This document shows, piece after piece, positions 1 to 64,000 of a stretch of 64,000 nucleotides of DNA. A program made the translations under genes and the position numbers. Origin of the DNA: Gammaproteobacteria bacterium (GTDB lineage Bacteria > Pseudomonadota > Gammaproteobacteria > CAKMZV01); NCBI GenBank assembly GCA_965277775.1, contig OZ255843.1, forward strand, positions 1,209,641 to 1,273,640, in the 5' to 3' direction. The notes below the pieces were generated by a model. It made no database searches and had not been told where the DNA came from. It was given only the letters and a program-made list of their open reading frames with translations. The stretch's first letter is position 1. The number at the start of each line of letters is the position of its first letter.

Positions 1-893
1 TGAGTTTGGACATCGCCTTAGGCATTGGGGGTTATCCCTGTGGCCGAGTCGTAGAAATTTATGGGCCAGAATCTTCGGGCAAAACCACGCTTGCGCTCCA
101 TGCGGTGGCGGAAGTGCAAAAAGCTGGCGGTGCGGCCGCATTTGTCGATGCGGAACACGCTTTAGACGTGAACTACGCAGAAAAGGTCGGCGTCAAAATC
201 GACGATTTGGTTGTTTCTCAGCCAGACACAGGCGAGCAGGCTTTAGAAATCACAGACACCTTGGTTCGTTCAGGCGGGGTTGACATTGTTGTGGTCGATT
301 CCGTGGCGGCATTAACGCCAAAAGCTGAAATTGACGGTGATATGGGTGACTCTCACATGGGGCTTCAAGCGCGTTTGATGAGCCAAGCCTTACGTAAGCT
401 TACTGGGAACATTAAAAGAACCAATACCATTGTGATTTTCATCAATCAAATACGCATGAAAATTGGGGTGATGTTTGGCAATCCTGAAACCACAACTGGC
501 GGCAATGCGCTGAAGTTTTATTCATCTGTTCGTTTAGACATTCGGCGCATTGGTGCGATCAAAAAAGGCGACGAGATGATTGGCAACGAAACGCGCGTTA
601 AGGTGGTCAAAAATAAGATGGCGCCCCCTTTCAAGCAAGTTGAAATTGAAATCATTTATGGACTGGGTGTTTCACGAATGAGCGAGTTAATCTCACTTGG
701 TGTCAATGAAGAGCTGGTTGAAAAGTCGGGCGCATGGTACAGCTACGATGGACAGCGCATTGCACAAGGTAAGGAAAAAGCCAAACAGTTTTTTGAAGAC
801 CACCCAGAGCAGGCAAAGGTGTTGGAGCAAAAATTACGCGATAAATTAATGCCCAAAACAACCAAGGATGAGACAGAACAAGCCGCAGGATAA
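1..893 (+). CDS. recA: recombinase RecA (N-terminus lies upstream of window; ORF open to position 1)
   Basis: Canonical RecA motifs: Walker [19 protein letters not shown], loop L2 [28 protein letters not shown]; first ~40 aa of RecA missing, reading frame open to window edge. Confidence 0.97.
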
Positions 894-896
894 ATT

Positions 897-1352
897 TTGG
901 ACGAGGCGGTAAAATCCATCGTTAAAAAATGCCTGATGTTACTGGCGCGGCGGGAATATTCGCAGTCAGAGTTGATTAAAAAAATGGGCGCCTTTCCCAC
1001 GGAGACTATCAACCAAGCCTTAGATGAATTAGTCAAGCGAGGGCATCAAAGCGATGAGCGATACGCAGAAGCTTTTGTTCGGTCGCAATTACATCGCGGC
1101 AAAGGGGCAAAAATCATCCATCAGGCCTTAGTCTATAAAGGGGGTATCGATAAATCCCTAGGTTGGGCGGCTTTAGAGGCCATTGATGATGGCGAATGGC
1201 AGATGCAATGTCAGCGGATTTACCAGAAGAAATTTTCGACCAAGCCCAAAAACAGAATGGATGTGTTCAAGCGCATTCAATACTTAATACAAAGAGGTTA
1301 CGACTCGGAACTGGCTCGTGAAATCGTGCAAGCGGACGATCAAGAGTCTTGA
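897..1352 (+). CDS. recX: recombination regulator RecX
   Basis: 151 aa, immediately downstream of recA (3-nt gap), helical-repeat RecX-like sequence (LLARREYSQSEL..., RGYDSELAREIV). Confidence 0.8.
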   Translation: MDEAVKSIVKKCLMLLARREYSQSELIKKMGAFPTETINQALDELVKRGHQSDERYAEAFVRSQLHRGKGAKIIHQALVYKGGIDKSLGWAALEAIDDGEWQMQCQRIYQKKFSTKPKNRMDVFKRIQYLIQRGYDSELAREIVQADDQES

Positions 1353-1365
1353 GGTGCGTATTTAA

Positions 1366-1950
1366 TCAGTTTAAAAGCGCTGTCTGGTTTAAATACTGTT
1401 GAATGGGTCGGTAATTGCGCCGATGATCCTCGATTAATCCAAGCGCTTCAATCGCCACAAGATGGGCTTTGGTGGGATAGCCTTTGTGTTGATCGAAACC
1501 ATACCCTGGATGCGCAGCGTTCAGTCTGTGCATATCCAAATCTCTGGTTGTTTTGGCAAGGATGGATGCCGCGCTGATGCACGGAAAACGATCATCGCCT
1601 TTGACAAAGGCTTTGCAAGGCAAGTGTGTATCAGGGCAAAATTTGCCGTCCACCCAAACTTCTGCGGGCGTTCGCTTGAGGGCATTGATCGCCCTAACCA
1701 TTGAAAGCAAGCTGGCATGATGGATGTTTAACCCTTCGATTTCTTTGGCATTGGCGCGACCAATCGCCCACGCCAAGGCGTCTGCTTTTATATGAACCGC
1801 CAATTCAGTGCGTTGCTTCTCAGTCAACTTCTTGGAGTCTTTCAACGGTGTGCAATCAAATTGAGGCGCAAGTACGACAGCGGCGCTGACGACATCACCA
1901 ATGAGTGCACCGCGTCCGGCCTCATCAACACCAGCAATCAGATCCAACAT
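1366..1950 (-). CDS. rnhB: ribonuclease HII
   Basis: N-terminal GVDEAGRGALIGDVV motif (RNase HII catalytic DEAGRG), conserved position downstream of lpxB with 13-nt overlap. Confidence 0.9.
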   Translation of the reverse strand: MLDLIAGVDEAGRGALIGDVVSAAVVLAPQFDCTPLKDSKKLTEKQRTELAVHIKADALAWAIGRANAKEIEGLNIHHASLLSMVRAINALKRTPAEVWVDGKFCPDTHLPCKAFVKGDDRFPCISAASILAKTTRDLDMHRLNAAHPGYGFDQHKGYPTKAHLVAIEALGLIEDHRRNYRPIQQYLNQTALLN

Positions 1951-3098
1951 AGTGTGCTTTTAATCACCTTTGATATTTGATTGGGCTCGGCTAATAATTG
2001 TTGATGTATGGCATTGAAATGTGCGATTTGGTCTTGCCTAAAATCTTCATCGTTTAAAAGTTGTTCCAACCCAGTCGCAATATTATTTGGAGTGGCATCG
2101 TTTTGCAGGAACTCGGGCACAATGGCCGCATTAGCCAAGCCATTGGGCAAAGACACCCAAGGTTTTTCAAGCAGCCGTCTAATAATAGCGGCTGAGATGG
2201 GATTGACTTTGTATATGATCAACATGGGTTTCTTTAACAACAGAGCCTCTAAGGTTGCGGTACCTGATGCAATGAGCGTACCATCACTGGCATTGAGAAT
2301 TTGGCGCGCCTGGCCATCAACCAACTGAACTTGATTTTTTATTGGGTCTGGTTGCATTTGCACGATGTAATCAATTAACTTTTTAAGCGAAGATTGCGCA
2401 ATGGGAATGACCATCGCAGGTAACTTGGCATAGCGTTTGTGATAACACAGCATGCTTGACAACATGATTGGCAAGTTTTTTTTGATTTCAGATTGGCGCG
2501 AGCCGGGTAGTAGGGCAAGCATTTTAGTCTGGTCGTTTAATGCCAGGTTTTTGCGATCCATTTGGTTGTCTAACTTTTGTGGAATGTTTTGCGCCAGGGG
2601 ATGACCCACGAAAGTTGCCGGCAGAGAGACGGGTTGGTAAAGCGGCGGCTCAAAGGGAAATAAACAAAAAATATGATCGCAAGAGGCCGCAATTTTTTTT
2701 ATGCGAGATGAGCGCCACGCCCAAATAGAAGGGCTCACATAATGGAAAGTTGTCAGCCCTTGTTGCTTCAGTTTTTTTTCTAAGGGGAGGTTGAAGTCAG
2801 GGGCATCGATGCCGATGAACAGATTGACTTGTTCGTGCAACACTTTTTGATAAATGTTTTTTCGGAGCTGTATCAGACTTTTCAAAGAACCGAGCACCTC
2901 GGTAAAACCCATGACGTTCATAGGCTCATTGCTAAACCATTGTTCTTGACCGGCTTCAAGCATACCCTTGCCGCCGACACCAGTGATACGCACTGTGGGA
3001 AAGCTTTGTTTGAGTTCTTTGATAAGTTGAACGCCCAATAAATCCCCAGAGAGTTCCCCTGCAACAAGGGCAATTGAAAGATCAGGTGGGGTAGACAT
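1938..3098 (-). CDS. lpxB: lipid-A-disaccharide synthase
   Basis: 386 aa, LpxB-like N-terminus (IALVAGELSGDLLG), conserved lpxD-fabZ-lpxA-lpxB-rnhB synteny. Confidence 0.9.
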   Translation of the reverse strand: MSTPPDLSIALVAGELSGDLLGVQLIKELKQSFPTVRITGVGGKGMLEAGQEQWFSNEPMNVMGFTEVLGSLKSLIQLRKNIYQKVLHEQVNLFIGIDAPDFNLPLEKKLKQQGLTTFHYVSPSIWAWRSSRIKKIAASCDHIFCLFPFEPPLYQPVSLPATFVGHPLAQNIPQKLDNQMDRKNLALNDQTKMLALLPGSRQSEIKKNLPIMLSSMLCYHKRYAKLPAMVIPIAQSSLKKLIDYIVQMQPDPIKNQVQLVDGQARQILNASDGTLIASGTATLEALLLKKPMLIIYKVNPISAAIIRRLLEKPWVSLPNGLANAAIVPEFLQNDATPNNIATGLEQLLNDEDFRQDQIAHFNAIHQQLLAEPNQISKVIKSTLCWI

Positions 3099-3170
3099 AC
3101 AGCTGTTTTTGTCGATGGGCGTCAGAGCCGAAGCATTGCAGTTACATTAATGTCTTACGCTTGTTGTAAG

Positions 3171-3956
3171 CTATCGAATGATACCACGTTTTGATTGTTT
3201 TATTGAATCAATGAACGTTGAAATGATGGTTTGGTTGTCCGGGGTTTCTAATTTTTCAATTTCTTCAAGCGCTTGATCTAACTTCAATCCACGTCTATAA
3301 AAGAGCTTGTAACATTTATCCAAAGTGATTATTTCAGTTTTAGAGAAGCCTCTTCTTTTCAGTCCTTCTTTGTTAATGCAGGCTGGGCGAGTGGTGCCAT
3401 TATCGTTGATTACCATAATATAAGCGGGCACGTCCTTGTTACACCAACCATAAGCGCCTATCATGGCGTGTGCGCCAATGTGACCGAACTGATGAACGCC
3501 AGAAAAGCCACCAAATACGGCATAATCATCCACCCGAACATGACCGGCCAGGGCAACATTGCTTGACATAATGACATGATTTTTGATACCGCAATCGTGG
3601 GCGATGTGTGTGTAAGCAAGCAAGACGTTGTGCGAACCAATGGACGTCATCGATCGGTCGTGTCCCGTTCCTCGGTTTATAGAACAATACTCCCTAATGA
3701 TGTTGTGGTCACCGATTTCTAAATACGCAATTTCGCCCTTAAATTTTAAATCCTGTGCATTACTACCAATGGTTGCAAAGGAATAAATTTGGTTACGCTC
3801 GCCAATGGTTGTTGGGCCTTGGATGACGACATGCGGTGAAATAATGGAATTTTTGCCAATTTGGACATTTTTCCCAATAATGGAATAAGCGCCAATTTGA
3901 ACATGCTCGCCAATATTGGCTGAGGGATGAATGTCAGCCGTGGGATGGATAAGCAT
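3171..3956 (-). CDS. lpxA: acyl-ACP--UDP-N-acetylglucosamine O-acyltransferase
   Basis: 261 aa left-handed beta-helix hexapeptide repeats (IHPTADIHPSANIGEHVQIGAYSIIG...), synteny. Confidence 0.92.
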   Translation of the reverse strand: MLIHPTADIHPSANIGEHVQIGAYSIIGKNVQIGKNSIISPHVVIQGPTTIGERNQIYSFATIGSNAQDLKFKGEIAYLEIGDHNIIREYCSINRGTGHDRSMTSIGSHNVLLAYTHIAHDCGIKNHVIMSSNVALAGHVRVDDYAVFGGFSGVHQFGHIGAHAMIGAYGWCNKDVPAYIMVINDNGTTRPACINKEGLKRRGFSKTEIITLDKCYKLFYRRGLKLDQALEEIEKLETPDNQTIISTFIDSIKQSKRGIIR

Positions 3957-3962
3957 GGGGGG

Positions 3963-4409
3963 TTATTTTCTGGCCGCACACATGATTTCACAGCTGGCAA
4001 CCAATTTATTCCCAACGTGTGTGGTCGCATCAAATTTCCAGAAATCTCTTTTGGGGTTTCTTTTTACCGTGACCTTAAAGGTTAATGTATCTCCGGGTAA
4101 AACCAGATCCCTAAAACGACATTTGTCGATGGCGACCAAATAAAATTTAGATCCTGCTTTTTCGGCATAGTTTTCAATAGAGACGTGTGCCAGTACACCC
4201 GTGGACTGCGCCATGGCTTCAACAATCAACACACCTGGCATCACTGGCACATCAGGGTAATGTCCAGTAAATTGGGGTTCATTGATCGTGACATTTTTAA
4301 TGGCAGTCAAAGAAACCCCAGGCTCAAAGTCAATGACCCGATCAATCAACAACATTGGGTATCTGTGAGGGAGTATGCGTAATATTTCAGCGGCTTCAAT
4401 GATCTTCAT
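3963..4409 (-). CDS. fabZ: 3-hydroxyacyl-ACP dehydratase FabZ
   Basis: 148 aa, ILPHRYPMLLIDRV and GHFP hot-dog fold motifs, 4-nt overlap with lpxD. Confidence 0.93.
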   Translation of the reverse strand: MKIIEAAEILRILPHRYPMLLIDRVIDFEPGVSLTAIKNVTINEPQFTGHYPDVPVMPGVLIVEAMAQSTGVLAHVSIENYAEKAGSKFYLVAIDKCRFRDLVLPGDTLTFKVTVKRNPKRDFWKFDATTHVGNKLVASCEIMCAARK

Positions 4410-5419
4410 AATTTCCTTGCGGTGTGCTTTTCCAATTCTTTGATACGATTATACATTTTTTCCAACTGCAATGATAAAACAGAATTTTTCCGCCACTGTT
4501 TTATTGGGGCGGCGGGTTGTCCGCCATAAACGCCTGGCTGTTTTATCGACGATGTGATCATTGCTCGAGCCATACCGATAACATTATTGGTAATTTGAAC
4601 GTGATCGGCAATCCCAGTTTGACCGCCAAACATACAATTTTCACCGATTGACGCGGTACCTGCAATTCCGATCAGTCCCGCAAGCGCAGAACCGCGGCCT
4701 ATAGAAACATTGTGGGCAATGTGGACCAAATTATCAATGATAACATCATCGCCTATGATGGTATCGTTTGCTGAACCTCGATCAATGGCATTATTTGATC
4801 CCATATAAACTCGATGTCCAACTCTAACGGTGCCTGTATGCGCGATTTTCGCCCATTTTCCGTTATTTGGCGCGTAGCCAAAGCCATCACCACCAAGGGT
4901 GGTATTTGAGCCGATATAACAATCATCACCAATAATGACGCCTTGATAAATGGTCACATTGGGGCCTATAGCGGTGTTTTCGCCTAAGCAGGCATTGTCT
5001 TGGATAACCGCATTTTCTTCAATGATCACACCTTCGCCCAGCGAGCAATTGGCGCCGACAAAAGCGCCAAATTTTATTTGGATGTTTGCTGGTAAAGCAG
5101 TTGAAGGATCAACGTAACAGCGTCCATGTAATTGTTGACCTTTGATGCTTTTTTTTGGATTAAGCGCTTGTTGTGCAAGGGCAAAAGCCAAGTAAGGCGA
5201 CTTAACGAGAAGGCAGATCTTTCCTTCAACGGGGTTTTGCGACAAAATGACCCCAGCCGCAGAACGCTGTGCTTGCGTTAAGAAGGCGGGCGTTGTGATA
5301 TAGCTGATATCAGTCGCTGTGGCTTTTTCTAAAACTTGGGCATTCAGAATTGCGATATTTTTTGCCGACTCTGGATGGACGGTTCCATTGAGGTGCTTGG
5401 CCAGAGCAAAAAGATCCAT
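4406..5419 (-). CDS. lpxD: UDP-3-O-(3-hydroxyacyl)glucosamine N-acyltransferase
   Basis: 337 aa, hexapeptide-repeat acyltransferase, synteny skp-lpxD-fabZ. Confidence 0.9.
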   Translation of the reverse strand: MDLFALAKHLNGTVHPESAKNIAILNAQVLEKATATDISYITTPAFLTQAQRSAAGVILSQNPVEGKICLLVKSPYLAFALAQQALNPKKSIKGQQLHGRCYVDPSTALPANIQIKFGAFVGANCSLGEGVIIEENAVIQDNACLGENTAIGPNVTIYQGVIIGDDCYIGSNTTLGGDGFGYAPNNGKWAKIAHTGTVRVGHRVYMGSNNAIDRGSANDTIIGDDVIIDNLVHIAHNVSIGRGSALAGLIGIAGTASIGENCMFGGQTGIADHVQITNNVIGMARAMITSSIKQPGVYGGQPAAPIKQWRKNSVLSLQLEKMYNRIKELEKHTARKL

Positions 5420-5443
5420 GCTTGCTCTATAGGTTATGCGCTG

Positions 5444-5977
5444 TTAAGGTTTTTTGGGCGAAAGCATTTCTAAAACGGCATCGGTCAAATTTTCCGTTGA
5501 CGTTTCTTTTTGCCAAGCGATCGCGCCTCTAAACAAAACCAGATCCAGTGATTTTTGTTTGGAGATTTTTTCAATGGCCGCATTGATTTCTTCAGTAACC
5601 AGTTGATTTTCTTCTTGCTGGCGGGCTTGAAAGCTTTGTTGGGCCTGTTGTGCTTCGCGTTGAATGTCCGACTGCATCAATTGCAGTTCACGCTCTTTTT
5701 TAGTGATTTCTGCCTCTTTTAGAGTGAGGCGTTGTTTTTCTAATTGAGTCACAGCGTCCTTCAGAGCTTGCTGTTTTTTGTTCAAGGCCTGCTGGATTGG
5801 CTCAAATTCAGCCTGTAATTTTTTTTCTGCTTCCGCTCTTTGTGGAGATTGTTTAAGCAGAACTTGTGCATCAACCACACCGACAGATAAAGCAAAACCC
5901 GTTTGAGGTAATAGCAACATTGCCAAGGACAGTAAAAATATTCTAAATAAATGCATGATTAACTCCTGATATATCAT
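5444..5977 (-). CDS. skp: periplasmic chaperone Skp/OmpH
   Basis: 177 aa, signal peptide then Gln/Glu/Lys-rich coiled-coil, located between bamA and lpxD. Confidence 0.75.
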   Translation of the reverse strand: MIYQELIMHLFRIFLLSLAMLLLPQTGFALSVGVVDAQVLLKQSPQRAEAEKKLQAEFEPIQQALNKKQQALKDAVTQLEKQRLTLKEAEITKKERELQLMQSDIQREAQQAQQSFQARQQEENQLVTEEINAAIEKISKQKSLDLVLFRGAIAWQKETSTENLTDAVLEMLSPKKP

Positions 5978-5985
5978 TGTTTGCG

Positions 5986-8301
5986 TTAAAAACCAGATCC
6001 TATACCAAATTGAAATTGCTGAACAGAATCTGATGATTTGTGGTTAAAAGGCTCGGCATAATTTAATGTGATCTGACCAATCGGGGTCAGCCAAAGGAAC
6101 CCAATACCATAGGATCCTCTCAATGCAGAAAAGTCAATGTTCTTGGGATCAACAAATACATTGCCTACGTCAACAAAAGGCCCATACCTGATATCAACAT
6201 CATCATTATCATCGCCAAAAGGCGGGAATAATGTCTGAAAACGACTCTCCCATACAAAAGCCCCGCCACGGGCGCCAGATGCACCATCTGCTGTATTATA
6301 CTGCTCTCCTAAGGTATTCGCGAGATATCCTCTCACCGAAGTCACGCCACCTGTATAAAATCTATCAAAAAAGGGCGCTTGATCGCCTGAATAAGTTTGA
6401 ATAATTCCAAGGCGTTGTTTAAACAGAACGGCTGTGTTGGCGGCCAAGGGAAAATACCAACTGCTCAAGCTGGTTATTTGAAAGGTATCTATGTCTGTAT
6501 TTGGTATACCCAAAATCGCGTAAACCCGATGCGTTGTCCCTTTGGTAGGAAAAAGTCCGCGATTACGAGTATCGTAATTCCAACCAAAGGTAAAGGCAAA
6601 TTTAATTGCGCCTTCTGGAAATCGACGGGTAAAGCTCTCACATTCAATAAACCCAGTGCCGCAAACAGCCTTTGTTCGTTCAACAAGCGCACCGTAGTTA
6701 AAACGTTGTTGAGCGTTGAATGGGACACCAAATGAGACATTGCCGCCAAGACGATTGCTTAAATAACTGGCTTGGTTTAATTGGTGGGCGTCAGTTTCAG
6801 AAAAATTCAGTCCCCATGTCAAACTGATATTTTCTGGCGTGTAATAAGGGTCCGTGATGCTTATATCCGCTTGAGTAACGGCGCTGTCTTTATTGGCATT
6901 GAAGTTGACGTTATATCCTCTGCCTAACCAATTAGATTCAGTCAGACTAATGCCCAAGCTCGCTCCACCAGAAAGCGTAAAACCAACTCGGGCATTAAAA
7001 CTGCCCGTAGAAACGTCTTTTACTTTGACGGTGAGGATGACTTGATTATCGCTGATTTTTCTCGGTGTGACCGAAACGCTTGAAAAGAAAGACGTTCGGT
7101 TAAGGCGGGCTTCTGAATTGCGAACCAATCGAGGAACGTATAAAGCACCTTCGTATTGAGTCATTTCACGACGCACAACGGAATCGATGGAAGCATTATT
7201 CCCTATGATTTCAATGCGTTTGACATAAACTTTCTTTTTAGGATTGGCAACAATGGTTACCGAAGCCAATTTTGTTTGGGTGTCTAATTTGATATTGGGC
7301 CGAACATCAGCAAATGCATAGCCTTTATCGCCTAAGGCGGTTTTAAGATTTTCAATCGAGTTCAATATTTTACGGCGAGAAAAAACTTGTCCAGCCTCAA
7401 CTTGATTGAGTCCATCGACGCGTTTTTTGCTAAGCACTTTTTCGTAACCTGTGTAAGCAACGCCACTAAAATGAAACAGCAAGCCTTCTTCTATATTCAA
7501 AGTGATGTAAACAGCCGATTTCTCAGGAGACAGTTGGACTTGAGAAGACAGGATTTGAAATTGGGCAAACCCACGGTCAAAATAGTAATTTCTTAAGGCC
7601 TCAAAAGAGCCTTCTAAGGGAAGTTTCTGGTACTCATGATCGCCAAAAAGAGACGTTTCAGAATAAGGTGATAAAGTAAATTGTCTTAACAGCTGTTTGT
7701 CGGAAAAAGTTTTATTGCCAATGACATCTATGCGTTCAATTTTTGCCGCATCCCCTTCATTAATTTCGATCAGTAGTTTGACCCTCTGGCGTGTTAAGGA
7801 TTCAATTCGACTGTCAATCTTAACGGCATAGTAACCAGCATTGAAATATTCTGTTTTTAAGCCTCTGCGAATGCGATTGAACAAGGTTTGATTAAAGGCG
7901 CGATTGACCGCGATGCCTTGGGCTTTTAAATTTTTGGTCAAAAGCTCTGTCTCAATGAGATTGTTGCCTTTGAACTCAATTTCTACAATGGTTGGGCGTT
8001 CTTTAACTTTAATGGTTAAAGTCTGCTCATCTACCAGTAATTGAATGTTGTCAAAAAAACCACTGTCGTACAGAGATTGGATGATGTCTTTATAGTTTTC
8101 GTCATTCAATTGCTGGCCCAAAATCTCAGGCAAGTAGGATTTAACAATGGCCGCATCGTGTCGGATGAGCCCTTCAAATTTAAGCGCTTGAATGGGTTGA
8201 GCCAAGGCAGTTGTCGGCTTCCAGCACAGAATCATCCCGACCATAAAGCAGGCTTGAATGAAGCCATTCAAACGATTTTTGGGCTTAAATTTGATCAACA
8301 T
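5986..8301 (-). CDS. bamA: outer membrane protein assembly factor BamA
   Basis: 771 aa, POTRA-repeat region followed by Omp85 beta-barrel ending in aromatic-rich C-terminus (...FQFGIGSGF); synteny rseP-bamA-skp. Confidence 0.92.
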   Translation of the reverse strand: MLIKFKPKNRLNGFIQACFMVGMILCWKPTTALAQPIQALKFEGLIRHDAAIVKSYLPEILGQQLNDENYKDIIQSLYDSGFFDNIQLLVDEQTLTIKVKERPTIVEIEFKGNNLIETELLTKNLKAQGIAVNRAFNQTLFNRIRRGLKTEYFNAGYYAVKIDSRIESLTRQRVKLLIEINEGDAAKIERIDVIGNKTFSDKQLLRQFTLSPYSETSLFGDHEYQKLPLEGSFEALRNYYFDRGFAQFQILSSQVQLSPEKSAVYITLNIEEGLLFHFSGVAYTGYEKVLSKKRVDGLNQVEAGQVFSRRKILNSIENLKTALGDKGYAFADVRPNIKLDTQTKLASVTIVANPKKKVYVKRIEIIGNNASIDSVVRREMTQYEGALYVPRLVRNSEARLNRTSFFSSVSVTPRKISDNQVILTVKVKDVSTGSFNARVGFTLSGGASLGISLTESNWLGRGYNVNFNANKDSAVTQADISITDPYYTPENISLTWGLNFSETDAHQLNQASYLSNRLGGNVSFGVPFNAQQRFNYGALVERTKAVCGTGFIECESFTRRFPEGAIKFAFTFGWNYDTRNRGLFPTKGTTHRVYAILGIPNTDIDTFQITSLSSWYFPLAANTAVLFKQRLGIIQTYSGDQAPFFDRFYTGGVTSVRGYLANTLGEQYNTADGASGARGGAFVWESRFQTLFPPFGDDNDDVDIRYGPFVDVGNVFVDPKNIDFSALRGSYGIGFLWLTPIGQITLNYAEPFNHKSSDSVQQFQFGIGSGF

Positions 8302-8441
8302 GGTTACAAACGTTAAACACGGCGAAAAGACCCTTTCTTTGAGGCACCATTTATAAAAAATTGGAAAGATTAACGAAACGGGTCATTATCGCTTAAATGT
8401 GGCATTAAAATGGGACGTATCAATGAGAATTTGAGTCGTGT

Positions 8442-9836
8442 TTAGTTTATTAGGCGAATAATGTCGTTTGAAAATGCCAATATCATAATCATACCAAGAA
8501 TGACGACGCCAATGTACTGAAGTTTTAATTGTAATTTATCCGAAATCGCCAAGCCCCGAACATATTCAATGGCATAAAACAGGATGTGCCCACCATCGAG
8601 TAGCGGAATGGGCAAAAGATTGAGTACACCGAGACTGACGCTTAAAAAAGCCAGAAAATTTAAAAAACTTAACAAGCCGTTGTTGGCAGATTTGCCCGCA
8701 TATTCGGCGATGGTGATGGGACCGCTGATGTTTTCGTAGGAAAGTTGTCCAGTCAACATTTTGCCAATCGACACCACGATGAGTATGGATAAGTCGTACG
8801 TTTGCTTGAATCCCTCAACAATGGCCTGGAAAAGGTTTTGTTGATAAACCCTTAAATAGGGCTTAAAGTCATCTTCACTGATTTTGGGGGTGGCCCCGAG
8901 AAACCCAACCATTTTCCCATCATCAATTTTAGAACCTAAGGTTACGGGGATTGTAAGCGCGACTTCTGATCGATGGATGTGGAAGTCCAACGTCTGATTC
9001 GGCGCGTTTCGTACAATATCGACAACCTCGTGCCAATAGTAAATAGCTTGTCCGTCTATTGAGGTAATCACGTCGTTGGATAGCAGTCCCGAGTTAATGG
9101 CCGCCTGCCCTTGTAACAGCTCATCTAAAACCGGTTTTATGGGGCTAAACGGCGTGATGCCGAGATCTTGCCAAGACAAATCAGGGGCTTTTGGCAGCTG
9201 ATCCCACTGAATGTCTAAGACGGTTTTTTCGGCTTGACCCGCCCTAAGATAAGAAATGGAAAAGTCTGATTGGCGAATTGATTCGGCGTTTAATCGAGCA
9301 TAGGCATCGTTCCAACCCGGTGTTTTAACGCCGTTGATGGCGAGGATCTCATCGTTGGGCTGGAGCGCAGATTGGGCAACGGCATTCACTGAGGCCGTTT
9401 TTCCAATGATGGGGGGCAGTACTTCACGGTCGAAGGTGCCAATAAAAGCAAACAAGGCCGCCGCTAAGGCCAAGTTGATCAAAGGTCCAGCAATCACAAC
9501 GGCAATTCGCTCTAAGGGCGGTCTTTGGTCAAAAGCTCTGTGAAGCTCATCATCGGCAACGGCCCCTTCACGGGTGTCTAACATCCGAACATAGCCGCCC
9601 AAGGGTATGGGGGCAAAGCAAAACTCCATGTCATCGGGCCCCATTTTTTTTAACCAAAGGGGTTTGCCAAATCCAATTGAAAATCGGAGCACCTTGATGT
9701 TGAAATAGCGAGCAACAGCAAAGTGCGCCCACTCATGAACGGTGACTAAGACTAAAATCGCGATTAAAAATGCAAAAAATGATTCAAACACAGTTATACC
9801 ATTGAACTTGAAGCCAAAAAATGGGTGCTGCAGCAA
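8442..9836 (-). CDS. rseP: RIP zinc metalloprotease RseP (ORF-track maximum; probable true start GTG at 9791)
   Basis: HEWAHF (HExxH) zinc motif in TM1, PDZ region, C-terminal LDGGH motif; maximal ORF overlaps cdsA by 53 nt, in-frame GTG at 9791 gives E. coli-like N-terminal length. Confidence 0.88.
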   Translation of the reverse strand: MLQHPFFGFKFNGITVFESFFAFLIAILVLVTVHEWAHFAVARYFNIKVLRFSIGFGKPLWLKKMGPDDMEFCFAPIPLGGYVRMLDTREGAVADDELHRAFDQRPPLERIAVVIAGPLINLALAAALFAFIGTFDREVLPPIIGKTASVNAVAQSALQPNDEILAINGVKTPGWNDAYARLNAESIRQSDFSISYLRAGQAEKTVLDIQWDQLPKAPDLSWQDLGITPFSPIKPVLDELLQGQAAINSGLLSNDVITSIDGQAIYYWHEVVDIVRNAPNQTLDFHIHRSEVALTIPVTLGSKIDDGKMVGFLGATPKISEDDFKPYLRVYQQNLFQAIVEGFKQTYDLSILIVVSIGKMLTGQLSYENISGPITIAEYAGKSANNGLLSFLNFLAFLSVSLGVLNLLPIPLLDGGHILFYAIEYVRGLAISDKLQLKLQYIGVVILGMIMILAFSNDIIRLIN

Positions 9837-10566
9837 TCAATCCGTCAACACGGTCAAATATACCGCCATGTCCAGGAATGATACGGCCACTTTCTTTGAC
9901 ATTATTTTCCCGTTTTAAGATGCTTTCAAACAAATCGCCACCGATGGTTGCCAAAGCAACAGTCAACCCCAGAGCCAGCGCTGTTACCAATGTACATTCC
10001 AAATATAACAATAACACAACACTCCATAAAAGTCCCACAGCGATCTGGGCATAGAAGCCCACCCATGTTTTATTGGGACTGATGGTTGGGATGAGTTTTA
10101 ATTGACCCCATTTTCTCCCCACAAGCATGCCCACAATGTCAATGGACCAAACCATAAGCAGTAAAAGGATAACAATGGCATATCCCCAGTCCGCTCGAAG
10201 CAATAATAATGCGATGGCACAAGCAGGGAAGAGGAGCAGGCTGCTGAGCATGCCCAATGCTGGTTTGGCTTGTCCTACGGTTCTAAACCCGACGATCCAT
10301 GCCCACGAAAGCCCCCAAACAGCCACAGCCATGAGGATGATTATGTTTGAAAAATCAGAGTTTGCGAACAACAGCGTTATGAAAAAGCTGAGTCCCATGT
10401 ATAAGGCAATCCAGCTTTTTTTAAGCTGATAAATCATGGCTGTTTCATAGGATAACAAAGCACTCATGGCGCTGAGTACCAGTAGCAGCAAGTCATTTGA
10501 AAGAAAAATGAATAGCGCAATGACAATGGGAGCAATGATGACCGCTGAAATGACACGCGTCAACAC
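9784..10566 (-). CDS. cdsA: phosphatidate cytidylyltransferase
   Basis: 260 aa polytopic membrane protein with CdsA C-terminal signature (PGHGGIFDRVDGL). Confidence 0.85.
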   Translation of the reverse strand: MLTRVISAVIIAPIVIALFIFLSNDLLLLVLSAMSALLSYETAMIYQLKKSWIALYMGLSFFITLLFANSDFSNIIILMAVAVWGLSWAWIVGFRTVGQAKPALGMLSSLLLFPACAIALLLLRADWGYAIVILLLLMVWSIDIVGMLVGRKWGQLKLIPTISPNKTWVGFYAQIAVGLLWSVVLLLYLECTLVTALALGLTVALATIGGDLFESILKRENNVKESGRIIPGHGGIFDRVDGLIAAAPIFWLQVQWYNCV

Positions 10567-10568
10567 GA

Positions 10569-11288
10569 TTAATCAACCTTGCCAAAACGGCGCTGGCGTT
10601 TTGAGAATGCTTGGAGTGCTTTATCAAACTCGGCTTTATTGAAATCGGGCCAATACTTCTCGGTGAAATACAGCTCAGTATAAGCCAGCTGCCATAATAA
10701 AAAATTACTGATGCGTTGCTCACCGCTGGTTCGGATGAACAGATCAGGGGGCGGGGAATCAGGAAGAGAGAGACATTCTGCCAGTTCATTTTCATCGATT
10801 TCAAATTTTTGCCCTCTTGCCCATTTTTTATCAATAACCGCATTGGCGGCTTGGACAATGTCCCAGCGGCCTCCGTAGTTTATACAGATAGATAATGTCA
10901 AGCGGGTGTTATTTTTGGTGTGTTCTTGGGCGATTGCTATTTGCTGCTGTAATTTGGGTTCAAAGCGACTCAAATCACCGACAAAATGCACTTTGACGCC
11001 ATTTTTATGGAGCTCTGGAACTTCTTTTTTTAAGCCATTCATCATCAGAGTCAGCAGCTGATCAATTTCTTCCGCGGGACGGCTCCAATTTTCCGTACTG
11101 AATGCAAAAAGCGTGAGAAAGGGAATGCCGTAATCACCGCATAATTTAACGACCCGGCGGGTTGAATTTATGCCTTTTTTGTGACCGATTGCTCTTGGGA
11201 GGTGGCGTGATTTTGCCCATCTGCCATTGCCATCCATAACGATGGCAATGTGTTGAGGCAAACGCATCTCATTAACCATGCGGAACAA
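10569..11288 (-). CDS. uppS: ditrans,polycis-undecaprenyl-diphosphate synthase
   Basis: HIAIVMDGNGRWA cis-prenyltransferase motif, 239 aa, synteny frr-uppS-cdsA. Confidence 0.92.
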   Translation of the reverse strand: MFRMVNEMRLPQHIAIVMDGNGRWAKSRHLPRAIGHKKGINSTRRVVKLCGDYGIPFLTLFAFSTENWSRPAEEIDQLLTLMMNGLKKEVPELHKNGVKVHFVGDLSRFEPKLQQQIAIAQEHTKNNTRLTLSICINYGGRWDIVQAANAVIDKKWARGQKFEIDENELAECLSLPDSPPPDLFIRTSGEQRISNFLLWQLAYTELYFTEKYWPDFNKAEFDKALQAFSKRQRRFGKVD

Positions 11289-11291
11289 TCG

Positions 11292-11849
11292 TTAGATGAT
11301 CATCAAATCTTTTTCTTTCTCAGCCAGAACGTCGTCAACGATTGAGATGAGTTGATCGGTAGAATTTTGAATGATTTCTTCCTCTCGACGGGTTTCATCT
11401 TCTGAAATTTCCTTGTCTTTGAGGCGTTTTTTTAAGTCTTGGTTGGCATCACGACGAATATTTCTTATGGCAATTCGCGCTTTCTCAGCCTCTTCCTTGG
11501 CAACTTTAATCAGCTCGTGGCGACGCTGCTCGGTTAAAGTGGGCATAGGCAAACGAATCACATCACCAGATGTGGCAGGATTCAAACCCAAATCAGAAGC
11601 CAATATGGCTTTTTCAATGGCCTGTACCATTGATTTTTCCCATGGGGAGATGCTCAAGGTCTGGGCATTTTCAACCAAAACATTGGCAACTTGATTGATG
11701 GGCACCATTGAACCGTAATAATCAACCGATAGATTGTCCAAAATTGAAGGATGAGCTCGACCAGTGCGCAACCTGCTTAGTTGATGTTTAAGCGAATCAA
11801 CCGCTTTTTGCATTTTTTCTTGAATTTCTTGATTGAGTATATCTGACAT
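11292..11849 (-). CDS. frr: ribosome recycling factor
   Basis: 185 aa, RRF-like throughout (LRTGRAHPSILD..., IRNIRRDAN). Confidence 0.93.
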   Translation of the reverse strand: MSDILNQEIQEKMQKAVDSLKHQLSRLRTGRAHPSILDNLSVDYYGSMVPINQVANVLVENAQTLSISPWEKSMVQAIEKAILASDLGLNPATSGDVIRLPMPTLTEQRRHELIKVAKEEAEKARIAIRNIRRDANQDLKKRLKDKEISEDETRREEEIIQNSTDQLISIVDDVLAEKEKDLMII

Positions 11850-11868
11850 AATTATTCCGTTCTAATGA

Positions 11869-12582
11869 TTACCGGTTTGATTCATTACCATCGCACTCGT
11901 CTGATACCAGCGTCCCCACAGGCTTACCAGCAATAATATCTGCAACGACTTTGTCACTGTTGATGTTGCAAACTTGGATGGGTAGCTTATGATCCCTGCA
12001 CAGAGCAAATGCGGTTAAATCCATAACCTTTAAGTTTTTAACAATGGCTTCATTATAACTAAGAGTGTTATAACGGGTTGCATCAGAATTTTCTTTAGGG
12101 TCACAGTCGTAGATGCCATCCACTTGAGTGGTCTTCAATAATTTATCTGCATGAATTTGTATGCCCCTCAAAGCGGCACAACTGTCTGTGGTAAAGAAGG
12201 GATTGCCCGTGCCACCGACAAAAATCATTACAATGTTATGATTCAGATCATCCAACGCTTGGGCATAGTCCCAGGGCTGAACGCCCAGAGATGGGAAGCT
12301 CGACATGACCTTAGCCGGAATGTTTAGGCCGTGCAATGTGGTTTGAAGCGCCAGCCCATTCATAATGGTGGCGTGCATGCCCATTTGATCAGCGACCACA
12401 CGGTCCATATGCGCCACTTGGCCACCACGGATCCAATTGCCACCGCCAATCACCACACCGAGTTGCCACCGCGCCTCGCAAAACAGGCTGATTTTTTTAG
12501 CAATCTGCGCCAAGGCCGATTCACTGACGCCAAAACGATCCCCCAGTTTTTCGCCACTCAGTTTGAGTAATATTCTGGGCAT
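11869..12582 (-). CDS. pyrH: UMP kinase (start placed at internal Met; ORF-track start 12642 would overlap tsf)
   Basis: ILLKLSGE N-terminal motif of PyrH; amino-acid kinase fold; internal ATG at 12582 lies 7 nt downstream of tsf stop with an upstream AGG. Confidence 0.9.
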   Translation of the reverse strand: MPRILLKLSGEKLGDRFGVSESALAQIAKKISLFCEARWQLGVVIGGGNWIRGGQVAHMDRVVADQMGMHATIMNGLALQTTLHGLNIPAKVMSSFPSLGVQPWDYAQALDDLNHNIVMIFVGGTGNPFFTTDSCAALRGIQIHADKLLKTTQVDGIYDCDPKENSDATRYNTLSYNEAIVKNLKVMDLTAFALCRDHKLPIQVCNINSDKVVADIIAGKPVGTLVSDECDGNESNR

Positions 12583-12589
12583 GGTTGAC

Positions 12590-13474
12590 CTATGATTTTG
12601 CTGAAGCAACCTGATCTGCGACTTCTTGCGCGAAGTTGTCAACTTTCTTTTCTATGCCTTCACCGACTTCAAATCGGACAAAACTCAGAACGCTGGCAGA
12701 TTGCCCTTTTAGCAGTTGATTGATGGTTTGATCTGGATCTTTTACAAAAGGTTGATTGACCAAAGTGATGGTTTTCAAAAATTTATTGATCTGACCTTGA
12801 ACGATTTTATCAATAATGTTTTCAGGCTTTCCAGATTGTTTGGCCTGTTCAGCAAAAATGGCGCGCTCTTTTTCGATCAGAGTCGGGTCAACTTGTTGTT
12901 CATCCAATGCTTGGGGCTTTAATGCTGCAATATGCATGGCAACGTCTTTACCCAAAGCATCATCGCCACCGTCTAAGGCAGCCAGCACGCCAATCTTAAC
13001 ACCATGATTGTAATAAGAGATTTGACCGCCCTGAATCAGGTGAGCCCGACGAACAGTGATGTTTTCGCCAAGCTTGGCAATCAATACCCGACGACATTCT
13101 TCTACGGTTTTGCCGTCACTCAGCGTGCGGTTATTAAGTGCTTCAATGTCAGTGGTTGAAGATGACAGGGCTAAGGCGGCGACCGCATCTGCAAAGTCAA
13201 TAAAATCTTGACCCTTGGCCACGAAATCTGTTTCACAATTGATTTCAGCAATGACCGCTTGTGTGCCATCGTCTGATCGTTTGGTGACAATGCAGCCATC
13301 AGCCGCAATTCGACCCGCTTTTTTATCGGCCTGAGCCATGCCTTTCTTGCGCATGGTTTCTACAGCGAGTTCAAGGTCACCCTGGCTTTCTACCAACGCT
13401 TTCTTGCACGCCATCATACCAGCGCCTGTGCGCTCACGCAATGTTTTTACGAGGCTTGCAGTAATGGTTGTCAT
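12590..13474 (-). CDS. tsf: translation elongation factor Ts
   Basis: 294 aa, N-terminal UBA-like TASLVKTLRERTGAGMMACKKAL, EF-Ts dimerisation domains; synteny rpsB-tsf-pyrH. Confidence 0.93.
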   Translation of the reverse strand: MTTITASLVKTLRERTGAGMMACKKALVESQGDLELAVETMRKKGMAQADKKAGRIAADGCIVTKRSDDGTQAVIAEINCETDFVAKGQDFIDFADAVAALALSSSTTDIEALNNRTLSDGKTVEECRRVLIAKLGENITVRRAHLIQGGQISYYNHGVKIGVLAALDGGDDALGKDVAMHIAALKPQALDEQQVDPTLIEKERAIFAEQAKQSGKPENIIDKIVQGQINKFLKTITLVNQPFVKDPDQTINQLLKGQSASVLSFVRFEVGEGIEKKVDNFAQEVADQVASAKS

Positions 13475-14496
13475 GATGATTTCTTCTCCGTATCAGAGGC
13501 TTGTTCTTTGGACTCAGTGACTTCTACAGCTTCGGTCGCTTCTTTTGCAAGCACTGCTTCTTCAGTGGATTCTGCGGCTTCTTCTGCAGGCGCCACATCT
13601 GCAGTGGATTCTGCGACTTCTTCTACGGGCGCCACTTCTTCAGGTGCAGCTTCTGCTTCAACCGCTGTTTCAGCTGTTTCACTGGCTTTGGCCACTTCTA
13701 CAGCTTCAGCAGTGTCTTGAACAGCATCGGCATTTTCTTCATTGGTAGCCTCAGAGTCAGTTACGCTGTCTTCAGTCTCTGCCTGTACTTCCACGAATTC
13801 TTCAACGATGTCAACATTGGCATTCATAATGGCCTCAGTCACGTGGGAAATGTAATACTCAATCACTCTACGGCCATCGTCGTTACTTGGGATGACGTAA
13901 TCGACATTGATCGGAGAGCTATTGGTATCGACCACAGCAACGACGGGGATTTTTTTCGCCAGCGCCTTTGCTTCTGAAATGGCAATGTGTTCATGGCGTG
14001 CATCGATTATAAAAATTGCATCGGGCATGCTTTCCATGTCTTTGATGCCTTTTAGGTTGCGACTGAGTTTTTCCATTTCGCGCGTTCGCAGCAAGGCTTC
14101 TTTTTTGGTGATTTTTTCAAAAGAGCCATTGGCCGATTGCGATTCCAGTTCTTTTAAGCGATTGATGGACTGTTTGATGGTTTTAAAGTTGGTTAACATG
14201 CCCCCCAACCAGCGATGTGAGACATAAGGCATGCCACAGCGTTCAGCGTACTGCTCAATGATTTTTCCAGCGCTGCGTTTGGTACCAACAAATAACACGG
14301 TTCCGTTATTTGCGGCAATGCTTGAAATAAAATTTAACGCATCCTCAATCATTGGGACGGTTTTTTCTAAGTTCAAGATGTGGATGTTATTGCGCACGCC
14401 GTAAACGTATTCGTGCATTTTAGGATTCCAAAAGCGTTTTTGGTGGCCGAAATGCGCCCCAATTTTGAATAACTCTTGTATTTTAATTTCAGACAT
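13471..14496 (-). CDS. rpsB: 30S ribosomal protein S2 with ~90-aa acidic Ala/Glu/Val-rich C-terminal extension
   Basis: N-terminal 250 aa canonical S2 (GAHFGHQKRFWNPKM...), then low-complexity tail ETEDSVTDSEATNEENADAVQDTAEAVEVAKASETAETAVEAEAAPEEVAPVEEVAESTADVAPAEEAAESTEE... Confidence 0.93.
   Translation of the reverse strand: MSEIKIQELFKIGAHFGHQKRFWNPKMHEYVYGVRNNIHILNLEKTVPMIEDALNFISSIAANNGTVLFVGTKRSAGKIIEQYAERCGMPYVSHRWLGGMLTNFKTIKQSINRLKELESQSANGSFEKITKKEALLRTREMEKLSRNLKGIKDMESMPDAIFIIDARHEHIAISEAKALAKKIPVVAVVDTNSSPINVDYVIPSNDDGRRVIEYYISHVTEAIMNANVDIVEEFVEVQAETEDSVTDSEATNEENADAVQDTAEAVEVAKASETAETAVEAEAAPEEVAPVEEVAESTADVAPAEEAAESTEEAVLAKEATEAVEVTESKEQASDTEKKSS
13563..13640. repeat. two tandem ~39-bp imperfect repeats inside the rpsB 3' acidic-tail coding region
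   Basis: cagtggattctgcggcttcttctgcaggcgccacatctg / cagtggattctgcgacttcttctacgggcgccacttctt (about 33/39 identical). Confidence 0.8.
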
Positions 14497-14864
14497 ATTT
14501 TCCTTTGTCTTGTAGAGAATAAATGTAGCAGTCCCTCAATCGCATGGCGCGACCACAGTAAAAGTCAAAAACCGCTGAAGTGCATCGCTTCTGCGAGTCT
14601 ATAACCAACCGTACAAGCGCCTTTGTTTAGGCTACTGTATTATTCTCAGGGTTTAACCTCCGCTTATCCCAGTGAATAAATAATCTCAATGTGTCTCAAC
14701 CATTTAGATAAATGATTGTGGCGGTTCAAGATCATCACCCCATTCACTGTGTCGATGAAGCGTGTGTTTTAGTATGAGACAAATGTCTCAGTTTATTTAA
14801 TTAGGCGCGCTTTATACCAAATAAAGGGTGTTTTTTCAACAGATATTTGGTGAAATTGACGGTT

Positions 14865-15488
14865 CTATTCTCGATTGACCAGAATTTCATCAACCAATCT
14901 ATAACTTTTGGCCTCATCAGCGCTTAAATAATAGTCACGATCCGTGTCTTTTGCGATCTTATCTATGGGCTGATCGGTGTGTTTGGCCAAAATTTGATTG
15001 AGTTGATTTTTGGCTTTTAGTATTTCTTGGGCATGTATTTCAATGTCGCTGGCTTGTCCCTGGTAGCCCCCCAATGGTTGATGAATCATCACCCTTGAGT
15101 TTGGCAAGCAAAACCGTTTGCCTGCGGCACCAGCGGCCAATAAAAGCGCACCCATGCTGGCGGCTTGGCCCAAACACATGGTGCTCACATCTGGCGCAAT
15201 GAACTGCATGGTGTCATACACAGCAAGACCCGCACTCACGGTTCCACCCGGTGAATTGATGTAAAAATGAATGTCTTTTTTGGCGTTTTCTGATTCAAGG
15301 AAAAGCAATTGAGCAATCACCAGATTAGCGGTTTCATCGGTCACAGGACCCACTAAAAAAATCACCCGTTCTCTGAGTAGGCGCGAGTAAATGTCAAAAG
15401 CGCGCTCGCTGCGTCCACTTTGTTCAACAACCATTGGGACAAGGCTGTTGTTGTCAATGTCTAGATTGTTTTTGTTTAGCATGCTCAT
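14865..15488 (-). CDS. clpP: ATP-dependent Clp protease proteolytic subunit
   Basis: 207 aa, catalytic Ser in [11 protein letters not shown], His in MIHQPLGG; downstream of tig; no clpX follows. Confidence 0.95.
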
Positions 15489-15490
15489 TG

Positions 15491-16801
15491 TTATTCCGAT
15501 TTTGTGGTTTCTTTAAACGATTGTTGCTGCGCTTTCAGGGTGGCTTCACTCAAGACTTTTTCAACGACTTGGCGTTCTAATACGGCATTTTCCAAATCGG
15601 CTCTAACGGCTTTGTTATTCATAAAATACTGCCGAGCTTCTTCAGCATTTGGATACTGGCTGACTTGATCGTCAACCATTTCATCTAACAATTTGGAGTC
15701 TATTGTTAGTTCTGACTGCTGAATGATGCTATAGAATATAAGCCCAACGCGCACACGTTTCTGAACATTTTCGCGCATTTCATCGTTCAATAAGTCGGTT
15801 TTTTCTGAGATCGGTTGATTCGCCATTTTCTGACGTTCTTGAATTTGTTTGACGATGGTTTCCGTTTCCTGTGCAATCATCGCTTCAGGGATGGGAAAAT
15901 CGTTTTCTTTTAACAAGGCGTCAATTGTCGATTCACGGTTTTTTTGGTAGTCCAAACCTTTGGCTTCGCGTTCTAACCGAGTTTTTATATCGTTTCTCAA
16001 ATCGTCTATCAAACCCGAGGCAATGCCAAGACGCTTGATGAACGACTCGTCAAGGGTACTTTCAATCTTTTCTTCAATCGAATGAACTTTGAATTTAAAT
16101 TGTGCCGCTTTTCCAGCCAAGTGCTGAGCGTGATATTGCTCAGGAAAAGTGACGTCAACGGTTTTTTCATCGTTGGGTTTCATGCCAATAATGCCTTCTT
16201 CAAAACCAGGGATCATCTGACCTTCACCAAGCACCATCTTATGATTTTCGGCTTTTCCGCCTTCAAAAGCGACGTCGTCTAAAAAGCCCTCAAAATCCAT
16301 GGTGATTTGATCACCCGTTTTTGAAGCTCTGTCAACACTTGCCCATGAAGCGTGCGATGAACGCATTTTCTCTACCATGTCGTCAATGTCGGTGTCCTCA
16401 ATGACGGTATTTATGGTGTTGATTTTTAATTTTTTATGATCCGCTAGGGTAAATTCTGGATATATCTCAAACACCGCGGTAAACGAAGCTTTTTCTAAAT
16501 CCTTTACATCTAAGTCTTGAAAGTCTGGGGTGCCGACCGGGTTTAGTTCGAGTTGCTTGAGCCCCGCACTATAAGCCTTGTCAACGCGATCATTGATTAC
16601 CTCCAGAAACACTTCCTGACCATATTGTTGTTGCATGATTGACATGGGGATTTTGCCAGGTCGGAAGCCGTTTAATTTGACTTTGTTTTTCAACCGACCC
16701 AATCTTTGAGTGACTTCTTGTGAGACATTTTCTGCGGCAAATTCGACAGTCATTCGGTGCTCTAATGGCTTGTCCTTATTGGTCGTAAAGGTTGCTTTCA
16801 T
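15491..16801 (-). CDS. tig: trigger factor
   Basis: 436 aa, ribosome-binding N-domain, FKBP-like PPIase region ([15 protein letters not shown]), tig-clpP synteny. Confidence 0.9.
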
Positions 16802-17296
16802 GAATTTTTATGATCAAAGGGTTAAAGGGATCGTAGAAGTTGGATTCAAAGTGCGGTTCGGATAAAGGTTTCAACAAACCTTATTCGATCAGACTCAAGT
16901 GGCGCTTAATCAGCGTTGTTGGCCACTCAATGTCCATATTGTGGGCAGAATCTTAACGTTGACGAGCCTTGAATCGAGGGTCTGTCTTACAGATAACAAA
17001 CACTTTGCCACGACGGCGTACGATTTGACAATCTCTGTGTCTAGATTTGGCAGATTTTAAAGAAGATAGAATTTTCATGTTAAATTACGATTATGGTGAA
17101 TATTGTCATTAAGCGTCTTGAGCCACTAATCTTAGAAAAAACAAGCGTTTATCCAATTTAGACGGTGCGCGCCTTTATTCAAAGGACGGGATTATACTAA
17201 ATTCATGAGCGGAAGTTTTGATTTATCCCATTAAAAAGGCATTTAACAGGCAATTTGAGCAAAAATTTGCCCAAATCTTCGCTCTGTGTCTAAAAA

Positions 17297-18931
17297 TCAG
17301 GTATTGCTCAAGGTGTTTCTGAGTTTGAACTTCTGAATTTTACCAGTGACGGTTTTGGGCAATGTACAAAACACGTAGTTTTTCGGGACTTTAAAACCAG
17401 CCAAATGCTGACGACAGAAGGCATCCAATTCAGCTGCATCGGTGTGGGCGGTTTCCTTCAACTCAATAAAGGCGCAAGGCACTTCCCCCCATTTTTCATC
17501 GGCTTGAGCCACGACGGCAGCGACTGAAACGGCGGGGTGATTGTATAGGGTGGCTTCGATTTCTACAGAAGAAATATTTTCACCGCCCGAGATAATGACA
17601 TCCTTCAAGCGATCGCGGATTTGGACATAGCCATTTTCTTGCCAAGTCGCGACGTCTCCAGTATGAAACCAACCATCGGCAAAAGCACGCTCCGTTTGCT
17701 CAGGGGCTTTATAGTAGCCTTTCATCACGGCATTGCCACGGATGAGAATTTCGCCTTCGGTATCAGAGTCTTGAGGGATGAGCTCGCCAGAGTCCAAAGA
17801 TTGTAGCTGCACGGCCTCATTCATGGGGAAAGTAACGCCTTGCCAGCTTTTAATTTCTGCCCGTTCTTGATCATCGCGTTGGTCCCATTTTGACTGCCAC
17901 AAACATTGAGTAACGTGACCATAAGTCTCGGTTAGACCATAAACTTGGGTGACTTTAAAATTAAGTTTTTCCATCGCAATGAAAATTGCGGGCGGCGGGG
18001 GTGCACCCGCGGTAAAGACATTAACAACATGATCGATGGTCCGTTGTTCAGAGGGTGGTGCATTAGCCAATAGCCCAAGTACGATGGGCGCACCGCCCAT
18101 GTGCGTGATGCGGTGTTCGGCAATGTCGTCAAAAACCCGTTTGGCGGTAATGACTCGACAGCAAACAATGGAGCCGGCCATCAAACACATTGTCCAACTA
18201 TGCCCCCAACCATTGCAATGAAACAGTGGAACGGTGGCCAAATAAACGGCGTGCATGGGTAATTCCCAAGCAGCGATTGTGCCCATGCTCATGAGGTAAG
18301 AGCCCCGATGATGATAGACCACGCCTTTGGGTTTGCCCGAAGTCCCTGAGGTGTAGTTCAGGGTCAGCGCTTGCCATTCATCCTCAGGCAAGTGTGCGTC
18401 AGCGAGAATTTCTTCTGTTATAGGGGTTTCAGCAAGCAGCGCTTCATACTCAAAATCCCCCAAGGTTGAAGTGACATTTTCTTGTAAATCATCGACTCGA
18501 ATAATAGGGATATCCAAACCTTCATCTTGGATGATCTTGGACGCTGTTTCAATAAACTGGCTGTCAACAATCAGCAGTTTGCTGTCGGCATGTTTGAGTA
18601 TATAGCTGATAGTAGCAGGTTCTAACCGATAATTGATGGTGTTCAACACCGCCCCGCACATGGGGACGCCAAAATGGGCTTCAACCATCTCAGGCGTATT
18701 GGTCAAAAGCGCAGAAACGGTGTCTCCCAACTGAATGCCCTTGTTTTTCAATGCGGTGGCCAATTTTTTGGTGCGCACGTGTACTTCTGACCAGGTATAA
18801 CGTCTTTTGCCGTAAATGACCGCCAAATGATCTGGGAAGATGGCCGCAGTACGTCCCATGAAAGACAGGGGACTGAGTGGCACATAATTGGCTTGATTGG
18901 GCTGGAGTTGTTGATAGTGTTTATGCGACAT
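17297..18931 (-). CDS. AMP-forming acyl-CoA ligase (candidate 3-methylmercaptopropionyl-CoA ligase, DmdB-like)
   Basis: 544 aa; AMP-binding signature YTSGTSGKPKGV; C-terminal ligase domain; clustered with GcvT-like and ACAD genes. Confidence 0.85.
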   Translation of the reverse strand: MSHKHYQQLQPNQANYVPLSPLSFMGRTAAIFPDHLAVIYGKRRYTWSEVHVRTKKLATALKNKGIQLGDTVSALLTNTPEMVEAHFGVPMCGAVLNTINYRLEPATISYILKHADSKLLIVDSQFIETASKIIQDEGLDIPIIRVDDLQENVTSTLGDFEYEALLAETPITEEILADAHLPEDEWQALTLNYTSGTSGKPKGVVYHHRGSYLMSMGTIAAWELPMHAVYLATVPLFHCNGWGHSWTMCLMAGSIVCCRVITAKRVFDDIAEHRITHMGGAPIVLGLLANAPPSEQRTIDHVVNVFTAGAPPPPAIFIAMEKLNFKVTQVYGLTETYGHVTQCLWQSKWDQRDDQERAEIKSWQGVTFPMNEAVQLQSLDSGELIPQDSDTEGEILIRGNAVMKGYYKAPEQTERAFADGWFHTGDVATWQENGYVQIRDRLKDVIISGGENISSVEIEATLYNHPAVSVAAVVAQADEKWGEVPCAFIELKETAHTDAAELDAFCRQHLAGFKVPKNYVFCTLPKTVTGKIQKFKLRNTLSNT

Positions 18932-18978
18932 GATTAAGTCTCTTGCAAGTTAAAAAAAGGTTGGCAGACGAATGATCA

Positions 18979-20079
18979 TCAAACAAATGGTAGGGGGCTG
19001 ACGATGCCGCCTCTTAATCCGTTCGGTGTTTCAATCATAACCGTTTGCTCTGGCTCGTTAAAGGGGAGCTTGAGCATGGCAATGGCGATGTTGGTCTGTA
19101 AATCTGGCGACCAAGTCGTTGAGGTGACCTGGCCAATGCATTGCTCATCGACAAAGGTGCGCCATGGGGCAATACAGGATGGGACGGCTGATCCTTCTAT
19201 TTTTATCCCGCATATTTTTTGTTGATCAGGGGCTTGGATGCGCTGCTCTAATGCGGCACCGCCTATACACTGTGTCATCATTTCTGGGTCGCATAATTGG
19301 CCAAACCCGCATTCGTGTGGCGTGTTTTCTCTGTTCATATCGTTGCCATAGGACAACAAGCCGCCCTCAATTCGCTCGATCAGATTGGGACCCCCGGCGC
19401 GCACATCAAAATCCGCCCCATTTTTGAACATTGTGTCCCACAGTGGCAATGCCTGCATTTCATTCACGTATATTTCAAAGCCGCCTTGTTTGGAAAAACC
19501 CGAACGTGAAATGATCAACGGCTGTCCTAAATAATCAAGGGTTATGAAACGAAAAAAACGAAGGTGTTCTATGTCTGCGCCAAAAATTGATTTTAATAGA
19601 TCTGTGGATTTGGGGCCTTGAACAGCTAAGGGAAAGATGATGGGCTGACTGACGGTTACTTGCAAATTCATGCCAACGGCCAAACCTTTTACCCAGAGCA
19701 GTAAATCGGAGTCGGCAATAGAAATCCAATAACGATCGTCGCCTAATTTCAACGTTACGGGGTCATTTAACATCCCGCCTGTTTCGTCGATGATGGGCGT
19801 GTAATAACATTGACCGACGACCAATTTTGACATGTTACGCGGTGTTAATTTTTGTAACAGGATGGCGGCATCAGGACCTTGTAATTCGATTTGTTTTTCA
19901 CAAGAGACGTCCCACACTTGCACATGGTCTTTAAGGTGGCGGTAATCGGCTTCAAGCGATTCGAAGCTGGTGGCTAAGAGCGTGTGGTTATATACGGTAT
20001 AACTCTTAACACCCAAGTCGTGCAAGCGCCCAGTAAAAGGCGAGTTATTGATGCGTCTGGATATAGAAAGCGTTGTCAT
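18979..20079 (-). CDS. stand-alone GcvT-family aminomethyltransferase (candidate DMSP demethylase, DmdA-like)
   Basis: 366 aa; glycine-cleavage T-protein fold features (SPF..., VWDVS..., C-terminal barrel); no gcvH/gcvP nearby; 4-nt overlap with upstream ACAD gene. Confidence 0.8.
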   Translation of the reverse strand: MTTLSISRRINNSPFTGRLHDLGVKSYTVYNHTLLATSFESLEADYRHLKDHVQVWDVSCEKQIELQGPDAAILLQKLTPRNMSKLVVGQCYYTPIIDETGGMLNDPVTLKLGDDRYWISIADSDLLLWVKGLAVGMNLQVTVSQPIIFPLAVQGPKSTDLLKSIFGADIEHLRFFRFITLDYLGQPLIISRSGFSKQGGFEIYVNEMQALPLWDTMFKNGADFDVRAGGPNLIERIEGGLLSYGNDMNRENTPHECGFGQLCDPEMMTQCIGGAALEQRIQAPDQQKICGIKIEGSAVPSCIAPWRTFVDEQCIGQVTSTTWSPDLQTNIAIAMLKLPFNEPEQTVMIETPNGLRGGIVSPLPFV

Positions 20080-21251
20080 TTCTCATCAAAACCTTTAGGA
20101 ATGTCAATGGCGGGCAAAGATTCAGCGCGCTGTTGTAGGGCGCGGCCTATAACGAGCCTTTGAATCTCTGTCGTACCATCAACGATTTTTAACATTTGTG
20201 CCAAGCGACTGAGGCGATCCAATCCATAAGGTTTTAATAATCCCATCCCGCCGAGCACTTGGGTGCAGGTATTTGCCGCACGTAAGGCCGCGTCGGGCAC
20301 AAAACGTTTAGCGTGCGCCGCCAGAAGCGTTCCTTCATCGGTCCCCAAGGCGTTGGCGGCTTTTTGGTAGAGCAATTTAGACACCTCAAGATCAGTCGAT
20401 ACCTCACCCAACATCCATTGGATGCCGTCTAATTTTAAATTGGTTGAGCCGAACATTTTGCGGTCTTTGGCGTAGCGTAATGCGGTATCTAACGCCGATT
20501 GCATCAAACCACAACAGCCTGAGGCAATGGAAACGCGGGCAATATCAATGGCCATTAATGAACCGCTGAATCCATGACCGATGGGTAGGATGATATTTTC
20601 TGCCGGAACAACAACATCGTGCATCATCATTTCAGACATGGGTAAAAATTGATAAGAAGGCGTGTCGTACAAAGGACCAAATGACAATCCGGGGGTGTTG
20701 GCGGGTATGGCAATCATCATCATGTCTTTATAGCCGGGCACGTCGCTGGTCTTGGCCACGGTTAAATACACATCAGCTTCTGTGGCCAGAGAGACCCAGG
20801 CTTTGGCGCCGTTGATTGTGAAGGTCTTGTCGCCATTGTCTTTGGCAAAGGTTTGCATGGTTCGTGGGTCTGAACCCGCTTGAGGTTCGGTGAGCGCAAA
20901 GTTGGCCAATTTTTTGCCAGCAGTGAGATCTTTAGCCCAATGTTGCTTAAATGCCTCTGTGCCAAAACCACAGACCGCATAAGCACAAATATTGTGCATG
21001 GACAATGCAAAAGCATAAGCCCCATCACCCGCCCCTAAGGCTTCATATACAGGGATGCCGTCGCCAAGCGAAAGCCCTTGACCGCCTAATTCTTCAGGGC
21101 AATAGAGTCCAGTGAGACCGAGTTTGGCCGCCTGATCAGAGGCATCTCTTGGCCATTTGGCCGCCTTATTCCAAGCATCGACATTGGGTTTGATGACGGT
21201 TTCGCAATGCGAACGTGCGGCGTCTAAGATTGTGGTTTTTTTATCGCTCAT
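20076..21251 (-). CDS. acyl-CoA dehydrogenase (candidate MMPA-CoA dehydrogenase, DmdC-like)
   Basis: 391 aa; ACAD signatures (ALTEPQAGSDP; C-terminal QVLGGMG... catalytic region). Confidence 0.85.
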   Translation of the reverse strand: MSDKKTTILDAARSHCETVIKPNVDAWNKAAKWPRDASDQAAKLGLTGLYCPEELGGQGLSLGDGIPVYEALGAGDGAYAFALSMHNICAYAVCGFGTEAFKQHWAKDLTAGKKLANFALTEPQAGSDPRTMQTFAKDNGDKTFTINGAKAWVSLATEADVYLTVAKTSDVPGYKDMMMIAIPANTPGLSFGPLYDTPSYQFLPMSEMMMHDVVVPAENIILPIGHGFSGSLMAIDIARVSIASGCCGLMQSALDTALRYAKDRKMFGSTNLKLDGIQWMLGEVSTDLEVSKLLYQKAANALGTDEGTLLAAHAKRFVPDAALRAANTCTQVLGGMGLLKPYGLDRLSRLAQMLKIVDGTTEIQRLVIGRALQQRAESLPAIDIPKGFDEK

Positions 21252-21566
21252 AGTGTTTCCTTTAGAGTCGTTGCCCTTTGATTCATTGTTAACTGGAACG
21301 GCAACCTATATAGATCGCGATGTTGAATATAATTGGAGAATAATTAAAATATTCAAAACGAACGTTGTTTTAATATCACAGATATTAGTCCCTTAGGGCA
21401 GTCATTTTAAATGACATTGCAAGCAAGAATTAAAAAAATTTCATTGAATTTTTTTATGGTTGTTTTGATTTTTCCTTCAATTAAGAGCGCGGTGTTGAAT
21501 GGTCTGAGCCTGAGACAGCTCGAGACGAACGTCTACGGTGCCTATCAGAGGGCAAACCCTTTAATA

Positions 21567-21599
21567 TTGCTCGCAAGATTTTATGGAGATGGGTATAAT
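21567..21599 (+). promoter_or_regulatory. candidate sigma70 promoter for tRNA-Lys (-10 TATAAT at 21594-21599; weak -35)
   Basis: GGTATAAT 19 nt upstream of mature tRNA 5' end; TTGCTC at 21567-21572 at non-ideal 21-nt spacing. Confidence 0.3.
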
Positions 21600-21617
21600 A
21601 CGCGCGTGTTTGATTAT

Positions 21618-21693
21618 GGGTCGTTAGCTCAGTTGGTAGAGCACTGGACTTTTAATCCATTGGTCCCGCGTTCGAGCCGCGGACGACCCACCA
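21618..21693 (+). tRNA. tRNA-Lys (anticodon UUU)
   Basis: 76 nt cloverleaf GGGTCGT/ACGACCC acceptor, anticodon loop CTTTTAA, T-arm CCGCG-TTCGAGC-CGCGG, encoded CCA; near-identical to E. coli lysT apart from stem changes. Confidence 0.93.
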
Positions 21694-21701
21694 TCCTTTG
21701 A

Positions 21702-22763
21702 TCAAACGCGTCTTTTTTGGCGAACACCGAATGCGACCAATCGCCAATAAATACCCAAATACAGTAATACAAAGCCGAGCAATGCAATCAATAGCAAAGC
21801 GGTGCTTTCACGCAGCCATACGCCAACCAAGGCTGGAATGGCCGCCAACGCCCACAAAAAGGGCGAGACCATAGCGTTTTGCAAGTTTTTAGGCATGCTT
21901 GAGTGACGCCACATCGGCCTGACTACACGTTGATATATCAGCATGTGAAGGTGGACTCGATCGGGCAAACTGGGTGACATTTTGCGCAATACTTTTTTGC
22001 GATACATGGAAAAAAGCGTTTCAACAACGGGGTACGCCATGACTAAAAAACCAAGCCAGGGCGATATTTCATCGTGTCGAACGATCAATAATACGGCAAT
22101 TTCAGCCAACCAAAAACCCAGAAAATAAGCCCCGCCATCGCCACAAAATATTTTGCCCGTTGGACAATTGAAAAGCAATAAACCGAGAGAGGCGGCCGCC
22201 CCCATCACACAGAGCTGCAATAAAAGTACGTCGTTAAGGTGCCAAGCCAGACCGCCAAAGACCGAAATAGCCATGAGACAAAATCCCAACATCAAGCCAT
22301 TATAGCCATCAACAATATTCACAGAATGGGCGACACCGCCAACCGCAAAAACGGTAAATATCAGCGAAGCGATGGTGGATGCCATGAATAACTCATTAAA
22401 CCCGATGACGCCAACGCGCTGAAGTCCAGCATCGACCAGATAAAAAGCAATGGCGGCGGCAACAAAGGTTAGGATGAGGCGCCAAAAAGGATTGATCTTG
22501 CCCGTTAAATCTTCAGCAATGCCACCGATAAACGCCACAAACCCTGCCAGCCAAAGCAAGAGCGCTGGGGGCTCTGCAAATAAAAAACAGCCAACACCGA
22601 TGCTCAGAAAAATGGCAATGCCACCCGTTCTCGGCGTGGGCACAGTGTGGAATTTTTGCGCGCCTTTTAGCTGTGAATCTATGCCAAACTGCCATTTTTT
22701 AGACAGATAAAGCGTGCCTAACACAGTTAAAACAGAAACAACGAAAGTGGTGATAAACAGCAT
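21702..22763 (-). CDS. glycosyltransferase family 4 (WecA/MraY-like undecaprenyl-phosphate HexNAc-1-phosphate transferase)
   Basis: 353 aa polytopic membrane protein with GT4/MraY-like motifs (NSVNIVDGYNGL; CGDGGAYFLGFW). Confidence 0.8.
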   Translation of the reverse strand: MLFITTFVVSVLTVLGTLYLSKKWQFGIDSQLKGAQKFHTVPTPRTGGIAIFLSIGVGCFLFAEPPALLLWLAGFVAFIGGIAEDLTGKINPFWRLILTFVAAAIAFYLVDAGLQRVGVIGFNELFMASTIASLIFTVFAVGGVAHSVNIVDGYNGLMLGFCLMAISVFGGLAWHLNDVLLLQLCVMGAAASLGLLLFNCPTGKIFCGDGGAYFLGFWLAEIAVLLIVRHDEISPWLGFLVMAYPVVETLFSMYRKKVLRKMSPSLPDRVHLHMLIYQRVVRPMWRHSSMPKNLQNAMVSPFLWALAAIPALVGVWLRESTALLLIALLGFVLLYLGIYWRLVAFGVRQKRRV

Positions 22764-22767
22764 CAGC

Positions 22768-23865
22768 TTAGGATTTTAGTTCTGACAGGACATCGGCCAC
22801 TTCAATGCGTTGCATACAAGCTAAATCGCCGCGCGCACAAGTGCTTGGCACAATGCCCAAGTAGGTTTTAATACAGGGTCGGCATTCTAAAGGGACTTCG
22901 ATTGAAACGCTTTGACCATCGGTTGAACCCCATTTTTCGCTGGAAGTCGGTCCAAATAGACTGAGGCATTTGAGACCTTGTGCTTGTGCAACGTGCAGCA
23001 ATCCACCATCGTTACTGATAAACAGTTTGGCTTTGTGGGCAAAAAACCAAGACCATGCAAATAATGACAACTTTTCAATCCAAATCATCGACGGCCCCGT
23101 TTTAAATTGACCGACCAAATTCAACTCGTCCTTGCCACCGGCAATAATGATGGTTTCGCCACGGGCGGACAAAGCCTCGATGAGCTCAATGTATTTGCTG
23201 ACATCCCAACGCCGAATAGCCGCATTCAGGCTGGAGCCTGGGTAAATAACAATGGCATCATTCACAGGCGCCATGAGCGCAATTTCTGCTTGTGTAAGAT
23301 GACTTTGTTGAGCCAATTCGGGCATCAATAACCAGGTTTTAGACGCTGGTGGGCTCAAGTCCAAACTCATTTGTATGAGCTGCAGAAACTGTTGTTTTTC
23401 ATTGGCTTGGGCATCGTATTCTAAGCTTCTGTCAAAATATTGGCCTTTTATGGAGGAATGAAAGCCGCAAGCAAAGCCTTTTAAAGCCAGCCATTCTGAA
23501 AGATGGTAGTACTGGTCAAAGTCAATGATCAAATCGTATTGTTGCCACGATGTGTTTTGGATGAATCGAATCAATGCCCATGGTCGCGTTGGCATAATCA
23601 GCTGCTTATCGACAAAAGTCAATGACTTGAACAAATCCGGTAGTGTACGCGTGGTAGTCAGCCAATGGATCTCAACATCAGGTCTATGATGCTTTAAGTA
23701 GCGAAGGCTGGGCATCAAACAAAACGCATCACCCATCGCCGCTAATTTTATAACTAAAATGCGTTTTACCGATTTTGGATAAGGGGTCGAACGTTTTTTG
23801 GCAAACAAACGCAACCAATGCCCCATGGCTTTATCAAACACCTTCATGATGGCCAGCTTATTCAT
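22768..23865 (-). CDS. glycosyltransferase family 9 (ADP-heptose:LPS heptosyltransferase-like)
   Basis: 365 aa; GT9 architecture (ILVIKLAAMGDAF N-terminal motif; C-terminal NDGGLLHVAQAQG). Confidence 0.8.
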   Translation of the reverse strand: MNKLAIMKVFDKAMGHWLRLFAKKRSTPYPKSVKRILVIKLAAMGDAFCLMPSLRYLKHHRPDVEIHWLTTTRTLPDLFKSLTFVDKQLIMPTRPWALIRFIQNTSWQQYDLIIDFDQYYHLSEWLALKGFACGFHSSIKGQYFDRSLEYDAQANEKQQFLQLIQMSLDLSPPASKTWLLMPELAQQSHLTQAEIALMAPVNDAIVIYPGSSLNAAIRRWDVSKYIELIEALSARGETIIIAGGKDELNLVGQFKTGPSMIWIEKLSLFAWSWFFAHKAKLFISNDGGLLHVAQAQGLKCLSLFGPTSSEKWGSTDGQSVSIEVPLECRPCIKTYLGIVPSTCARGDLACMQRIEVADVLSELKS

Positions 23866-24209
23866 CGTCTAATACAAACCTCTACAGTATTGGGTGAACC
23901 AGCAATGACCACAGCTTTTTTAACGCGAACTTGAACGGATATTACCGCGTAGCGTTGTTTGATAAACTGCGCCACCTGTTCGGCCAGTGATTCGATGAGC
24001 TCGATTTTCTGATGGGCAAAGCTTTGGCAAAGCGATTGCGTCAGGTCATCGTAATCCACAACAGGCTCTTGTTCAACCATTAAGTTTTCTATACTTATGG
24101 AAAGATCGAGTTCAACGGTTTGGGCGTGTTGTTTTTCCCAGTCTAAAACCCCAATAAACAAAGGTATTTTAATGCCGTAAAGATTGACTTCATTGTGTCT
24201 TAAGTCCAT
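23862..24209 (-). CDS. folB: dihydroneopterin aldolase
   Basis: 115 aa; FolB pattern IGVLDWEKQHAQTVELDLSI ... VISVQVRVKK. Confidence 0.75.
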   Translation of the reverse strand: MDLRHNEVNLYGIKIPLFIGVLDWEKQHAQTVELDLSISIENLMVEQEPVVDYDDLTQSLCQSFAHQKIELIESLAEQVAQFIKQRYAVISVQVRVKKAVVIAGSPNTVEVCIRR

Positions 24210-24655
24210 TCTTTTACCTTAAAATCTTTGTCGCGTTGCTCTACCCAGCGCGTGCCATTATCAGTCTGTTCTTTTTTCCAAAAAGGAGATCGCGTTTTTA
24301 AATAATCCATGATGTAAGCTGTGGCGCTGATGGCATCCTCTCTGTGTTCAGAACAGGTGGCGACCAGAACAATCTGATCGCTTGGTTTGAAGTGTCCCAC
24401 TCGGTGAATGATCACCACATTTTGTAAGGACCACCGCGCTCTTGCTTGGTTTTCTATATCTAACAAGGTTTTTTCAGTCATGCCAGGATAATGTTCCAAC
24501 CACATCCCGCTCACCTTATCCCCCAGATTTAGGTCTCGCATAACACCGATAAACAGCGACACTGCGCCAACACTGGTGGCTGAATTGCGCAGTAATTGCA
24601 AACATTCATTGACATCAAAATCGGCGGATTGAACACTAATCACGAACCACCTCAT
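24200..24655 (-). CDS. moaE: molybdopterin synthase catalytic subunit MoaE
   Basis: 151 aa; very close to E. coli MoaE (LEHYPGMTEK..., IIHRVG..., YIMDYLKTRSPFWKKE). Confidence 0.85.
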   Translation of the reverse strand: MRWFVISVQSADFDVNECLQLLRNSATSVGAVSLFIGVMRDLNLGDKVSGMWLEHYPGMTEKTLLDIENQARARWSLQNVVIIHRVGHFKPSDQIVLVATCSEHREDAISATAYIMDYLKTRSPFWKKEQTDNGTRWVEQRDKDFKVKEWT

Positions 24656-25670
24656 CCAACATCACGGTCAATTTATCGGGATGAATTTGGGGGGTAATGC
24701 CATGACCCAAATTAAAGATATGGCCGCCCGAATTTTGGAAGGGCGCCTTTATGCGTTGCACCTCAGAACGAATATTTTGATCTGTACCGCATAAGACCAT
24801 GGGGTCCAAGTTGCCTTGCAAAACCACTTTATGGCCCACCCGTTGCTTGGCTTTGCCCATATCAATGCTCCAATCCAAACCCAAACAATCTGCACCAGAA
24901 TCGGCCATCGCTTCCAACCAATTGCCCCCGCCCTTGGTAAAAATAATGATGGGAACGCGCTTGTGACTGAGCTTTATTTGATCAATGATTTTGGCCATGT
25001 AGTGTAAAGAGAAATCGTTGTATGCTTGTTCGCTGAGTAATCCCCCCCAGGTATCAAATATTTGTACAACTTCAACGCCCGCCTCAATCTGCCGTTGCAA
25101 ATACTCTGTCACCACCTCAGTCAACAGGTCCAACAAATAATGGGCGGTTTTTGGATCCTGATAAATCATCGATTTCAGCGTTGCGAAATCGCGGCTACTG
25201 CGACCTTCAACCATGTAGCATGCCAGCGTCCATGGGCTGCCGCTGAAACCTATGAGCGGTACGGCGTCATCTAAGGCCTCGTGTATGGTTTTTACGGCTT
25301 CGTAAACGTAATTCAAGCTGTTTTTAGGTGGTTTTTGCAATGCTCGTACAGACGCGCTATCACGCACTGGATTCGCCAAAATGGGGCCTTGTTCTTGAGC
25401 AAAGCTGAGCGTCAAGCCCATGGCATCGGGGAGGGTTAAAATGTCAGAAAATAAGATGGCCGCATCCAACTGGGGGTAACGACGCAAGGGCTGTAATGTC
25501 ACTTCACACGCCAAATCTGCGCGCCGACACAGATCCATAAATCCCCCAGCCTGTTGGCGTGTCTGGCGATATTCAGGCAGGTACCGACCCGCTTGGCGCA
25601 TCACCCATACGGGTGTGCGATCTGTGGGTTGGCCTGTTAAAGTCTGGATAAGACGGTTATTTTTGAGCAT
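24636..25670 (-). CDS. hemE: uroporphyrinogen decarboxylase
   Basis: 344 aa; PVWVMRQAGRYLPEY signature. Confidence 0.93.
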   Translation of the reverse strand: MLKNNRLIQTLTGQPTDRTPVWVMRQAGRYLPEYRQTRQQAGGFMDLCRRADLACEVTLQPLRRYPQLDAAILFSDILTLPDAMGLTLSFAQEQGPILANPVRDSASVRALQKPPKNSLNYVYEAVKTIHEALDDAVPLIGFSGSPWTLACYMVEGRSSRDFATLKSMIYQDPKTAHYLLDLLTEVVTEYLQRQIEAGVEVVQIFDTWGGLLSEQAYNDFSLHYMAKIIDQIKLSHKRVPIIIFTKGGGNWLEAMADSGADCLGLDWSIDMGKAKQRVGHKVVLQGNLDPMVLCGTDQNIRSEVQRIKAPFQNSGGHIFNLGHGITPQIHPDKLTVMLDEVVRD

Positions 25671-25703
25671 GTTTCACGTGCAACCAAAGGGGGTGAATGG
25701 TCG

Positions 25704-26486
25704 CTATATTATCACTTGAATATGGGCCGGATGGTGGAGAATTAAGGTCGCTATGCCCTTGCGCCAATAGACATAACCACTGACAATGACTTGTCGTTTG
25801 ACCAAATTTTTAAACATAGAGAGTTCAAATGATTTCAGGTCTTGTTTGCTGATACGAATGCGAAAGTCTCCCTGACCCTCTAACCAGACAGACTTGTTGG
25901 TTTGACGAAGCTTGGTGATGGTGGTTTTGATTCGGATGAATCCCCCTTTAAAGGTCTTCTGTTTTAGGGTCTTAGCAGCGACTGGGACATAATGTTTATG
26001 GCGCCAAATGCCTTTTTTGGATTTCTGGGCGACGTTTCGCGCCAATTTATAACATTCGATTTTTGAAATATTGGGTGGGACGGTCAGTAAGAATGCCATC
26101 CCCGAACGGAGCATCTGCGCATTGATGTTGTTGTTTTTGTGGTAAACATGGGCCAATAAGCGCCTGTATCGGTCTTGTGGGTCTGCGCCCAACTGATATT
26201 GAACGATGGTTTTGGGGGGGAGCAACTGAGATAGATGCTTCTTGCTTGTTTTTGCCAACGGCTGGTCTTTGGTCCGCTTTTTTTTGTTGCCCACTTCAGG
26301 GGCATTGATGCCAATGAGACGAAGGTGTTTGTTGCCATCGAGAATCACCGTATCGCCATCGAGGACTTTTTTAACTTGCCCTGAATAAAGTTTGCCATCA
26401 GGTACACAGAGTGGATTTGCTAAGACAGAAGTTGAAGCGCTTAAAAAAACAAAGCCATACAGGAAGCGCCGTATGGCTTTAATCAT
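25704..26486 (-). CDS. secreted staphylococcal-nuclease-like (SNase) protein with basic C-terminal extension (start placed at signal-peptide Met)
   Basis: Signal peptide MIKAIRRFLYGFVFLSASTSVLA; SNase core GDTVILDGNKHLRLIGINAPE...; ~130 aa Lys/Arg-rich C-terminal extension; ORF-track start would overlap rpmE2. Confidence 0.75.
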   Translation of the reverse strand: MIKAIRRFLYGFVFLSASTSVLANPLCVPDGKLYSGQVKKVLDGDTVILDGNKHLRLIGINAPEVGNKKKRTKDQPLAKTSKKHLSQLLPPKTIVQYQLGADPQDRYRRLLAHVYHKNNNINAQMLRSGMAFLLTVPPNISKIECYKLARNVAQKSKKGIWRHKHYVPVAAKTLKQKTFKGGFIRIKTTITKLRQTNKSVWLEGQGDFRIRISKQDLKSFELSMFKNLVKRQVIVSGYVYWRKGIATLILHHPAHIQVII

Positions 26487-26523
26487 TGATTTGTACAAGG
26501 GAGTATTTAGATAATGCGTCGCT

Positions 26524-26766
26524 TTACTCCAAACCGTATTTTTCGAGAAACTTCTCAACACGACCTTGAGTTTTAATCAGATTCTGTTTGCCTGTGTAAA
26601 AAGTGTGCGATGAAGAACTCACCTCAACACGAATTAAGGGGTAAGTTTTCCCTTCTAAATCAATGGTTTGATCGGATGCGACGGTTGAACGAGTGATATA
26701 GCTTTCTCCCGTAGAAATGTCTTGAAACACCACATCATGGTAATCAGGGTGAATGTCCTTTTTCAT
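26524..26766 (-). CDS. rpmE2: 50S ribosomal protein L31 type B (zinc-independent, Cys-less paralogue)
   Basis: [14 protein letters not shown]...[16 protein letters not shown] matches L31 family but lacks the CxxC zinc ribbon; GGAG RBS 8 nt upstream of ATG at 26766. Confidence 0.8.
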
Positions 26767-26979
26767 GTTTAACTCCAAACGTATTTTTATGAACGGCGGT
26801 GGGCTGGCCCAACCAAATCGCTTACTCATGCTCAAGGCTCTAAATAAACGGGTGCGCATTATAACGCAACCCACTCAATTGACAGCGATTTATTGCACAT
26901 TTTGGCGTAAAAGCAATTATAGGACAATGCGCAATGAATGGCGCGCTTTGTGCGCATCATCTGCGCTAAATTTTATCTT

Positions 26980-28473
26980 TTATTGACGATCCAAACTGCG
27001 CAAGGCAATGGCCTGTGCAATCATTTGTTGGTTTATGGGCTGACCCTGCCAATCTGAAAGGGTAATCAGCAATCGTAAAATACGATGAAAAGCACGGCCC
27101 GATAGATTCAGTGTGCGAATGGATTGGCGTAAGAATGCCTGGCAGTCCTCGTCCATCACCGTCAAGGCTTCAATCGCATTGGTACCCAGTTGGGCATTTA
27201 GCATACCTTGGCGCTGATACTGGCGTTGCCGACATTCAAACACTTTTTCACGCCAGTATTCACTGGATTTTTCAGCAGGGTCGATTGGGTCCATCAATTT
27301 TTCAGGATCAATGGGGAAGACATTGATGTGCAAGTCAATGCGGTCTAATAATGGACCCGATAACTTGCTTCTATAGCGGGCGATGCTGTCTGGTGAACAA
27401 CGGCACTGGCTTGATCCCATAAAGCCACAATTACAAGGGTTCATGGCACAAATCAGCTGAAATTGCGCTGGATAAATGGCTTTTGCTTCGGCCCGTGTAA
27501 TGTGCACCTCTCCCGTCTCCAAAGGTTCTCTCAGTCCTTCCAATGCGGCGCGTGTAAACTCGAGAAATTCATCTAAAAAAAGCAATCCATTATGCGCCAG
27601 CGACACTTCACCTGGTTTGGCCTTGCCACCGCCACCAATGATGGCTACCGCAGAACTTGTATGATGTGGACTGCGAAAGGGCGGGCGACACCAATGGGGG
27701 TTGGGCAATCCAGCAATTGAATAAATGGTCGCCGTTTGCAGCATTTGCTCGCGAGATAGATTAGGCAATATGCCTTGAAAAGCCTGAGCCAACATGCTTT
27801 TTCCACAACCTGGTGGACCAATCATTAAAGCAGAATGTCCCCCAGCGGCTGCCAGCAATAAACTTTGTTTGACTGCCTTTTGCTCGCGTACCTCATGCCA
27901 ATTTAAAGGCATGGGCGGGGGCTTTTGAGTTTTGATTTTGGGCGGGTTTGTCAAGGCTGTACGCTCGGTTAGAAAATCAATGACCTGCTTGAGGCTGTCA
28001 GCCAATAGAATATTGTCGTCGTCAACAAGGGCGGCATCATCCGCATTCTCGGTGGGAATGATACGGATTTTATCCCGACTGGAAGGGGCTAAAAGCGCTG
28101 GCAATAACCCTCTGATGCCACGTAAATGACCCGCTAAGGTCAGTTCACCATAAAACTCAATATCAGTCGCTTGCTTGAGTGGCACTTGACCACTAACCAA
28201 TAGCAAACCCACCGCAATCGCCAGATCATAGCCGCTGCCAGCCTTACTGATGTCTGCTGGAGAAAGATTGACCACCAACCGCCCCCAAGGAAACTCAAAA
28301 CCACTGTTGGTAATGGCGCTGTTGACGCGGTCTCGGCTTTCCTTGACTGCTGTTTCCGCCATACCGACCAGGTGAAAAGCAGGGATGCCCGTGCTCGAAT
28401 GCACTTCGATTTGGACCAAAGCGGCTTGAATGGAGGAAATGATTCGCGTGTGGGTAATGGCCAGCATGCGCAC
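26980..28473 (-). CDS. comM: YifB/ComM family Mg-chelatase-like AAA+ ATPase
   Basis: 497 aa; N-terminal Lon-protease-like domain, Walker A GPPGCGKS, C-terminal ChlI-like domain. Confidence 0.88.
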   Translation of the reverse strand: MRMLAITHTRIISSIQAALVQIEVHSSTGIPAFHLVGMAETAVKESRDRVNSAITNSGFEFPWGRLVVNLSPADISKAGSGYDLAIAVGLLLVSGQVPLKQATDIEFYGELTLAGHLRGIRGLLPALLAPSSRDKIRIIPTENADDAALVDDDNILLADSLKQVIDFLTERTALTNPPKIKTQKPPPMPLNWHEVREQKAVKQSLLLAAAGGHSALMIGPPGCGKSMLAQAFQGILPNLSREQMLQTATIYSIAGLPNPHWCRPPFRSPHHTSSAVAIIGGGGKAKPGEVSLAHNGLLFLDEFLEFTRAALEGLREPLETGEVHITRAEAKAIYPAQFQLICAMNPCNCGFMGSSQCRCSPDSIARYRSKLSGPLLDRIDLHINVFPIDPEKLMDPIDPAEKSSEYWREKVFECRQRQYQRQGMLNAQLGTNAIEALTVMDEDCQAFLRQSIRTLNLSGRAFHRILRLLITLSDWQGQPINQQMIAQAIALRSLDRQ

Positions 28474-28550
28474 ATATTAGTCCATGCAAAAGGGACAGCA
28501 CGGCCTAATTTTTGGGAACCCGACCGATTCGTATCAATGCTGCAAAGTCA

Positions 28551-29891
28551 TTAGGAGGTGATTTGGGCGCCTTTGAGCGAGTTTTTATAGACGTCGGTGA
28601 TGGTGACATCGACAAATTCACCGATCAGGTCTGGCGTACCTTTGAAGTTGACGACGATGTTATTTTCTGTTTTGCCCGCGACTTCCTCTACGTCATTGCG
28701 TGACAGTTTTTCAACCAATACGCGCTGAGTACTGCCCAACATTGACTGGGCTATTTTTTGGGCTTGTTCGTTCAGTAAATCCTGCAAAGCATACAGTCGT
28801 TGTTTCTTTTGTTTGAGAGAGACTTCATCAATGAGATCAGCCGCAGGGGTGCCTGGACGAGCGCTGTAAATAAAACTGAATGAGCGATCAAAAACCACGT
28901 CTTCTACCAATTTCATCGTTGCCTGAAAATCGGCCTCAGTTTCACCTGGAAAGCCCACGATAAAATCCGAAGACATTTTTAATTCAGGGCGGTTTTTGCG
29001 CAAGGATCGAATGATGTGTTTGTATTCAAGCGCTGTGTGATTGCGTTTCATCAGTTGCAGTATCCGATCTGAGCCCGATTGTACGGGTAGGTGGAGGTGG
29101 CTGACAAGTTCAGGGACTTCGGCGTAGCTTTGAATCAAAGCGGGTGTCATTTCCAAAGGGTGTGAGGTGGTAAAGCGAATGCGATCGATGCCCTCAATTT
29201 GGCTCACACAATCAATCAACAACGCTAAATCAGCGATGTCGCCATCGGGCATTGTGCCCTGGTAGGCGTTGACATTTTGTCCAAGCAGGTTGATTTCGCG
29301 CACACCTTGTTGGGCTAAATCTGACACTTCGTCTATGACTTGATTAAAGGGTCGGCTGACTTCTTCACCACGGGTGTAGGGCACGACGCAGAAAGAACAA
29401 TATTTTGAACAACCTTCCATGACTGAAACAAAGGCGCTCACGCCATTGGCTTCGTGCTTGGGCAAATGATCGAACTTCTCAATTTCAGGAAAGGAGATGT
29501 CCATCAACGGGACTTTTTTCTGCGATTGCTGAGATTTTAGGGCTTCATCTATGAGGGCGGGCAGTCGGTGCAGGCTTTGTGGGCCAAAAATAACATCAAC
29601 ATAGGGCACCCGTCGCCGAATATTATCGCCTTCTTGGGAGGCAACACAACCGCCGACGCCAATAACCCGACCTGGTTTTTCAGCCTTCCAGTTTTTCCAA
29701 ACGCCCAATTGGGTAAATACTTTTTCTTGCGCTTTTTCGCGGATTGAGCAGGTGTTCATCAAGATGACATCCGCGTCATCGGCATTATCAACCAATCCCA
29801 AACCATGGGTTTTTTTCAACAAACCCGCGATGCGTTCAGAATCGTATTCATTCATCTGACAGCCGTACGTTTTAATAAATAAATTTTTCAC
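28551..29891 (-). CDS. miaB: tRNA-2-methylthio-N6-dimethylallyladenosine synthase
   Basis: 446 aa; [19 protein letters not shown]-terminus, radical-SAM CSFCVVP cluster, TRAM domain. Confidence 0.93.
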
Positions 29892-30138
29892 CTTTGCCTC
29901 ATAAAGTAACAGGCTAGTACAGCCTATCCACGCGGTATTATACTTGAATCGCTCAAACGAACAGCGGGCTTCCCTCAGTGAACTTGATCATGCCTGAAGA
30001 AATGTCCTTATGATGAGGTCAATGGCAAACAGCATCAGCGGACAAAAAAGCATGATGACCGCATTTAGCAGAATATATGCCAGTTTTTTCAGAGGATTTG
30101 AGAGGTTATACAAAAGTGCGCAGAAGCGATACAATGAC

Positions 30139-31614
30139 GCAATGGTTCTGTTACTCTACCTTTTTTGTATCTTACTCGGCTATTTGGGCGGTATGGGCTT
30201 TGCGCCTTACGACTATAAAATCGCCTTGTTTGTGTCATTGATCGCCTTGATTTTTTTGATGTTCAGAAAAAGACCGCCACGGCAATCCTTTTTGATTGGG
30301 CTGTTTTGGGGGTTTGGCTTACATTTGCATACGGCAGAATGGATCTATTCAAGCATGCAGGTTCAAGCGATTGCGCCGTGGTTGAGTATTTTGTTATGCG
30401 GCATAGGCAGTTTGTATTGTGGGATTTATACTGGGCTTTTTGCTTGGATGGCCAATCGGCTGAATCCTTATTATGGGGTTTTTGCCAAAACACTGATTTT
30501 TGCGAGTTTGTGGGTCTTGTTAGAGTGGTTAAAGGGTTCAGTACTTCAAGGTTTTCCATGGATGACGGTGGGTTATGCCACTGCGGATACCGACTTGGTT
30601 AGGATTGTGCCGTATTTCGGGGTTTATGGCGCCTCATTTTTGTTGATGTTGGTGGTCGTGTTTTTCGCCATTTGGTTGCGCCATTTGCGGCGCTTAAAAG
30701 CCATTTTCTCGGCCATTGCGGTGTTTTTATTGGTGGCATTATTGCCACAAGAATTTGCTCAAAAAACGGGCGACGTTGTCAAAGTTTCGCTGGTTCAGGG
30801 CAATGTGCAGCAAAAAGAAAAGTGGGCGGCTTGGAATTTTAAGCCCAGTTTAGAAAAATATCGGTCTTTGACCGAACAGATTAGTTCCCAAACCCAATTG
30901 GTGGTATGGCCAGAATCAGCGGTTGCCAACGTGTGGTCGTTCTTTCCCAGAATATTGAAGAAAGAACTCAACCAACTGGCTGAACAAAAACAATGGACTC
31001 TGATCACCGGCACGCTCCACTCAGATAGTTATAGTCGCGGATGGACCAATGCGGTCAAATCCATTGACGATCGGTGGCAGTATGACAAACGTCTCTTGGT
31101 GCCCTTTAGTGAATATACGCCGTTTGAGAGCCTGACCACTGTTTTAATGCGCTGGTGGGGCTATGAATACAGCAATTTTCTCACGGGTCGTGCGCAACAA
31201 GAAATGTTACAGATTGGTGCGAGCCAGCTAAGTGTAAATATTTGCTACGAGCTGGCATTTTGGCAAGGCATTAACATGCACCTGCCTCAAGCAGGGGGCA
31301 TCATCAATGTAAGCAATGAAGCGTGGTTTGAATCAACTTCTGAGCAAGCACAATTTATGCAGATGGCGCAACTTCGGGCCAAAGAGGCTGGCCGCTACAT
31401 TGCCAGAGCAACCAATACGGGGATCACAGGCATCATCAATGAGCAAGGCGTGGTGCTGGTAAAACTGCCTCAAGCTCAAGCAGATGTGTTAACCGCTGAC
31501 ATGCCGATGTTTAAAGGACAAACGCCCTTTTATATTTGGGGCAATCAATGGATTTGGGCACTATTGCCCCTCCTTCTAATCCTGTTATTTTTCGGGCAGA
31601 AACGACGCCTGTAA
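30139..31614 (+). CDS. lnt: apolipoprotein N-acyltransferase (start placed at internal Met; ORF track begins 30010)
   Basis: Eight TM N-domain then CN-hydrolase domain (VWPESA..., catalytic Cys in NICYE); N-terminal 43 codons of maximal ORF have no homology to Lnt. Confidence 0.85.
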   Translation, partial: AMVLLLYLFCILLGYLGGMGFAPYDYKIALFVSLIALIFLMFRKRPPRQSFLIGLFWGFGLHLHTAEWIYSSMQVQAIAPWLSILLCGIGSLYCGIYTGLFAWMANRLNPYYGVFAKTLIFASLWVLLEWLKGSVLQGFPWMTVGYATADTDLVRIVPYFGVYGASFLLMLVVVFFAIWLRHLRRLKAIFSAIAVFLLVALLPQEFAQKTGDVVKVSLVQGNVQQKEKWAAWNFKPSLEKYRSLTEQISSQTQLVVWPESAVANVWSFFPRILKKELNQLAEQKQWTLITGTLHSDSYSRGWTNAVKSIDDRWQYDKRLLVPFSEYTPFESLTTVLMRWWGYEYSNFLTGRAQQEMLQIGASQLSVNICYELAFWQGINMHLPQAGGIINVSNEAWFESTSEQAQFMQMAQLRAKEAGRYIARATNTGITGIINEQGVVLVKLPQAQADVLTADMPMFKGQTPFYIWGNQWIWALLPLLLILLFFGQKRRL

Positions 31615-32730
31615 ATCATTTAAAAAACGCAATCCCAAAGCAGAGGCTTTGATTCTTTGCGGGCTGATCTCTAATAAGCCCTTTGATTCTGCTTGGGCGA
31701 ATAGTACCGCGTAATCAGAAAGCTTTAAACCGTGCAAACGCAAAATTTTCGGGTCAAAACCGTCGGTTAATCGCAAAGCATTGAGCAGAATTTCAAACAG
31801 AATATCCGCTTGCGCTATAGGTTGAACAAGCAGGCTGGATTGTTTTTTGATCAGTTCGACGTAGCGCATGGGGGCCGCTGGATGGCGTGTACGATATGGC
31901 TGATTGTTATGACTGATTTTGCCGTGAGCCCCGCAACCAATGCCGATGTAATCACCAAATTGCCAATAGTTCATATTGTGATTGCAATATTTTTGAGCTC
32001 GACAAAAAGCGGAGATTTCGTATCTTTGGAAACCGCTATCAGCCATTAAGGCCATGGCGGCTTGATGGAGGTCATCAATGACGGTCTCATCTGGCAATGC
32101 TGGTGGGCGTCTATAGAAGGGTGTATTTGGCTCAAGTGTCAATTGGTAGTACGACAGGTGTTCAATAGGGTAGGACAGCGCTGTTTCCACATCTTGCAGA
32201 CCTTGTTCGTGCGTTTGATTGGGCAAACCAAACATCAAATCAATGTTGAGCCGAGCAAAGTGCTTCAGCGCGCATTCAATGGCTTGGTGGGCTTGTTTGC
32301 CGTTGTGAATGCGCCCTAAGGCCTTGAGGTGCTGTTCGTTAAATGACTGCACCCCTAGCGAAAGACGGTTCACCCCAACGGCCGCATAGGTTTTAAAATG
32401 GCCTTCATCTAAGGTGCCAGGATTGGCTTCTAAGGTCACCTCACAATCATCGCTCAAGCGACAGAATTTGGCAATGCTTTCTATCATTTGACCAATGGCT
32501 GCACCAGAAAACAACGAGGGCGTACCACCACCGAAAAATATACTGGCAATGGGACGCTGGATTTGCCAACGCTCGCATTGTTGGCGCAAATCATCGAGTA
32601 ATGCGTCAATGTAGAGCGTTTCGGGAAGGTTTTGCGGTGCGGTGTGCGAGTTAAAATCACAATAGGGGCACTTCTGGACACACCAAGGGAGGTGGACGTA
32701 TAAACTGAGCGGTTGTTCTGAATCAGTCAC
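31585..32730 (-). CDS. hemW: radical-SAM heme chaperone HemW (start placed at GTG 4 nt after rdgB stop)
   Basis: PLSLYVHLPWCVQKCPYCDFNS matches HemW N-terminus; maximal ORF would overlap rdgB by 100 nt. Confidence 0.85.
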   Translation of the reverse strand: MTDSEQPLSLYVHLPWCVQKCPYCDFNSHTAPQNLPETLYIDALLDDLRQQCERWQIQRPIASIFFGGGTPSLFSGAAIGQMIESIAKFCRLSDDCEVTLEANPGTLDEGHFKTYAAVGVNRLSLGVQSFNEQHLKALGRIHNGKQAHQAIECALKHFARLNIDLMFGLPNQTHEQGLQDVETALSYPIEHLSYYQLTLEPNTPFYRRPPALPDETVIDDLHQAAMALMADSGFQRYEISAFCRAQKYCNHNMNYWQFGDYIGIGCGAHGKISHNNQPYRTRHPAAPMRYVELIKKQSSLLVQPIAQADILFEILLNALRLTDGFDPKILRLHGLKLSDYAVLFAQAESKGLLEISPQRIKASALGLRFLNDLQASFLPEK

Positions 32731-32734
32731 AAGC

Positions 32735-33334
32735 TCATTGGCTGAGCCAAGGGCGGAGTTTTTCCTTAAGTTTTTGGATGGCTTGGCCGCGATGTGACAA
32801 TTGATTTTTTTGTTCAAGGCTGATTTCTGCTGCACTACAACCCTTGTCTAATAAAAATACTGGGTCATAGCCGAAACCCCCACTGCCCTGACTCGATTGA
32901 GCAATATGCCCATGCCAGACGCCTTGGGCGATGATGGGGAGCGGGTCATCGGCATGCGTAACAAAAGCAAGAATACAGATGAATTTGGCTTGACGATCTT
33001 GTGTTTGCGCCAGCGTCATGAGCAGATGCTCAATGTTCTCTTGATCGCTTGCATCAGTACTGGCAAAGCGTGCTGAGTGAATGCCAGGCGCACCGCGCAA
33101 TGCTTTGACGGCCAAACCCGAATCGTCGGCAAATGCTGGGCAATTAGAATGCTTAGAAGCATAGCGCGCTTTAAGAATGGCGTTTTCGATGAAGGTCATA
33201 CCCGTTTCTTCGGGGCTGGTGATGCCAAAATCGGACTGTGGGCGCACCTGACAATCAAAGTCAGAGAAGGCTTTTTGCACCTCTTTTAGTTTGCCCAGAT
33301 TGCCCGAGGCAAAGACAAGTTCCGTCGCACTCAT
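32735..33334 (-). CDS. rdgB: non-canonical purine NTP pyrophosphatase RdgB/Ham1
   Basis: 199 aa; FASGNLGKLKE N-terminus and SHRG motif; conserved rdgB-hemW pairing. Confidence 0.88.
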   Translation of the reverse strand: MSATELVFASGNLGKLKEVQKAFSDFDCQVRPQSDFGITSPEETGMTFIENAILKARYASKHSNCPAFADDSGLAVKALRGAPGIHSARFASTDASDQENIEHLLMTLAQTQDRQAKFICILAFVTHADDPLPIIAQGVWHGHIAQSSQGSGGFGYDPVFLLDKGCSAAEISLEQKNQLSHRGQAIQKLKEKLRPWLSQ

Positions 33335-33338
33335 GCGT

Positions 33339-33803
33339 TTATTCTTTGGGCTCTAAGGTTAAATACAATGTGATCCGATCACGAAAACCTTGCGAGACCC
33401 ACTGAGTGCTGAGCGTTTTGTATCCAGGCGCTTCAATGATGAAATGTATATGCGGCGGTTTGATTCCAGGGTACTCGGTTTCAAATCCGAACTGCCCTTT
33501 GGCGTTGACCCGAATGACCGAATAAAAACGATCGTGATAGCGTCCATCTTTGCCAGCTTGCCAGTGCGTGACTTTGGCATTGGCAATGGCCTTGCAATCG
33601 GTGGCTGAAAACACCGTACCACGGACAAAAAAACCTTTGCCCACATCGCCTTTTTCCGCGGTCACCGCTTTGTAATGGGTGCCTTTAGACATTTGTGGTG
33701 TGGGCTCACAGGCGTACTCGGCCAGCGCAGCGCTCGCAGTAAAACTCAGACACAGTGTCATGAGGCATTTAATGTTATAAAATTTGTGCATAAAAAATCT
33801 CAC
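33339..33803 (-). CDS. secreted intradiol-dioxygenase-like small protein (COG3485-like)
   Basis: 154 aa with signal peptide; WQAGKDGRYHDR...PPHIHF pattern typical of intradiol ring-cleavage dioxygenase fold. Confidence 0.5.
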   Translation of the reverse strand: MRFFMHKFYNIKCLMTLCLSFTASAALAEYACEPTPQMSKGTHYKAVTAEKGDVGKGFFVRGTVFSATDCKAIANAKVTHWQAGKDGRYHDRFYSVIRVNAKGQFGFETEYPGIKPPHIHFIIEAPGYKTLSTQWVSQGFRDRITLYLTLEPKE

Positions 33804-33942
33804 AGTGACAAGGCGGTAAAGGATGCATCATCGGATGACCATAGTCTATACCAACTTCACCCGAAGAATGCATTTTATCATAGTGGGACGCCGAGGCGTT
33901 TTTACTTGAAATGTGCATTCATCAAGCCAGCCGCATTGAGGA

Positions 33943-34896
33943 TCAGCGTTTGGGATTGACTTCATAGCCTGGAACTTCTGGTTCATCATCGAGCATCTCT
34001 TCGGGGAATCCTTCGCCTAAAACACGGACTTGGCACGTATCTTCTAATCGCCGAATGATGTTGGGTGATAATTCTCGATCGCCGTAGCGCTTGATGCCAT
34101 CCTTAAAAATATCGATCATCAGGGGGGAAATTTCTAAAGGCACTTGATGTTGTTCGGCATAGGTTTGAAATAGTCCAATGTCTTTGAGCACCAAGTCCAT
34201 GGTAAAACTGATGTCTCGACTGCCATTTAAAATCACTTGAGATTCTGTCTCGTGGACAAAAGAATTGCCTGAGGAAATGCGGATCGCTTCGTAGGCTATA
34301 TTCATGTCAAAACCCATCACTTTACTTACGGTGAGCGCCTCACTTAAGGCTAATAAATGGGCGGTGGCGAGATAGTTGGTGACGACTTTGAGCACGGAAG
34401 CAGAGCCCAAAGGCCCAGTGTGTAGAATTCTGCGCCCCATGGTTTTTAATAGGGGCAGGATGTGTTCAAATTCGGAGCGTTCACAACCCGCAAATATGGC
34501 AATATTGCCCGTATCGGCGCGATGACAGCCCCCAGATACAGGGCAATCAACCGACACCGCATTTTTTGCCTTAACCAATGCCCCAATGCGTTCAACTTCT
34601 TGAGCGTCGGTGGTGCTCATTTCTAACCAGTATTGCCCCGACTTTAACTGCGGGAGGGCTTCAGCCATCACTTCGGCACAAATGGCAGGAGAGGGCAAGC
34701 AGGTGATTAAAACATCAACGTTTTGCGCTATTTGGGTTGTGGAATCCGCAGATTTAGCCCCTTTGCGGACAAAATCGTTCATTCGCTCTTTGTCTAAGTC
34801 AAGCACGGTCAGGTCAAAATGATTGCGTAGCAAACTGCCGGCGAGCTTTGACCCAACATTACCTAATCCAATAAATCCAATTTTTAATGCAGTCAT
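33943..34896 (-). CDS. NAD(P)-dependent oxidoreductase, 3-hydroxyisobutyrate/6-phosphogluconate dehydrogenase family
   Basis: Rossmann GFIGLGNVG N-terminus; HIBADH-like catalytic region; ~30-aa acidic C-terminal extension. Confidence 0.75.
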   Translation of the reverse strand: MTALKIGFIGLGNVGSKLAGSLLRNHFDLTVLDLDKERMNDFVRKGAKSADSTTQIAQNVDVLITCLPSPAICAEVMAEALPQLKSGQYWLEMSTTDAQEVERIGALVKAKNAVSVDCPVSGGCHRADTGNIAIFAGCERSEFEHILPLLKTMGRRILHTGPLGSASVLKVVTNYLATAHLLALSEALTVSKVMGFDMNIAYEAIRISSGNSFVHETESQVILNGSRDISFTMDLVLKDIGLFQTYAEQHQVPLEISPLMIDIFKDGIKRYGDRELSPNIIRRLEDTCQVRVLGEGFPEEMLDDEPEVPGYEVNPKR

Positions 34897-34922
34897 ATCA
34901 ATCTCTGTTGGTGGTAATACAG

Positions 34923-35267
34923 TCAGTTGGTTTGAATGTTCGTTTTACGGTTGTTGGGGGTGATGTGGGCAAAAGCCGCATCGCCATACGATCGTTCTAT
35001 TTTTGCAATGACAACGTGGTAGCCTTTGTACCATTTTGCATATTGTCGTTTTGCTTCTAAGTGTTTGGGATGCATGGCAAATTGTTTTAAGGCCGCCTGA
35101 TCTGACCAATAATAGGTTGAGCTGATGCGGTCGCTTGAAATGGACTTCCACGATTCACTGCCTTCAAAGCCAGCGGAGGCCTCTGCGACTTCTTGAATCA
35201 AATTATTGAGGGCATGAAATTTGTCATCATAGGTGCCTGCATCGTAGATGAATGTTGCCGAATACAT
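34923..35267 (-). CDS. small ABM/Dabb-fold (antibiotic biosynthesis monooxygenase-like) protein (start at internal Met with AGGAGG RBS)
   Basis: 115 aa from MYSATFIYDAG...; perfect AGGAGG 7 nt upstream of ATG at 35267; ferredoxin-like ABM pattern; weak call. Confidence 0.45.
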   Translation of the reverse strand: MYSATFIYDAGTYDDKFHALNNLIQEVAEASAGFEGSESWKSISSDRISSTYYWSDQAALKQFAMHPKHLEAKRQYAKWYKGYHVVIAKIERSYGDAAFAHITPNNRKTNIQTN

Positions 35268-35465
35268 AATGAATCGCCTCCTGTTTTGTTTGAGTATTTG
35301 CTGTAAATCAGAGCAAATCATTATATTCAGAATTGGTTTGAGGTGCTGAAAAGTTGAGGCTTGCAGAAGTTGAAGCATCAGCACAACCTAAAACGATGGC
35401 TAATGTAGTAAAATCAGATCAATGCGCGTATGCACAATGTCGTAATTAAACTTATGGAGCGAAAG

Positions 35466-36368
35466 ATGAGCAATCAAATATTCAACAAAAAACCATCCTT
35501 AATGTATGTATTAATGGTTTCCATTTTGGGCTTTTTCGTCATGCCAGCTTATGCTGAGGTGACGATTAAAGTGCAAAAAGTCCGCGGCAGTGTCAGCATG
35601 TTGACGGGTCAAGGTGGCAATATTGGGGTTTCAGCGGGGGATGATGGGGTCTTTATGATTGATGACCAATTTGCGCCTTTGAGTCGAAAAATCACAGACG
35701 CCATTGCGTCGATCAGCGATGAACCCATCCGATTTTTATTAAACACCCATTGGCATTCAGATCATACGGGCGGAAATGAAAATTTTGGACGCGCAGGCGC
35801 AACGATCATCGCCCATGAAAATGTGCGCAAATTGATGAGCACAAATCAAGAGATTAAATTTTTCAAAGCCAAAATTCCGGCACGCACCGGCGCTGCTTTG
35901 CCTGTGATTACTTTTAATGATCGCGCCACCTTCTTTCTCAACGACGAGCAAATTGAAGTCAGACACCTACCGCCAGCGCATACCAATGGCGATTCCTTTG
36001 TGATTTTCAAAGAGGCCAATGTCATTCATTCAGGCGATGTTTTTTTTAACGGGATTTATCCCTTCATTGATCGAGAACACGGGGGTTCATTGGCTGGTAT
36101 GATCCAATCTGCCAAAATCATCGCAAGCTATGCCGACGACGACACGAAAATCATTCCTGGACACGGCGCAATGGGCAACAAAGCGGATTTGCTCCGTTTT
36201 ATAGACATGCTGAGCCACACCAAAAAACAATTGGACAAGGCCAAACAATCAGGGAAGTCTATTGCGCAAATAATTGCCGATAAACCATTGGCTGAAATCA
36301 GCGCTCAATGGGGCAAAGGGTTTTTATCAACCGATAATTTTATAACCATGCTGCTGACAGAATATTAA
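35466..36368 (+). CDS. secreted metallo-beta-lactamase-fold hydrolase
   Basis: Signal peptide; HWHSDHTGG (HxHxDH) zinc motif; GGAG RBS before ATG at 35466. Confidence 0.75.
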   Translation: MSNQIFNKKPSLMYVLMVSILGFFVMPAYAEVTIKVQKVRGSVSMLTGQGGNIGVSAGDDGVFMIDDQFAPLSRKITDAIASISDEPIRFLLNTHWHSDHTGGNENFGRAGATIIAHENVRKLMSTNQEIKFFKAKIPARTGAALPVITFNDRATFFLNDEQIEVRHLPPAHTNGDSFVIFKEANVIHSGDVFFNGIYPFIDREHGGSLAGMIQSAKIIASYADDDTKIIPGHGAMGNKADLLRFIDMLSHTKKQLDKAKQSGKSIAQIIADKPLAEISAQWGKGFLSTDNFITMLLTEY

Positions 36369-36375
36369 GCGCTTT

Positions 36376-36840
36376 TTATGAGTCGCTCGGACTTGGTGCT
36401 GGAAAGGGATTTTTGAAAGAAAACGCCTCAGCGGTTGCACCTTCTCGTTGCAGTTGATCCAATCGCTTTTTGGCTTCAACCAAATTAGGTCTGTGTCCCG
36501 CCTTGACCCACCAAAGCACCACAGAGACCTCCAAATGCTCAAACCACTCATTGCGCCGACGCATGATTTTTCTGTGTTCGGCATTGTGATAGACAAACGC
36601 GCTCAAAGCCTCGATACTCGACCAAAGCGATAGGGTTGAAATGACATGGGCATGACCAAAAACGGCAAACTCTAATTCAGGCGTGCTTTGAGTAAATCGC
36701 CAAATGAAATCGCTTTGTGCTTCAGCCAGGGCATTGATCCGTTCGATGTTGTTGACAAAGTCCACATTGGCGGGGTCATCCATGGGCTTAATAAAGCGCG
36801 CAATATTAAGCTCTGCTAAGTAATAGGTTTTTTGCTTCAT
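36376..36840 (-). CDS. DUF3291-like hypothetical protein
   Basis: 154 aa; N-terminal YYLAELNIARF..PMDDP motif reminiscent of DUF3291; convergent with MBL gene. Confidence 0.4.
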   Translation of the reverse strand: MKQKTYYLAELNIARFIKPMDDPANVDFVNNIERINALAEAQSDFIWRFTQSTPELEFAVFGHAHVISTLSLWSSIEALSAFVYHNAEHRKIMRRRNEWFEHLEVSVVLWWVKAGHRPNLVEAKKRLDQLQREGATAEAFSFKNPFPAPSPSDS

Positions 36841-36873
36841 TTCAATAGGGATGAAGTACCTAGCACACGAGGC

Positions 36874-39480
36874 TTATTTTGAAATGTGCGCTTCCAACCA
36901 TTGCGGAATGGACTGTAGTGCCGCATCAATCTTCTCAGGTTTTGAGCCGCCCGCCATAGCCATATTTGGACGTCCGCCGCCCTTGCCCCCAACTTGTTGA
37001 GCAACATGGTTGACGAGATCGCCCGCCTTAACTTGATTGGTCAAGTCATCGGTCACACCACAAACGATTGAAACCTTTGCATCCGCCACACTGGCTAAAA
37101 CGATGATGGCAGAATGCAATTTTTGCTTCAGCTCGTCAATCATGCCCCGTAAATCTTTATTTGACTGGTCGTCGATGCGCTCAATCAACACAGGCAAGCC
37201 GGCAATTTGTTGAACTTGTTGGCTAAAATCTTGGCTTTTTAGGGCATTTAACTGCTGGTTTAATTCGGCAATTTTGTTTTCTGCAAGTTTTAATTTATCC
37301 GCTTGCGATAAAACTCTTTGACCGATTTGTTCCAATGAACTATTAAAAGATTGGGCCAAGTCATACAAGGTGCCGATGTGCTGGTTGACCCATTGTTGAG
37401 CCGGTTTTCCACACAGAGCCTCTAATCGTCTAACGCCTGAGGAAATACCCGATTCTGAGACAATTTTAAAGAAACCAATCTGACCCGTTGAGGAGACGTG
37501 GGTGCCACCACAAAGTTCAGTGGAGCAGTCTTCCATTTTAACCACGCGAACAATGTCGGCATATTTTTCGCCAAATAGCGCCATGGCGCCTAATTTTTTG
37601 GCTTCATCAATGGGCATGGTGTTGGTGGTCACGGCAAGATTGCTCAAAATGTAGTCATTAACTTGCGTTTCAACACGGCGCTGCTCTTGGACTGAAACAG
37701 GCATGGCATGTGAGAAATCAAAGCGTAAGCGGTCGGGTTCAACCAAAGAGCCTTTTTGGGCTACGTGCGTGCCCAATACATCTCTTAATGCCGCGTGTAA
37801 TAGATGCGTTGCGCTGTGGTGGCATTCAGCATGGCCTCGTGTTTCTGTATCGATCGCTGCCTCAACGGCTTCACCCGTGGTGAATGATCCTTTGCTCATT
37901 GTGCCAATACAGACGCTGGCTTCGCCCATTTTTTGCGTGTCAGTCACGTTGAATTGCCCTGTCGTGGTTGATAAAACACCCCGATCACCGACTTGTCCGC
38001 CCGCCTCGGCGTAAAAAGGCGTTTGCTCTAATACGATCCAGCCTTGCTGCCCTTCAGTGAGGCTGTCGCAGGCTTCATTGTCTAGATAAAGTGCTAGAAT
38101 TTTTGTCTGTTGGATGCTTGTTTCGTAGCCCACAAATTGATTTTTTTCTGTCACAGCTGTGGTGGCAGATTGATCAAAAAATTTGTTGCTTTGCCGCGCT
38201 TGCGCTTGTTGGACTTTCATCCGATCTTCAAAGCCTGCTTCATCAATGGTCAGATCGTGTTCGCGGGCAACATCGGCGACTAAATCCACTGGAAAACCAA
38301 ATGTGTCGTATAGACGAAAAACCGTTTCACCAGAAATAACCGAACCCTTGAGCTGTTTGATTTCATCTTCTAAGATGCGCATGCCATTGTCTAAGGATTC
38401 ACGGAATCGAATCTCCTCTTGTTTCAAGGTGTTTTCTAATAGGGCTTGTTGTACCACCAACTGGGGGTATGCTTCGCCCATGGTGGCAGCCAAAGCAGGC
38501 ATCATTTTGTAGAAAAACGGCGTGCTCTGCCCCAGCTTGTGCCCATGACGAACGGCGCGACGAATGATGCGGCGTAAAACATAACCGCGACCCTCATTCG
38601 AAGGCAGGATGCCATCCACAATAAGGAAAGCACAAGAGCGAATGTGGTCGGCGATGACTCTTAATGAGGGACTGTCGGGATCAGCCATTGGAATGCACTG
38701 ATGTGCCGCTTGGGTCAAATCCTTAAACAGGTCAATGTCGAAATTGTTGTGGACGTTTTGAATAACCGCGCTTACCCGCTCCAAGCCCATGCCTGTGTCA
38801 ACCGAAGGTCGGGGTAAGGGGTCTAAGGTGCCATCGGCTTGGCGATTAAACTGCATAAAAACCAAGTTCCAAATCTCAATGTATCGATCGCCATCTTCTT
38901 CGGGAGAGCCAGGCGGGCCTCCTTCAACCTCAGGGCCATGATCGTAAAAGATTTCTGAACACGGCCCACATGGACCAGTGTTACCCATAGACCAAAAGTT
39001 GTCTTTTTCGCCACAGCGAGAAAATTTAAGGGGGTCAATGCCAATGATATTTTTCCAAATGGCTTCAGCTTCTGCATCATCCTCATAGACGGTGATCCAA
39101 AGTTTTTCCTTGGGGAGCTTGAGCACTTCGGTTAAAAATTCCCAGGCGTAAATGATGGCTTGTTCTTTGAAATAATCGCCAAAACTGAAATTGCCAAGCA
39201 TTTCAAAAAATGTATGGTGTCGAGCCGTGTAGCCGACATTATCTAAATCATTGTGTTTGCCGCCTGCACGAACGCAACGTTGGGCAGTGGTTGCTCTATT
39301 GTACGGGCGTTGTTCAACCCCCAGAAATACGTCTTTAAAGGGCACCATGCCGGCATTTGTAAACAGCAAAGTCTTGTCACCCGCTGGTACCAAAGACCCA
39401 CTTTCTACAATGGTGTGACCGCGTTGCTCGAAAAAAGATAAGAAGGCGCGACGAATATCAGCCGTGGTTTTGGTTGTCAT
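36874..39480 (-). CDS. alaS: alanine--tRNA ligase
   Basis: 868 aa; class II aaRS catalytic core (FTNAGMVPFK; GGKHNDLDNVG), editing domain HxxxH...CGGTHV, C-terminal DHHA1. Confidence 0.96.
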   Translation of the reverse strand: MTTKTTADIRRAFLSFFEQRGHTIVESGSLVPAGDKTLLFTNAGMVPFKDVFLGVEQRPYNRATTAQRCVRAGGKHNDLDNVGYTARHHTFFEMLGNFSFGDYFKEQAIIYAWEFLTEVLKLPKEKLWITVYEDDAEAEAIWKNIIGIDPLKFSRCGEKDNFWSMGNTGPCGPCSEIFYDHGPEVEGGPPGSPEEDGDRYIEIWNLVFMQFNRQADGTLDPLPRPSVDTGMGLERVSAVIQNVHNNFDIDLFKDLTQAAHQCIPMADPDSPSLRVIADHIRSCAFLIVDGILPSNEGRGYVLRRIIRRAVRHGHKLGQSTPFFYKMMPALAATMGEAYPQLVVQQALLENTLKQEEIRFRESLDNGMRILEDEIKQLKGSVISGETVFRLYDTFGFPVDLVADVAREHDLTIDEAGFEDRMKVQQAQARQSNKFFDQSATTAVTEKNQFVGYETSIQQTKILALYLDNEACDSLTEGQQGWIVLEQTPFYAEAGGQVGDRGVLSTTTGQFNVTDTQKMGEASVCIGTMSKGSFTTGEAVEAAIDTETRGHAECHHSATHLLHAALRDVLGTHVAQKGSLVEPDRLRFDFSHAMPVSVQEQRRVETQVNDYILSNLAVTTNTMPIDEAKKLGAMALFGEKYADIVRVVKMEDCSTELCGGTHVSSTGQIGFFKIVSESGISSGVRRLEALCGKPAQQWVNQHIGTLYDLAQSFNSSLEQIGQRVLSQADKLKLAENKIAELNQQLNALKSQDFSQQVQQIAGLPVLIERIDDQSNKDLRGMIDELKQKLHSAIIVLASVADAKVSIVCGVTDDLTNQVKAGDLVNHVAQQVGGKGGGRPNMAMAGGSKPEKIDAALQSIPQWLEAHISK

Positions 39481-39664
39481 TAAAAATCCTGTTCCTGAGT
39501 GTGCATCGCTAACATAGTCTTATTATACTAGAACCATCCGCTATTTCTTCAAAGGCGCTCTATTCTTCATCGCGGCGAAGCGGTGCTGAAATGAAAGGAG
39601 CAGAGCGCGTCAAGATAGATGTATTTTTAACTTTTACCAATAGGGTAAAAACGAAAAAAATATT

Positions 39665-40114
39665 TTAGAAAATGGGTTCAACCTTAATGGCTATTTGTGT
39701 GGTCGGTTCAGTCATCACAATCTCGGCGTCTTCGTATTCGGGTGGACCAAAGGATGGACGGACGTTATTGGAAGAACCAATGGGTTCGCTAGGGATGCCA
39801 ATGAAATTCGTGTCCATTTCATCATCATTATCAACGTCATGATGCACAGAAACCGCAATCGATGGACGATCAATATTTTCAAAAGTCACTTCCATCGTCT
39901 TGCCTGTTACAGCGACTTCTTTTTTGACGAAGGCCTGCTCGTCTTCACCAGGGAAACCCTCTGCTTTGTCAAAAAGGGAGATCCGTAACTTGCCTTCAAT
40001 GGGGTCAAGATTGGTCAAAGTAATGACGAGATCTGCCGCCGTGACCTGTGATGAAATACCAAGCAACAGCGCAATACAGGCAATGCGTTTGAGGGTTTGA
40101 ATAAAAGATTTCAT
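39665..40114 (-). CDS. secreted DUF2141-like protein
   Basis: 149 aa with signal peptide; LVITLTNLDPIEGKLRISLFD beta-sandwich pattern of DUF2141; acidic C-terminus. Confidence 0.45.
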   Translation of the reverse strand: MKSFIQTLKRIACIALLLGISSQVTAADLVITLTNLDPIEGKLRISLFDKAEGFPGEDEQAFVKKEVAVTGKTMEVTFENIDRPSIAVSVHHDVDNDDEMDTNFIGIPSEPIGSSNNVRPSFGPPEYEDAEIVMTEPTTQIAIKVEPIF

Positions 40115-40257
40115 AGGCTGAATATTATAACGAGTTTGGGTGTTTCAACTTTGACAAAAACCGCAGAAATCGTTATGAATACATCTTGATTAAAAGAGAG
40201 TCTAATTGTTAGTACGATGATCGTGCAATTGAATCAGAACGGTCACAGTTATGGAAT

Positions 40258-41544
40258 CTAAATATTAACTTTTAGAGTGCTTTCGTTGTAGGATTCGGCT
40301 TGTTCTTTGATGGTGTTTTTTATCTCTTCTAATTCTCCTTCAACCCATTCGTAGTCACCGTTAAAATTTTTGTGAATGTGCTTTTCAATTGCTTTAAAGT
40401 GGGGTGTTTGCAGTTGATATTCTAATTCGTAGGCACGGTATGGGTCAGATGTTTGGTAACTGTTTAAGCGCCGCTTGACGTCCTTGGCTATACCGACCTT
40501 GTACATTCCTTCCCAGCTGCTATTGGCAATGACATAGACGAATCCCTGTCCAAATGCATCAATGCCATCCTCTGTGAGCTTTGGAACCTGAGTGCTGAAG
40601 TGCGGCTCTGGTCTGAACATATCCGCAGGAACTTCGTTGTCCAAGCGATTTTTAACGAGTTCATATGCTTTATGCGATATGTCAATGCCTACCCATTGTC
40701 GATCTAATTTTTCGGCAGCAATACAAGTGGTGGCACAGCCACAAAAAGGGTCGAGTACCACATCACCTGCGTTGCTGCTGGCTTGGATGATACGCTCTAA
40801 TAAGGCCAGTGGTTTTTGGGTAGGGTAGCCTGTACTCTCTCGGGAATTACCTTTTAATGGAGGAATATAAATCCAACTTTCTGGAAATTTGCCATTATCG
40901 TTGAGCTCAACAACACCTTCTGCAACTTTAGAAGCTTTAGCAGAATATCCCTGTCTGTTAAGGCTTGAGCTGGCGTATGGTTGACGAATGCTCTCTGGGT
41001 TAAATGTCCATGTGTTACCTTTTGAATACCAAAAAATAATGTCATGCACCCGTGATAACTGTTTTTGATTCGGGGCAGATGGTCTGCTATAACACCACAC
41101 CACTTCATTTCTAAAATTTTTCTCACCGAAAATGCAGTCCAGAACAATTTTCAGGTAATGGCTCATGGTTGGATCGCAGTGCAGATATAAGCTACCCGTA
41201 TCCTTTAACAATCGGTGGCATTCAATCAAACGTATAGCCATGTAAACCAAATAGCAATAATTGTACTTATTGCTAAAGGATTTGACGCCTTTTAAGTAAT
41301 CGTGCAGCTCTGGAGACTCAAAACGGATGCTGTCCACCCATTCGTCTTTTACATCCTCTTCTCTGAAAATATCTGAAAATTCAGCCCCTTCTGCACTAGT
41401 GCCAATAGGTGCGGAAAAGATTTTCTTTGTATTAAAAGGGGGATCAAGATAAATCAGATCAACGCAAGCACTATTGATACCCTGCAAAATTTCCAGATTA
41501 TCATGACAAAAGATGGTGCGCGGTTCTACATTGAGGTTGTTCAT
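40258..41544 (-). CDS. beta-class N6-adenine/N4-cytosine DNA methyltransferase fused to C-terminal T5orf172 (GIY-YIG-like) domain
   Basis: Motif IV DPPF (LIYLDPPFNT) near N-terminus, motif I later (VVLDPFCGCATTCIAAEKL): circular permutation of beta-class amino-MTases. C-terminal ~100 aa GFVYVIANSSWEGMYKVGIAKDVKRRLNSYQT...EWVEGELEE matches T5orf172/Mug113 GIY-YIG-like module. Confidence 0.85.
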   Translation of the reverse strand: MNNLNVEPRTIFCHDNLEILQGINSACVDLIYLDPPFNTKKIFSAPIGTSAEGAEFSDIFREEDVKDEWVDSIRFESPELHDYLKGVKSFSNKYNYCYLVYMAIRLIECHRLLKDTGSLYLHCDPTMSHYLKIVLDCIFGEKNFRNEVVWCYSRPSAPNQKQLSRVHDIIFWYSKGNTWTFNPESIRQPYASSSLNRQGYSAKASKVAEGVVELNDNGKFPESWIYIPPLKGNSRESTGYPTQKPLALLERIIQASSNAGDVVLDPFCGCATTCIAAEKLDRQWVGIDISHKAYELVKNRLDNEVPADMFRPEPHFSTQVPKLTEDGIDAFGQGFVYVIANSSWEGMYKVGIAKDVKRRLNSYQTSDPYRAYELEYQLQTPHFKAIEKHIHKNFNGDYEWVEGELEEIKNTIKEQAESYNESTLKVNI

Positions 41545-41807
41545 AGGCTTTTTTCCTATTTAGGGTCTTGCCAAATTGACTGATTTGAGACACACGAAGC
41601 AAGTGATACATTGTACCGAAGATAGGGGTATTTTGGATTTATTTCTGAAGATTGTGGGCCATGGATTAATAAGAACACACTAATACAATTTGGAATTCTG
41701 GCGAATGCAGGCACAACACTGATTAGGGCTATTTCTTAACAAAGTCGCAGTTTGAATCGCTCAGCTTGTATAATTTTATTAACACAAATCATTAACGGAG
41801 CACAGTT

Positions 41808-42242
41808 ATGGCAACAATTTTTCATCGATTAGCAATCAAAGCCAGCCCAGAGTCAACCTACAAAGCATTAACTCAAGCAGAAGGGCTGAGTCAATGGTGG
41901 GCGCGTTCAACGGGCGCTTCAGAGGTGGGTAATACCCTGTCGTTCTTTTTTGGACCGAACGGGGAATTTGAACTCAATATGGCGGTTGAGGCCTTAGAAG
42001 AGAACCAAAAAGTGGTTTGGCGTTGCACCAACGGTCCTTGGGCTGAAATGGGTCAATTTACTTTTCGCATTGAAGCGCATGAAGGCGGCACAATGCTGGC
42101 TTTTTCACACGAAGGCTGGCCAGAGCAAAACGATTTTTATGGTCACTGTAATAGCAAATGGGGCTATTTCTTAGTCACCAGTTTGAAAAACCTCTTAGAG
42201 AATGGCCAAGGGCAGCCACATCCAGCTGACCCCGATATTTAA
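41808..42242 (+). CDS. SRPBCC / AHSA1-like (activator of Hsp90 ATPase homologue) domain protein
   Basis: 144 aa; N-terminal ...SPESTYKALT...LSQWW motif typical of AHSA1/SRPBCC; stop overlaps ggt stop (convergent). Confidence 0.6.
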   Translation: MATIFHRLAIKASPESTYKALTQAEGLSQWWARSTGASEVGNTLSFFFGPNGEFELNMAVEALEENQKVVWRCTNGPWAEMGQFTFRIEAHEGGTMLAFSHEGWPEQNDFYGHCNSKWGYFLVTSLKNLLENGQGQPHPADPDI

Positions 42243-43924
42243 TTATTATTCGCTTTTCGGCGCACCCAAGAGGTGCCAATGCCTCTGGAATCACTGGCCG
42301 CTTCAACGGTGCCATCTTTGTAGTGCACAATGGCTTGCATGTTGCCCCAAGTGCGATCTTGTTGTTTGATGTTATGCCCCATGGCTTGTAAATCTTTAAT
42401 CGTTTCTTCAGAAAGGGTATTGGGCTCTAAGGCAACCATATCAGGCAAAAACTGATGGTGCAGTCGGCGACGATTGACGATTTCCACAGCCGAACCACCG
42501 TCCATGGCTGTCAACAATCCTTGCAGGACCATGGTAATGATTCGACTGCCGCCTGGGGTGCCCAGAATGACGGTTCGATCGGGTTGTTCTAATATGGTTG
42601 GGCTCATAGAAGACAACATGCGTTTTCCAGGTTTAATGGCATTGGCTGTGCCACCGACCAAGCCATAGACATTGGGCTCACCCGCTTTGGCGACGAAGTC
42701 ATCCATTTCATCATTTAATAGAATCCCCGTATTGCCCGCAACAAAGCAGCTGCCGAAAGGATAATTGACCGACAAAGTCGCGGCCACGCTGTTGCCGTGC
42801 TTGTCTGTGATGGAAAAATGGGTGGTATGATTGCCCCCTCTTGGGTCTATATTAGCGCTGAACCAAGCGCTTTTGGAGGCTTTCTCGGGGTGGATGCTGG
42901 CAACCAAACCAGCCGCATAGGTTTTGCTGATCAGCTGTTCAATGGGAATGTCAACAAAGTCGCTGTCGCCAAGATAAATGGCGCGATCGCGATAAGCACG
43001 ACGCATGGATTCAATCAGCGCATGGGTTTGTTTGACATCTTGCTTTAACGCTGGGTTTGATGAATGGGCCATCTGCTCCAATTGGTTTAAAATCTGAGCA
43101 ATGGCAATGCCTCCCGAAGAAGGCGGTGGCGCAGAAATTAAGCGGGCATTTTTGAACTTGATATCGATGGGCTCGCGCTCAATGACCTCGTAGTCGAGCA
43201 AATCTTGGTGTTGCCAAATGCCACCGTTCTGTTGCACTGCTTGAATCATGGCGTCAGCAACCGCGCCTTTATAGAATCCATCCGCCCCTTTGTCAGCCAT
43301 TTGTTTGAGCGTCTTTGCTAAATCAGGCTGTACGATTAAGTCGCCAATTTTAGGCAATTCGTTTTGGATTAAAAATGCCTTTGCGCTGTTCGGGTATTTT
43401 TGTAATACGGGCAGGCGCCATTTGGCCAGACGATGGTAAACGCCATCCACTCGAAAACCGTTCTCGGCAATGGCAATGGCAGATTGCAGGTTTTGAGCCA
43501 TGGATTGTTTGCCATAGCGGGTGGACAAATGCTCTAAGGCGGCGGGAATGCCTGGAATACCCGCCGATAAGGGACCGTCAATTGACAAGTTGGGAATCAC
43601 GTTTTTATCGGAATCAAGGTACATGTCTCGATGCGCTTTTAGTGGCGCCTTTTCACGCGCATCCAAGAATACGTAGCGGTTTTCGCTGGAAATATACAGA
43701 AGGTAAAATCCACCACCGCCCAGACCTGAGGAGTAAGGCTCTGCAACGGCCAAAGCCGCTGTTATGGCCACCGCCGCATCAAAGGCATTGCCGCCTTGAT
43801 CAAACACCTCAACGCCCGCTTGGGTGGCAAGTGGATGGGCGGTTGCTATCGCTTCGGCATAGACTTTTGGTGTCAATGCGAGCACAACGATCATCAAATA
43901 TAAACGCAGCTGTTTCTGTATCAT
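42239..43924 (-). CDS. ggt: gamma-glutamyltranspeptidase (periplasmic)
   Basis: 561 aa; signal peptide; autoprocessing/catalytic Thr in GGNHTTHFSI; GG..G..GGSRII motif. Confidence 0.92.
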   Translation of the reverse strand: MIQKQLRLYLMIVVLALTPKVYAEAIATAHPLATQAGVEVFDQGGNAFDAAVAITAALAVAEPYSSGLGGGGFYLLYISSENRYVFLDAREKAPLKAHRDMYLDSDKNVIPNLSIDGPLSAGIPGIPAALEHLSTRYGKQSMAQNLQSAIAIAENGFRVDGVYHRLAKWRLPVLQKYPNSAKAFLIQNELPKIGDLIVQPDLAKTLKQMADKGADGFYKGAVADAMIQAVQQNGGIWQHQDLLDYEVIEREPIDIKFKNARLISAPPPSSGGIAIAQILNQLEQMAHSSNPALKQDVKQTHALIESMRRAYRDRAIYLGDSDFVDIPIEQLISKTYAAGLVASIHPEKASKSAWFSANIDPRGGNHTTHFSITDKHGNSVAATLSVNYPFGSCFVAGNTGILLNDEMDDFVAKAGEPNVYGLVGGTANAIKPGKRMLSSMSPTILEQPDRTVILGTPGGSRIITMVLQGLLTAMDGGSAVEIVNRRRLHHQFLPDMVALEPNTLSEETIKDLQAMGHNIKQQDRTWGNMQAIVHYKDGTVEAASDSRGIGTSWVRRKANNN

Positions 43925-43926
43925 GG

Positions 43927-44283
43927 TTAAAATCCTTTTTGGTTTAAAAATTTTGAAAATTCGGTTTCTAATTGTTTGTAAGCGCGCAGTTGTGCTTTGC
44001 CATGTTCAGTCAAATGGGAACCGCCGCCGCCCACACCGCCTTTGGCACATTCAATCAGCGCCTTTGTTTGGTTGTGGTTGATTTGATTGACCAAATCCCA
44101 AGCGCGCTTATACGACATTTTGACGTGTTTGGCCGCCTGACTCAGCGACCCAAAAGCCTCAATGCTTTCCATCAACTCAATGCGACCCATACCAAGATAA
44201 TTACCCCCTTCTAACACCAGACTGATCTTAGCATAAATATCTTTTGAGTAAGCTTTTCCAGGAATGTGCTTGTCGTGTGGCAT
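43927..44283 (-). CDS. ModE N-terminal-domain-like winged-helix DNA-binding protein (no TOBE/Mop domain)
   Basis: LGMGRIELMESIEAFGSLSQAAKHVKMSYKRAWDLV...GGVGGGGSHLTEHG matches ModE/COG2005 HTH; start at internal Met (ORF-track 5' extension has no homology). Confidence 0.55.
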   Translation of the reverse strand: MPHDKHIPGKAYSKDIYAKISLVLEGGNYLGMGRIELMESIEAFGSLSQAAKHVKMSYKRAWDLVNQINHNQTKALIECAKGGVGGGGSHLTEHGKAQLRAYKQLETEFSKFLNQKGF

Positions 44284-44353
44284 GGAATAAGTATACCACC
44301 AGCCATAAAAGAATTGCAAAGTGATATACAAAGGGCCGTTTTGAAGGGCGTGA

Positions 44354-44749
44354 TCAAACGGTGGATTGGGTTTTTTTGAGTTGGGCTTTTTCCGCCATTT
44401 GAGATAGGCGTTCGGCAATGCGCTCGCGGTTGAGTTTGATCGCTTCGTCGTCAGGGCGCCAGTTATTCCAAAGCGCTGTCCGCTCAGTTTTATAGTGCAA
44501 TAGCGTTAAGGGGTCAAAATTGGGCTTGTAGTTTCGACGGCGCATCTCCTGATAGAGTTGCTGTTGGCGTTCATAGAGGTATTCGAGCTTGTCGTAAAAG
44601 AAAATGACGTGCCCTTTGCCAAGGGTATATTTAGGGGGGATGTTTGGATGCGCACGCGCCAATTTAAAAATACGCGGGAGCTCTCTATATTCCGCCACTA
44701 AGTGTTTGTTGTGTAATTCTTCAACGGTTATGCAGTTGATTCTAGTCAT
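44354..44749 (-). CDS. denV: pyrimidine-dimer DNA glycosylase / AP lyase (T4 endonuclease V, DenV family)
   Basis: 131 aa; [26 protein letters not shown] aligns position-for-position with T4 endo V N-terminus (catalytic Thr2 and Glu23 conserved); later [17 protein letters not shown] matches GHVTFFYDKLEFLRKRQ. Confidence 0.85.
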   Translation of the reverse strand: [131 protein letters not shown]

Positions 44750-44803
44750 GCAGTCATTTCCTCCGTCAATGCAGTGACTTTGCCATCAGTATAGTAGAAG
44801 GGA

Positions 44804-45007
44804 TTAGGCACCATTTGAAGGTTTCTTGTCATTATTGTCAAATCCAGGAAAATGCGATTTTAAATTATCAATGAGAGTTTCGTGATTACTTAGAATATTT
44901 GCAGGATTAGATTCTACGGTTTTCAGCATGATTGTCATAAGTTGTTCTTTTTGGCTTTCTGTGCCAAAATCATCAATGGCTCTCACAAAACCCTCATACA
45001 TGACCAT
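44804..45007 (-). CDS. small hypothetical protein (67 aa), AT-rich
   Basis: ORF only; co-directional with flanking denV and coiled-coil/TM genes; no recognisable motif. Confidence 0.3.
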   Translation of the reverse strand: MVMYEGFVRAIDDFGTESQKEQLMTIMLKTVESNPANILSNHETLIDNLKSHFPGFDNNDKKPSNGA

Positions 45008-45031
45008 GACTCTTTGTTTATGATTGTATGT

Positions 45032-45787
45032 TTAGCGTAGCTGGCTTTTTTGTGAAATGGACCTCTGTATGTACCATATTAACCAAATTAAAGGCGATCC
45101 AGTGAGCAGATTAAAAAATACAGATTTTACAGATACCCCCTCTTCCATATAGAAAGGATATGCAAACCAAAAAAACAACCCGATTGCAATTCCAATGAAA
45201 GCGAACCACAGCAAAGGAATGTATTCAATCTCATCCTGAGCGGCCTTATAACTGGATGCCAAGCCAGCCGATGTTGCCTCTGGCAATAAACCGTTGATTC
45301 TATTAAAAAGCTCTTCACGATTCTCTTCTATATGCTTAAATGTTTTTTCTTGAGTATCCTTTAATGTTGTAAATTGTTGCTCAAATCGGTTTGAGTTGAG
45401 TTCATTTTCATTGACAATATGTTTGGACTGCGCATCGATTTGAGTGGTTAGTGTATTCACAAATTCTTCAATTTTTTGTTTTTTGCTAGTCGTTTCCCCA
45501 TCGCTCCTTCCACTCTCTTGAAAAAGTTCATCATATAAATCAGTGATTGCAAGCTGATGTGCCTTAATAGTGTCTTTTGTAGAATTGATTCCTTTTTCGC
45601 TGTCTTCAATGCTTTTTTTCAAAACATCAATTTCATTAGACCACGATGTAGAGTTGTCATAACAAGACTTAATAGTTTCAGATTTTTTTTGAATATCATC
45701 AATAAGTTGTTTAGAATCTTTAAGTGTTTGATGAGTCTGTTTTATATATTCAACGAGCTCATTTTTTTTCATTTTTTTATAATCCAT
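45032..45787 (-). CDS. hypothetical coiled-coil protein with two C-terminal transmembrane helices, AT-rich
   Basis: 251 aa; ~190 aa Lys/Glu/Gln-rich helical region then LLWFAFIGIAIGLFFWFAYPFY and LLTGSPLIWLIWYIQ hydrophobic segments; markedly lower GC than neighbours. Confidence 0.5.
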   Translation of the reverse strand: MDYKKMKKNELVEYIKQTHQTLKDSKQLIDDIQKKSETIKSCYDNSTSWSNEIDVLKKSIEDSEKGINSTKDTIKAHQLAITDLYDELFQESGRSDGETTSKKQKIEEFVNTLTTQIDAQSKHIVNENELNSNRFEQQFTTLKDTQEKTFKHIEENREELFNRINGLLPEATSAGLASSYKAAQDEIEYIPLLWFAFIGIAIGLFFWFAYPFYMEEGVSVKSVFFNLLTGSPLIWLIWYIQRSISQKSQLR

Positions 45788-45965
45788 TTGGCTCTCCTTA
45801 TCTTTGGTGAATAAATCTTACACTAAGCTGTATTTTTACATATATTGCTGTTTCGTAAACTCTACAGTTGTTCAATTTTACTGTATGTATTGGTATTATT
45901 TTATGGGTTTGATTAGTGAGTGACTATGTTGAGATGCCTTTGGCATACCAGTGTGTAGGACGCAC

Positions 45966-45996
45966 CAAAAAAAACCCCGCAAAAGCAGGGTTTTTT
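45966..45996 (-). terminator. rho-independent (bidirectional-looking) terminator downstream of ilvC
   Basis: AAAAAAAAA-CCCCGC-AAAA-GCAGGG-TTTTTT: 6-bp GC-rich stem (one G.U) with 4-nt loop flanked by A-run and T-run. Confidence 0.7.
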
Positions 45997-46011
45997 CATT
46001 ATGACAATCAT

Positions 46012-47037
<1,026 letters not shown>

Positions 47038-47538
47038 CTAATTGATGTGAAGGGTTTTTTGACCACGCTGTATGCCTAAGATGCCAGAGCGGACGGTTTC
47101 TAAAATGATGGAGGTGTCAAGCGCCTGAATAAAAGCGTCTAATTTATCTGAAGTGCCTGCTAATTGAATGGTATAGACTTGATCGGACACATCAATGATG
47201 GCGCCCCTGAATATATCAGACAAGCGTTTGAGTTCTTCTTGCACTTTACTCGAGCTCGCTTTGACTTTGATGAGCATCAGCTCGCGTTCGATGTGGCGAC
47301 TTTGGATCAAATCAATGACTTTCACCACATCAACGAGTTTGTTCAGTTGTTTAACAATCTGTTCGACGGTGGCATCATTGCCCTCTGTCATCAGCGTGAG
47401 GCGCGATAGGGTTGGGTCTTCGGTGCGGGCGACGCAAAGTGATTCAATGTTGTAGCCGCGGGCAGAAAACAGTCCAACAAGACGGGATAATGCGCCTGGT
47501 TCGTTTTCTATGAGTACTGAAATTATGTGTGCTGACAT
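47038..47538 (-). CDS. ilvH: acetolactate synthase small (regulatory) subunit
   Basis: 166 aa; ACT domain HIISVLIENEPGALSRLVGLFSARGYNIESL. Confidence 0.9.
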   Translation of the reverse strand: MSAHIISVLIENEPGALSRLVGLFSARGYNIESLCVARTEDPTLSRLTLMTEGNDATVEQIVKQLNKLVDVVKVIDLIQSRHIERELMLIKVKASSSKVQEELKRLSDIFRGAIIDVSDQVYTIQLAGTSDKLDAFIQALDTSIILETVRSGILGIQRGQKTLHIN

Positions 47539-47546
47539 GAGATTTC

Positions 47547-49244
47547 TTATCCTTCTGACAATATCATTTCATCTTGCCCAGCGCCCGAAGGAATCATGGG
47601 AAAGACATTTTCTTCGCGGTCAGTGATGACGTCAATGAAGACCAAGCGATCTTTAATGGCAAAGGCTTGCTCTAATTCAGCTCTAAGCGTTTTAGGGTCT
47701 TTTATGCGCACCCCAACGTGACCGTAAGACTCAACAAGCTTGGTAAAATCGGGCAAAGATTGCATATAGGACATGGCATAGCGACGCTCGTAGAAGAACT
47801 CCTGCCATTGCCTGACCATGCCAAGGTAGCCGTTGTTCAAGCACAATATTTTAACGGGTAAAGCATATTGTGAGCAGGTGGACAGTTCTTGTAGCATCAT
47901 TTGGATGCTGCCTTCACCGGTGACGCACACCACTTCTGCATCAGGATGGGCTTTTTTCACACCCATGGCCGCAGGAAAACCAAAACCCATAGTGCCCAAG
48001 CCACCCGAATTGATCCAACGTAGCGGTTTGGTAAAGTGATAGTACTGAGCCGCCCACATTTGGTGCTGCCCGACATCGGAGGTTATGTAGGCATCCCCTT
48101 TGGTGATTTCATACAAGTGCTCGATCACCGCTTGGGGTTTGATCCTTTCGTCACATGTTTTGTAGGCCAAAGATTTGCGACTACGCCACTCATTGATTTG
48201 ATCCCACCATTCACTGACACGGGCATTGGGTTTGCGCGTATCTTTGGCTAACATGTCTAACATTTGTTCGAGAACTTGTTTGACGTCACCGACAATGGGG
48301 ACATCGACGTCGACATTTTTGGCAATACTTGAGGGGTCAATGTCAATATGAATGATTTTTGCATGGGGGCAGAATCTTTCCAAATTACCTGTGACGCGAT
48401 CGTCAAAGCGCGCGCCGATGGCAACGAGCACATCGCAGTTGTGCATGGCCAAATTGGCTTCGTAGGTGCCGTGCATGCCTAACATGCCGAGAAATAAAGG
48501 ATCGGTCGCAGGATAGGCGCCTAAGCCCATGAGCGTATTGGTAATGGGGAAGTCAAATCGCTTAACCAATGCCGTCAATTGCTCAGAAGCATGACCCAAA
48601 ATGACTCCGCCACCCGTATAAAAAATGGGTTTTTTGGCCGTCATCATGTAGTCGATGGCTTTTTTGATTTGCCCAAGATGCCCTTTGCCAACGGGTTGAT
48701 AAGTTCGTATATCGACGGTGTCGGGATAAGAAAATTCAATTGATTGTGCTGTAACGTCTTTGGGTATGTCAATTACAACGGGACCTTTACGACCAGAGCA
48801 GGCAATGAAAAACGCTTTTTTAATCGTTACTGCCAAATCAGCAACGTCTCTGACCAGAAAATTGTGTTTAACCACAGAGCGACTGACGCCAATCATATCG
48901 ACTTCTTGGAAGGCATCGTTGCCAATAAGGTCAACAGGCACTTGTCCAGAAATCACCACCATTGGAATAGAATCGGTGTAAGCGGTTGCTATGCCGGTTA
49001 TGGCATTTGTGGCACCAGGACCTGAGGTGACCAGAACGGTTCCAGGTTTACCCGTTGAGCGTGCGTAACCATCCGCCGCATGGGTGGCTGCTTGCTCGTG
49101 CCGCACGAGAATGTGTTCAATGTCTGTTTGATTGTAGAGTGCATCGTAGATGTGTAAGACGGCACCACCAGGGTACCCCCAAATACATTCCACGCCTTCT
49201 TGCTTTAGCGATTCGACTACAATCTGAGCGCCCGTTAATTTCAC
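47547..49244 (-). CDS. ilvI: acetolactate synthase large subunit (GTG start)
   Basis: 565 aa ThDP enzyme; GYPGGAVLHIYDAL N-terminus; GG..LG motif; GGAG RBS 6 nt upstream of GTG. Confidence 0.93.
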   Translation of the reverse strand: MKLTGAQIVVESLKQEGVECIWGYPGGAVLHIYDALYNQTDIEHILVRHEQAATHAADGYARSTGKPGTVLVTSGPGATNAITGIATAYTDSIPMVVISGQVPVDLIGNDAFQEVDMIGVSRSVVKHNFLVRDVADLAVTIKKAFFIACSGRKGPVVIDIPKDVTAQSIEFSYPDTVDIRTYQPVGKGHLGQIKKAIDYMMTAKKPIFYTGGGVILGHASEQLTALVKRFDFPITNTLMGLGAYPATDPLFLGMLGMHGTYEANLAMHNCDVLVAIGARFDDRVTGNLERFCPHAKIIHIDIDPSSIAKNVDVDVPIVGDVKQVLEQMLDMLAKDTRKPNARVSEWWDQINEWRSRKSLAYKTCDERIKPQAVIEHLYEITKGDAYITSDVGQHQMWAAQYYHFTKPLRWINSGGLGTMGFGFPAAMGVKKAHPDAEVVCVTGEGSIQMMLQELSTCSQYALPVKILCLNNGYLGMVRQWQEFFYERRYAMSYMQSLPDFTKLVESYGHVGVRIKDPKTLRAELEQAFAIKDRLVFIDVITDREENVFPMIPSGAGQDEMILSEG

Positions 49245-49506
49245 TTATTTCTCCGATATAAAAAACACACCTTTATTAGAAAATGAAGATGCTTGATTAC
49301 TATAAAAAATCATTCGTAATGATGGTAAAAAAGAGCCGATTGGGCAAAGAGTCTGCTTGAGCAGGATAAGCGGGGCAAACTTTAGGGCGCGCAAGTGTAC
49401 CCAATTTTGAGTATTATTTCAATGAAAAATCTTGTTTTCTAAGCAAAAACGCCGAAAAACGCTCACTTTTGCCCGATTTTATGGTGTGAACAGCGACTTC
49501 TAATGA

Positions 49507-50475
49507 TTATGATGACTCGAGATTCAGGTGTTGCAGCAGTTGATCAAACATTTGAGACGTCGTCAACTTGTCCACTTCAATGAGAGTGGCTGTCGGGAAT
49601 TTTTTGAACCATGTGCGCTGTTTTTTGGCCAATTGATGGGTGGCGGTAATGGCCAATTCAATCGCTTGGTCACGCGTGATGGTTTGATCTAAATAATCCC
49701 ACCACTGACGGTATCCCACACTGCGGATGGCGGTATTTTCTAATGATAAGTTGGGATTTTGATACAAATTTTCGACTTCTTCATCAAAGCCAGCTTCCAG
49801 CATGTTTAAGAAGCGTTGCTTTATGATGGCTCGGTGTTTGTCGCGGTCATTCATGGTCAAGGCAATGATCTTGTCGGGTTTACTGAAGATTTTAACGGCG
49901 TCTTGCCATTGGCTCATGGGTTGCCCCGAAATTTGCCAAATGGCAATGGCCCGCATGATGCGCTGAGCATCATTGGGATGGAGGCGGTCTGCGCTGATGG
50001 GATCCACTTGCTTGAGTTGCTGATGCAATGCCTGGACGCCTTGGGTTTTTAATTGTTCATTCAATGTCAAGCGAACCGACTCAGGCGTGCTCGGCAATTC
50101 GGACAGACCATTGAGCAAAGCATTGAAGTAGAGCATGCTACCACCGACCAACAGCGTTGGCTTTTGTTGCGCTTGGTTGTCATTGATGCATTGTGTTGCT
50201 TGATTGACAAATTGCGCCACCGAGTAATGGGTTTGGGCGTCCACGCAATCGATTAAATGGTGGCGAACAAGTTGTCGTTCTGTTGCCGTGGGTTTGGCCG
50301 AACCAATGTCTAGGCCTTTATAGACCATCACCGAATCAACGCTGATGATGTCGCATTGCAAATGTTGAGCCAGTTGGATGGCCACAGATGATTTGCCTGT
50401 GGCAGTTAAGCCCATAAGGGCAATGATGGGGCTTGTTAGAGCGCCATGGTTATTTGCCACGCTTGAACCATGCAT
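49507..50475 (-). CDS. miaA: tRNA dimethylallyltransferase (start placed at internal Met; maximal ORF overlaps mutL by 100 nt)
   Basis: P-loop IALMGLTATGKSSVAI; DSVMVYKGLDIGSAKP; mutL-miaA synteny. Confidence 0.88.
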   Translation of the reverse strand: MHGSSVANNHGALTSPIIALMGLTATGKSSVAIQLAQHLQCDIISVDSVMVYKGLDIGSAKPTATERQLVRHHLIDCVDAQTHYSVAQFVNQATQCINDNQAQQKPTLLVGGSMLYFNALLNGLSELPSTPESVRLTLNEQLKTQGVQALHQQLKQVDPISADRLHPNDAQRIMRAIAIWQISGQPMSQWQDAVKIFSKPDKIIALTMNDRDKHRAIIKQRFLNMLEAGFDEEVENLYQNPNLSLENTAIRSVGYRQWWDYLDQTITRDQAIELAITATHQLAKKQRTWFKKFPTATLIEVDKLTTSQMFDQLLQHLNLESS

Positions 50476-52216
50476 CCATCTCGGCCACGGGAAAGTGTTG
50501 AATGATTGGGCGACCATGATTGCAAACTTCACCAGATTCGACGTTTTCAAGCTGGCGCAGCAGGGCGTTCATTTCGTTGAGATTCATCATCCGATTGGCA
50601 CGAACAGCACTGTGACAGGCAATGGTGGACAGCAATGCCTCTATGTTTTGGCGCATTCTATGCGAATCAGACTCTTGCAGTAGGTCACTGAGCGTGTCGT
50701 GCACCAATTGCTTAATGTCCATATTCAGTAGCAATGAAGGAATTTGGCGAATGATGGCGGCGTTGTCACTGGCGGGTTCAATGATGAATTTCAGCGCTGT
50801 GAAATGGTCGTTGTGGCTATTGAGCAGCTCGCGTTCATCCGAGCTGAGGCTCAGACTGATGGGGACTAATAGGGTTTGGGCAGACAAATTATTATTTTGG
50901 TAGGCCGCCTTGAGTTTTTCATACAATATTCTTTCATGCGCACCATGGGCATCGACCACACAAATGCCGAGTTCAGTGGTGCTGAGAATAAAAGCCCCGT
51001 GGACAAAGGCCAAGGCTTCACCCAAGGGTGCGTTCATTGAGGCCAGATCCACAGTTTGTGCGCGAGGTTCTGGTTCGTTGGCAAACGGAATGTAGGACTC
51101 TAAGCGAGATGAATTTGCGGCAGGCGAACGTGGGCTACTATGACCCGTCGGACGTTGAAAGACCAACTGCTGAGACTGTACAGGCAAATCACGGCTAACA
51201 ACAGGCGGATTGTTTTTGTTCGCTTCATCCTGTTCTTTGATGGGGCGCGATATGGTGTGGTGCACCGCTTGGCGAATGAAATCAAATGCGCCCGTTTGAC
51301 GAAAACGCACCTCATGTTTAGCGGGATGAACATTGACGTCCACCTCTGAGGCAGGCAGGTCAAAATACAACACATAAGCGGGTTGTCGATCGTGATACAT
51401 CATGTCTCTATAGGCGCGTCGTACTGCACCAGAAAGCAATTTGTCTTTGACCATGCGTTGGTTGACGTACCAATATTGCATGTCGTTTTGGGCGCGTGAG
51501 AAGACCGGTTTGGCGACAAAACCGTGGAGTGAAAAATCCCCTTGTTTGAATTTTATTTCAACGGCGGCTTCGCAGAAATCTTTGCCAAGAACTTGACGAA
51601 TACGCGCCAACTGAGAGGTGGTGTCGCTGCTTTGTTCACAACGGAATACTTGTTTGCCATTGTGCTCAACGACAAAAGCGCAATGCGGATTGGCCAAAAC
51701 CAGACGATGAATGGTGTTTAAGCAATGTCTGTATTCAGTGGACTCAGCGCGTAAGAATTTTTTGCGGGCGGGCACGTTAAAGAATAAATCGTCCAACTGC
51801 ACCTCAGTGCCTTCTGAACAAGCGATGGGTTTGATGTCTTCATTGCGCCAAATCCAGCCATGTTCATCGGCTTTGGTTTTTGAAGTGATCGACAATCGGC
51901 TCACCGCGCTGATACTCGACAATGCTTCTCCACGAAAGCCTAAGGTTTGAATGTTGAACAGATCGCTCGATTGCGTGATTTTGCTGGTGGCGTGCGCCTC
52001 AACCGCCAGTTTCAAGTCTGCTTGAGACAGCCCGATGCCATTGTCAATGACACAGATGCGACCAATGCCGCCTTTTTGCAGTTGGATTTTAATGGTATCA
52101 GCTTTGGCATCGATGGCATTTTCCACCAGTTCTTTGACGACGGAAGCGGGGCGTTCAATCACTTCGCCAGCGGCGATTTGATTGGCTAGTGCGGGGGGGA
52201 GGATTTTTATTGGCAT
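50450..52216 (-). CDS. mutL: DNA mismatch repair protein MutL
   Basis: 588 aa; GHKL ATPase N-terminus MPIKILPPALANQIAAGEVIERPASVVKELVENAIDA; C-terminal dimerisation domain. Confidence 0.93.
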   Translation of the reverse strand: MPIKILPPALANQIAAGEVIERPASVVKELVENAIDAKADTIKIQLQKGGIGRICVIDNGIGLSQADLKLAVEAHATSKITQSSDLFNIQTLGFRGEALSSISAVSRLSITSKTKADEHGWIWRNEDIKPIACSEGTEVQLDDLFFNVPARKKFLRAESTEYRHCLNTIHRLVLANPHCAFVVEHNGKQVFRCEQSSDTTSQLARIRQVLGKDFCEAAVEIKFKQGDFSLHGFVAKPVFSRAQNDMQYWYVNQRMVKDKLLSGAVRRAYRDMMYHDRQPAYVLYFDLPASEVDVNVHPAKHEVRFRQTGAFDFIRQAVHHTISRPIKEQDEANKNNPPVVSRDLPVQSQQLVFQRPTGHSSPRSPAANSSRLESYIPFANEPEPRAQTVDLASMNAPLGEALAFVHGAFILSTTELGICVVDAHGAHERILYEKLKAAYQNNNLSAQTLLVPISLSLSSDERELLNSHNDHFTALKFIIEPASDNAAIIRQIPSLLLNMDIKQLVHDTLSDLLQESDSHRMRQNIEALLSTIACHSAVRANRMMNLNEMNALLRQLENVESGEVCNHGRPIIQHFPVAEMDAWFKRGK

Positions 52217-53586
52217 TACTTTGGAATGATGAGTTTTTGCCCAACATAAATTCGATCAGAGGTTAAGGCATTGGTGTTTTTAATGTTTTGAATGGATCGA
52301 CCGTATAAGCGTGAAATGGTGTAAAGGGTTTCACCAGATTGTACAACGTGAAGCGGCAAATATTCTGCTTCATTGGGTGGCGGCGCTGTCTCTAAGGTTG
52401 TCAGTGGGCGACGGGGCAAAATGTAACGGTTTTTGTAGGCTTTCAATCCTTGGTAGAGTGCCTGAGCCACGGCATTTTGCCCGCGCTTAGAACGCAGCCT
52501 TTTGGCATCAGCTTGATTGGTTAGGAAACCCGTTTCAACCAAGACTGATGCGATGGGCGATCGAAGCACCGCAAAATTCGCACTGTGGGGCTTTTTAAAA
52601 GCAAGCGGCCCCGCCTTTTTGAGTGATTTGAGGAGGGTGTTCGCCAATCTGTGAGAGCTGCCCAAAGTTGCCTGAAATTGGATGTCAGACAATGCCCGTC
52701 GTAGGTCGGCTGGTAAGTCTTGCAATTTAAATTCAAAACCGTCAACGCTGTTTTCATTTTTTGCCAATCTTTGAGCCATCCTATCGGACGCTTTTTCAGA
52801 CAAGGTGTAAACGGATGCGCCTTTAACGTATTTTGCCGAAGGCAGCGCATCGGCGTGAATGGAGATGAACACATCGGCATTACTCTTATTGGCCAAGCGC
52901 ACGCGTTCAACGAGGGGAACTTTTTTATCCTTGGGCCGAGTTAATAAGACTTCAAAGTGCGGGTCTTTTCTCAACAATGCAGCCAATTTATTACTGATGT
53001 TAAAGACCACCTTCTTTTCAATGGTGCCGAATGCTGTCGCCCCTGGATCAACGCCACCGTGACCTGCGTCGATCATGATCTTGGCCTTTATGACTTTTTT
53101 GGAAGGCGGCAGTATGTGTGAAGTTTGCGCCTTTTTGGCTTTGCTTTGGTTTTTTGCCGATGAATGTAATTGCAAGTTCAATTGGTGCGAACCATCGTGC
53201 TTGTTGACAGAGAACTTGACGCTTGGGTTGCCTTTTAAATCAAAGACAATGCGAAAATAATTTTTTTCGTTATTCGTGGCTGTTCGGATGCTTTGAATGA
53301 GCGATTTATCGCCAAAATTCCGTTCTAAAGATGCGGCGCTTTTGCTATTCTTAAAATCCACCACCAATCGGTCATTGGATTGTTTGGGTTCTAAGCGAAA
53401 ATATTTATATTGAAAAGACTGGTTTAAGGTGATTGAGACCAGAGTTTTAGTCGGCGACTTTGTGCTGACTGTCAATCCTGTTATGGTCGATGCAGCCAGT
53501 GCGTGGATGGGCAGAATAGCCATCATGAACAGCAGCAAGCAATGTACCCTAAAGCCTGTTATTGTGAACAATCGAAAAAAAATCAT
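52216..53586 (-). CDS. amiB: N-acetylmuramoyl-L-alanine amidase (AmiB/AmiC-like) with C-terminal LysM
   Basis: 456 aa; signal peptide, AMIN-like N-domain, Amidase_3 zinc site (IMIDAGHGG...), C-terminal LysM (HVVQSGETLYTISRLYG). Confidence 0.85.
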   Translation of the reverse strand: MIFFRLFTITGFRVHCLLLFMMAILPIHALAASTITGLTVSTKSPTKTLVSITLNQSFQYKYFRLEPKQSNDRLVVDFKNSKSAASLERNFGDKSLIQSIRTATNNEKNYFRIVFDLKGNPSVKFSVNKHDGSHQLNLQLHSSAKNQSKAKKAQTSHILPPSKKVIKAKIMIDAGHGGVDPGATAFGTIEKKVVFNISNKLAALLRKDPHFEVLLTRPKDKKVPLVERVRLANKSNADVFISIHADALPSAKYVKGASVYTLSEKASDRMAQRLAKNENSVDGFEFKLQDLPADLRRALSDIQFQATLGSSHRLANTLLKSLKKAGPLAFKKPHSANFAVLRSPIASVLVETGFLTNQADAKRLRSKRGQNAVAQALYQGLKAYKNRYILPRRPLTTLETAPPPNEAEYLPLHVVQSGETLYTISRLYGRSIQNIKNTNALTSDRIYVGQKLIIPK

Positions 53587-53591
53587 TGCAA

Positions 53592-54060
53592 TTATCTGAG
53601 CTGAATGGGAAATTTGTCGGGTATGTCCAGTGTGATGGTTCGGCCATTGTCATAACAATCTTGCTGTGTGTCAAAATGAATCGCCAGCGCTTGTTCAGTC
53701 AACCCATCAAGCAATGGTTGTGGCCATTCTATAAGGGCAACGGTGTTGTGCACGAGGTGGTCAAACAGTCCCATATATTCTAATTCATCAATAGATTTTA
53801 TCCTATATAGATCGATGTGGTAAAGGCTGAAATCATATTTTGTTGGATAGACCTTGATGATCTCATAAGTGGGGCTTTTAACAATGGTTTCATCGGTCAA
53901 TGCTTGAATCAAGCCACGACAAAAAGTGGTTTTGCCAGAGCCCAAATCACCCGTTAAAAAGATGATGCACCCCTGCGCCGACGCCGTAATCGGTGCTTGG
54001 TTTTGAAGCAAATTTAAAGCCAGCTTCTGCCCCAATTGCTCTGTTTGTTGGGCGCTTTGG

Positions 54061-54080
<20 letters not shown>
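53592..54080 (-). CDS. tsaE: tRNA threonylcarbamoyladenosine biosynthesis protein TsaE
   Basis: 162 aa; P-loop GDLGSGKTTFCRG; conserved tsaE-amiB-mutL-miaA order. Confidence 0.85.
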
Positions 54081-56533
<2,453 letters not shown>

Positions 56534-58437
56534 TGGTCACTAATTTTGCATAAGCTTTGAGCGCCAAAGACACTTTGCGCGTGCGTGGGGTGTGAACCGA
56601 CCAAGCATCTTTGCCGCGCTCATTTTCTTTAGCCACACGTTGTTGGATCACGTCGTCAGCCACTTTTAAGTGGATGCGACGATTGGGAATATCAATTTCT
56701 ATGACATCATTTTCTTCAACCACGCCAATCAGTCCCCCTTCTGCCGCTTCTGGCGAAACGTGACCAATGGATAAGCCCGATGTGCCACCAGAAAAACGAC
56801 CGTCGGTCAGCAAAGCACATTGTTTGCCTAAGCCTTTGGCTTTTAAGTAGCTGGTCGGGTAAAGCATTTCTTGCATACCAGGACCACCAATTGGGCCTTC
56901 GTGACGAATCACCACCACATCACCTGCCACAATTTTGTCGGCCAAAATGGCTTCTACCGCACTGTCTTGGCTTTCAAATACGCGGGCACGACCTTCAAAT
57001 TTTAGTATGGAGGCATCGACCCCAGCGGTTTTGACCACACAGCCTTGCTGAGCAATATTGCCAAATAAGACGGCCAATCCGCCATCGGTGCTGAAAGCGT
57101 GTTCAACCGAATGAATGCAACCATTTTCGCGATCAAGGTCTAAATCTTTCCAGCGTTTTGACTGACTGAACGCTTGAGTGGTGCGAACGCCGCCCGGTGC
57201 AGCGAGATAAAATTTTTGCACCGCTTCGCTCGGTTGCCGTGAAATGTCCCATTTGTCAATGGCTTCTTTCAACGTTGGGGCATGAACGGTCGTGCACTCG
57301 GTGTTGAGTAGCCCCGCTTTTTCCAATTGTCCTAATAGCGCAAATATGCCACCGGCTCTGTGCACATCTTCCATGTGGTATTTGGGGCTATTGGGTGCGA
57401 CTTTTGACAAACAAGGCACTTTACGCGATAAACGATCAATGTCATCCAAAGTAAAGTCGATGCCACCTTCGTGGGCGGCGGCTAAGATATGTAATATGGT
57501 ATTGGTTGAACCACCCATGGCAATGTCCAAACACATGGCATTTTCAAAGGCCTGAAAATTCGCCACATTCCGTGGTAAAACGCTTTCATCACCTTGTTCA
57601 TAGTAGCGTTTGGTAATATCAACAATGGTGCGTCCAGCTTGCAGAAAAAGATTTTCTCGATCCGTATGCGTGGCCAAGCACGAGCCATTACCCGGCAAAG
57701 AAAGCCCTATGGCTTCGGTCAAGCAATTCATGGAATTTGCGGTAAACATACCTGAGCACGAGCCGCAGGTGGGGCAAGCACTGATTTCTATCTCATCAAC
57801 CATTTCGTCAGAATTTTTATCGTTCGCCGCTTGCACCATGGCATCGACCAAATCTAATTTGATGGTTTGTCCGCCAAGCACGGTCTTTCCAGCTTCCATC
57901 GGTCCACCTGAAACAAAAATGGCTGGAATGTTGAGGCGCATGGCTGCATTGAGCATGCCCGGTGTGATTTTGTCGCAATTGGATATGCAAACGACGGCAT
58001 CGGCGCAGTGGGCATTGCACATATATTCAACCGCATCAGAAATGACCTCGCGCGAGGGCAGTGAATAAAGCATGCCGTCATGACCCATGGCAATACCATC
58101 ATCGACGGCAATGGTATTAAATTCTTTGGCAATGCCACCACAGCGTTCAATTTCTCGTGCAACCAACTGACCCAAATCTTTGAGATGGACGTGGCCAGGG
58201 ACAAACTGCGTGAAAGAATTGGATATGGCTATGATGGGTTTGCCAAAATCTGCGGAACCAACCCCTGTTGCACGCCATAGCGCCCGAGCACCTGCCATAT
58301 TACGACCGTGGGTTGAGGTTTTTGAACGATATTCAATCATGGCATTCCTTATTTAAGTATGGATAATAAATGGATTTTAACAACGACGGCGCATTTTTGC
58401 GCATTGTTTTAAAGGCTTTGTCTGAATGGCGCATCGC

Positions 58438-58513
58438 TGGTCTCCCCGCCAGGACTTGAACCCGGATTTAAAGCTTAGGAGGCTCTCGTTCTATCCTGTT
58501 GAACTACAGGGAG
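58438..58513 (-). tRNA. tRNA-Arg (anticodon CCU)
   Basis: 76-nt cloverleaf on minus strand: acceptor CTCCCTG/CGGGGAG, D-arm GTTC-AACAGGATA-GAAC, anticodon arm AGAGC-CTCCTAA-GCTTT, T-arm CCGGG-TTCAAGT-CCTGG, encoded CCA; resembles E. coli argW. Confidence 0.9.
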
Positions 58514-58521
58514 GTCGATTG

Positions 58522-58842
58522 TTAAAGGGATTTTATATAGGCAGCGAGGTTTGCAATGTCATCATCTGACAATCCAGCAGCCATGCCAAACATGATGGCA
58601 CTGTTGGCGCCAATTTGTTCGCCGGCACGATATTTCTTTAATTTTTCTACAGTGGCTGCAATGGGATTGCCCGCTAATTTAGGGAAGGTGGCAATGCCTT
58701 CAGCATTGATGCCATGACAACTGGCACAAACCGTAGAAAATTTTTCTTTGCCTTTGGCGATGTCAGCAGCATGACTGGCACTGAATGCGGTTAAAGAAAT
58801 TAAGGCGAGAGCAAGAAAAGGTTTGATTAAAAAATGTTTCAT
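58522..58842 (-). CDS. periplasmic mono-haem cytochrome c (c5/c551-like)
   Basis: 106 aa; signal peptide; CASCHG haem-binding CxxCH; Met ligand region near C-terminus. Confidence 0.75.
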   Translation of the reverse strand: MKHFLIKPFLALALISLTAFSASHAADIAKGKEKFSTVCASCHGINAEGIATFPKLAGNPIAATVEKLKKYRAGEQIGANSAIMFGMAAGLSDDDIANLAAYIKSL

Positions 58843-58953
58843 ATAAATCCTGTGATCGTTGCGATTCCATTTTACATTGTCTGATTATACCAGAAACCTT
58901 CGGTCAGATTAGGCGTGAGGCGGTTGTGTGCGATAGGGGGGAAGGGTTTGTAC

Positions 58954-61083
58954 TCAGGGGCTGAATCCTTGCGATTGGTCAAACATTCGATTGCGCGAAT
59001 CTTTAGGTCCTAAGGACGCTAATCCTTTCAACACAAGCTCAAAGATGATTTCTGTTGAAGCTTCAGCAGAAACATTGTTGAGGTTATTGTATTTTCGTGC
59101 AATAGCCGTGTTGAATTGCCAACAACAATCATCGTAAGTAAAACCAATGAGCGAATGATCAAGTCGCTGATTGGTGATGTTGTAATTGCTCAACGCATGA
59201 AGCTGCCAGGGCGTGTTGAGGTCAACGCTCACTCCTGCGGAAAAATATTGAAGCGTTTCAGTGAGCGTGCTTTGATGCAGATAGTTCACTCGCACATCGT
59301 GGCTATCACCATCGTAGAGCACATTACTGTTGATATAGGTTGGATCTGAAACATCTAAATCCCATTGACTGAGCGTTTCAAAGAGCACGCGATCGACGGT
59401 AAACGAAGATTCTAAAAACCAACTGTCGTTGACGGGACGTTCACGACTGACAGTTGGCGTAGAAATGTCCACGCTTCTGCCAGCGGCAAGGTGACCAAAG
59501 GCCGTTGAATTGGTTAGGTGATAACGTTGTTTGACGATGGCAACCACACGATTGGATTCGCGTAAACCATCGTCGCCATTTAGTTCAACGGGGTCGTACA
59601 ATTGTTGTAAACGGGTGATGGGTTTGGTTGATGTGTCAAAATCAGGCAGATGTGACTGTTTGACATAGGGACTAAAAACATAGTGCAACGATGGTTCAAA
59701 GGTCAAGCTGAGCGCTTTTCTAAAAAAGTCAGGGGTATTATCAAAATAGAGTGACCCGCCTGTGTGGAGGTAAGCATTGGAAAAGTCAAAATTTTGTTCG
59801 TCGCGGTTCTGTTGTAATTGATAGTGGTTATATCGCCCGCCCGTTTCCACGATGAGCCTATATTGATTCGCCGGTTTTATCCACTGCCAATAAGGGTTAA
59901 ACACAATGCGTTTACCAGAAGTGAGCTGGTCATCATTTTTGCGGCTTGCAGGACGACTGAAGTTGCTCACCTGTCCTCGAATGGTAAAACGCGAAGCGCC
60001 TTGACGGTCGATGTATTGCCAATGTTCTATCTGAGGCAAACGCACCAACCCATCTTGTTGGGGATTGATCAATGATATATTATCTTGGACTGAAACATGG
60101 GTGCGACTGGCTTTTGTGGCATAGGTGACGCGAACGTGACGGTCTTTGGAAGCGGTTTGCTCGTCGTCAAAAATACTGGGCAGGGTTTGATAAATGTAGC
60201 GGGGGTTGTATGCGGCCCAATCAACGCTGAATTTGAGATTCTCATTGACGGTGGTTTTGTTTTTCCAGGCATAGGTTGATAAATTTTCGCCCCCATTGGT
60301 ATTATTTCTAAGCAATGGATCATTTTGTAAGTAAGCCCCCCTTAATGTGCCCTCACTGTGACTTTGTAAATAACGAAACTCGCCGCTTGTTAGCAAGCCT
60401 CTATTTTGCAAAGCCGTTGCATACACAGTGACATCATAGTTGGGCGCAAGGTTAAGGTAGTATCCTTGGTGATAATAAAGGCCTTCAGTTTGCTTGGTTG
60501 AATTGACTCGTGTGGGTTGATAATAACCAAAAGAAGGGAACAACAAACCGCTTCGACGGCGCAAACTGAATTTTAAATAGGGGCTATAAAAAATGGGGAT
60601 GTCTTGAAATTCCAATACGGCGTTATGGCTGGTGATGGTTTGATCGTTTTTATCAAAATGGGTGCGACTGCTTTCGATGCGCCAAGCCAAGTCTTGTTGT
60701 TCGCCCTCACAAAGCGTTAGGATGCTTTGATCAACGTCAAATGAATTTTTATTACTGGCAAAACCTGTGCCCCATAATCGAATATTTTGATGTTGAACGT
60801 ACAAGCGACTTGTTGATGTTATGGAATCATCTTCAACATTGACCAATATTTCATCAGCGCTTAAATTAAAATCGGGATGATTTGCGCTAACCGAGCCAGA
60901 AAAATTGATAAACCGATCCAGTTGTCCTTGAATGAACTTGCTTTCGACGGTGAAAATCTCACTCGTCGGCGCTGGCTTTGGGCAATTTAAATTTTGCGCT
61001 TGACTGATACCAGAATACACGAGGATCAATGGTAAAATATGGCGTAGGAGAACCCCCACCTTTTGCATATCAATCAAGGTCAT
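58954..61083 (-). CDS. lptD: LPS-assembly protein LptD (OstA/Imp)
   Basis: 709 aa; signal peptide, OstA N-domain, large C-terminal beta-barrel; conserved neighbourhood with amgK/murU. Confidence 0.88.
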   Translation of the reverse strand: MTLIDMQKVGVLLRHILPLILVYSGISQAQNLNCPKPAPTSEIFTVESKFIQGQLDRFINFSGSVSANHPDFNLSADEILVNVEDDSITSTSRLYVQHQNIRLWGTGFASNKNSFDVDQSILTLCEGEQQDLAWRIESSRTHFDKNDQTITSHNAVLEFQDIPIFYSPYLKFSLRRRSGLLFPSFGYYQPTRVNSTKQTEGLYYHQGYYLNLAPNYDVTVYATALQNRGLLTSGEFRYLQSHSEGTLRGAYLQNDPLLRNNTNGGENLSTYAWKNKTTVNENLKFSVDWAAYNPRYIYQTLPSIFDDEQTASKDRHVRVTYATKASRTHVSVQDNISLINPQQDGLVRLPQIEHWQYIDRQGASRFTIRGQVSNFSRPASRKNDDQLTSGKRIVFNPYWQWIKPANQYRLIVETGGRYNHYQLQQNRDEQNFDFSNAYLHTGGSLYFDNTPDFFRKALSLTFEPSLHYVFSPYVKQSHLPDFDTSTKPITRLQQLYDPVELNGDDGLRESNRVVAIVKQRYHLTNSTAFGHLAAGRSVDISTPTVSRERPVNDSWFLESSFTVDRVLFETLSQWDLDVSDPTYINSNVLYDGDSHDVRVNYLHQSTLTETLQYFSAGVSVDLNTPWQLHALSNYNITNQRLDHSLIGFTYDDCCWQFNTAIARKYNNLNNVSAEASTEIIFELVLKGLASLGPKDSRNRMFDQSQGFSP

Positions 61084-61102
61084 GATATTCGCATTTTAAA
61101 AT

Positions 61103-62116
61103 ATGTCTAAGGAAATTAGCGACATTAAGACACACCGTCAGAGACTGTTACATAAATTTTTATCAAACAATGGCTTTGAGGGCAAATTAAGCCCCATACA
61201 GGGTGATGCCAGCTGGCGTCAATATTATCGGTGGTCAGCGTCAAATGAACGCAACTACGCAGGCAATACGCGCCAAATCAAACAAGCCATTGTAATGGAT
61301 GCGCCCCCTGAGAAGGAAAGCATTGCACAATTTATTCAAGCGCGCCAATTCTTTCAGTCAACTCAGACGCTCCTTTTCCCTGAAATTTATGCCGTTGATG
61401 AGCCATTAGGTTTTGCCGTTGTGGAGGATTTCGGTGCGAAGCATCTCATTCAATGTCTTCAGCAAAACGAGCAAAAATGGATGCTCAAAGCCATAGATGG
61501 ATTGTCTGAAATGCAGACACCACCGCCATCGCCAGATTTACCCATTTACAGCCACGACCTGCTCATGGCCGAAATGCAGATGTTCATCGATTGGTTCTTG
61601 GATCGCCACCTTAAGCTGTGCTTGAATACCAGTGAACTAAAAGTTTTACAGCAAACGATGGATCAGATTGCCATACAAATTACTCAGCAACCACAAACGC
61701 TGGTACATCGGGATTATCACAGCAATAATTTACTGCAGTGTGGCGAAAAAATCGGTGTGATCGATTTCCAAGATGCGGTGCTTGGTTCGTACACCTACGA
61801 TGTGGTTTCACTACTGTGCGATGCTTATTATCACTGCGACAACCCCGCATTCTATAGGCAATATTTTTATCAGAAAATTCAGAAAAACAACGCCCAACAA
61901 ACAGAGGCATTATTTGAAACCGACTTTGCCTACCAAAACGCTCAACGCCAGCTTAAAGTTGCTGGCATATTTGCCCGTCTCTATTACCGAGAAGGAAAAT
62001 CAAGTTATATGGCCTATTTGCCGACGGTTTTAAATCATTTATCTGAAGCCATCCATCGTCTGCCCATCCCATCAGAGTTCAAAAAGTGGGTTGAGCAAGC
62101 CCAAAAGGCGCTTTGA
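61103..62116 (+). CDS. amgK: APH-family phosphotransferase, candidate N-acetylmuramate/N-acetylglucosamine anomeric kinase AmgK
   Basis: 337 aa; kinase motifs VHRDYHSNNLL and IDFQDA; divergently adjacent to lptD and translationally coupled (4-nt overlap) to murU-like gene, as in Pseudomonas. Confidence 0.7.
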   Translation: MSKEISDIKTHRQRLLHKFLSNNGFEGKLSPIQGDASWRQYYRWSASNERNYAGNTRQIKQAIVMDAPPEKESIAQFIQARQFFQSTQTLLFPEIYAVDEPLGFAVVEDFGAKHLIQCLQQNEQKWMLKAIDGLSEMQTPPPSPDLPIYSHDLLMAEMQMFIDWFLDRHLKLCLNTSELKVLQQTMDQIAIQITQQPQTLVHRDYHSNNLLQCGEKIGVIDFQDAVLGSYTYDVVSLLCDAYYHCDNPAFYRQYFYQKIQKNNAQQTEALFETDFAYQNAQRQLKVAGIFARLYYREGKSSYMAYLPTVLNHLSEAIHRLPIPSEFKKWVEQAQKAL

Positions 62117-62796
62117 TGAAGGCGATGATTCTGGCAGCAGGACGGGGTGACCGAATGATGCCCTTGACCAAGCACTTGCCCAAACCTTTGCTAAAAGTGG
62201 GCGGTATCACCTTAATAGAAAGGCATTTATACGCCTTGGGTCAAGCTGGATTTAAAGAAGTCGTCGTCAATGTGTTTTATCTGGGTCACTTGATTAGGGC
62301 ACATTTGCATGACGGCGGTCGCTATGGCGTTAAGATTTTATGGTCACAAGAACCCGTTGAATTAGATACGGGCGGCGGCATTAAAAATGCCTTACCGCTG
62401 TTGGGTGATGACCCCTTTTTTTTGGTGAATGCCGACGTTTTAACCACCATGGATTACGCCATGGTTTTGCAAACAACATTGCCCCCTTCGGTATGGGCAC
62501 ACCTGTATTTGGTGGACAATCCTGAGCATCATTTAGACGGCGATTTTTCCTTAAACAACGCGATTGTGGCCCCCAAGGCATCAACGAGCAAAACCTACAC
62601 CTTTACTGGGTTGAGCATACTGTCTCCACAAATACTCAAACAACATCAAAGCACTTGTTTTGGTCTGTTAGAGGCTTTTCAATATCCGCTCAAAGCGCAG
62701 AAAATTCATGGCAGTGTGGTGCCGAAGGAGACATGGCAAGACGTGGGCACGGTACAACGGTTGCAGGCTGCAAACGCGTTATTAGAGAAAACCTAA
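62113..62796 (+). CDS. murU: nucleotidyltransferase, candidate N-acetylmuramate alpha-1-phosphate uridylyltransferase MurU
   Basis: 227 aa; MKAMILAAGRGDRMMPLTKHLPKPLL sugar-nucleotidyltransferase motif; coupled to amgK. Confidence 0.75.
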   Translation: MMKAMILAAGRGDRMMPLTKHLPKPLLKVGGITLIERHLYALGQAGFKEVVVNVFYLGHLIRAHLHDGGRYGVKILWSQEPVELDTGGGIKNALPLLGDDPFFLVNADVLTTMDYAMVLQTTLPPSVWAHLYLVDNPEHHLDGDFSLNNAIVAPKASTSKTYTFTGLSILSPQILKQHQSTCFGLLEAFQYPLKAQKIHGSVVPKETWQDVGTVQRLQAANALLEKT

Positions 62797-62803
62797 AGGC
62801 TTG

Positions 62804-63286
62804 TTAGTAGGGTTTGTGCTGACACACGATGATCCCGTCATCATCGGCAACCAGCCAATGATCTGGCTGAAAAGTCACATCGTGAAAATGAATGGGAACG
62901 TCTAACTGACCCTCAGCGCGTTTGGCGCTTTTACGAGGGTTGGTAGCCAGAGCCATAATGCCAATGGGCATGTTTTTTAAGGTGGCTGAATCTCGAATGG
63001 CACCATAAATGATCACACCCGCCCAACATTGATCAATGGCCAACTGAGCAATGATATCGCCTAATAAACCACATCGAAGAGAACCACCGCCATCAACGAC
63101 CAAAACCTTGCCTTGGCCATTTTGTGAGAGGGTTTGCCTAACCAAAACATTGTCTTCAAAAACCTTGATCGTTACGATCTGTCCGCCAAACGACCGAATT
63201 TGGCCATAGTGGTTTAGGCTCGGTTGTACAACGTGTACGGCGTCGGTTTGTTGGTCATATATGTCTGCAGTCGTAGGAATATTCAT
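62804..63286 (-). CDS. rraA: RraA family protein (regulator of RNase E activity A / HMG-CPA aldolase fold)
   Basis: 160 aa; RraA/MenG-like motifs (VLVVDGGGSLRCGLLGD; GVIIYGAIRD). Confidence 0.85.
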   Translation of the reverse strand: MNIPTTADIYDQQTDAVHVVQPSLNHYGQIRSFGGQIVTIKVFEDNVLVRQTLSQNGQGKVLVVDGGGSLRCGLLGDIIAQLAIDQCWAGVIIYGAIRDSATLKNMPIGIMALATNPRKSAKRAEGQLDVPIHFHDVTFQPDHWLVADDDGIIVCQHKPY

Positions 63287-63299
63287 GGTTCAAGTTTGC

Positions 63300-64000
63300 T
63301 TAAGGTGTTTTTGGCTTGATCGGTTGGTTTAGCCAGCGATCAAGGCGCATTTTAATGCGAATGAACGCGTTTTTCAAGGCGCGCTCTTCGGCGTATTGTT
63401 GATTGCTATTTGAAAGTACGATGGCTTTTCCATTGTGAGTTGCTGAGTAAACAATGGTTTTGTCGGGTGCCGTGACTTGAATGTCTGTGGTGATTGTAAC
63501 GGCTTTTAGGGCGTCTTCTTGAACGATGAGCGGTGGCTGTGTTTTCAAAATGAAGGTGTATGACGGTTCTGTCGATTGTAATTTTTGTGCCCCCAAATCA
63601 CTCAATTGTTTAAGCAACAATTGTTTGCCCCGTTCGGCCAAAAAGCCCCTTGACTGAACTTCTATAGGTTGATTGATCAATTTTGAACGCTCTCTTGCTT
63701 GTTGCTTTTCTTGGGTCGCTTGCAAATCTTTTCGAGTCACACGTACACCGCTGTGGATGGTGCAGTTTGTGGCATCCACCCAACGGTCGAATATTTGACT
63801 GTTTTCTATGAGCGCGTGGGTTGATTGCTGAGTTCGTGTTTGAGCGTTTGAGCGTCCGCCACCTGAGCCATCATCTCTTCGAATGACTTCGGTTTCGCCT
63901 TCGATGACTGAGCGCAAGATGAAACTGAGATTAACGCGTGCATTTTGATCGGCTTTGTTAAAGTCTAATGACTTGACCCCAGTACAATGCGTTGCCCCTT
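63300..64000 (-). CDS. hypothetical protein, N-terminus outside window (frame open to 64000; ORF-track start at 63917 is an internal TTG)
   Basis: Frame open to window end with coding-like sequence upstream of 63917; C-terminus ...YAEERALKNAFIRIKMRLDRWL weakly reminiscent of LptE-type lipoprotein C-termini; no firm family assignment. Confidence 0.4.
   Translation of the reverse strand, partial: GATHCTGVKSLDFNKADQNARVNLSFILRSVIEGETEVIRRDDGSGGGRSNAQTRTQQSTHALIENSQIFDRWVDATNCTIHSGVRVTRKDLQATQEKQQARERSKLINQPIEVQSRGFLAERGKQLLLKQLSDLGAQKLQSTEPSYTFILKTQPPLIVQEDALKAVTITTDIQVTAPDKTIVYSATHNGKAIVLSNSNQQYAEERALKNAFIRIKMRLDRWLNQPIKPKTP

What the first reader, a model, noticed from the sequence alone, without database searches (positions are those of the whole stretch)
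17297..21251. Operon-like trio of acyl-CoA dehydrogenase, stand-alone GcvT-family aminomethyltransferase and AMP-forming acyl-CoA ligase: a candidate dmdC-dmdA-dmdB DMSP demethylation module
Three co-directional genes are packed between tig and tRNA-Lys, with a 4-nt overlap at 20076-20079 and a 47-nt gap at 18932-18978. The 366-aa glycine-cleavage T-protein homologue has no gcvH or gcvP partner nearby. It is flanked by a 544-aa AMP-binding ligase (TSGTSGKPKG) and a 391-aa ACAD (TEPQAGSDP). A THF-dependent demethylase, a CoA ligase and an acyl-CoA dehydrogenase are the enzyme set of the DMSP demethylation route (DMSP to MMPA to MMPA-CoA to MTA-CoA) described in Ruegeria pomeroyi, SAR11 and some marine gammaproteobacteria. 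No enoyl-CoA hydratase (dmdD/acuH) is present in the window. This would point to a marine lifestyle and a role in organosulfur cycling. An alternative is demethylation and beta-oxidation of another methylated carboxylate.
Basis: partly seen in the sequence, partly recalled or inferred. Interest (0 to 1): 0.6.

Follow-up and report, generated by a model that had tools for sequence, protein, structure and literature searches.

The report
DMSP demethylation operon, unusual dehydrogenase
Three adjacent genes in an uncultured marine gammaproteobacterium most likely encode the first three steps of breaking down the algal sulfur compound DMSP; the demethylase and CoA ligase are ordinary members of known families, but the dehydrogenase is a different, very conserved enzyme type from the one known for this pathway.

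Summary
In detail: three co-directional minus-strand genes (ACAD 21251-20076, GcvT-like 20079-18979, ligase 18931-17297), with an ATGA overlap and a 47-nt gap.

- **Demethylase.** The middle protein is DmdA. It passes NCBIfam's DMSP demethylase equivalog (503.6 vs 410 bits), fails the GcvT models, and is closest to the solved Pelagibacter DmdA.
- **Ligase.** It fails the NCBIfam MMPA-CoA ligase model, and so does the SAR11 ligase that sits beside dmdA. The two are 52% identical and share subfamily PRK08162.
- **Dehydrogenase.** The ACAD is not a canonical DmdC: 391 aa versus about 590, 21% identity, and Val-Asp where DmdC has its Tyr-Glu catalytic pair. This short ACAD type is still linked to DmdA and/or the same ligase type in 8 of 13 independent contexts (33-60% GC). 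One context has all four steps contiguous.

The most likely pathway is DMSP to MMPA to MMPA-CoA to MTA-CoA, with a non-orthologous dehydrogenase. The window contains no hydratase, metF or methanethiol gene.

Clustered dmd genes are already known in gammaproteobacteria (SAR92), so the module is ordinary. The ACAD substitution is the only new element. Interest is moderate.

The parts
20076..21251 (-). Short acyl-CoA dehydrogenase (391 aa, three ACAD domains) and first gene of the trio. It belongs to a distinct, tightly conserved subfamily with Val357-Asp358 where canonical ACADs and DmdC have Tyr-Glu. Proposed role: non-orthologous MMPA-CoA dehydrogenase.
   Evidence: ORF and Pfam domains. No NCBIfam equivalog is passed (best is AcrC, 248 of 640 bits). 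It is 21% identical to the SAR11 DmdC-type ACAD. Asp is invariant across the family (A1) and aligns with the catalytic Glu of butyryl-CoA dehydrogenase 1BUC. It is linked to DmdA and/or the ligase in L001, L081/82, L083, L087, L088, L091, L092 and L093/94.
18979..20079 (-). DmdA, the DMSP:tetrahydrofolate methyltransferase (DMSP demethylase), 366 aa.
   Evidence: NF009133 equivalog scores 503.6 bits against a cutoff of 410. GcvT models score 162.6 (cutoff 300) and 131.8 (cutoff 235.85). PDB 3TFH (Pelagibacter DmdA) scores 328.6 bits against 126.4 for the best GcvT. It is 55-59% identical to proteins that sources name DMSP demethylase, mostly Ruegeria. D106, E202 and Y204 are invariant in alignment A2. 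It lies inside the DmdA ingroup in the NJ tree.
17297..18931 (-). AMP-forming acyl-CoA ligase (544 aa) of the PRK08162 subfamily. This is the type found beside dmdA in SAR11. Proposed role: MMPA-CoA ligase (DmdB).
   Evidence: PRK08162 scores 788 bits against 677. NF005426 scores 299.5 against 822 and is not met. It is 52% identical over its full length to the SAR11 ligase beside dmdA, which shows the same pass/fail pattern. The same family is adjacent to dmdA in L009, L057, L067, L069, L078, L079 and L095. The residues matching His231, Trp235, Arg432 and Lys523 of DmdB structure 6IHK are kept.
20076..20079 (-). ATGA stop/start overlap between the ACAD and dmdA, suggesting co-transcription and translational coupling.
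   Evidence: Sequence read (GAG AAA TGA / ATG ACA ACG).
18932..18978 (-). 47-nt spacer between dmdA and the ligase. It is too short to hold much beyond a ribosome-binding site.
   Evidence: Coordinates. The scan for terminator-like sites gave no excess over shuffled sequence.
21252..21617 (.). 366-nt region upstream of the ACAD, shared with the divergent tRNA-Lys. It is the presumed promoter and regulatory region of the trio (inferred, not shown).
   Evidence: No Rfam element at E<=1. Promoter-like hits do not exceed the shuffle expectation. There is no AraC-type regulator here, unlike L084, L090, L091, L092 and L096.

Best explanation
The trio is an operon-like DMSP demethylation module in an uncultured gammaproteobacterium with a small genome (about 2.1 Mb). 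DmdA transfers one methyl group from DMSP to tetrahydrofolate, giving 3-methylmercaptopropionate (MMPA) and 5-methyl-THF. The downstream PRK08162-type ligase activates MMPA to MMPA-CoA using ATP. The upstream short ACAD oxidises MMPA-CoA to methylthioacryloyl-CoA, using FAD and Asp358 as the alpha-proton-abstracting base. It fills the role played elsewhere by the unrelated long, four-domain DmdC. The hydration and thiol-release step (DmdD/AcuH), the re-oxidation of methyl-THF and the handling of methanethiol must be encoded outside this window. What is shown: gene structure, family assignments, residue conservation and recurrent gene linkage. What is inferred: all substrates and activities. 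My step-wise confidence is about 0.9 for DmdA, about 0.75 for the ligase acting on MMPA, and about 0.6 for the ACAD acting on MMPA-CoA.
For: DmdA: it passes the curated equivalog and fails the GcvT models. Its nearest solved structure is DmdA 3TFH. It is 55-59% identical to proteins named DMSP demethylase, mostly Ruegeria. That is closer than the experimentally ratified SAR92 DmdAs are to the R. pomeroyi enzyme (38-40%, PMC10746254). The folate-site residues are invariant.

Ligase: it is in the same NCBIfam subfamily as, and 52% identical to, the ligase beside dmdA in SAR11. [quoted passage not shown] The same family is adjacent to dmdA in Denitrobaculum, Dinoroseobacter, Boseongicola, SAR11 and L095. 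UniRef names two 58-59% homologues 3-methylmercaptopropionyl-CoA ligase. The catalytic and gating residues of DmdB structure 6IHK are kept (PMC6850173).

ACAD: the same short Asp-type ACAD is adjacent to DmdA and/or the DmdB-type ligase in 8 of 13 independent contexts. Gene order varies and locus GC ranges from 33 to 60%. L091 has AraC, ACAD, ligase, DmdA (666 bits) and a crotonase in a contiguous row. L093/94 repeat this window's gene order at a different chromosomal site. The DmdA and ligase trees both recover the window, L082, L083 and L093 as a clade with 100% bootstrap support, so the module is inherited as a unit. DmdB and DmdC are known to be broad-specificity enzymes selected mainly by chain length (PMC5395565). 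The ATGA overlap implies co-expression.
Against: The ACAD fails every test for canonical DmdC: size, domain number, 21% identity and the Tyr434-Glu435 dyad. No curated model names it. In Roseobacters it stands alone or behind an AraC regulator, away from dmdA. It may therefore have a primary role other than MMPA-CoA oxidation. The ligase fails the only curated MMPA-CoA ligase model and differs from 6IHK at Gly302, Trp326, Pro333, Lys438 and Trp443. The aromatic residue reported as DMSP-specific (Trp in SAR11) is Phe here. There is no hydratase, metF, DMSP transporter or methanethiol gene in 64 kb. No activity has been measured for any of the three proteins or for a close relative.
Confidence: 0.6

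Rival explanations
1. DmdA and the ligase work as proposed, but the short ACAD does something other than MMPA-CoA dehydrogenation in organosulfur or osmolyte catabolism. Candidates are a propionyl-/acryloyl-CoA redox step, or a proton abstraction and elimination on a DMSP-derived CoA thioester. The Asp-for-Glu change would reflect this altered chemistry.
For: Val-Asp replaces Tyr-Glu in every member of the family. The ACAD is unusually conserved, about 75% identical across classes, while its partners diverge normally. In Roseobacters it pairs with an AraC regulator, not with dmdA. In Ruegeria atlantica it lies 4.6 kb from a Pfam DMSP_lyase gene. The best, though sub-threshold, NCBIfam hits are acryloyl-CoA reductase AcrC and 3-sulfinopropanoyl-CoA desulfinase.
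Against: Those NCBIfam hits are far below their cutoffs (248 of 640 and 187.5 of 600) and are typical of any short-chain ACAD. In L091 the ACAD sits exactly in the dehydrogenase slot of a complete four-gene pathway row. Asp can still act as a base. No second candidate dehydrogenase is present in any of the clusters.
Confidence: 0.17
2. Only DmdA is DMSP-specific. The ligase and ACAD are general short- or medium-chain fatty-acid activation and beta-oxidation enzymes that happen to lie next to it.
For: Both belong to broad families with promiscuous members (PMC5395565). Neither passes a pathway-specific curated model. The closest PDB matches are a Thermus fatty-acyl-CoA synthetase and butyryl-CoA dehydrogenase.
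Against: The same two subfamilies recur next to DmdA in many unrelated genomes, with rearranged order. The ACAD stop overlaps the dmdA start. No thiolase, hydratase or 3-hydroxyacyl-CoA dehydrogenase is nearby to complete a beta-oxidation set.
Confidence: 0.13
3. The module demethylates and oxidises a different methylated onium carboxylate (another sulfonium or a betaine), not DMSP.
For: This DmdA subclade (window, L082, L083, L093) is a separate branch with 100% support and no characterised member. It has Phe at the aromatic position reported to contact DMSP. The sister loci sit among creatinase, metF, dimethylglycine-dehydrogenase-like and other aminomethyltransferase genes.
Against: It scores 94 bits above the curated DmdA cutoff. 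It is more similar to the Ruegeria DmdA sequences than the experimentally confirmed SAR92 DmdAs are to R. pomeroyi DmdA. Phe also occurs in a Dinoroseobacter DmdA and Tyr in Ruegeria DmdAs. Nearby non-DmdA aminomethyltransferases score clearly lower (161.6 and 291.9 bits).
Confidence: 0.07
4. The middle gene is the ordinary glycine-cleavage T protein.
For: It has the GCV_T and GCV_T_C Pfam domains.
Against: It fails all three GcvT models by wide margins while passing the DmdA model. There is no gcvH or gcvP in the window. Its best PDB match is DmdA by more than 200 bits.
Confidence: 0.01

Closest known systems
SAR11 (Ca. Pelagibacter ubique HTCC1062) cluster dmdA-mhpC-fadD(dmdB)-mmgC(dmdC), represented here by loci L078 and L079
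   Same: Co-directional ACAD, ligase and DmdA genes in one row. The ligase is the same PRK08162 subfamily (52% identity) and also fails NF005426. DmdA passes the same equivalog (514.8 bits) (PMC3160333).
   Different: The SAR11 ACAD is the canonical long type (588 aa, 518 bits to PDB 6IJC, YEGT motif) and only 21% identical to this one. The SAR11 order is ACAD-ligase-(hydrolase)-DmdA, against ACAD-DmdA-ligase here. The DmdAs are 41% identical.
SAR92-clade gammaproteobacterial cluster dmdA-acuH-dmdB-dmdC (PMC10746254)
   Same: Gammaproteobacterial host, clustered demethylation genes, and a DmdB only about 31-33% identical to the R. pomeroyi DmdB query. That fits a second DmdB type like the one here.
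   Different: SAR92 clusters include the hydratase acuH, which this window lacks. SAR92 DmdAs are 38-40% identical to R. pomeroyi DmdA, whereas this one is 55-59% identical to Ruegeria DmdAs. I could not obtain SAR92 sequences to compare the ACAD type.
Roseobacter DmdA, DmdB (PDB 6IHK) and DmdC (PDB 6IJC) as characterised in PMC6850173
   Same: DmdA is 55-59% identical. The ligase keeps the residues matching His231, Trp235, Arg432, Lys434, Asp435, Gly440, Gly441, Glu442, Lys523 and Lys526. The chemistry proposed for each step is the same.
   Different: The genes are scattered in Roseobacters (no ligase or ACAD within 8 kb of dmdA in most of 70+ loci). The ligase scores only 217 bits against 6IHK. 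The ACAD lacks the fourth domain and the Tyr434-Glu435 dyad of DmdC.
Short-chain/butyryl-CoA dehydrogenases (e.g. PDB 1BUC, 1JQI)
   Same: Same three-domain fold and length. They are the best PDB matches at about 190 bits.
   Different: The catalytic Glu in the IYEGT motif is Asp (IVDGT) in this family. The family is a separate, tightly conserved clade found with dmdA, dmdB or an AraC regulator.

Membership tests
DmdA (DMSP demethylase, NCBIfam NF009133 equivalog) | Whole-protein score above the curated equivalog cutoff and above competing GcvT-family models | tested here: met
   503.6 bits against a cutoff of 410. TMAO demethylase 193.4 of 1100, GcvT PRK00389 162.6 of 300, TIGR00528 131.8 of 235.85.
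DmdA (DMSP demethylase, NCBIfam NF009133 equivalog) | Groups with experimentally characterised DmdAs and not with GcvT, DMGDH or sarcosine-oxidase T domains | tested here: met
   PDB 3TFH DmdA 328.6 bits, against 126.4 for GcvT 1YX2 and 75 for DMG oxidase. In the NJ tree it lies inside the DmdA ingroup, with two non-DmdA aminomethyltransferases as outgroups. True GcvT sequences were not in the tree.
DmdA (DMSP demethylase, NCBIfam NF009133 equivalog) | Folate-binding and catalytic residues of the GcvT fold conserved (Asp108, Glu204, Tyr206 in my numbering of 3TFH) | tested here: met
   D106, E202 and Y204 are invariant in alignment A2. The folate-site residues are as named in PMC7487153. The mapping to 3TFH numbering is my own count.
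DmdA (DMSP demethylase, NCBIfam NF009133 equivalog) | Aromatic residue reported as the DMSP-specific contact (W171 in the PMC7487153 alignment, W197 of 3TFH by my count) | tested here: inconclusive
   Phe in the window, L082 and Dinoroseobacter. Tyr in Ruegeria, Sneathiella and Denitrobaculum. Trp in SAR11, L083 and L087. An aromatic is kept, but Phe is also what the non-DmdA relatives have.
DmdA (DMSP demethylase, NCBIfam NF009133 equivalog) | DMSP- and THF-dependent formation of MMPA and 5-methyl-THF | not testable with these tools
   Needs an enzyme assay.
DmdB (MMPA-CoA ligase) | NCBIfam 3-(methylthio)propionyl-CoA ligase equivalog NF005426 | tested here: not met
   299.5 bits against a cutoff of 822. 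The SAR11 ligase beside dmdA also fails (341.5), so this model covers only one DmdB type.
DmdB (MMPA-CoA ligase) | Same orthologous group as a ligase encoded next to dmdA in a DMSP-demethylating organism | tested here: met
   PRK08162 scores 788 against 677. It is 52% identical over 537 aa to the SAR11 ligase, which scores 864.9 on PRK08162. Direct MMPA-CoA ligase activity of the SAR11 enzyme is from my memory of Reisch 2011 and Bullock 2014, which are not held here.
DmdB (MMPA-CoA ligase) | Catalytic Lys523 and the MMPA-binding and gating His231 and Trp235 of structure 6IHK | tested here: met
   FHCNGW and TGKIQK align with His231/Trp235 and Lys523/Lys526 (residue roles from PMC6850173). Gly302 to Ala, Trp326 to Tyr, Pro333 to Gly, Lys438 to Ile and Trp443 to Asn differ, exactly as in the SAR11 type.
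DmdB (MMPA-CoA ligase) | ATP-dependent ligation of MMPA to CoA | not testable with these tools
   Needs an enzyme assay.
Canonical DmdC (MMPA-CoA dehydrogenase, PDB 6IJC type) | Four-domain architecture of about 590 aa with an extra C-terminal helical domain | tested here: not met
   391 aa with only Acyl-CoA_dh_N, M and 1. The DmdC architecture is from PMC6850173. The SAR11 DmdC type is 588 aa and matches 6IJC at 518 bits.
Canonical DmdC (MMPA-CoA dehydrogenase, PDB 6IJC type) | Sequence similarity to characterised DmdC | tested here: not met
   21% identity and 68 bits to the SAR11 DmdC type. 6IJC is absent from the PDB hits at E<=1e-30. I could not check whether R. pomeroyi DmdC2 and DmdC3 are of the short type.
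Canonical DmdC (MMPA-CoA dehydrogenase, PDB 6IJC type) | Tyr434-Glu435 catalytic dyad | tested here: not met
   Val357-Asp358 (IVDGT) aligns with IYEGT of the SAR11 DmdC type and of 1BUC. Asp is invariant among the 14 family members aligned.
Canonical DmdC (MMPA-CoA dehydrogenase, PDB 6IJC type) | Genomic linkage with dmdA and dmdB (supportive, not defining) | tested here: met
   8 of 13 independent contexts of this ACAD type.
Glycine cleavage T protein (GcvT) | Passes a GcvT model and is accompanied by gcvH and gcvP | tested here: not met
   All GcvT models are below cutoff. No GCV_H or GDC-P domain is found in any scanned ORF of the window.

The most novel reading that the evidence does not exclude
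The short Val-Asp ACAD is not merely a stand-in for DmdC. It would be a dedicated, so far unnamed enzyme family of marine organosulfur catabolism. It is under AraC control in Roseobacters and fused into dmdA-dmdB operons in small-genome gammaproteobacteria. Its altered catalytic base would serve either a specialised MMPA-CoA dehydrogenase or a different reaction on a DMSP-derived CoA thioester. If so, gene surveys that count 'dmdC' using only the long type miss the dehydrogenase actually used by these lineages.
Probability: 0.2. Interest if true: 0.6.

Novelty: new variant of a known kind. Interest (0 to 1): 0.38.

Why it matters
DMSP demethylation diverts marine sulfur away from the climate-active gas DMS. 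Surveys of who performs it rely on marker genes. This locus adds a separate DmdA subclade in uncultured gammaproteobacteria with genomes of about 2 Mb. The sample names of some sister loci suggest host-associated or coastal sources, but I could not verify that.

It also points to a second, unrelated dehydrogenase family occupying the DmdC position in at least seven lineages. If this is confirmed, dmdC marker sets and pathway-completeness calls would need a second model. The Asp-for-Glu active site would be a useful case of convergent recruitment within the ACAD superfamily.

The DmdA and ligase assignments on their own are routine annotation.

Tried and rejected
- **Exact-sequence look-up of the window's DmdA** found no contig, although a 100% identical cluster representative exists.
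- **The single metagenome scan with the ACAD** returned only two loci because the peptide patterns were too specific. I replaced it with exact-protein context look-ups.
- **Regulatory RNA:** nothing in Rfam apart from tRNA-Lys at E<=1 across 16700-21750.
- **Promoter and terminator scans** gave no more sites than shuffled sequence. A fold of the region downstream of the ligase was not significant (z = -1.26). The operon boundaries are therefore inferred from spacing only.
- **Recent horizontal transfer:** the trio's GC3 (0.50-0.51) falls within the range of its neighbours (0.44-0.53). The tRNA-Lys is on the wrong side and strand for a classic island insertion. I found no evidence for recent acquisition.
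- **The M24 gene in sister cluster L082** was considered as DddP and rejected. It is a creatinase (611 bits to 1CHM).
- **The Trp-to-Phe difference** at the reported DMSP-contact position was considered as evidence against DmdA and set aside, because Ruegeria DmdAs have Tyr and a Dinoroseobacter DmdA has Phe.
- **Papers not held:** Bullock 2014, Reisch 2011a and Schuller 2012. Statements about the measured activity of SAR11 DmdB and DmdC, and about the size of R. pomeroyi DmdC2 and DmdC3, rest on memory or remain open.
- **Literature searches** found no description of a short ACAD acting as DmdC.
- **Organism identity:** I could not place the organism below 'Gammaproteobacteria bacterium' MAG.

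Full report
**1. Observation**

| Gene | Coordinates | Length |
|---|---|---|
| ACAD | 21251-20076 | 391 aa |
| GcvT-like | 20079-18979 | 366 aa |
| AMP-binding ligase | 18931-17297 | 544 aa |

- The ACAD stop and the next start share ATGA.
- The second junction is a 47-nt spacer.
- tRNA-Lys(UUU) lies at 21618-21693 on the other strand.
- Pfam gives complete domain sets for all three proteins.
- One correction: the 495 nt between the ligase and tig is not empty. It holds a 41-aa ribosomal protein L36 gene (16953-17078).

Pfam scans of essentially every ORF of 130 aa or more show only housekeeping genes in the rest of the 64 kb. These include recA/recX, rnhB-lpxB-lpxA-fabZ-lpxD-skp-bamA-rseP-cdsA-uppS-frr-pyrH-tsf-rpsB, clpP-tig, hemE, alaS, ilv genes, mutL, miaA and lptD. 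A tblastn search with a FadB/crotonase, thiolase, MTHFR, creatinase, cupin DMSP lyase and the SAR11 hydrolase found nothing beyond the trio itself.

**2. Source organism**

The nearest genome is an uncultured 'Gammaproteobacteria bacterium' MAG with a 2.1 Mb chromosome (OZ255827.1, locus L001). It has the same gene order throughout the 17 kb held and 97-99% identity for the trio. A 100% identical DmdA sits on a 2.06 Mb contig. The trio's GC3 (0.50-0.51) is within the range of its neighbours (0.44-0.53), so I see no sign of recent acquisition.

**3. The middle gene is DmdA**

- It scores 503.6 bits on NCBIfam's DMSP demethylase equivalog (cutoff 410). It fails the GcvT models at 162.6 (cutoff 300) and 131.8 (cutoff 235.85).
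- Against solved structures, Pelagibacter DmdA (3TFH) scores 328.6 bits. The best true T-protein scores 126.4.
- The large protein search returns proteins that sources name DMSP demethylase, mostly Ruegeria, at 55-59% identity. The experimentally ratified SAR92 DmdAs are only 38-40% identical to the R. pomeroyi enzyme (PMC10746254).
- The Asp, Glu and Tyr of the folate site are invariant.
- A Trp reported as the DMSP-specific contact (PMC7487153) is Phe here. The same column is Tyr in Ruegeria DmdAs, Phe in a Dinoroseobacter DmdA and Trp in SAR11. It is an aromatic position and not a strict Trp, so I score this feature as inconclusive.
- In a neighbour-joining tree the window's DmdA forms a clade with 100% support with those of three other low-GC loci (L082, L083, L093). 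The clade lies inside the DmdA ingroup and apart from two nearby non-DmdA aminomethyltransferases.

**4. The ligase**

It passes the PRK08162 subfamily model (788 against 677 bits). It fails NCBIfam's 3-(methylthio)propionyl-CoA ligase equivalog (299.5 against 822). Taken alone, that would argue against DmdB.

I therefore took the ligase that lies beside dmdA in two SAR11 genomes (L078, L079). Their layout is a 588-aa ACAD, a 542-aa ligase, an alpha/beta hydrolase and DmdA. This matches the HTCC1062 cluster dmdA-mhpC-fadD-mmgC described by Sun et al. (PMC3160333). The SAR11 ligase shows the same pattern (PRK08162 864.9, NF005426 341.5) and is 52% identical to the window's ligase over its full length. 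The curated model evidently covers only the other DmdB type, the one solved as 6IHK.

Further points:
- Against 6IHK the window's ligase keeps the residues matching His231, Trp235, Arg432, Lys434, Asp435, Gly440, Gly441, Glu442, Lys523 and Lys526. It differs at Gly302, Trp326, Pro333, Lys438 and Trp443, exactly as the SAR11 type does.
- The SAR92 cluster's DmdB is likewise only 31-33% identical to the R. pomeroyi DmdB.
- The same ligase family is directly adjacent to dmdA in Denitrobaculum, Dinoroseobacter, Boseongicola and L095.
- That the SAR11 enzyme has measured MMPA-CoA ligase activity is from my memory of Reisch 2011 and Bullock 2014. I could not open either paper.

**5. The ACAD is not a canonical DmdC**

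- Canonical DmdC is a four-domain protein of about 590 aa with a Tyr434-Glu435 catalytic dyad (PDB 6IJC, PMC6850173). The SAR11 588-aa ACAD matches 6IJC at 518 bits.
- The window's ACAD has three domains and 391 aa. It is 21% identical to the SAR11 DmdC type. It does not hit 6IJC at E<=1e-30.
- It has Val357-Asp358 where DmdC and butyryl-CoA dehydrogenase have Tyr-Glu. By eye, no Glu sits at the alternative base position used by isovaleryl-CoA dehydrogenase.
- No NCBIfam equivalog claims it.
- Its family is remarkably conserved, about 75% identical between this gammaproteobacterium, four other uncultured lineages and many Roseobacters. The linked DmdA is 48-56% identical and the ligase 55-64%.

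**6. Gene linkage of the short ACAD**

I collected 13 independent genomic contexts of this ACAD type.

| Context | Arrangement |
|---|---|
| window / L001 | ACAD-DmdA-ligase |
| L081 / L082 | ACAD-DmdA-ligase, then a creatinase |
| L093 / L094 | ACAD-DmdA-ligase at a different chromosomal site, 33% GC |
| L083 | ACAD-DmdA, with the ligase elsewhere on the contig |
| L087 | ACAD-ligase-DmdA, 56% GC |
| L088 | ACAD convergent with the ligase, 60% GC; the nearby GcvT-like genes are not DmdA |
| L091 | AraC-ACAD-ligase-DmdA (666 bits)-crotonase |
| L092 | AraC-ACAD-ligase, contig ends |
| L084, L085, L089, L090, L096/97 | ACAD alone or behind an AraC regulator |

So 8 of 13 contexts link the ACAD to DmdA and/or the DmdB-type ligase. 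Linkage that survives rearrangement across loci spanning 33-60% GC is the main evidence that the ACAD works with DmdA and the ligase. L091 places it in the dehydrogenase slot of a complete four-step row. The DmdA and ligase trees are congruent for the window, L082, L083 and L093, so within that group the module is inherited as a unit.

**7. Mechanism**

Most likely, DmdA converts DMSP and THF to MMPA and 5-methyl-THF. The ligase converts MMPA, ATP and CoA to MMPA-CoA. The short ACAD, with FAD and Asp358 as base, converts MMPA-CoA to methylthioacryloyl-CoA. MMPA-CoA is a 4-thia analogue of valeryl-CoA, and known DmdCs accept butyryl- to caproyl-CoA (PMC5395565). A short-chain-type ACAD is therefore chemically plausible, though this is an inference.

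The hydratase step, methyl-THF re-oxidation and methanethiol handling are not in this window. Operon status is inferred from the overlap and the short spacer. The promoter and terminator scans and the Rfam search were uninformative.

**8. Comparison with what is known, and novelty**

Clustered dmd genes are documented in SAR11 and in gammaproteobacterial SAR92 (PMC3160333, PMC10746254). dmdA is also reported in gammaproteobacterial symbionts (bioRxiv 10.64898/2025.12.05.692484). DmdA here would be auto-annotated correctly, so most of the finding is an ordinary new member of a known kind.

The element I could not find described is the replacement of the long DmdC by a different ACAD subfamily with an Asp base. 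That subfamily also pairs with an AraC regulator in Roseobacters.

There is a real caveat. I could not compare the ACAD with R. pomeroyi DmdC2 and DmdC3. If one of them is this type, the novelty disappears.

**9. Verdict**

I rate it a new variant of a known kind, of moderate interest.

Noticed in passing
window 16953-17078 (-): A 41-aa ribosomal protein L36 gene (PF00444, 63.9 bits). By eye it resembles the YkgO/type-B paralogue. It sits in the supposedly empty 495-nt spacer between the ligase and tig.
   Followed up: partly
window 13471-14496 (-): rpsB encodes 341 aa. The S2 domain ends near residue 225 and is followed by an acidic tail of about 115 aa rich in Ala, Glu and Val. The homologue in L001 is 344 aa.
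   Followed up: no
window 14651-14784 (-): An Rfam t44 RNA match (53.7 bits, gathering 44) lies directly upstream of rpsB.
   Followed up: no
window 14865-16801 (-): tig-clpP is followed directly by rpsB. There is no clpX or lon after clpP, which fits a rearranged or reduced genome.
   Followed up: no
window 40258-45787: A low-GC patch (0.39-0.42). It holds an N6/N4 DNA methylase fused to a T5orf172 domain (40258-41544), a pyrimidine-dimer glycosylase (44354-44749) and two ORFs with no Pfam hit (43927-44418 and 45032-45787). It may be foreign DNA.
   Followed up: no
L082 11915-13120; L081 13389-15548: In the sister lineage the trio is followed by a creatinase (611 bits to PDB 1CHM). In one assembly variant it is also followed by MTHFR and a 426-aa DmdA-like aminomethyltransferase that scores below the DmdA cutoff (291.9 bits). 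This resembles the SAR11_1265-metF pair discussed in PMC3160333.
   Followed up: partly
L084 6789-9179; L090 6820-9206; L091 6802-9185; L092 909-3292; L096 1770-4196; L097 1021-3351: An AraC-family regulator (Arabinose_bd plus HTH_18) directly precedes the short Val-Asp ACAD in six loci, including Roseobacters where dmdA is elsewhere. This suggests a conserved regulator-enzyme pair with an unknown inducer.
   Followed up: partly
L084 1060-6660 (Ruegeria atlantica): A row of genes lies just upstream of the AraC-ACAD pair: an acyl-CoA ligase (PRK06187 type), a 228-aa gene with the Pfam DMSP_lyase domain, a FadB-like hydratase/dehydrogenase and a thiolase. It may be a lyase-linked acyl-CoA route.
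   Followed up: no
L088 5549-10795: An 807-aa DAO-FAO_M-GCV_T protein (dimethylglycine/sarcosine dehydrogenase-like) immediately precedes the short ACAD, which is convergent with the DmdB-type ligase. The nearby 403-aa GcvT-like gene is not DmdA (161.6 bits).
   Followed up: partly
L091 9291-11029: The DmdB-type ligase in this otherwise complete AraC-ACAD-ligase-DmdA-crotonase row is split into two tblastn segments, and only 289 aa were called. This is either a frameshift pseudogene or an assembly error.
   Followed up: no
L095 6398-9718: The nearest DmdA relative outside the window's own 90% cluster is 438 aa. It lies between a DmdB-type ligase and a GFA (glutathione-dependent formaldehyde-activating) gene, with no ACAD nearby.
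   Followed up: no

What the first reader, a model, noticed from the sequence alone, without database searches (positions are those of the whole stretch)
40258..41544. Solitary beta-class DNA methyltransferase fused to a T5orf172 (GIY-YIG-like) domain, in a lower-GC block with no restriction partner
The 428-aa protein has motif IV (LIYLDPPFNT) ahead of motif I (VVLDPFCGCATT), the beta-class permutation used by N6A/N4C methyltransferases. It is fused to a ~100-aa C-terminal module with the hallmarks of the T5orf172/Mug113 GIY-YIG-like family (VYVI...YKVGIA...RRLNSYQT...EWVEGELEE). No endonuclease, specificity subunit or helicase is encoded next to it; the neighbours are a secreted DUF2141 protein and a divergent SRPBCC gene. 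The gene looks AT-richer than the housekeeping genes around it, so it is probably horizontally acquired. A methyltransferase carrying its own GIY-YIG-like module could be a single-chain modification-dependent or modification-coupled nuclease, an orphan epigenetic methylase with a DNA-recognition or nicking accessory domain, or part of an uncharacterised defence element. Each option is inference; the sequence only shows the domain fusion and the missing partner.
Basis: partly seen in the sequence, partly recalled or inferred. Interest (0 to 1): 0.68.

Follow-up and report, generated by a model that had tools for sequence, protein, structure and literature searches.

The report
Mobile single-gene methylase–nuclease fusion enzyme
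This gene encodes a DNA methylase fused to a small, apparently active nuclease; it is a strain-specific 1.5-kb insertion and belongs to a large, uncharacterised family of mobile one-gene methylase–nuclease enzymes that most likely work as self-contained restriction–modification systems.

Summary
ORF 40258-41544 (-) encodes 428 aa: a beta-class N6_N4 DNA methyltransferase (aa 28-298) fused to a T5orf172 domain (aa 334-414). The predicted fold of that domain matches GIY-YIG nucleases, and its candidate catalytic residues are kept in 110-120 of 120 homologs. There is no restriction partner nearby.

The low-GC argument is weak (z = -1.5). Horizontal acquisition is shown another way. A sister genome with 96-97% nucleotide identity has an empty site, and the window carries a 1,525-bp insert (40172-41696) holding only this gene.

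Family context:
- Among the 109 nearest MTase cluster representatives scanned, the same C-terminal position carries HNH (54), T5orf172 (20) or Mrr-type (5) nucleases.
- Tandem paralogs in other genomes are 83-100% identical everywhere except the target-recognition region, where they are 12-35% identical.
- Copies sit alone between housekeeping genes, often next to an IS1595 transposase.
- At least seven loci come from sponge-symbiont MAGs, and the family spans several phyla.

Best reading: a self-contained, Type IIC-like single-chain restriction–modification enzyme with an uncharacterised architecture (confidence about 0.5). Rivals are a methylase-guarded homing-type selfish gene, an IS1595 addiction module, and an orphan methylase with a non-catalytic accessory domain. 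No activity was tested.

The parts
40172..41696 (-). Strain-specific 1,525-bp cassette. It holds the ORF plus 152 bp upstream and 86 bp downstream, and replaces 59 bp in the sister genome.
   Evidence: blastn of L129 against the window gives 96-97% identity. The alignment is interrupted only here and at 44763-45951. Junctions were read by eye. Insert GC is 0.408 against flanks of 0.464 and 0.478.
40258..41544 (-). ORF, 428 aa: MTase-T5orf172 fusion protein.
   Evidence: AlphaFold2 model with mean pLDDT 84.8 and pTM 0.81
40651..41463 (-). Beta-class N6_N4 DNA methyltransferase domain (aa 28-298).
   Evidence: Pfam E=2.1e-48. Foldseek top hits are CcrM, M.BceJIV, M.MboIIA and M.RsrI. phmmer against PDB sequences finds the same enzymes.
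41434..41445 (-). Motif IV DPPF (catalytic).
   Evidence: Invariant in 120/120 homologs.
40831..41094 (-). Variable middle region with the presumed target-recognition domain (aa 151-238; the most variable part is about aa 190-235).
   Evidence: Lowest conservation and the largest indels in the family alignment. DNA similarity to other loci breaks here. Tandem paralogs are 12-35% identical here (one pair 64%) against 83-100% elsewhere.
40726..40761 (-). Motif I VVLDPFCGCATT (AdoMet binding).
   Evidence: D265, F267 and G269 are invariant in 120/120 homologs.
40549..40629 (-). Inter-domain linker (aa 306-332). The family consensus here is PPKRTD.
40303..40545 (-). T5orf172 (GIY-YIG superfamily) nuclease domain, aa 334-414. 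Candidate catalytic residues are Y337, Y348, R359, Y363 and E399.

Best explanation
The locus is a horizontally acquired single-gene cassette encoding a bifunctional enzyme.

Shown:
- The N-terminal part is a beta-class DNA methyltransferase with its own variable target-recognition region.
- A conserved linker tethers it to a T5orf172 (GIY-YIG-type) nuclease domain that keeps its candidate catalytic residues.
- The family is large, mobile and interchanges its nuclease module.

Inferred:
- It works as a self-contained, Type IIC-like restriction-modification enzyme.
- The MTase/TRD module reads a short DNA sequence and methylates it on the host chromosome. The target base is probably adenine N6, judged from the DPPF motif and the nearest relatives.
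- On unmethylated copies of that sequence in incoming DNA, the tethered nuclease cuts or nicks nearby.
- Because recognition, protection and attack are in one polypeptide, the gene can move alone and needs no partner.
For: 1. Both domains are intact and conserved. DPPF and motif I are invariant in 120/120 homologs. Y337 is kept in 120, Y348 in 110, R359 in 118, Y363 in 118 and E399 in 119 of 120.

3. T5orf172 is an experimentally shown nuclease domain when attached to a sequence-specific DNA-binding module, as in ICP1 Odn/Gp88, whose catalytic Glu is required (PMC8263062 and PMC10448857).

4. Three unrelated nuclease folds occupy the same position on the same MTase scaffold. They are HNH (54), T5orf172 (20) and Mrr_cat (5) among the 109 nearest cluster representatives scanned. 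Individual loci L032, L034, L037, L038 and L047 show the same. This argues that a nuclease function is what selection keeps.

5. Specificity diversifies. The TRD is hypervariable. Tandem paralogs are near-identical except in the TRD. This is typical of restriction systems and not of regulatory methylases.

6. There is no conserved partner gene in 45 genomic loci.

7. The gene is present or absent between genomes that share 96-97% nucleotide identity.

8. A fully conserved MTase implies many genomic target sites that need protection. That points to short, restriction-like recognition sequences (inference).

Against: No activity of any kind was tested.

No biochemically characterised enzyme with this architecture (beta-class MTase at the N-terminus, nuclease at the C-terminus) turned up in my literature searches.

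The GIY-YIG metal-binding Asn has no conserved counterpart here; position 410 is variable.

In the hhalign alignment the second Tyr (Y348) is one residue out of register with I-TevI Y17.

Pfam scores the Mrr-type tails of relatives about equally as 'inactive REase' (NA-iREase1).

The frequent IS1595 linkage and the intergenic single-gene insertions also fit a purely selfish element.
Confidence: 0.5

Rival explanations
1. Methylase-guarded homing-type selfish gene. The nuclease cuts empty alleles or other genomic targets to drive insertion of the cassette, as free-standing GIY-YIG, HNH and T5orf172 homing endonuclease genes do. The methylase protects the carrier chromosome. Any defence benefit is incidental.
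For: The window carries a single-gene insert with no transposase, inverted repeat or target-site duplication.

In L039, copies are inserted between ilvI and ilvH, two genes that are adjacent in the window.

T5orf172 genes are reported as putative homing endonuclease genes at boundaries of genetic exchange in ICP1 phages (PMC10448857).

The three nuclease folds seen in this family are all also used by homing endonucleases (established knowledge).
Against: Homing endonucleases recognise long, unique sites that the insertion disrupts, so they need no methylase. Here the MTase catalytic motifs are invariant in 120/120 homologs.

Tandem arrays with swapped TRDs but 99-100% identical nuclease domains look like local duplication plus specificity diversification, not repeated homing.

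The window insert replaces 59 bp of unrelated sequence, so no clean homing junction is seen.
Confidence: 0.2
2. Passenger or addiction module of IS1595-family transposons. The MTase-nuclease stabilises or spreads with the transposon through post-segregational killing. The window copy is a stranded remnant that lost its transposase.
For: An IS1595 transposase (PF12762 + PF12760) lies next to the MTase in roughly 12-15 of about 47 loci. It is often directly upstream on the same strand, with an ATGA overlap or a gap of 4-6 nt.

Inverted repeats bracket transposase plus MTase in L040, L016 and L002.

The transposases form one family that is about as diverged (45-87%) as the MTases (53-70%).
Against: Most loci, including the window, have no transposase nearby.

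No inverted repeats or target-site duplication flank the window insert.

This reading explains spread rather than biochemical function, and it is compatible with the best explanation.
Confidence: 0.12
3. Orphan (solitary) epigenetic DNA methyltransferase. Its T5orf172 domain is a non-catalytic DNA-binding or positioning module, analogous to the C-terminal DNA-binding domain of CcrM.
For: The closest solved relatives of the MTase domain include the orphan MTase CcrM, which has a C-terminal accessory domain.

The conserved Asn of GIY-YIG enzymes is not identifiable.

To my knowledge T5orf172 was first described as a DNA-binding-type domain.
Against: The candidate catalytic Tyr, Arg, Tyr and Glu are kept in 110-120 of 120 homologs.

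The same position carries HNH or Mrr nucleases in sister proteins.

Hypervariable specificity, tandem multi-copy arrays and strain-level presence/absence are atypical for regulatory methylases.
Confidence: 0.12
4. Ordinary two-gene Type II restriction-modification system whose endonuclease gene was missed.
For: None found.
Against: The strain-specific insert is only 1,525 bp and holds one ORF.

All flanking genes have housekeeping-type Pfam assignments and are present in the sister genome without the MTase.

No conserved neighbour was found across 45 loci.
Confidence: 0.01

Closest known systems
Type IIC/IIG single-chain restriction-modification enzymes (MmeI, BcgI, TstI, Thermus TspGWI/TaqII family)
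   Same: Methyltransferase, target recognition and nuclease sit in one polypeptide. The gene can stand alone. Specificity changes by TRD variation.
   Different: From established knowledge, those enzymes have an N-terminal PD-(D/E)XK nuclease followed by a gamma-class MTase and a C-terminal TRD. Here a beta-class MTase with an internal TRD comes first, and a small GIY-YIG/T5orf172 nuclease is at the C-terminus. Sister proteins carry HNH or Mrr there instead.
GIY-YIG restriction endonucleases (Eco29kI, Cfr42I, Hpy188I) and the Eco29kI R-M gene fusion (PMC3039593)
   Same: A GIY-YIG nuclease is used for restriction. The Eco29kI R-M fusion is reported as a fully functional single polypeptide carrying both activities.
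T5orf172 nucleases of vibriophage ICP1: Odn/Gp88 and T5orf172 homing endonuclease genes (PMC8263062, PMC10448857)
   Same: The same Pfam nuclease domain acts as a generic cleavage module tethered to a sequence-specific DNA-recognition domain, in a modular 'beads on a string' design. They occur as free-standing intergenic genes.
   Different: In those proteins the targeting module is a RepA_N-like or other DNA-binding domain, not a methyltransferase. They are phage-encoded. None of the 80 viral-contig homologs kept here carries a T5orf172 tail.
Beta-class orphan and Type II/III MTases (CcrM, M.BceJIV, M.MboIIA, M.RsrI, EcoP15I Mod)
   Same: The MTase fold and motif order match (Foldseek E 1e-17 to 1e-18; phmmer against PDB sequences 2e-18).
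   Different: None of these carries a nuclease domain. Identity is only about 20-24%.
PADLOC candidate system PDC-S57
   Same: The T5orf172 domain alone hits PDC-S57 models (E=1.8e-11 and 2.6e-9).
   Different: Only about 63 residues of profiles 212-221 long match. PDC-S57 is itself uncharacterised and is not an MTase fusion as far as the profile shows.

Membership tests
Beta-class N6/N4 DNA methyltransferase (Pfam N6_N4_Mtase) | Profile match above the curated threshold | tested here: met
   165.6 bits against a cutoff of 26.7, aa 28-298
Beta-class N6/N4 DNA methyltransferase (Pfam N6_N4_Mtase) | Circular permutation with motif IV (D/S-P-P-Y/F) before motif I (FxGxG-like), and the TRD between them | tested here: met
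   DPPF at aa 34-37, VVLDPFCGCATT at aa 262-273, variable region at aa 151-238
Beta-class N6/N4 DNA methyltransferase (Pfam N6_N4_Mtase) | MTase fold like solved beta-class enzymes | tested here: met
   Foldseek: CcrM 1.9e-18, M.BceJIV 1.7e-17 with TM(target) 0.83, M.MboIIA, M.RsrI
Beta-class N6/N4 DNA methyltransferase (Pfam N6_N4_Mtase) | Target base (N6-adenine or N4-cytosine) and recognition sequence | not testable with these tools
   The DPPF motif and the best matches to adenine MTases (NCBIfam PRK11524 and CcrM) suggest m6A. This is inference only.
T5orf172 / GIY-YIG nuclease superfamily | Profile match above the curated threshold | tested here: met
   T5orf172 45.2 bits against 20; MUG113 32.3 against 22.3
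T5orf172 / GIY-YIG nuclease superfamily | GIY-YIG alpha/beta fold | tested here: met
T5orf172 / GIY-YIG nuclease superfamily | Catalytic Tyr (GIY), Arg and Glu present | tested here: met
   Y337 in 120/120, R359 in 118/120, E399 in 119/120. The assignment of E399 as the catalytic Glu is by position in the fold and is an inference.
T5orf172 / GIY-YIG nuclease superfamily | Second Tyr (YIG) and metal-binding Asn | tested here: inconclusive
   Y348 is kept in 110/120 but is one residue out of register with I-TevI Y17. No conserved Asn was found in the last helix.
T5orf172 / GIY-YIG nuclease superfamily | Nuclease activity | not testable with these tools
   Shown only for another T5orf172 protein, ICP1 Odn (PMC8263062).
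Classical two-gene Type II R-M system | Cognate endonuclease gene adjacent to the MTase | tested here: not met
   The 1,525-bp insert holds one ORF. All neighbours are housekeeping-type and present in the empty-site genome.
Type IIC (single-polypeptide R-M) | MTase and nuclease domains in one polypeptide | tested here: met
Type IIC (single-polypeptide R-M) | Sequence-specific cleavage that is blocked by the enzyme's own methylation | not testable with these tools
   Needs biochemistry or in vivo restriction assays.
Free-standing homing endonuclease gene | Single-gene intergenic insertion that is polymorphic between close relatives | tested here: met
   Empty site in L129. In L039 the insertion lies between ilvI and ilvH.
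Free-standing homing endonuclease gene | Cleavage of the empty allele and conversion of it | not testable with these tools
The conserved MTase argues against this reading but does not exclude it.
IS1595-family transposon passenger | Adjacent IS1595 transposase and flanking inverted repeats | tested here: not met
   The window has no IS1595 homolog and no flanking inverted repeats or target-site duplication. The feature is met in relatives L002, L016, L040 and L047.

The most novel reading that the evidence does not exclude
The family is an autonomous one-gene 'methylase-guarded nuclease' mobile element. A single polypeptide marks its host genome and also attacks unmarked DNA, including empty alleles. 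That would make it both a minimal innate-immunity gene and a self-propagating selfish gene. Its nuclease modules (HNH, T5orf172, Mrr) and TRD cassettes would be exchangeable, and it would spread across bacterial phyla within sponge microbiomes, partly by hitch-hiking on IS1595 transposases.
Probability: 0.2. Interest if true: 0.8.

Novelty: new variant of a known kind. Interest (0 to 1): 0.6.

Why it matters
If the protein both methylates and cuts, it is a minimal restriction-modification system: about 1.3 kb, one gene, with a programmable recognition cassette and a plug-in nuclease. This architecture (beta-class MTase followed by a C-terminal GIY-YIG, HNH or Mrr nuclease) has not, as far as I could find, been characterised.

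The tandem arrays with swapped TRDs offer a natural library of specificities on a constant scaffold. That is useful for enzyme discovery and for studying how TRDs encode sequence recognition.

The family could also account for part of the known enrichment of restriction-modification genes and transposases in sponge symbionts. It would give a concrete, testable vehicle for cross-phylum gene flow in that habitat.

The filled and empty strain pair found here is a ready-made natural experiment for methylome comparison.

Tried and rejected
- GC and GC3 deviation as evidence of foreign origin: only z = -1.5 and -1.4, so not used.
- Flanking direct or inverted repeats around the window gene: only chance-level short matches.
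- Promoter and terminator scan: no more sites than in shuffled sequence.
- Exact look-up of the window protein's contig: not on record.
- Cluster-member names for ten homologs: none carried a name.
- Metagenome scan with the DUF2141 neighbour to find an empty site: only one relative, at 38% identity. The empty site was found through AlaRS instead.
- Profile search of the T5orf172 domain against PDB sequences: no meaningful hit, so the link to solved GIY-YIG enzymes rests on fold and the Pfam clan.
- Curated plasmid and phage collections: thousands of MTase-domain matches, but none covers 80% or more of the query. The full fusion is therefore absent from both.
- Literature searches for a described beta-MTase plus C-terminal nuclease family, or for a sponge-specific report of it: only general statements on R-M and transposase enrichment in sponge symbionts.
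- A first automatic global alignment of the empty and filled sites misaligned. The junctions were read manually and agree with the BLAST ends.

Full report
**1. Observation**

The ORF is real and sits exactly where stated: 40258..41544 on the minus strand, ATG start, 428 aa. Pfam assigns N6_N4_Mtase to aa 28-298 (E=2.1e-48). It assigns T5orf172 to aa 334-414 (E=1.4e-11, 45.2 bits against a cutoff of 20) and also hits MUG113.

Motif IV (DPPF, aa 34-37) precedes motif I (VVLDPFCGCATT, aa 262-273), which is the beta-class order. NCBIfam places the protein nearest to adenine-specific MTases (PRK11524, CcrM), but far below their equivalog cutoffs. PADLOC sees only generic Type II and Type III MTase models.

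The neighbours are alaS, a DUF2141 gene, an AHSA1/SRPBCC gene, a gamma-glutamyltranspeptidase and a Pyr_excise glycosylase. No nuclease, specificity subunit or helicase is nearby.

The claimed AT-richness is marginal. Gene GC is 0.418 against 0.460 +/- 0.028 for 60 window ORFs (z = -1.5), and several ordinary genes are as low.

**2. Structure and active sites**

An AlphaFold2 model built on 56 homologs is confident (mean pLDDT 84.8, pTM 0.81). Its MTase part matches CcrM, M.BceJIV, M.MboIIA and M.RsrI. A sequence search against PDB chains finds the same enzymes.

There is no sequence-level hit to solved structures.

Across 120 full-length homologs, conservation is as follows:

| Residue or motif | Kept in |
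|---|---|
| DPPF, and motif I D/F/G | 120/120 |
| Y337 | 120/120 |
| Y348 | 110/120 |
| R359 | 118/120 |
| Y363 | 118/120 |
| E399 | 119/120 |

Y348 is one residue out of register with Y17. No conserved Asn could be identified. Both domains therefore look catalytically competent, with those two caveats.

T5orf172 has been shown to be a nuclease when tethered to a DNA-binding module. The case is ICP1 Odn/Gp88, which depends on its catalytic Glu. The domain also marks putative homing endonuclease genes in ICP1 phages (PMC8263062 and PMC10448857).

**3. The gene is a strain-specific single-gene insertion**

The AlaRS next door has one homolog at 98% identity, on a 2.08-Mb contig. That locus, L129, has AHSA1 and DUF2141 adjacent with no MTase between them.

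blastn shows 96-97% nucleotide identity over 22.6 kb, interrupted only twice:
- Window 40172-41696 (1,525 bp) contains the MTase ORF plus 152 bp upstream and 86 bp downstream. It replaces 59 unrelated bp in the sister genome. I found no target-site duplication or terminal repeats.
- Window 44763-45951 (1,189 bp) replaces 93 bp.

The window holds only this one copy and no IS1595 transposase.

**4. The family**

The 120 best database hits, at 54-72% identity, all carry the same two domains. Several large contigs hold multiple paralogs.

A scan of one genome per species gave 45 loci. They fall in Gamma- and Alphaproteobacteria, Arenicellales, Bacteroidota (Ekhidna, Flammeovirgaceae), Poribacteria, 'Ca. 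Poriferihabitans' and Chloroflexota.

At least seven loci come from sponge-symbiont MAGs. The CAR bins are confirmed as Robbins et al. sponge MAGs. I take the IRC4 and STY2 bins to belong to the same set by their naming. Poribacteria and Poriferihabitans are candidate taxa associated with sponges. The source of the many OZ24... MAGs I could not verify. The sponge enrichment is therefore an observation that still needs a proper census.

No neighbour is conserved apart from a transposase. The genes directly downstream are unrelated housekeeping genes: MarC, ClpP, HPPK and CobW.

In L039, MTase copies sit between ilvI and ilvH, which are adjacent in the window. One of those copies is itself interrupted by an rve-type transposase.

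**5. Interchangeable nuclease modules**

I searched the MTase part alone (aa 1-310) against 1.84 billion cluster representatives. This gave 3,189 hits below 1e-30.

I scanned 109 of the 150 best, those 330-620 aa long. Of these, 54 carry HNH, 20 T5orf172 and 5 Mrr_cat at the C-terminus. Individual loci show the same pattern: L032 has HNH, and L034, L037 and L038 have Mrr_cat. L047 has an IS1595 transposase followed by a frame-shifted MTase-HNH, plus two MTase-T5orf172 genes.

The 80 viral-contig homologs kept (36-49% identity) lack T5orf172. Seven of the eight I tested carry Mrr_cat tails.

Three unrelated nuclease folds at one position on one scaffold is the strongest argument that the tail is selected as a nuclease. 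The full MTase-T5orf172 fusion is absent from 72,556 plasmids and 50,697 phage genomes.

**6. Specificity diversification**

The middle region, about aa 190-235, is the least conserved part of the family and holds the largest indels. DNA similarity between loci breaks there.

Tandem arrays occur in several genomes: four genes in L004, five in L011, and two in L003, L012, L013, L014 and L017. Array members compare as follows:

| Region | Identity between array members |
|---|---|
| MTase core | 83-100% |
| T5orf172 domain | 99-100% |
| aa 151-238 (TRD region) | 12-35% (one L004 pair reaches 64%) |

One L004 copy is an exception outside the TRD: its nuclease module is only 32% identical to the other three.

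This constant-scaffold, variable-TRD pattern resembles the specificity shuffling known in Type I and Type III systems (established knowledge).

**7. Mobility**

An IS1595-family transposase lies next to the MTase in roughly 12-15 of about 47 loci. In four phylogenetically distant genomes it sits directly upstream on the same strand. The junction is an ATGA stop/start overlap (L002, L040) or a 4-6 nt gap (L016, L019).

Inverted repeats bracket transposase plus MTase in L040, L016 and L002. The transposases are one family, diverged about as much as the MTases. This suggests a long-lived transposase-MTase unit. The window copy has none of these features.

**8. Interpretation**

Shown:
- the domain fusion
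- intact motifs in both domains
- the GIY-YIG fold
- solitary status
- strain-specific insertion
- nuclease-module swapping across the family
- TRD hypervariability
- frequent IS1595 linkage

Inferred: that the protein methylates a short motif on host DNA and that the tethered nuclease attacks unmethylated copies, which would make it a Type IIC-like one-gene restriction-modification enzyme.

I prefer this to a pure homing element because an invariant MTase implies many genomic sites that need protection, whereas homing endonucleases need none. I prefer it to an orphan regulatory methylase because of the conserved nuclease residues, the swapped nuclease folds, the diversifying specificity and the presence/absence polymorphism. 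The selfish and defence readings are not mutually exclusive.

Nothing here tests activity, so my confidence in the mechanism is about 0.5.

**9. Novelty**

NCBI already names some homologs 'GIY-YIG nuclease family protein' or 'DNA methyltransferase'. T5orf172 has been listed among nuclease domains of adenine-methylating R-M systems (PMC4738411). The fusion is therefore visible in databases.

I found no characterised enzyme with this layout and no description of the family-level features. I could not consult REBASE.

I rate it a new variant of a known kind, single-chain R-M, of moderate to good interest.

Noticed in passing
window 44763-45951: This is a second strain-specific insertion (1,189 bp, GC 0.345, the strongest compositional outlier in the window at z = -4.2). 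It is absent from the sister genome, which has 93 bp there. It encodes a 251-aa coiled-coil protein with a hydrophobic C-terminus (45032-45787) and a 67-aa ORF (44804-45007). There are only weak coiled-coil-type hits to ZorA, PbeC and JetC models.
   Followed up: partly
L004 3271-9269; L011 6003-11230; also L003, L012, L013, L014, L017: Tandem arrays of two to five MTase-T5orf172 paralogs. Members are 83-100% identical outside the TRD but mostly 12-35% identical in aa 151-238. This indicates cassette-like specificity diversification with homogenised constant regions.
   Followed up: yes
L004 8001-9269 compared with the three upstream copies: Within one array, one copy shares 83-90% identity in the N-terminal MTase part, but its T5orf172 domain is only 32% identical to the others. 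This suggests the nuclease module was exchanged inside an array.
   Followed up: no
L002, L016, L019, L040 (about 7040-9480); L047 7938-10203: An IS1595-family transposase lies directly upstream of the MTase-nuclease gene, with an ATGA overlap or a 4-6 nt gap, in distant taxa. Inverted repeats bracket both genes in L040, L016 and L002. In L047 the passenger is a frame-shifted MTase-HNH.
   Followed up: partly
L039 4650-10581, compared with window 47038-49244: MTase copies are inserted between the acetolactate synthase large and small subunit genes and after the small one. These two genes are 8 nt apart in the window. One of the inserted copies is itself split by an rve-type (IS3-like) transposase.
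   Followed up: partly
L048-L127 (IMG/VR contigs): Viral-contig relatives of the MTase domain (36-49% identity) have C-terminal tails of about 180 aa. Seven of eight tested are Mrr_cat / NA-iREase1-type PD-(D/E)xK domains, and none is T5orf172.
   Followed up: partly
window 41368-41433 (aa 38-59 of the protein): The loop right after motif IV is among the most conserved stretches of the family (0.87 mean column identity) but is modelled with pLDDT below 50. It may be a DNA-contacting or base-flipping loop that orders only on substrate.
   Followed up: no
window 36874-39480 (alaS): Apart from one sister genome at 98%, the nearest AlaRS homologs are only 57-60% identical (Sulfurivirga, Methylococcus and Thiohalobacter among the named ones). 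The window therefore comes from a deeply branching, unnamed gammaproteobacterial lineage with a genome of about 2.06 Mb.
   Followed up: no

What the first reader, a model, noticed from the sequence alone, without database searches (positions are those of the whole stretch)
44354..44749. T4 endonuclease V (DenV)-type pyrimidine-dimer glycosylase with both catalytic residues conserved
The first 26 residues ([26 protein letters not shown]) match T4 endo V ([26 protein letters not shown]) position for position. The match includes Thr2, the N-terminal amine nucleophile after Met removal, and Glu23. A later block [17 protein letters not shown] matches GHVTFFYDKLEFLRKRQ. Cyclobutane-dimer glycosylases are sporadic in bacteria and are typically phage- or island-borne. 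This one sits beside two AT-rich hypothetical genes and a ModE-like regulator, between ggt and the ilvC terminator, so it looks like part of an acquired islet. No photolyase or uvr gene is in the window for comparison. For a marine-type organism a direct UV-dimer excision route would be physiologically meaningful.
Basis: partly seen in the sequence, partly recalled or inferred. Interest (0 to 1): 0.55.

Follow-up and report, generated by a model that had tools for sequence, protein, structure and literature searches.

The report
Chromosomal T4-type UV-dimer DNA glycosylase gene
This is an intact bacterial copy of the well-known phage T4 "endonuclease V" enzyme that cuts UV-induced pyrimidine dimers out of DNA; it is an ordinary member of a known family, and it is a stable chromosomal gene rather than part of the recently inserted AT-rich DNA next to it.

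Summary
Window 44354-44749 (minus strand) encodes a 131-aa protein. It matches Pfam Pyr_excise PF03013 (60.5 bits, cutoff 23), phrog_1183 (143.7 bits) and T4 endonuclease V in the PDB (E 3e-18, residues 1-118). Its AlphaFold model (pLDDT 95) matches only T4 endo V (TM 0.80, rmsd 1.8 A). Thr2, Glu23 and the basic DNA-contact residues are all conserved. The T4 loop 35-43 and the aromatic WYKYY tail are missing, which is usual among its close relatives.

The "acquired islet" reading is not supported. denV has background GC (about 0.46). It occupies the same site in three other conspecific assemblies, has flank-like dS, and is under purifying selection (omega 0.15-0.23). The two AT-rich ORFs are a separate strain-specific replacement (44763-45950) that ends 13 nt upstream of the denV ATG. 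A methylase insertion (40172-41696) is also strain-specific.

More distant relatives (55-69% identity) are a mix of phage and cellular copies, so an old phage-bacterium transfer is plausible but unresolved. Verdict: a new, uncharacterised member of a known kind; low interest.

The parts
44354..44749 (-). denV-type pyrimidine-dimer DNA glycosylase/AP lyase gene, 131 aa
   Evidence: ORF. PF03013 at 60.5 bits. T4 endo V in PDB, E 3e-18. phrog_1183, E 6e-42. AF2 model pLDDT 95.2 matching only T4 endo V, TM 0.80. Catalytic and DNA-contact residues conserved. Identical to public protein P0245.
44757..44764 (-). Shine-Dalgarno-like GGAGGAAA, 7-9 nt upstream of the denV ATG. Its two 5' G's already lie in the strain-specific DNA; the relatives read AAGGAAA here.
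   Evidence: Read directly from the sequence and the junction alignment.
44763..45950 (.). Strain-specific AT-rich replacement (about 1.19 kb in place of about 92 bp of ilvC-denV spacer in conspecifics). It is not part of denV but abuts it and removes the native upstream region.
   Evidence: blastn breakpoints are identical against L001 and L003. Junction alignments. GC 0.31-0.37. Absent from L097. No target-site duplication or terminal inverted repeats.
45032..45787 (-). 251-aa coiled-coil protein with two C-terminal hydrophobic segments, inside the strain-specific cassette
   Evidence: ORF. Only 24 homologs in 5.8 billion proteins. Homologs lie in defence-island contexts. Only weak coiled-coil hits in Pfam and PADLOC.
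44804..45007 (-). 67-aa ORF inside the cassette, 54 nt upstream of denV; no family match
   Evidence: ORF. No hits in Pfam, NCBIfam, PADLOC or PHROGs.
44911..44938 (-). Best sigma-70-like site upstream of denV in this strain (ATGACA-16-TAGAAT, 10/12). It lies inside the 67-aa ORF and is only a candidate.
   Evidence: Consensus scan. The number of sites in the region (10) is not above shuffled expectation (8.1 +/- 2.9), so this is weak.
43927..44283 (-). ModE-N-terminal-like winged-HTH gene, 118 aa from the internal ATG. It lies 70 nt downstream of denV on the same strand and 2 nt upstream of ggt.
   Evidence: TIGR00637 ModE_repress E 3.6e-23, but 81.5 bits is below the 98.5 cutoff. Called as 118 aa in L001 and L097. 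omega 0.04-0.07.
42239..43924 (-). gamma-glutamyltranspeptidase (ggt), co-oriented and possibly co-transcribed with denV and the HTH gene
   Evidence: PF01019 in the orthologous loci. No terminator-like site between denV and ggt.
45969..45996 (-). Intrinsic terminator of ilvC (13-bp stem plus U8), conserved in conspecifics; it marks the right-hand limit of the replaced spacer
   Evidence: Inverted repeat I10. RNA fold -20.1 kcal/mol, z -4.57. Conserved in L001 and L003.

Best explanation
The gene encodes a chromosomal member of the T4 endonuclease V / pyrimidine-dimer glycosylase family (Pfam Pyr_excise). It most likely starts base-excision repair of cis-syn cyclobutane pyrimidine dimers in the same way as T4-PDG. 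(1) The initiator Met is removed, exposing the alpha-amino group of Thr2. (2) The enzyme binds kinked duplex DNA through the conserved basic residues R3, R22, R26, R110 and R114. (3) The Thr2 amine attacks C1' of the 5' pyrimidine of the dimer, breaking the glycosyl bond and forming an imine (Schiff base). Glu23 acts as the general acid/base. (4) Beta-elimination nicks the backbone 3' of the abasic site. (5) Host AP endonuclease, DNA polymerase I and ligase finish the repair.

Shown here: family membership, fold, conservation of every catalytic and DNA-contact residue tested, an intact ORF under purifying selection, and stable chromosomal residence at one site in this species. Inferred only: the enzymatic activity, Met removal, the downstream repair steps, and co-transcription with the ModE-like gene and ggt.

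The gene is a fixed part of this species' chromosome, in an uncultured gammaproteobacterium with a genome of about 2.06 Mb. It is not cargo of the adjacent AT-rich insertion. Its deeper ancestry lies in a clade shared by phages and bacteria, so an old transfer is likely, but its direction is unresolved.
For: Family: PF03013 at 60.5 bits against cutoff 23; phrog_1183 at 143.7 bits over residues 1-124; T4 endo V chains in the PDB at E 3e-18 to 4e-17 over residues 1-118.

Fold: AF2 pLDDT 95.2, pTM 0.86, all-alpha. Foldseek against the PDB returns only the four T4 endo V entries at E <= 0.001, best TM 0.80 and rmsd 1.8 A; the next hit has E 0.9.

Residues: T2, R3, H16, Y21, R22, E23, R26, H47 (T4 H56), Q62 (Q71), R110 (R117) and R114 (K121) are conserved. 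R3, H16, Y21, R22, E23, R26, H47 and R110 are invariant, and T2 and R114 at least 90% conserved, in 76 homologs.

N-terminus: no upstream in-frame start is possible. By my count of the table, about 128 of the 150 best family representatives align residue 1 to residue 1, which fits an N-terminal nucleophile.

Mechanism sources: the N-terminal Thr alpha-amine forms the imine and the active-site Glu (Glu22 in mature numbering) transfers the proton (PMC3285167). PDGs cleave the glycosyl bond of the 5' pyrimidine and then incise by a lyase step, and expression rescues NER-deficient E. coli (bioRxiv 10.1101/185058).

Functional constraint: omega 0.15-0.23 in three pairwise comparisons. None of 15 intraspecific variable sites falls on a family-invariant column.

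Chromosomal residence: same site and order in L001, L003 and L097; background GC; dS like the flanks.
Against: No member of the immediate clade (short non-aromatic tail, no 35-43 loop) was found to be biochemically characterised in the literature I could search. The T4 C-terminal aromatic segment WYKYY is absent. From my own recollection of T4 mutagenesis work, not from a source retrieved here, that segment contributes to dimer-specific binding. denV's omega is 3-5 times that of neighbouring housekeeping genes, so constraint is weaker. The nearly invariant Pro8 of the family is Thr in the window and Ala in the conspecifics, although T4 has Leu there. No promoter could be assigned with confidence. 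No NCBIfam model matched.
Confidence: 0.83

Rival explanations
1. One reading: denV is cargo of one recently acquired islet comprising the two AT-rich hypothetical genes, denV and the ModE-like regulator, inserted between ggt and the ilvC terminator.
For: The DNA directly upstream of denV is AT-rich (GC 0.31-0.37) and really is strain-specific. The family is common in phages. In another bacterium the closest outgroup copy lies between Fic and Mrr genes. Two sister lineages (IlvC 81-82%) have different genes after ilvC.
Against: denV, the ModE-like gene and ggt lie inside a block that is collinear and about 96% identical in three other conspecific assemblies. Only 44763-45950 is missing there. 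denV's GC equals the background. Its dS matches the flanks. No tRNA, integrase, target-site duplication or terminal repeats flank it. In the sister lineages the whole downstream region, including alaS, is rearranged, so they say nothing about denV specifically.
Confidence: 0.04
2. The protein is a true family member but has a shifted substrate range or reduced activity. For example, it might act mainly as an AP lyase, or on formamidopyrimidine or other UV/oxidative lesions. The reason would be that its clade lacks the T4 aromatic C-terminal segment and the 35-43 loop.
For: WYKYY and the loop VANGKRVRD are absent. Among 203 close relatives, 169 have no aromatic residue after the last conserved motif. 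The characterised Chlorella virus enzyme already shows a broader range, including FapyAde and FapyGua. I found no characterised short-tail member.
Against: All catalytic and phosphate-contact residues are conserved. The predicted core superposes on T4 endo V at 1.8 A. The short-tail form is carried by many phages annotated as endonuclease V, where UV-dimer repair is the accepted role.
Confidence: 0.1
3. The gene is a decaying, non-functional remnant of an old phage-derived insertion.
For: omega is higher than in the neighbours. The native upstream spacer has been replaced in this strain. No confident promoter was found.
Against: The ORF is intact at 131 aa in all four conspecific assemblies. 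omega is well below 1. Variable sites avoid conserved columns. The RBS is retained.
Confidence: 0.03

Closest known systems
Bacteriophage T4 endonuclease V (DenV, T4-PDG; PDB 2END, 1ENI, 1ENJ, 1ENK, 1VAS, 2FCC)
   Same: Same Pfam family and same all-alpha fold (TM 0.80, rmsd 1.8 A). It keeps the N-terminal Thr2, Glu23, R3, R22, R26, H16, Y21, H56, Q71, R117 and K121 (as Arg). Size is similar (131 vs 138 aa).
   Different: Only 37% identical. It lacks the nine-residue loop 35-43 and the C-terminal aromatic WYKYY segment, and instead ends in a long helix with a basic, non-aromatic tail. It is encoded on a bacterial chromosome, not a phage.
Short-form phage 'endonuclease V N-glycosylase UV repair enzyme' (phrog_1183), e.g. 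Roseobacter phage RDJL Phi 1, Agrobacterium phage OLIVR5, and uncultured IMG/VR phages
   Same: Best profile match (143.7 bits). These proteins are 51-57% identical, of similar length (about 115-125 aa), and have the same short tail.
   Different: They are phage-borne, among replication and nucleotide-metabolism genes. The window copy sits among chromosomal housekeeping genes and is fixed in its species.
Chromosomal bacterial DenV homologs (reported in Brucella, Prochlorococcus, Bordetella, Haemophilus, Pasteurella; ocean-metagenome expansion noted in 2007)
   Same: The same situation: a phage-type PDG gene in a bacterial genome (bioRxiv 10.1101/185058; PMC1821046). Bordetella and Burkholderiaceae copies are 55% identical to the window protein.
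   Different: A different lineage, an unnamed gammaproteobacterial MAG species. The nearest non-conspecific relative is only 69% identical.
[quoted passage not shown]
   Same: A characterised family member with the same chemistry, and it rescues NER-deficient E. coli.
   Different: It is a eukaryotic-virus enzyme with a documented broader substrate range (Fapy lesions).
Not related despite similar names or roles: E. coli endonuclease V (Nfi), Micrococcus luteus UV endonuclease (Nth superfamily), UVDE
   Same: They share a name or a UV-damage role.
   Different: No sequence or fold match to any of these was returned. PMC1821046 treats UVDE and the UV dimer glycosylases (citing the M. luteus enzyme) as separate from DenV. 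That Nfi is a different protein family is my own knowledge.

Membership tests
Pyr_excise / T4 endonuclease V (T4-PDG) family | Sequence match to the curated family profile above its threshold, over most of the domain | tested here: met
   PF03013 at 60.5 bits against gathering cutoff 23, profile positions 1-76 of 81. phrog_1183 at 143.7 bits, positions 1-135 of 139.
Pyr_excise / T4 endonuclease V (T4-PDG) family | The single-domain all-alpha endo V fold | tested here: met
   The AF2 model (pLDDT 95.2) matches only T4 endo V entries in the PDB: TM 0.76-0.80, rmsd 1.8-2.7 A, probability 1.00. The next hit has E 0.9. This is a predicted structure, not an experimental one.
Pyr_excise / T4 endonuclease V (T4-PDG) family | N-terminal Thr directly after the initiator Met (alpha-amine nucleophile), with no N-terminal extension | tested here: met
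   The protein begins MTR and no in-frame start lies upstream. T2 is at least 90% conserved in 76 homologs. About 128 of 150 representatives align residue 1 to residue 1. Met removal itself was not testable.
Pyr_excise / T4 endonuclease V (T4-PDG) family | Catalytic glutamate (T4 Glu23; Glu22 in mature numbering) | tested here: met
   E23 aligns to T4 E23 and is invariant in 76 of 76 sequences. Its role is taken from PMC3285167.
Pyr_excise / T4 endonuclease V (T4-PDG) family | Basic DNA-backbone contacts (T4 R3, R22, R26, R117, K121) | tested here: met
   R3, R22, R26, R110 and R114 align to these. R3, R22, R26 and R110 are invariant and R114 is at least 90% conserved. Which T4 residues contact the DNA is from my own knowledge of the 1VAS complex.
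Pyr_excise / T4 endonuclease V (T4-PDG) family | C-terminal aromatic segment (T4 W128-Y132). This is a feature of T4 and close relatives and does not define the family. | tested here: not met
   The window has KAQLK at the aligned positions. 169 of 203 relatives also have no aromatic residue in the tail, so this separates a sub-type rather than excluding membership.
Pyr_excise / T4 endonuclease V (T4-PDG) family | CPD-specific N-glycosylase plus AP-lyase activity with a borohydride-trappable imine | not testable with these tools
   This needs purified protein and UV-damaged or defined CPD substrates.
   denV has GC 0.46-0.47, equal to the surrounding core genes. Only 44800-46000 is 0.31-0.37.
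   denV is present at the same site in all four conspecific assemblies. The adjacent 44763-45950 segment does meet this criterion.
   The nearest tRNAs are at 21618 and 58438. There is no integrase or transposase among the neighbours. There are no convincing flanking repeats.
ModE (molybdate-responsive regulator), for the neighbouring gene | Score above the curated cutoff, plus the C-terminal molybdate-binding (Mop) domains | tested here: not met
   TIGR00637 at 81.5 bits is below cutoff 98.5, and the PRK10676 equivalog at 66.8 bits is below 369. The protein has only 118 aa, covers the N-terminal HTH region only, and has no Pfam hit. 'ModE-like HTH' is fair; 'ModE' is not.

The most novel reading that the evidence does not exclude
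The short-tail DenV sub-type lacks the T4 aromatic C-terminus and the 35-43 loop, is shared by many uncultured phages and scattered bacteria, and has no biochemically characterised member that I could find. It might recognise lesions differently from T4-PDG, for example with a broader or shifted substrate range. In this small-genome bacterium it might then serve as a constitutive chromosomal repair function rather than a phage accessory.
Probability: 0.1. Interest if true: 0.35.

Novelty: new member of a known kind. Interest (0 to 1): 0.12.

Why it matters
It matters little beyond correct annotation. It adds one more uncultured gammaproteobacterial lineage that keeps a phage-type, light-independent, ATP-independent route for removing cyclobutane dimers. 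For a 2-Mb genome this could be a cheap supplement to nucleotide excision repair. That idea cannot be judged from a 64-kb window, because the genome's uvr and photolyase content is unknown. The practical lesson concerns method. The apparent islet is two separate things: a resident denV gene, and a young AT-rich insertion abutting it. Only comparison with conspecific genomes separated them.

Tried and rejected
1. NCBIfam gave no hit for DenV at E <= 0.01, and PADLOC gave none. Neither argues against membership, given Pfam, PHROGs and the PDB.

2. The exact-sequence contig look-up of the window protein failed, as did the look-up of IlvC P0121. Cluster membership later showed that P0245 from the 2,064,107-bp chromosome is identical to the window protein. 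So the failure reflects a gap in the index, not novelty.

3. Sister lineages (IlvC 81-82%) were examined to date the acquisition. ilvC is followed by nrdAB or thrS-infC there, and the whole denV-to-alaS block is elsewhere or absent. This is uninformative for denV, and I could not search those whole genomes.

4. Phage-versus-bacterial origin was tested with an NJ tree of 212 sequences over 118 columns. The conspecific clade has 100% support. Its sister is the cellular L002 copy in only 42% of 200 bootstraps, an unlabelled metagenome protein in about 28%, and viral contigs in about 8%. I therefore do not claim a donor.

5. Promoter scans gave candidate sites in numbers not above shuffled expectation, in both the window and the L003 spacer. 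No promoter is asserted. The terminator scanner missed the ilvC hairpin, which I confirmed by folding.

6. A search for target-site duplications or terminal inverted repeats at both strain-specific insertions found only short matches of chance size.

7. A literature search for the WYKYY segment found nothing in the held library. Statements about its role rest on my own memory and are marked as such.

8. The pseudogene idea was rejected (omega 0.15-0.23, intact in four assemblies).

9. The small partner ORFs of the cassette and of its L098 homolog show no similarity, so a conserved two-gene module is not established.
Full report
**1. What is in the sequence**

The ORF list shows an ATG-initiated reading frame at 44354-44749 on the minus strand. 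The lister starts each ORF at the first start codon after a stop, so no in-frame upstream start exists and the protein must begin Met-Thr-Arg. A Shine-Dalgarno-like GGAGGAAA lies 7-9 nt upstream of the ATG.

**2. Is the resemblance to T4 endonuclease V real?**

Yes, and it covers the whole domain.
- Pfam Pyr_excise (PF03013) scores 60.5 bits against a gathering cutoff of 23 (E 2e-16).
- phrog_1183, "endonuclease V N-glycosylase UV repair enzyme", scores 143.7 bits over residues 1-124.
- phmmer against all PDB chains returns the six T4 endonuclease V sequences at E 3e-18 to 4e-17, aligned over query 1-118 and target 1-125.
- A pairwise alignment gives 37% identity (48 of 129 positions), with 19/26 identical in the N-terminal block and 13/17 in the GHV...RQ block.
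- An AlphaFold2 model built on a 76-sequence alignment is confident (mean pLDDT 95.2, pTM 0.86) and all-alpha.
- Foldseek against the PDB finds only T4 endonuclease V entries at E <= 0.001 (best TM 0.80, rmsd 1.8 A over 124 columns). The next hit has E 0.9.

**3. Catalytic anatomy**

The following T4 residues map onto identical or conservative residues: T2, R3, H16, Y21, R22, E23, R26, H56 (window H47), Q71 (Q62), R117 (R110) and K121 (R114). Across 76 homologs, R3, H16, Y21, R22, E23, R26, H47 and R110 are invariant, and T2 and R114 are at least 90% conserved. By my count of the table, about 128 of the 150 best representatives from an exhaustive search of 1.84 billion cluster representatives align their residue 1 to the query's residue 1. 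That is what a free N-terminal nucleophile requires.

The mechanism is taken from the literature. The N-terminal threonine alpha-amine forms the imine with C1', and the active-site glutamate (Glu22 in mature numbering) transfers the proton (PMC3285167). These enzymes cleave the glycosyl bond of the 5' pyrimidine of the dimer, then incise by a lyase step, and their expression partly rescues NER-deficient E. coli (bioRxiv 10.1101/185058).

There are two differences from T4. The nine-residue loop VANGKRVRD (T4 35-43) is missing. The aromatic C-terminal WYKYY segment is replaced by a basic, non-aromatic tail ([17 protein letters not shown]) that the model places at the end of one long helix. This is the norm in its clade. 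Among 203 relatives carrying the last conserved motif, the median tail is 7 residues and 169 have no aromatic residue in it. I found no paper in the held library on the role of WYKYY. My recollection that it contributes to dimer-specific binding in T4 was not checked here.

**4. Is denV part of an acquired islet?**

*Composition.* Sliding-window GC is 0.46-0.47 across denV, the same as ggt, ilvC and the rest of the region. Only 44800-46000, which holds the two hypothetical ORFs, drops to 0.31-0.37.

*Conspecific genomes.* The closest DenV proteins (91-94% identical) come from an ENA metagenome contig (L001) and from two complete MAG chromosomes: OZ255827.1, "Gammaproteobacteria bacterium", 2.11 Mb (L003), and a 2.08-Mb chromosome (L097). 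blastn shows the window is collinear with L001 and L003 at about 96% identity, apart from two window-specific segments with identical breakpoints in both comparisons: 40172-41696 and 44763-45950. In all three relatives the order is ilvH, ilvC, a 167-bp gap, denV, a 118-aa gene, ggt, AHSA1, DUF2141, alaS.

*Junctions.* Identity runs through the denV ATG and the first six bases of its RBS, then breaks. It resumes at the ilvC terminator hairpin. About 92 bp of native spacer is thus replaced by about 1.19 kb of AT-rich DNA. There is no target-site duplication and there are no terminal inverted repeats.

*The window's own genome.* The window DenV is identical to P0245. The 251-aa cassette protein is identical to P0247, and IlvC is 100% identical to P0121. 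All three are on a 2,064,107-bp chromosome, which is evidently the window's source. So four of four conspecific assemblies carry denV at this site, and only one carries the cassette.

*Evolutionary rates.* For denV, dS is 0.16-0.19 against the three relatives, within or slightly above the range of the flanking genes (0.08-0.18). Its omega is 0.15-0.23. The gene has therefore co-diverged with its flanks under purifying selection. Constraint is 3-5 times weaker than on ilvC, ilvH, alaS, AHSA1 or the HTH gene (omega 0.02-0.08). None of the 15 positions that vary within the species falls on a family-invariant column.

*Conclusion.* denV, the ModE-like gene and ggt are resident genes of this species. 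The AT-rich ORFs are a later, independent event.

**5. Deeper origin**

Beyond the species there is a gap: the next relatives are 69% identical. One of them (P0003, locus L002) is on a 1.18-Mb bacterial contig, between Fic-domain and Mrr restriction genes. Relatives at 56-63% that I sampled (P0007, P0014, P0022) are on contigs with phage-like gene sets: family A DNA polymerase, Toprim-DnaB primase-helicase, DNA ligase, lysozyme, a T4 Y00F-family gene, and many small co-oriented ORFs.

Homologs occur in 1,101 of 50,697 GenBank phage records (best 55%, Roseobacter phage RDJL Phi 1) and in at least 390 IMG/VR contigs (best 57%). The whole family comprises 1,397 clusters at 50% identity (629 at E <= 1e-10) among 1.84 billion, so it is small and sporadic.

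An NJ tree puts the cellular L002 copy as sister to the species clade, followed by a mixed phage and metagenome clade. Bootstrap support for that sister relationship is only 42%.

In the two sister lineages identified through IlvC (81-82% identity), the DNA downstream of ilvC encodes unrelated genes. They cannot date the acquisition. An old exchange with phages is therefore likely for the family, but neither the donor nor the timing is resolved for this copy.

**6. Neighbourhood and expression**

The window is core chromosome. It carries recA-recX, rnhB, the lpx/fabZ/skp/bamA cluster, rseP, cdsA, uppS, frr, pyrH, tsf, rpsB, clpP, tig, hemE, comM, miaB, lnt, alaS, ilvIHC, miaA, mutL, amiC, tsaE, aroE, hemB, ilvD, lptD and others.

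The ModE-like gene is best read from its internal ATG (43927-44283, 118 aa, as called in the relatives). It matches the ModE N-terminal HTH domain at E 3.6e-23 but scores below the curated cutoff, and it has no molybdate-binding domains. It lies 70 nt downstream of denV and 2 nt upstream of ggt, with no terminator-like site between them. Co-transcription is possible but not shown.

The ilvC terminator at 45969-45996 is a strong hairpin followed by U8 (-20.1 kcal/mol, z -4.6). Read-through from ilvC is therefore unlikely. In this strain, denV must be transcribed from within the cassette or together with it. The best candidate site (44938 to 44911, 10/12 matches) is not statistically distinguishable from background.

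**7. Comparison with what is known, and verdict**

Bacterial chromosomal homologs of T4-PDG have long been noted, in Brucella, Prochlorococcus, Bordetella, Haemophilus and Pasteurella. Their expansion in ocean metagenomes was reported in 2007 (PMC1821046). The protein itself is already in public collections with a PF03013 tag.

The finding is thus a correct identification of an ordinary, uncharacterised member of a known family. It passes every membership feature I could test, except the T4-specific aromatic tail, which most of its clade also lacks. The ecological remark about a marine organism could not be checked.

Scores: interest 0.12; novelty "new member of a known kind". The most novel reading still open is that the short-tail sub-type differs from T4-PDG in substrate range (probability about 0.1).

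Noticed in passing
window 44763-45950 (ORFs 45032-45787 and 44804-45007, minus strand): This is a strain-specific AT-rich cassette (GC 0.31-0.37) that replaces about 92 bp of the ilvC-denV spacer. It is absent from three conspecific assemblies. The 251-aa coiled-coil protein with two C-terminal hydrophobic segments has only 24 homologs in 5.8 billion proteins. One homolog lies inside a Type I R-M operon next to a CBASS SMODS/SAVED pair. Another is flanked by Fic/RhuM, an IS1595 transposase and a Thoeris ThsB-TIR gene. It is a candidate uncharacterised defence-island gene. PADLOC gives only coiled-coil noise.
   Followed up: partly
window 40172-41696 (ORF 40258-41544, minus strand): This is a second strain-specific insertion, between DUF2141 and AHSA1, absent from L001, L003 and L097. 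It encodes a 428-aa fusion of an N6/N4 DNA methyltransferase (PF01555, 165.6 bits) with a C-terminal T5orf172 (GIY-YIG-like) domain. No cognate restriction gene lies next to it and there are no flanking repeats.
   Followed up: partly
window 43927-44283 and 42239-43924 (minus strand): A 118-aa ModE-N-terminal-like HTH gene ends 2 nt before the ggt start codon. The pair is conserved in all conspecifics and the HTH gene is strongly constrained (omega 0.04-0.07). This tight coupling of an HTH-only ModE-like protein to gamma-glutamyltranspeptidase is unexplained. The longer 163-aa TTG-initiated ORF that overlaps denV is probably not the real start.
   Followed up: partly
window 44354-44749 compared with flanking genes: denV evolves 3-5 times faster at non-synonymous sites than its neighbours within the species (omega 0.15-0.23 against 0.02-0.08). 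The family's nearly invariant Pro8 is Thr in the window and Ala in the conspecifics.
   Followed up: yes
window 42239-43924 (ggt): ggt differs from the conspecific copies by an indel: 561 aa here against 559 aa in L001 and L097. Its 3' end overlaps the convergent AHSA1 gene (41808-42242) by 4 nt.
   Followed up: no
L002 10001-10420 (1.18-Mb bacterial contig): The closest non-conspecific DenV with known context (69% identity) lies between two Fic-domain genes and directly upstream of an Mrr-type restriction endonuclease gene. In that bacterium the gene does look island-borne.
   Followed up: partly
window 6-1352 and 50450-52216: Other DNA-repair genes are present in the window: recA-recX at the left edge (recA is truncated by the window start) and mutL downstream of the ilv operon. 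No uvr gene or photolyase is present.
   Followed up: no
window 40110-40119 and 41540-41549: An identical 10-nt string, TTCATAGGCT (AGCCTATGAA on the coding strand, spanning the ATG), occurs at the start codons of both DUF2141 and the inserted methylase. It does not coincide with the insertion breakpoints and may be chance.
   Followed up: no
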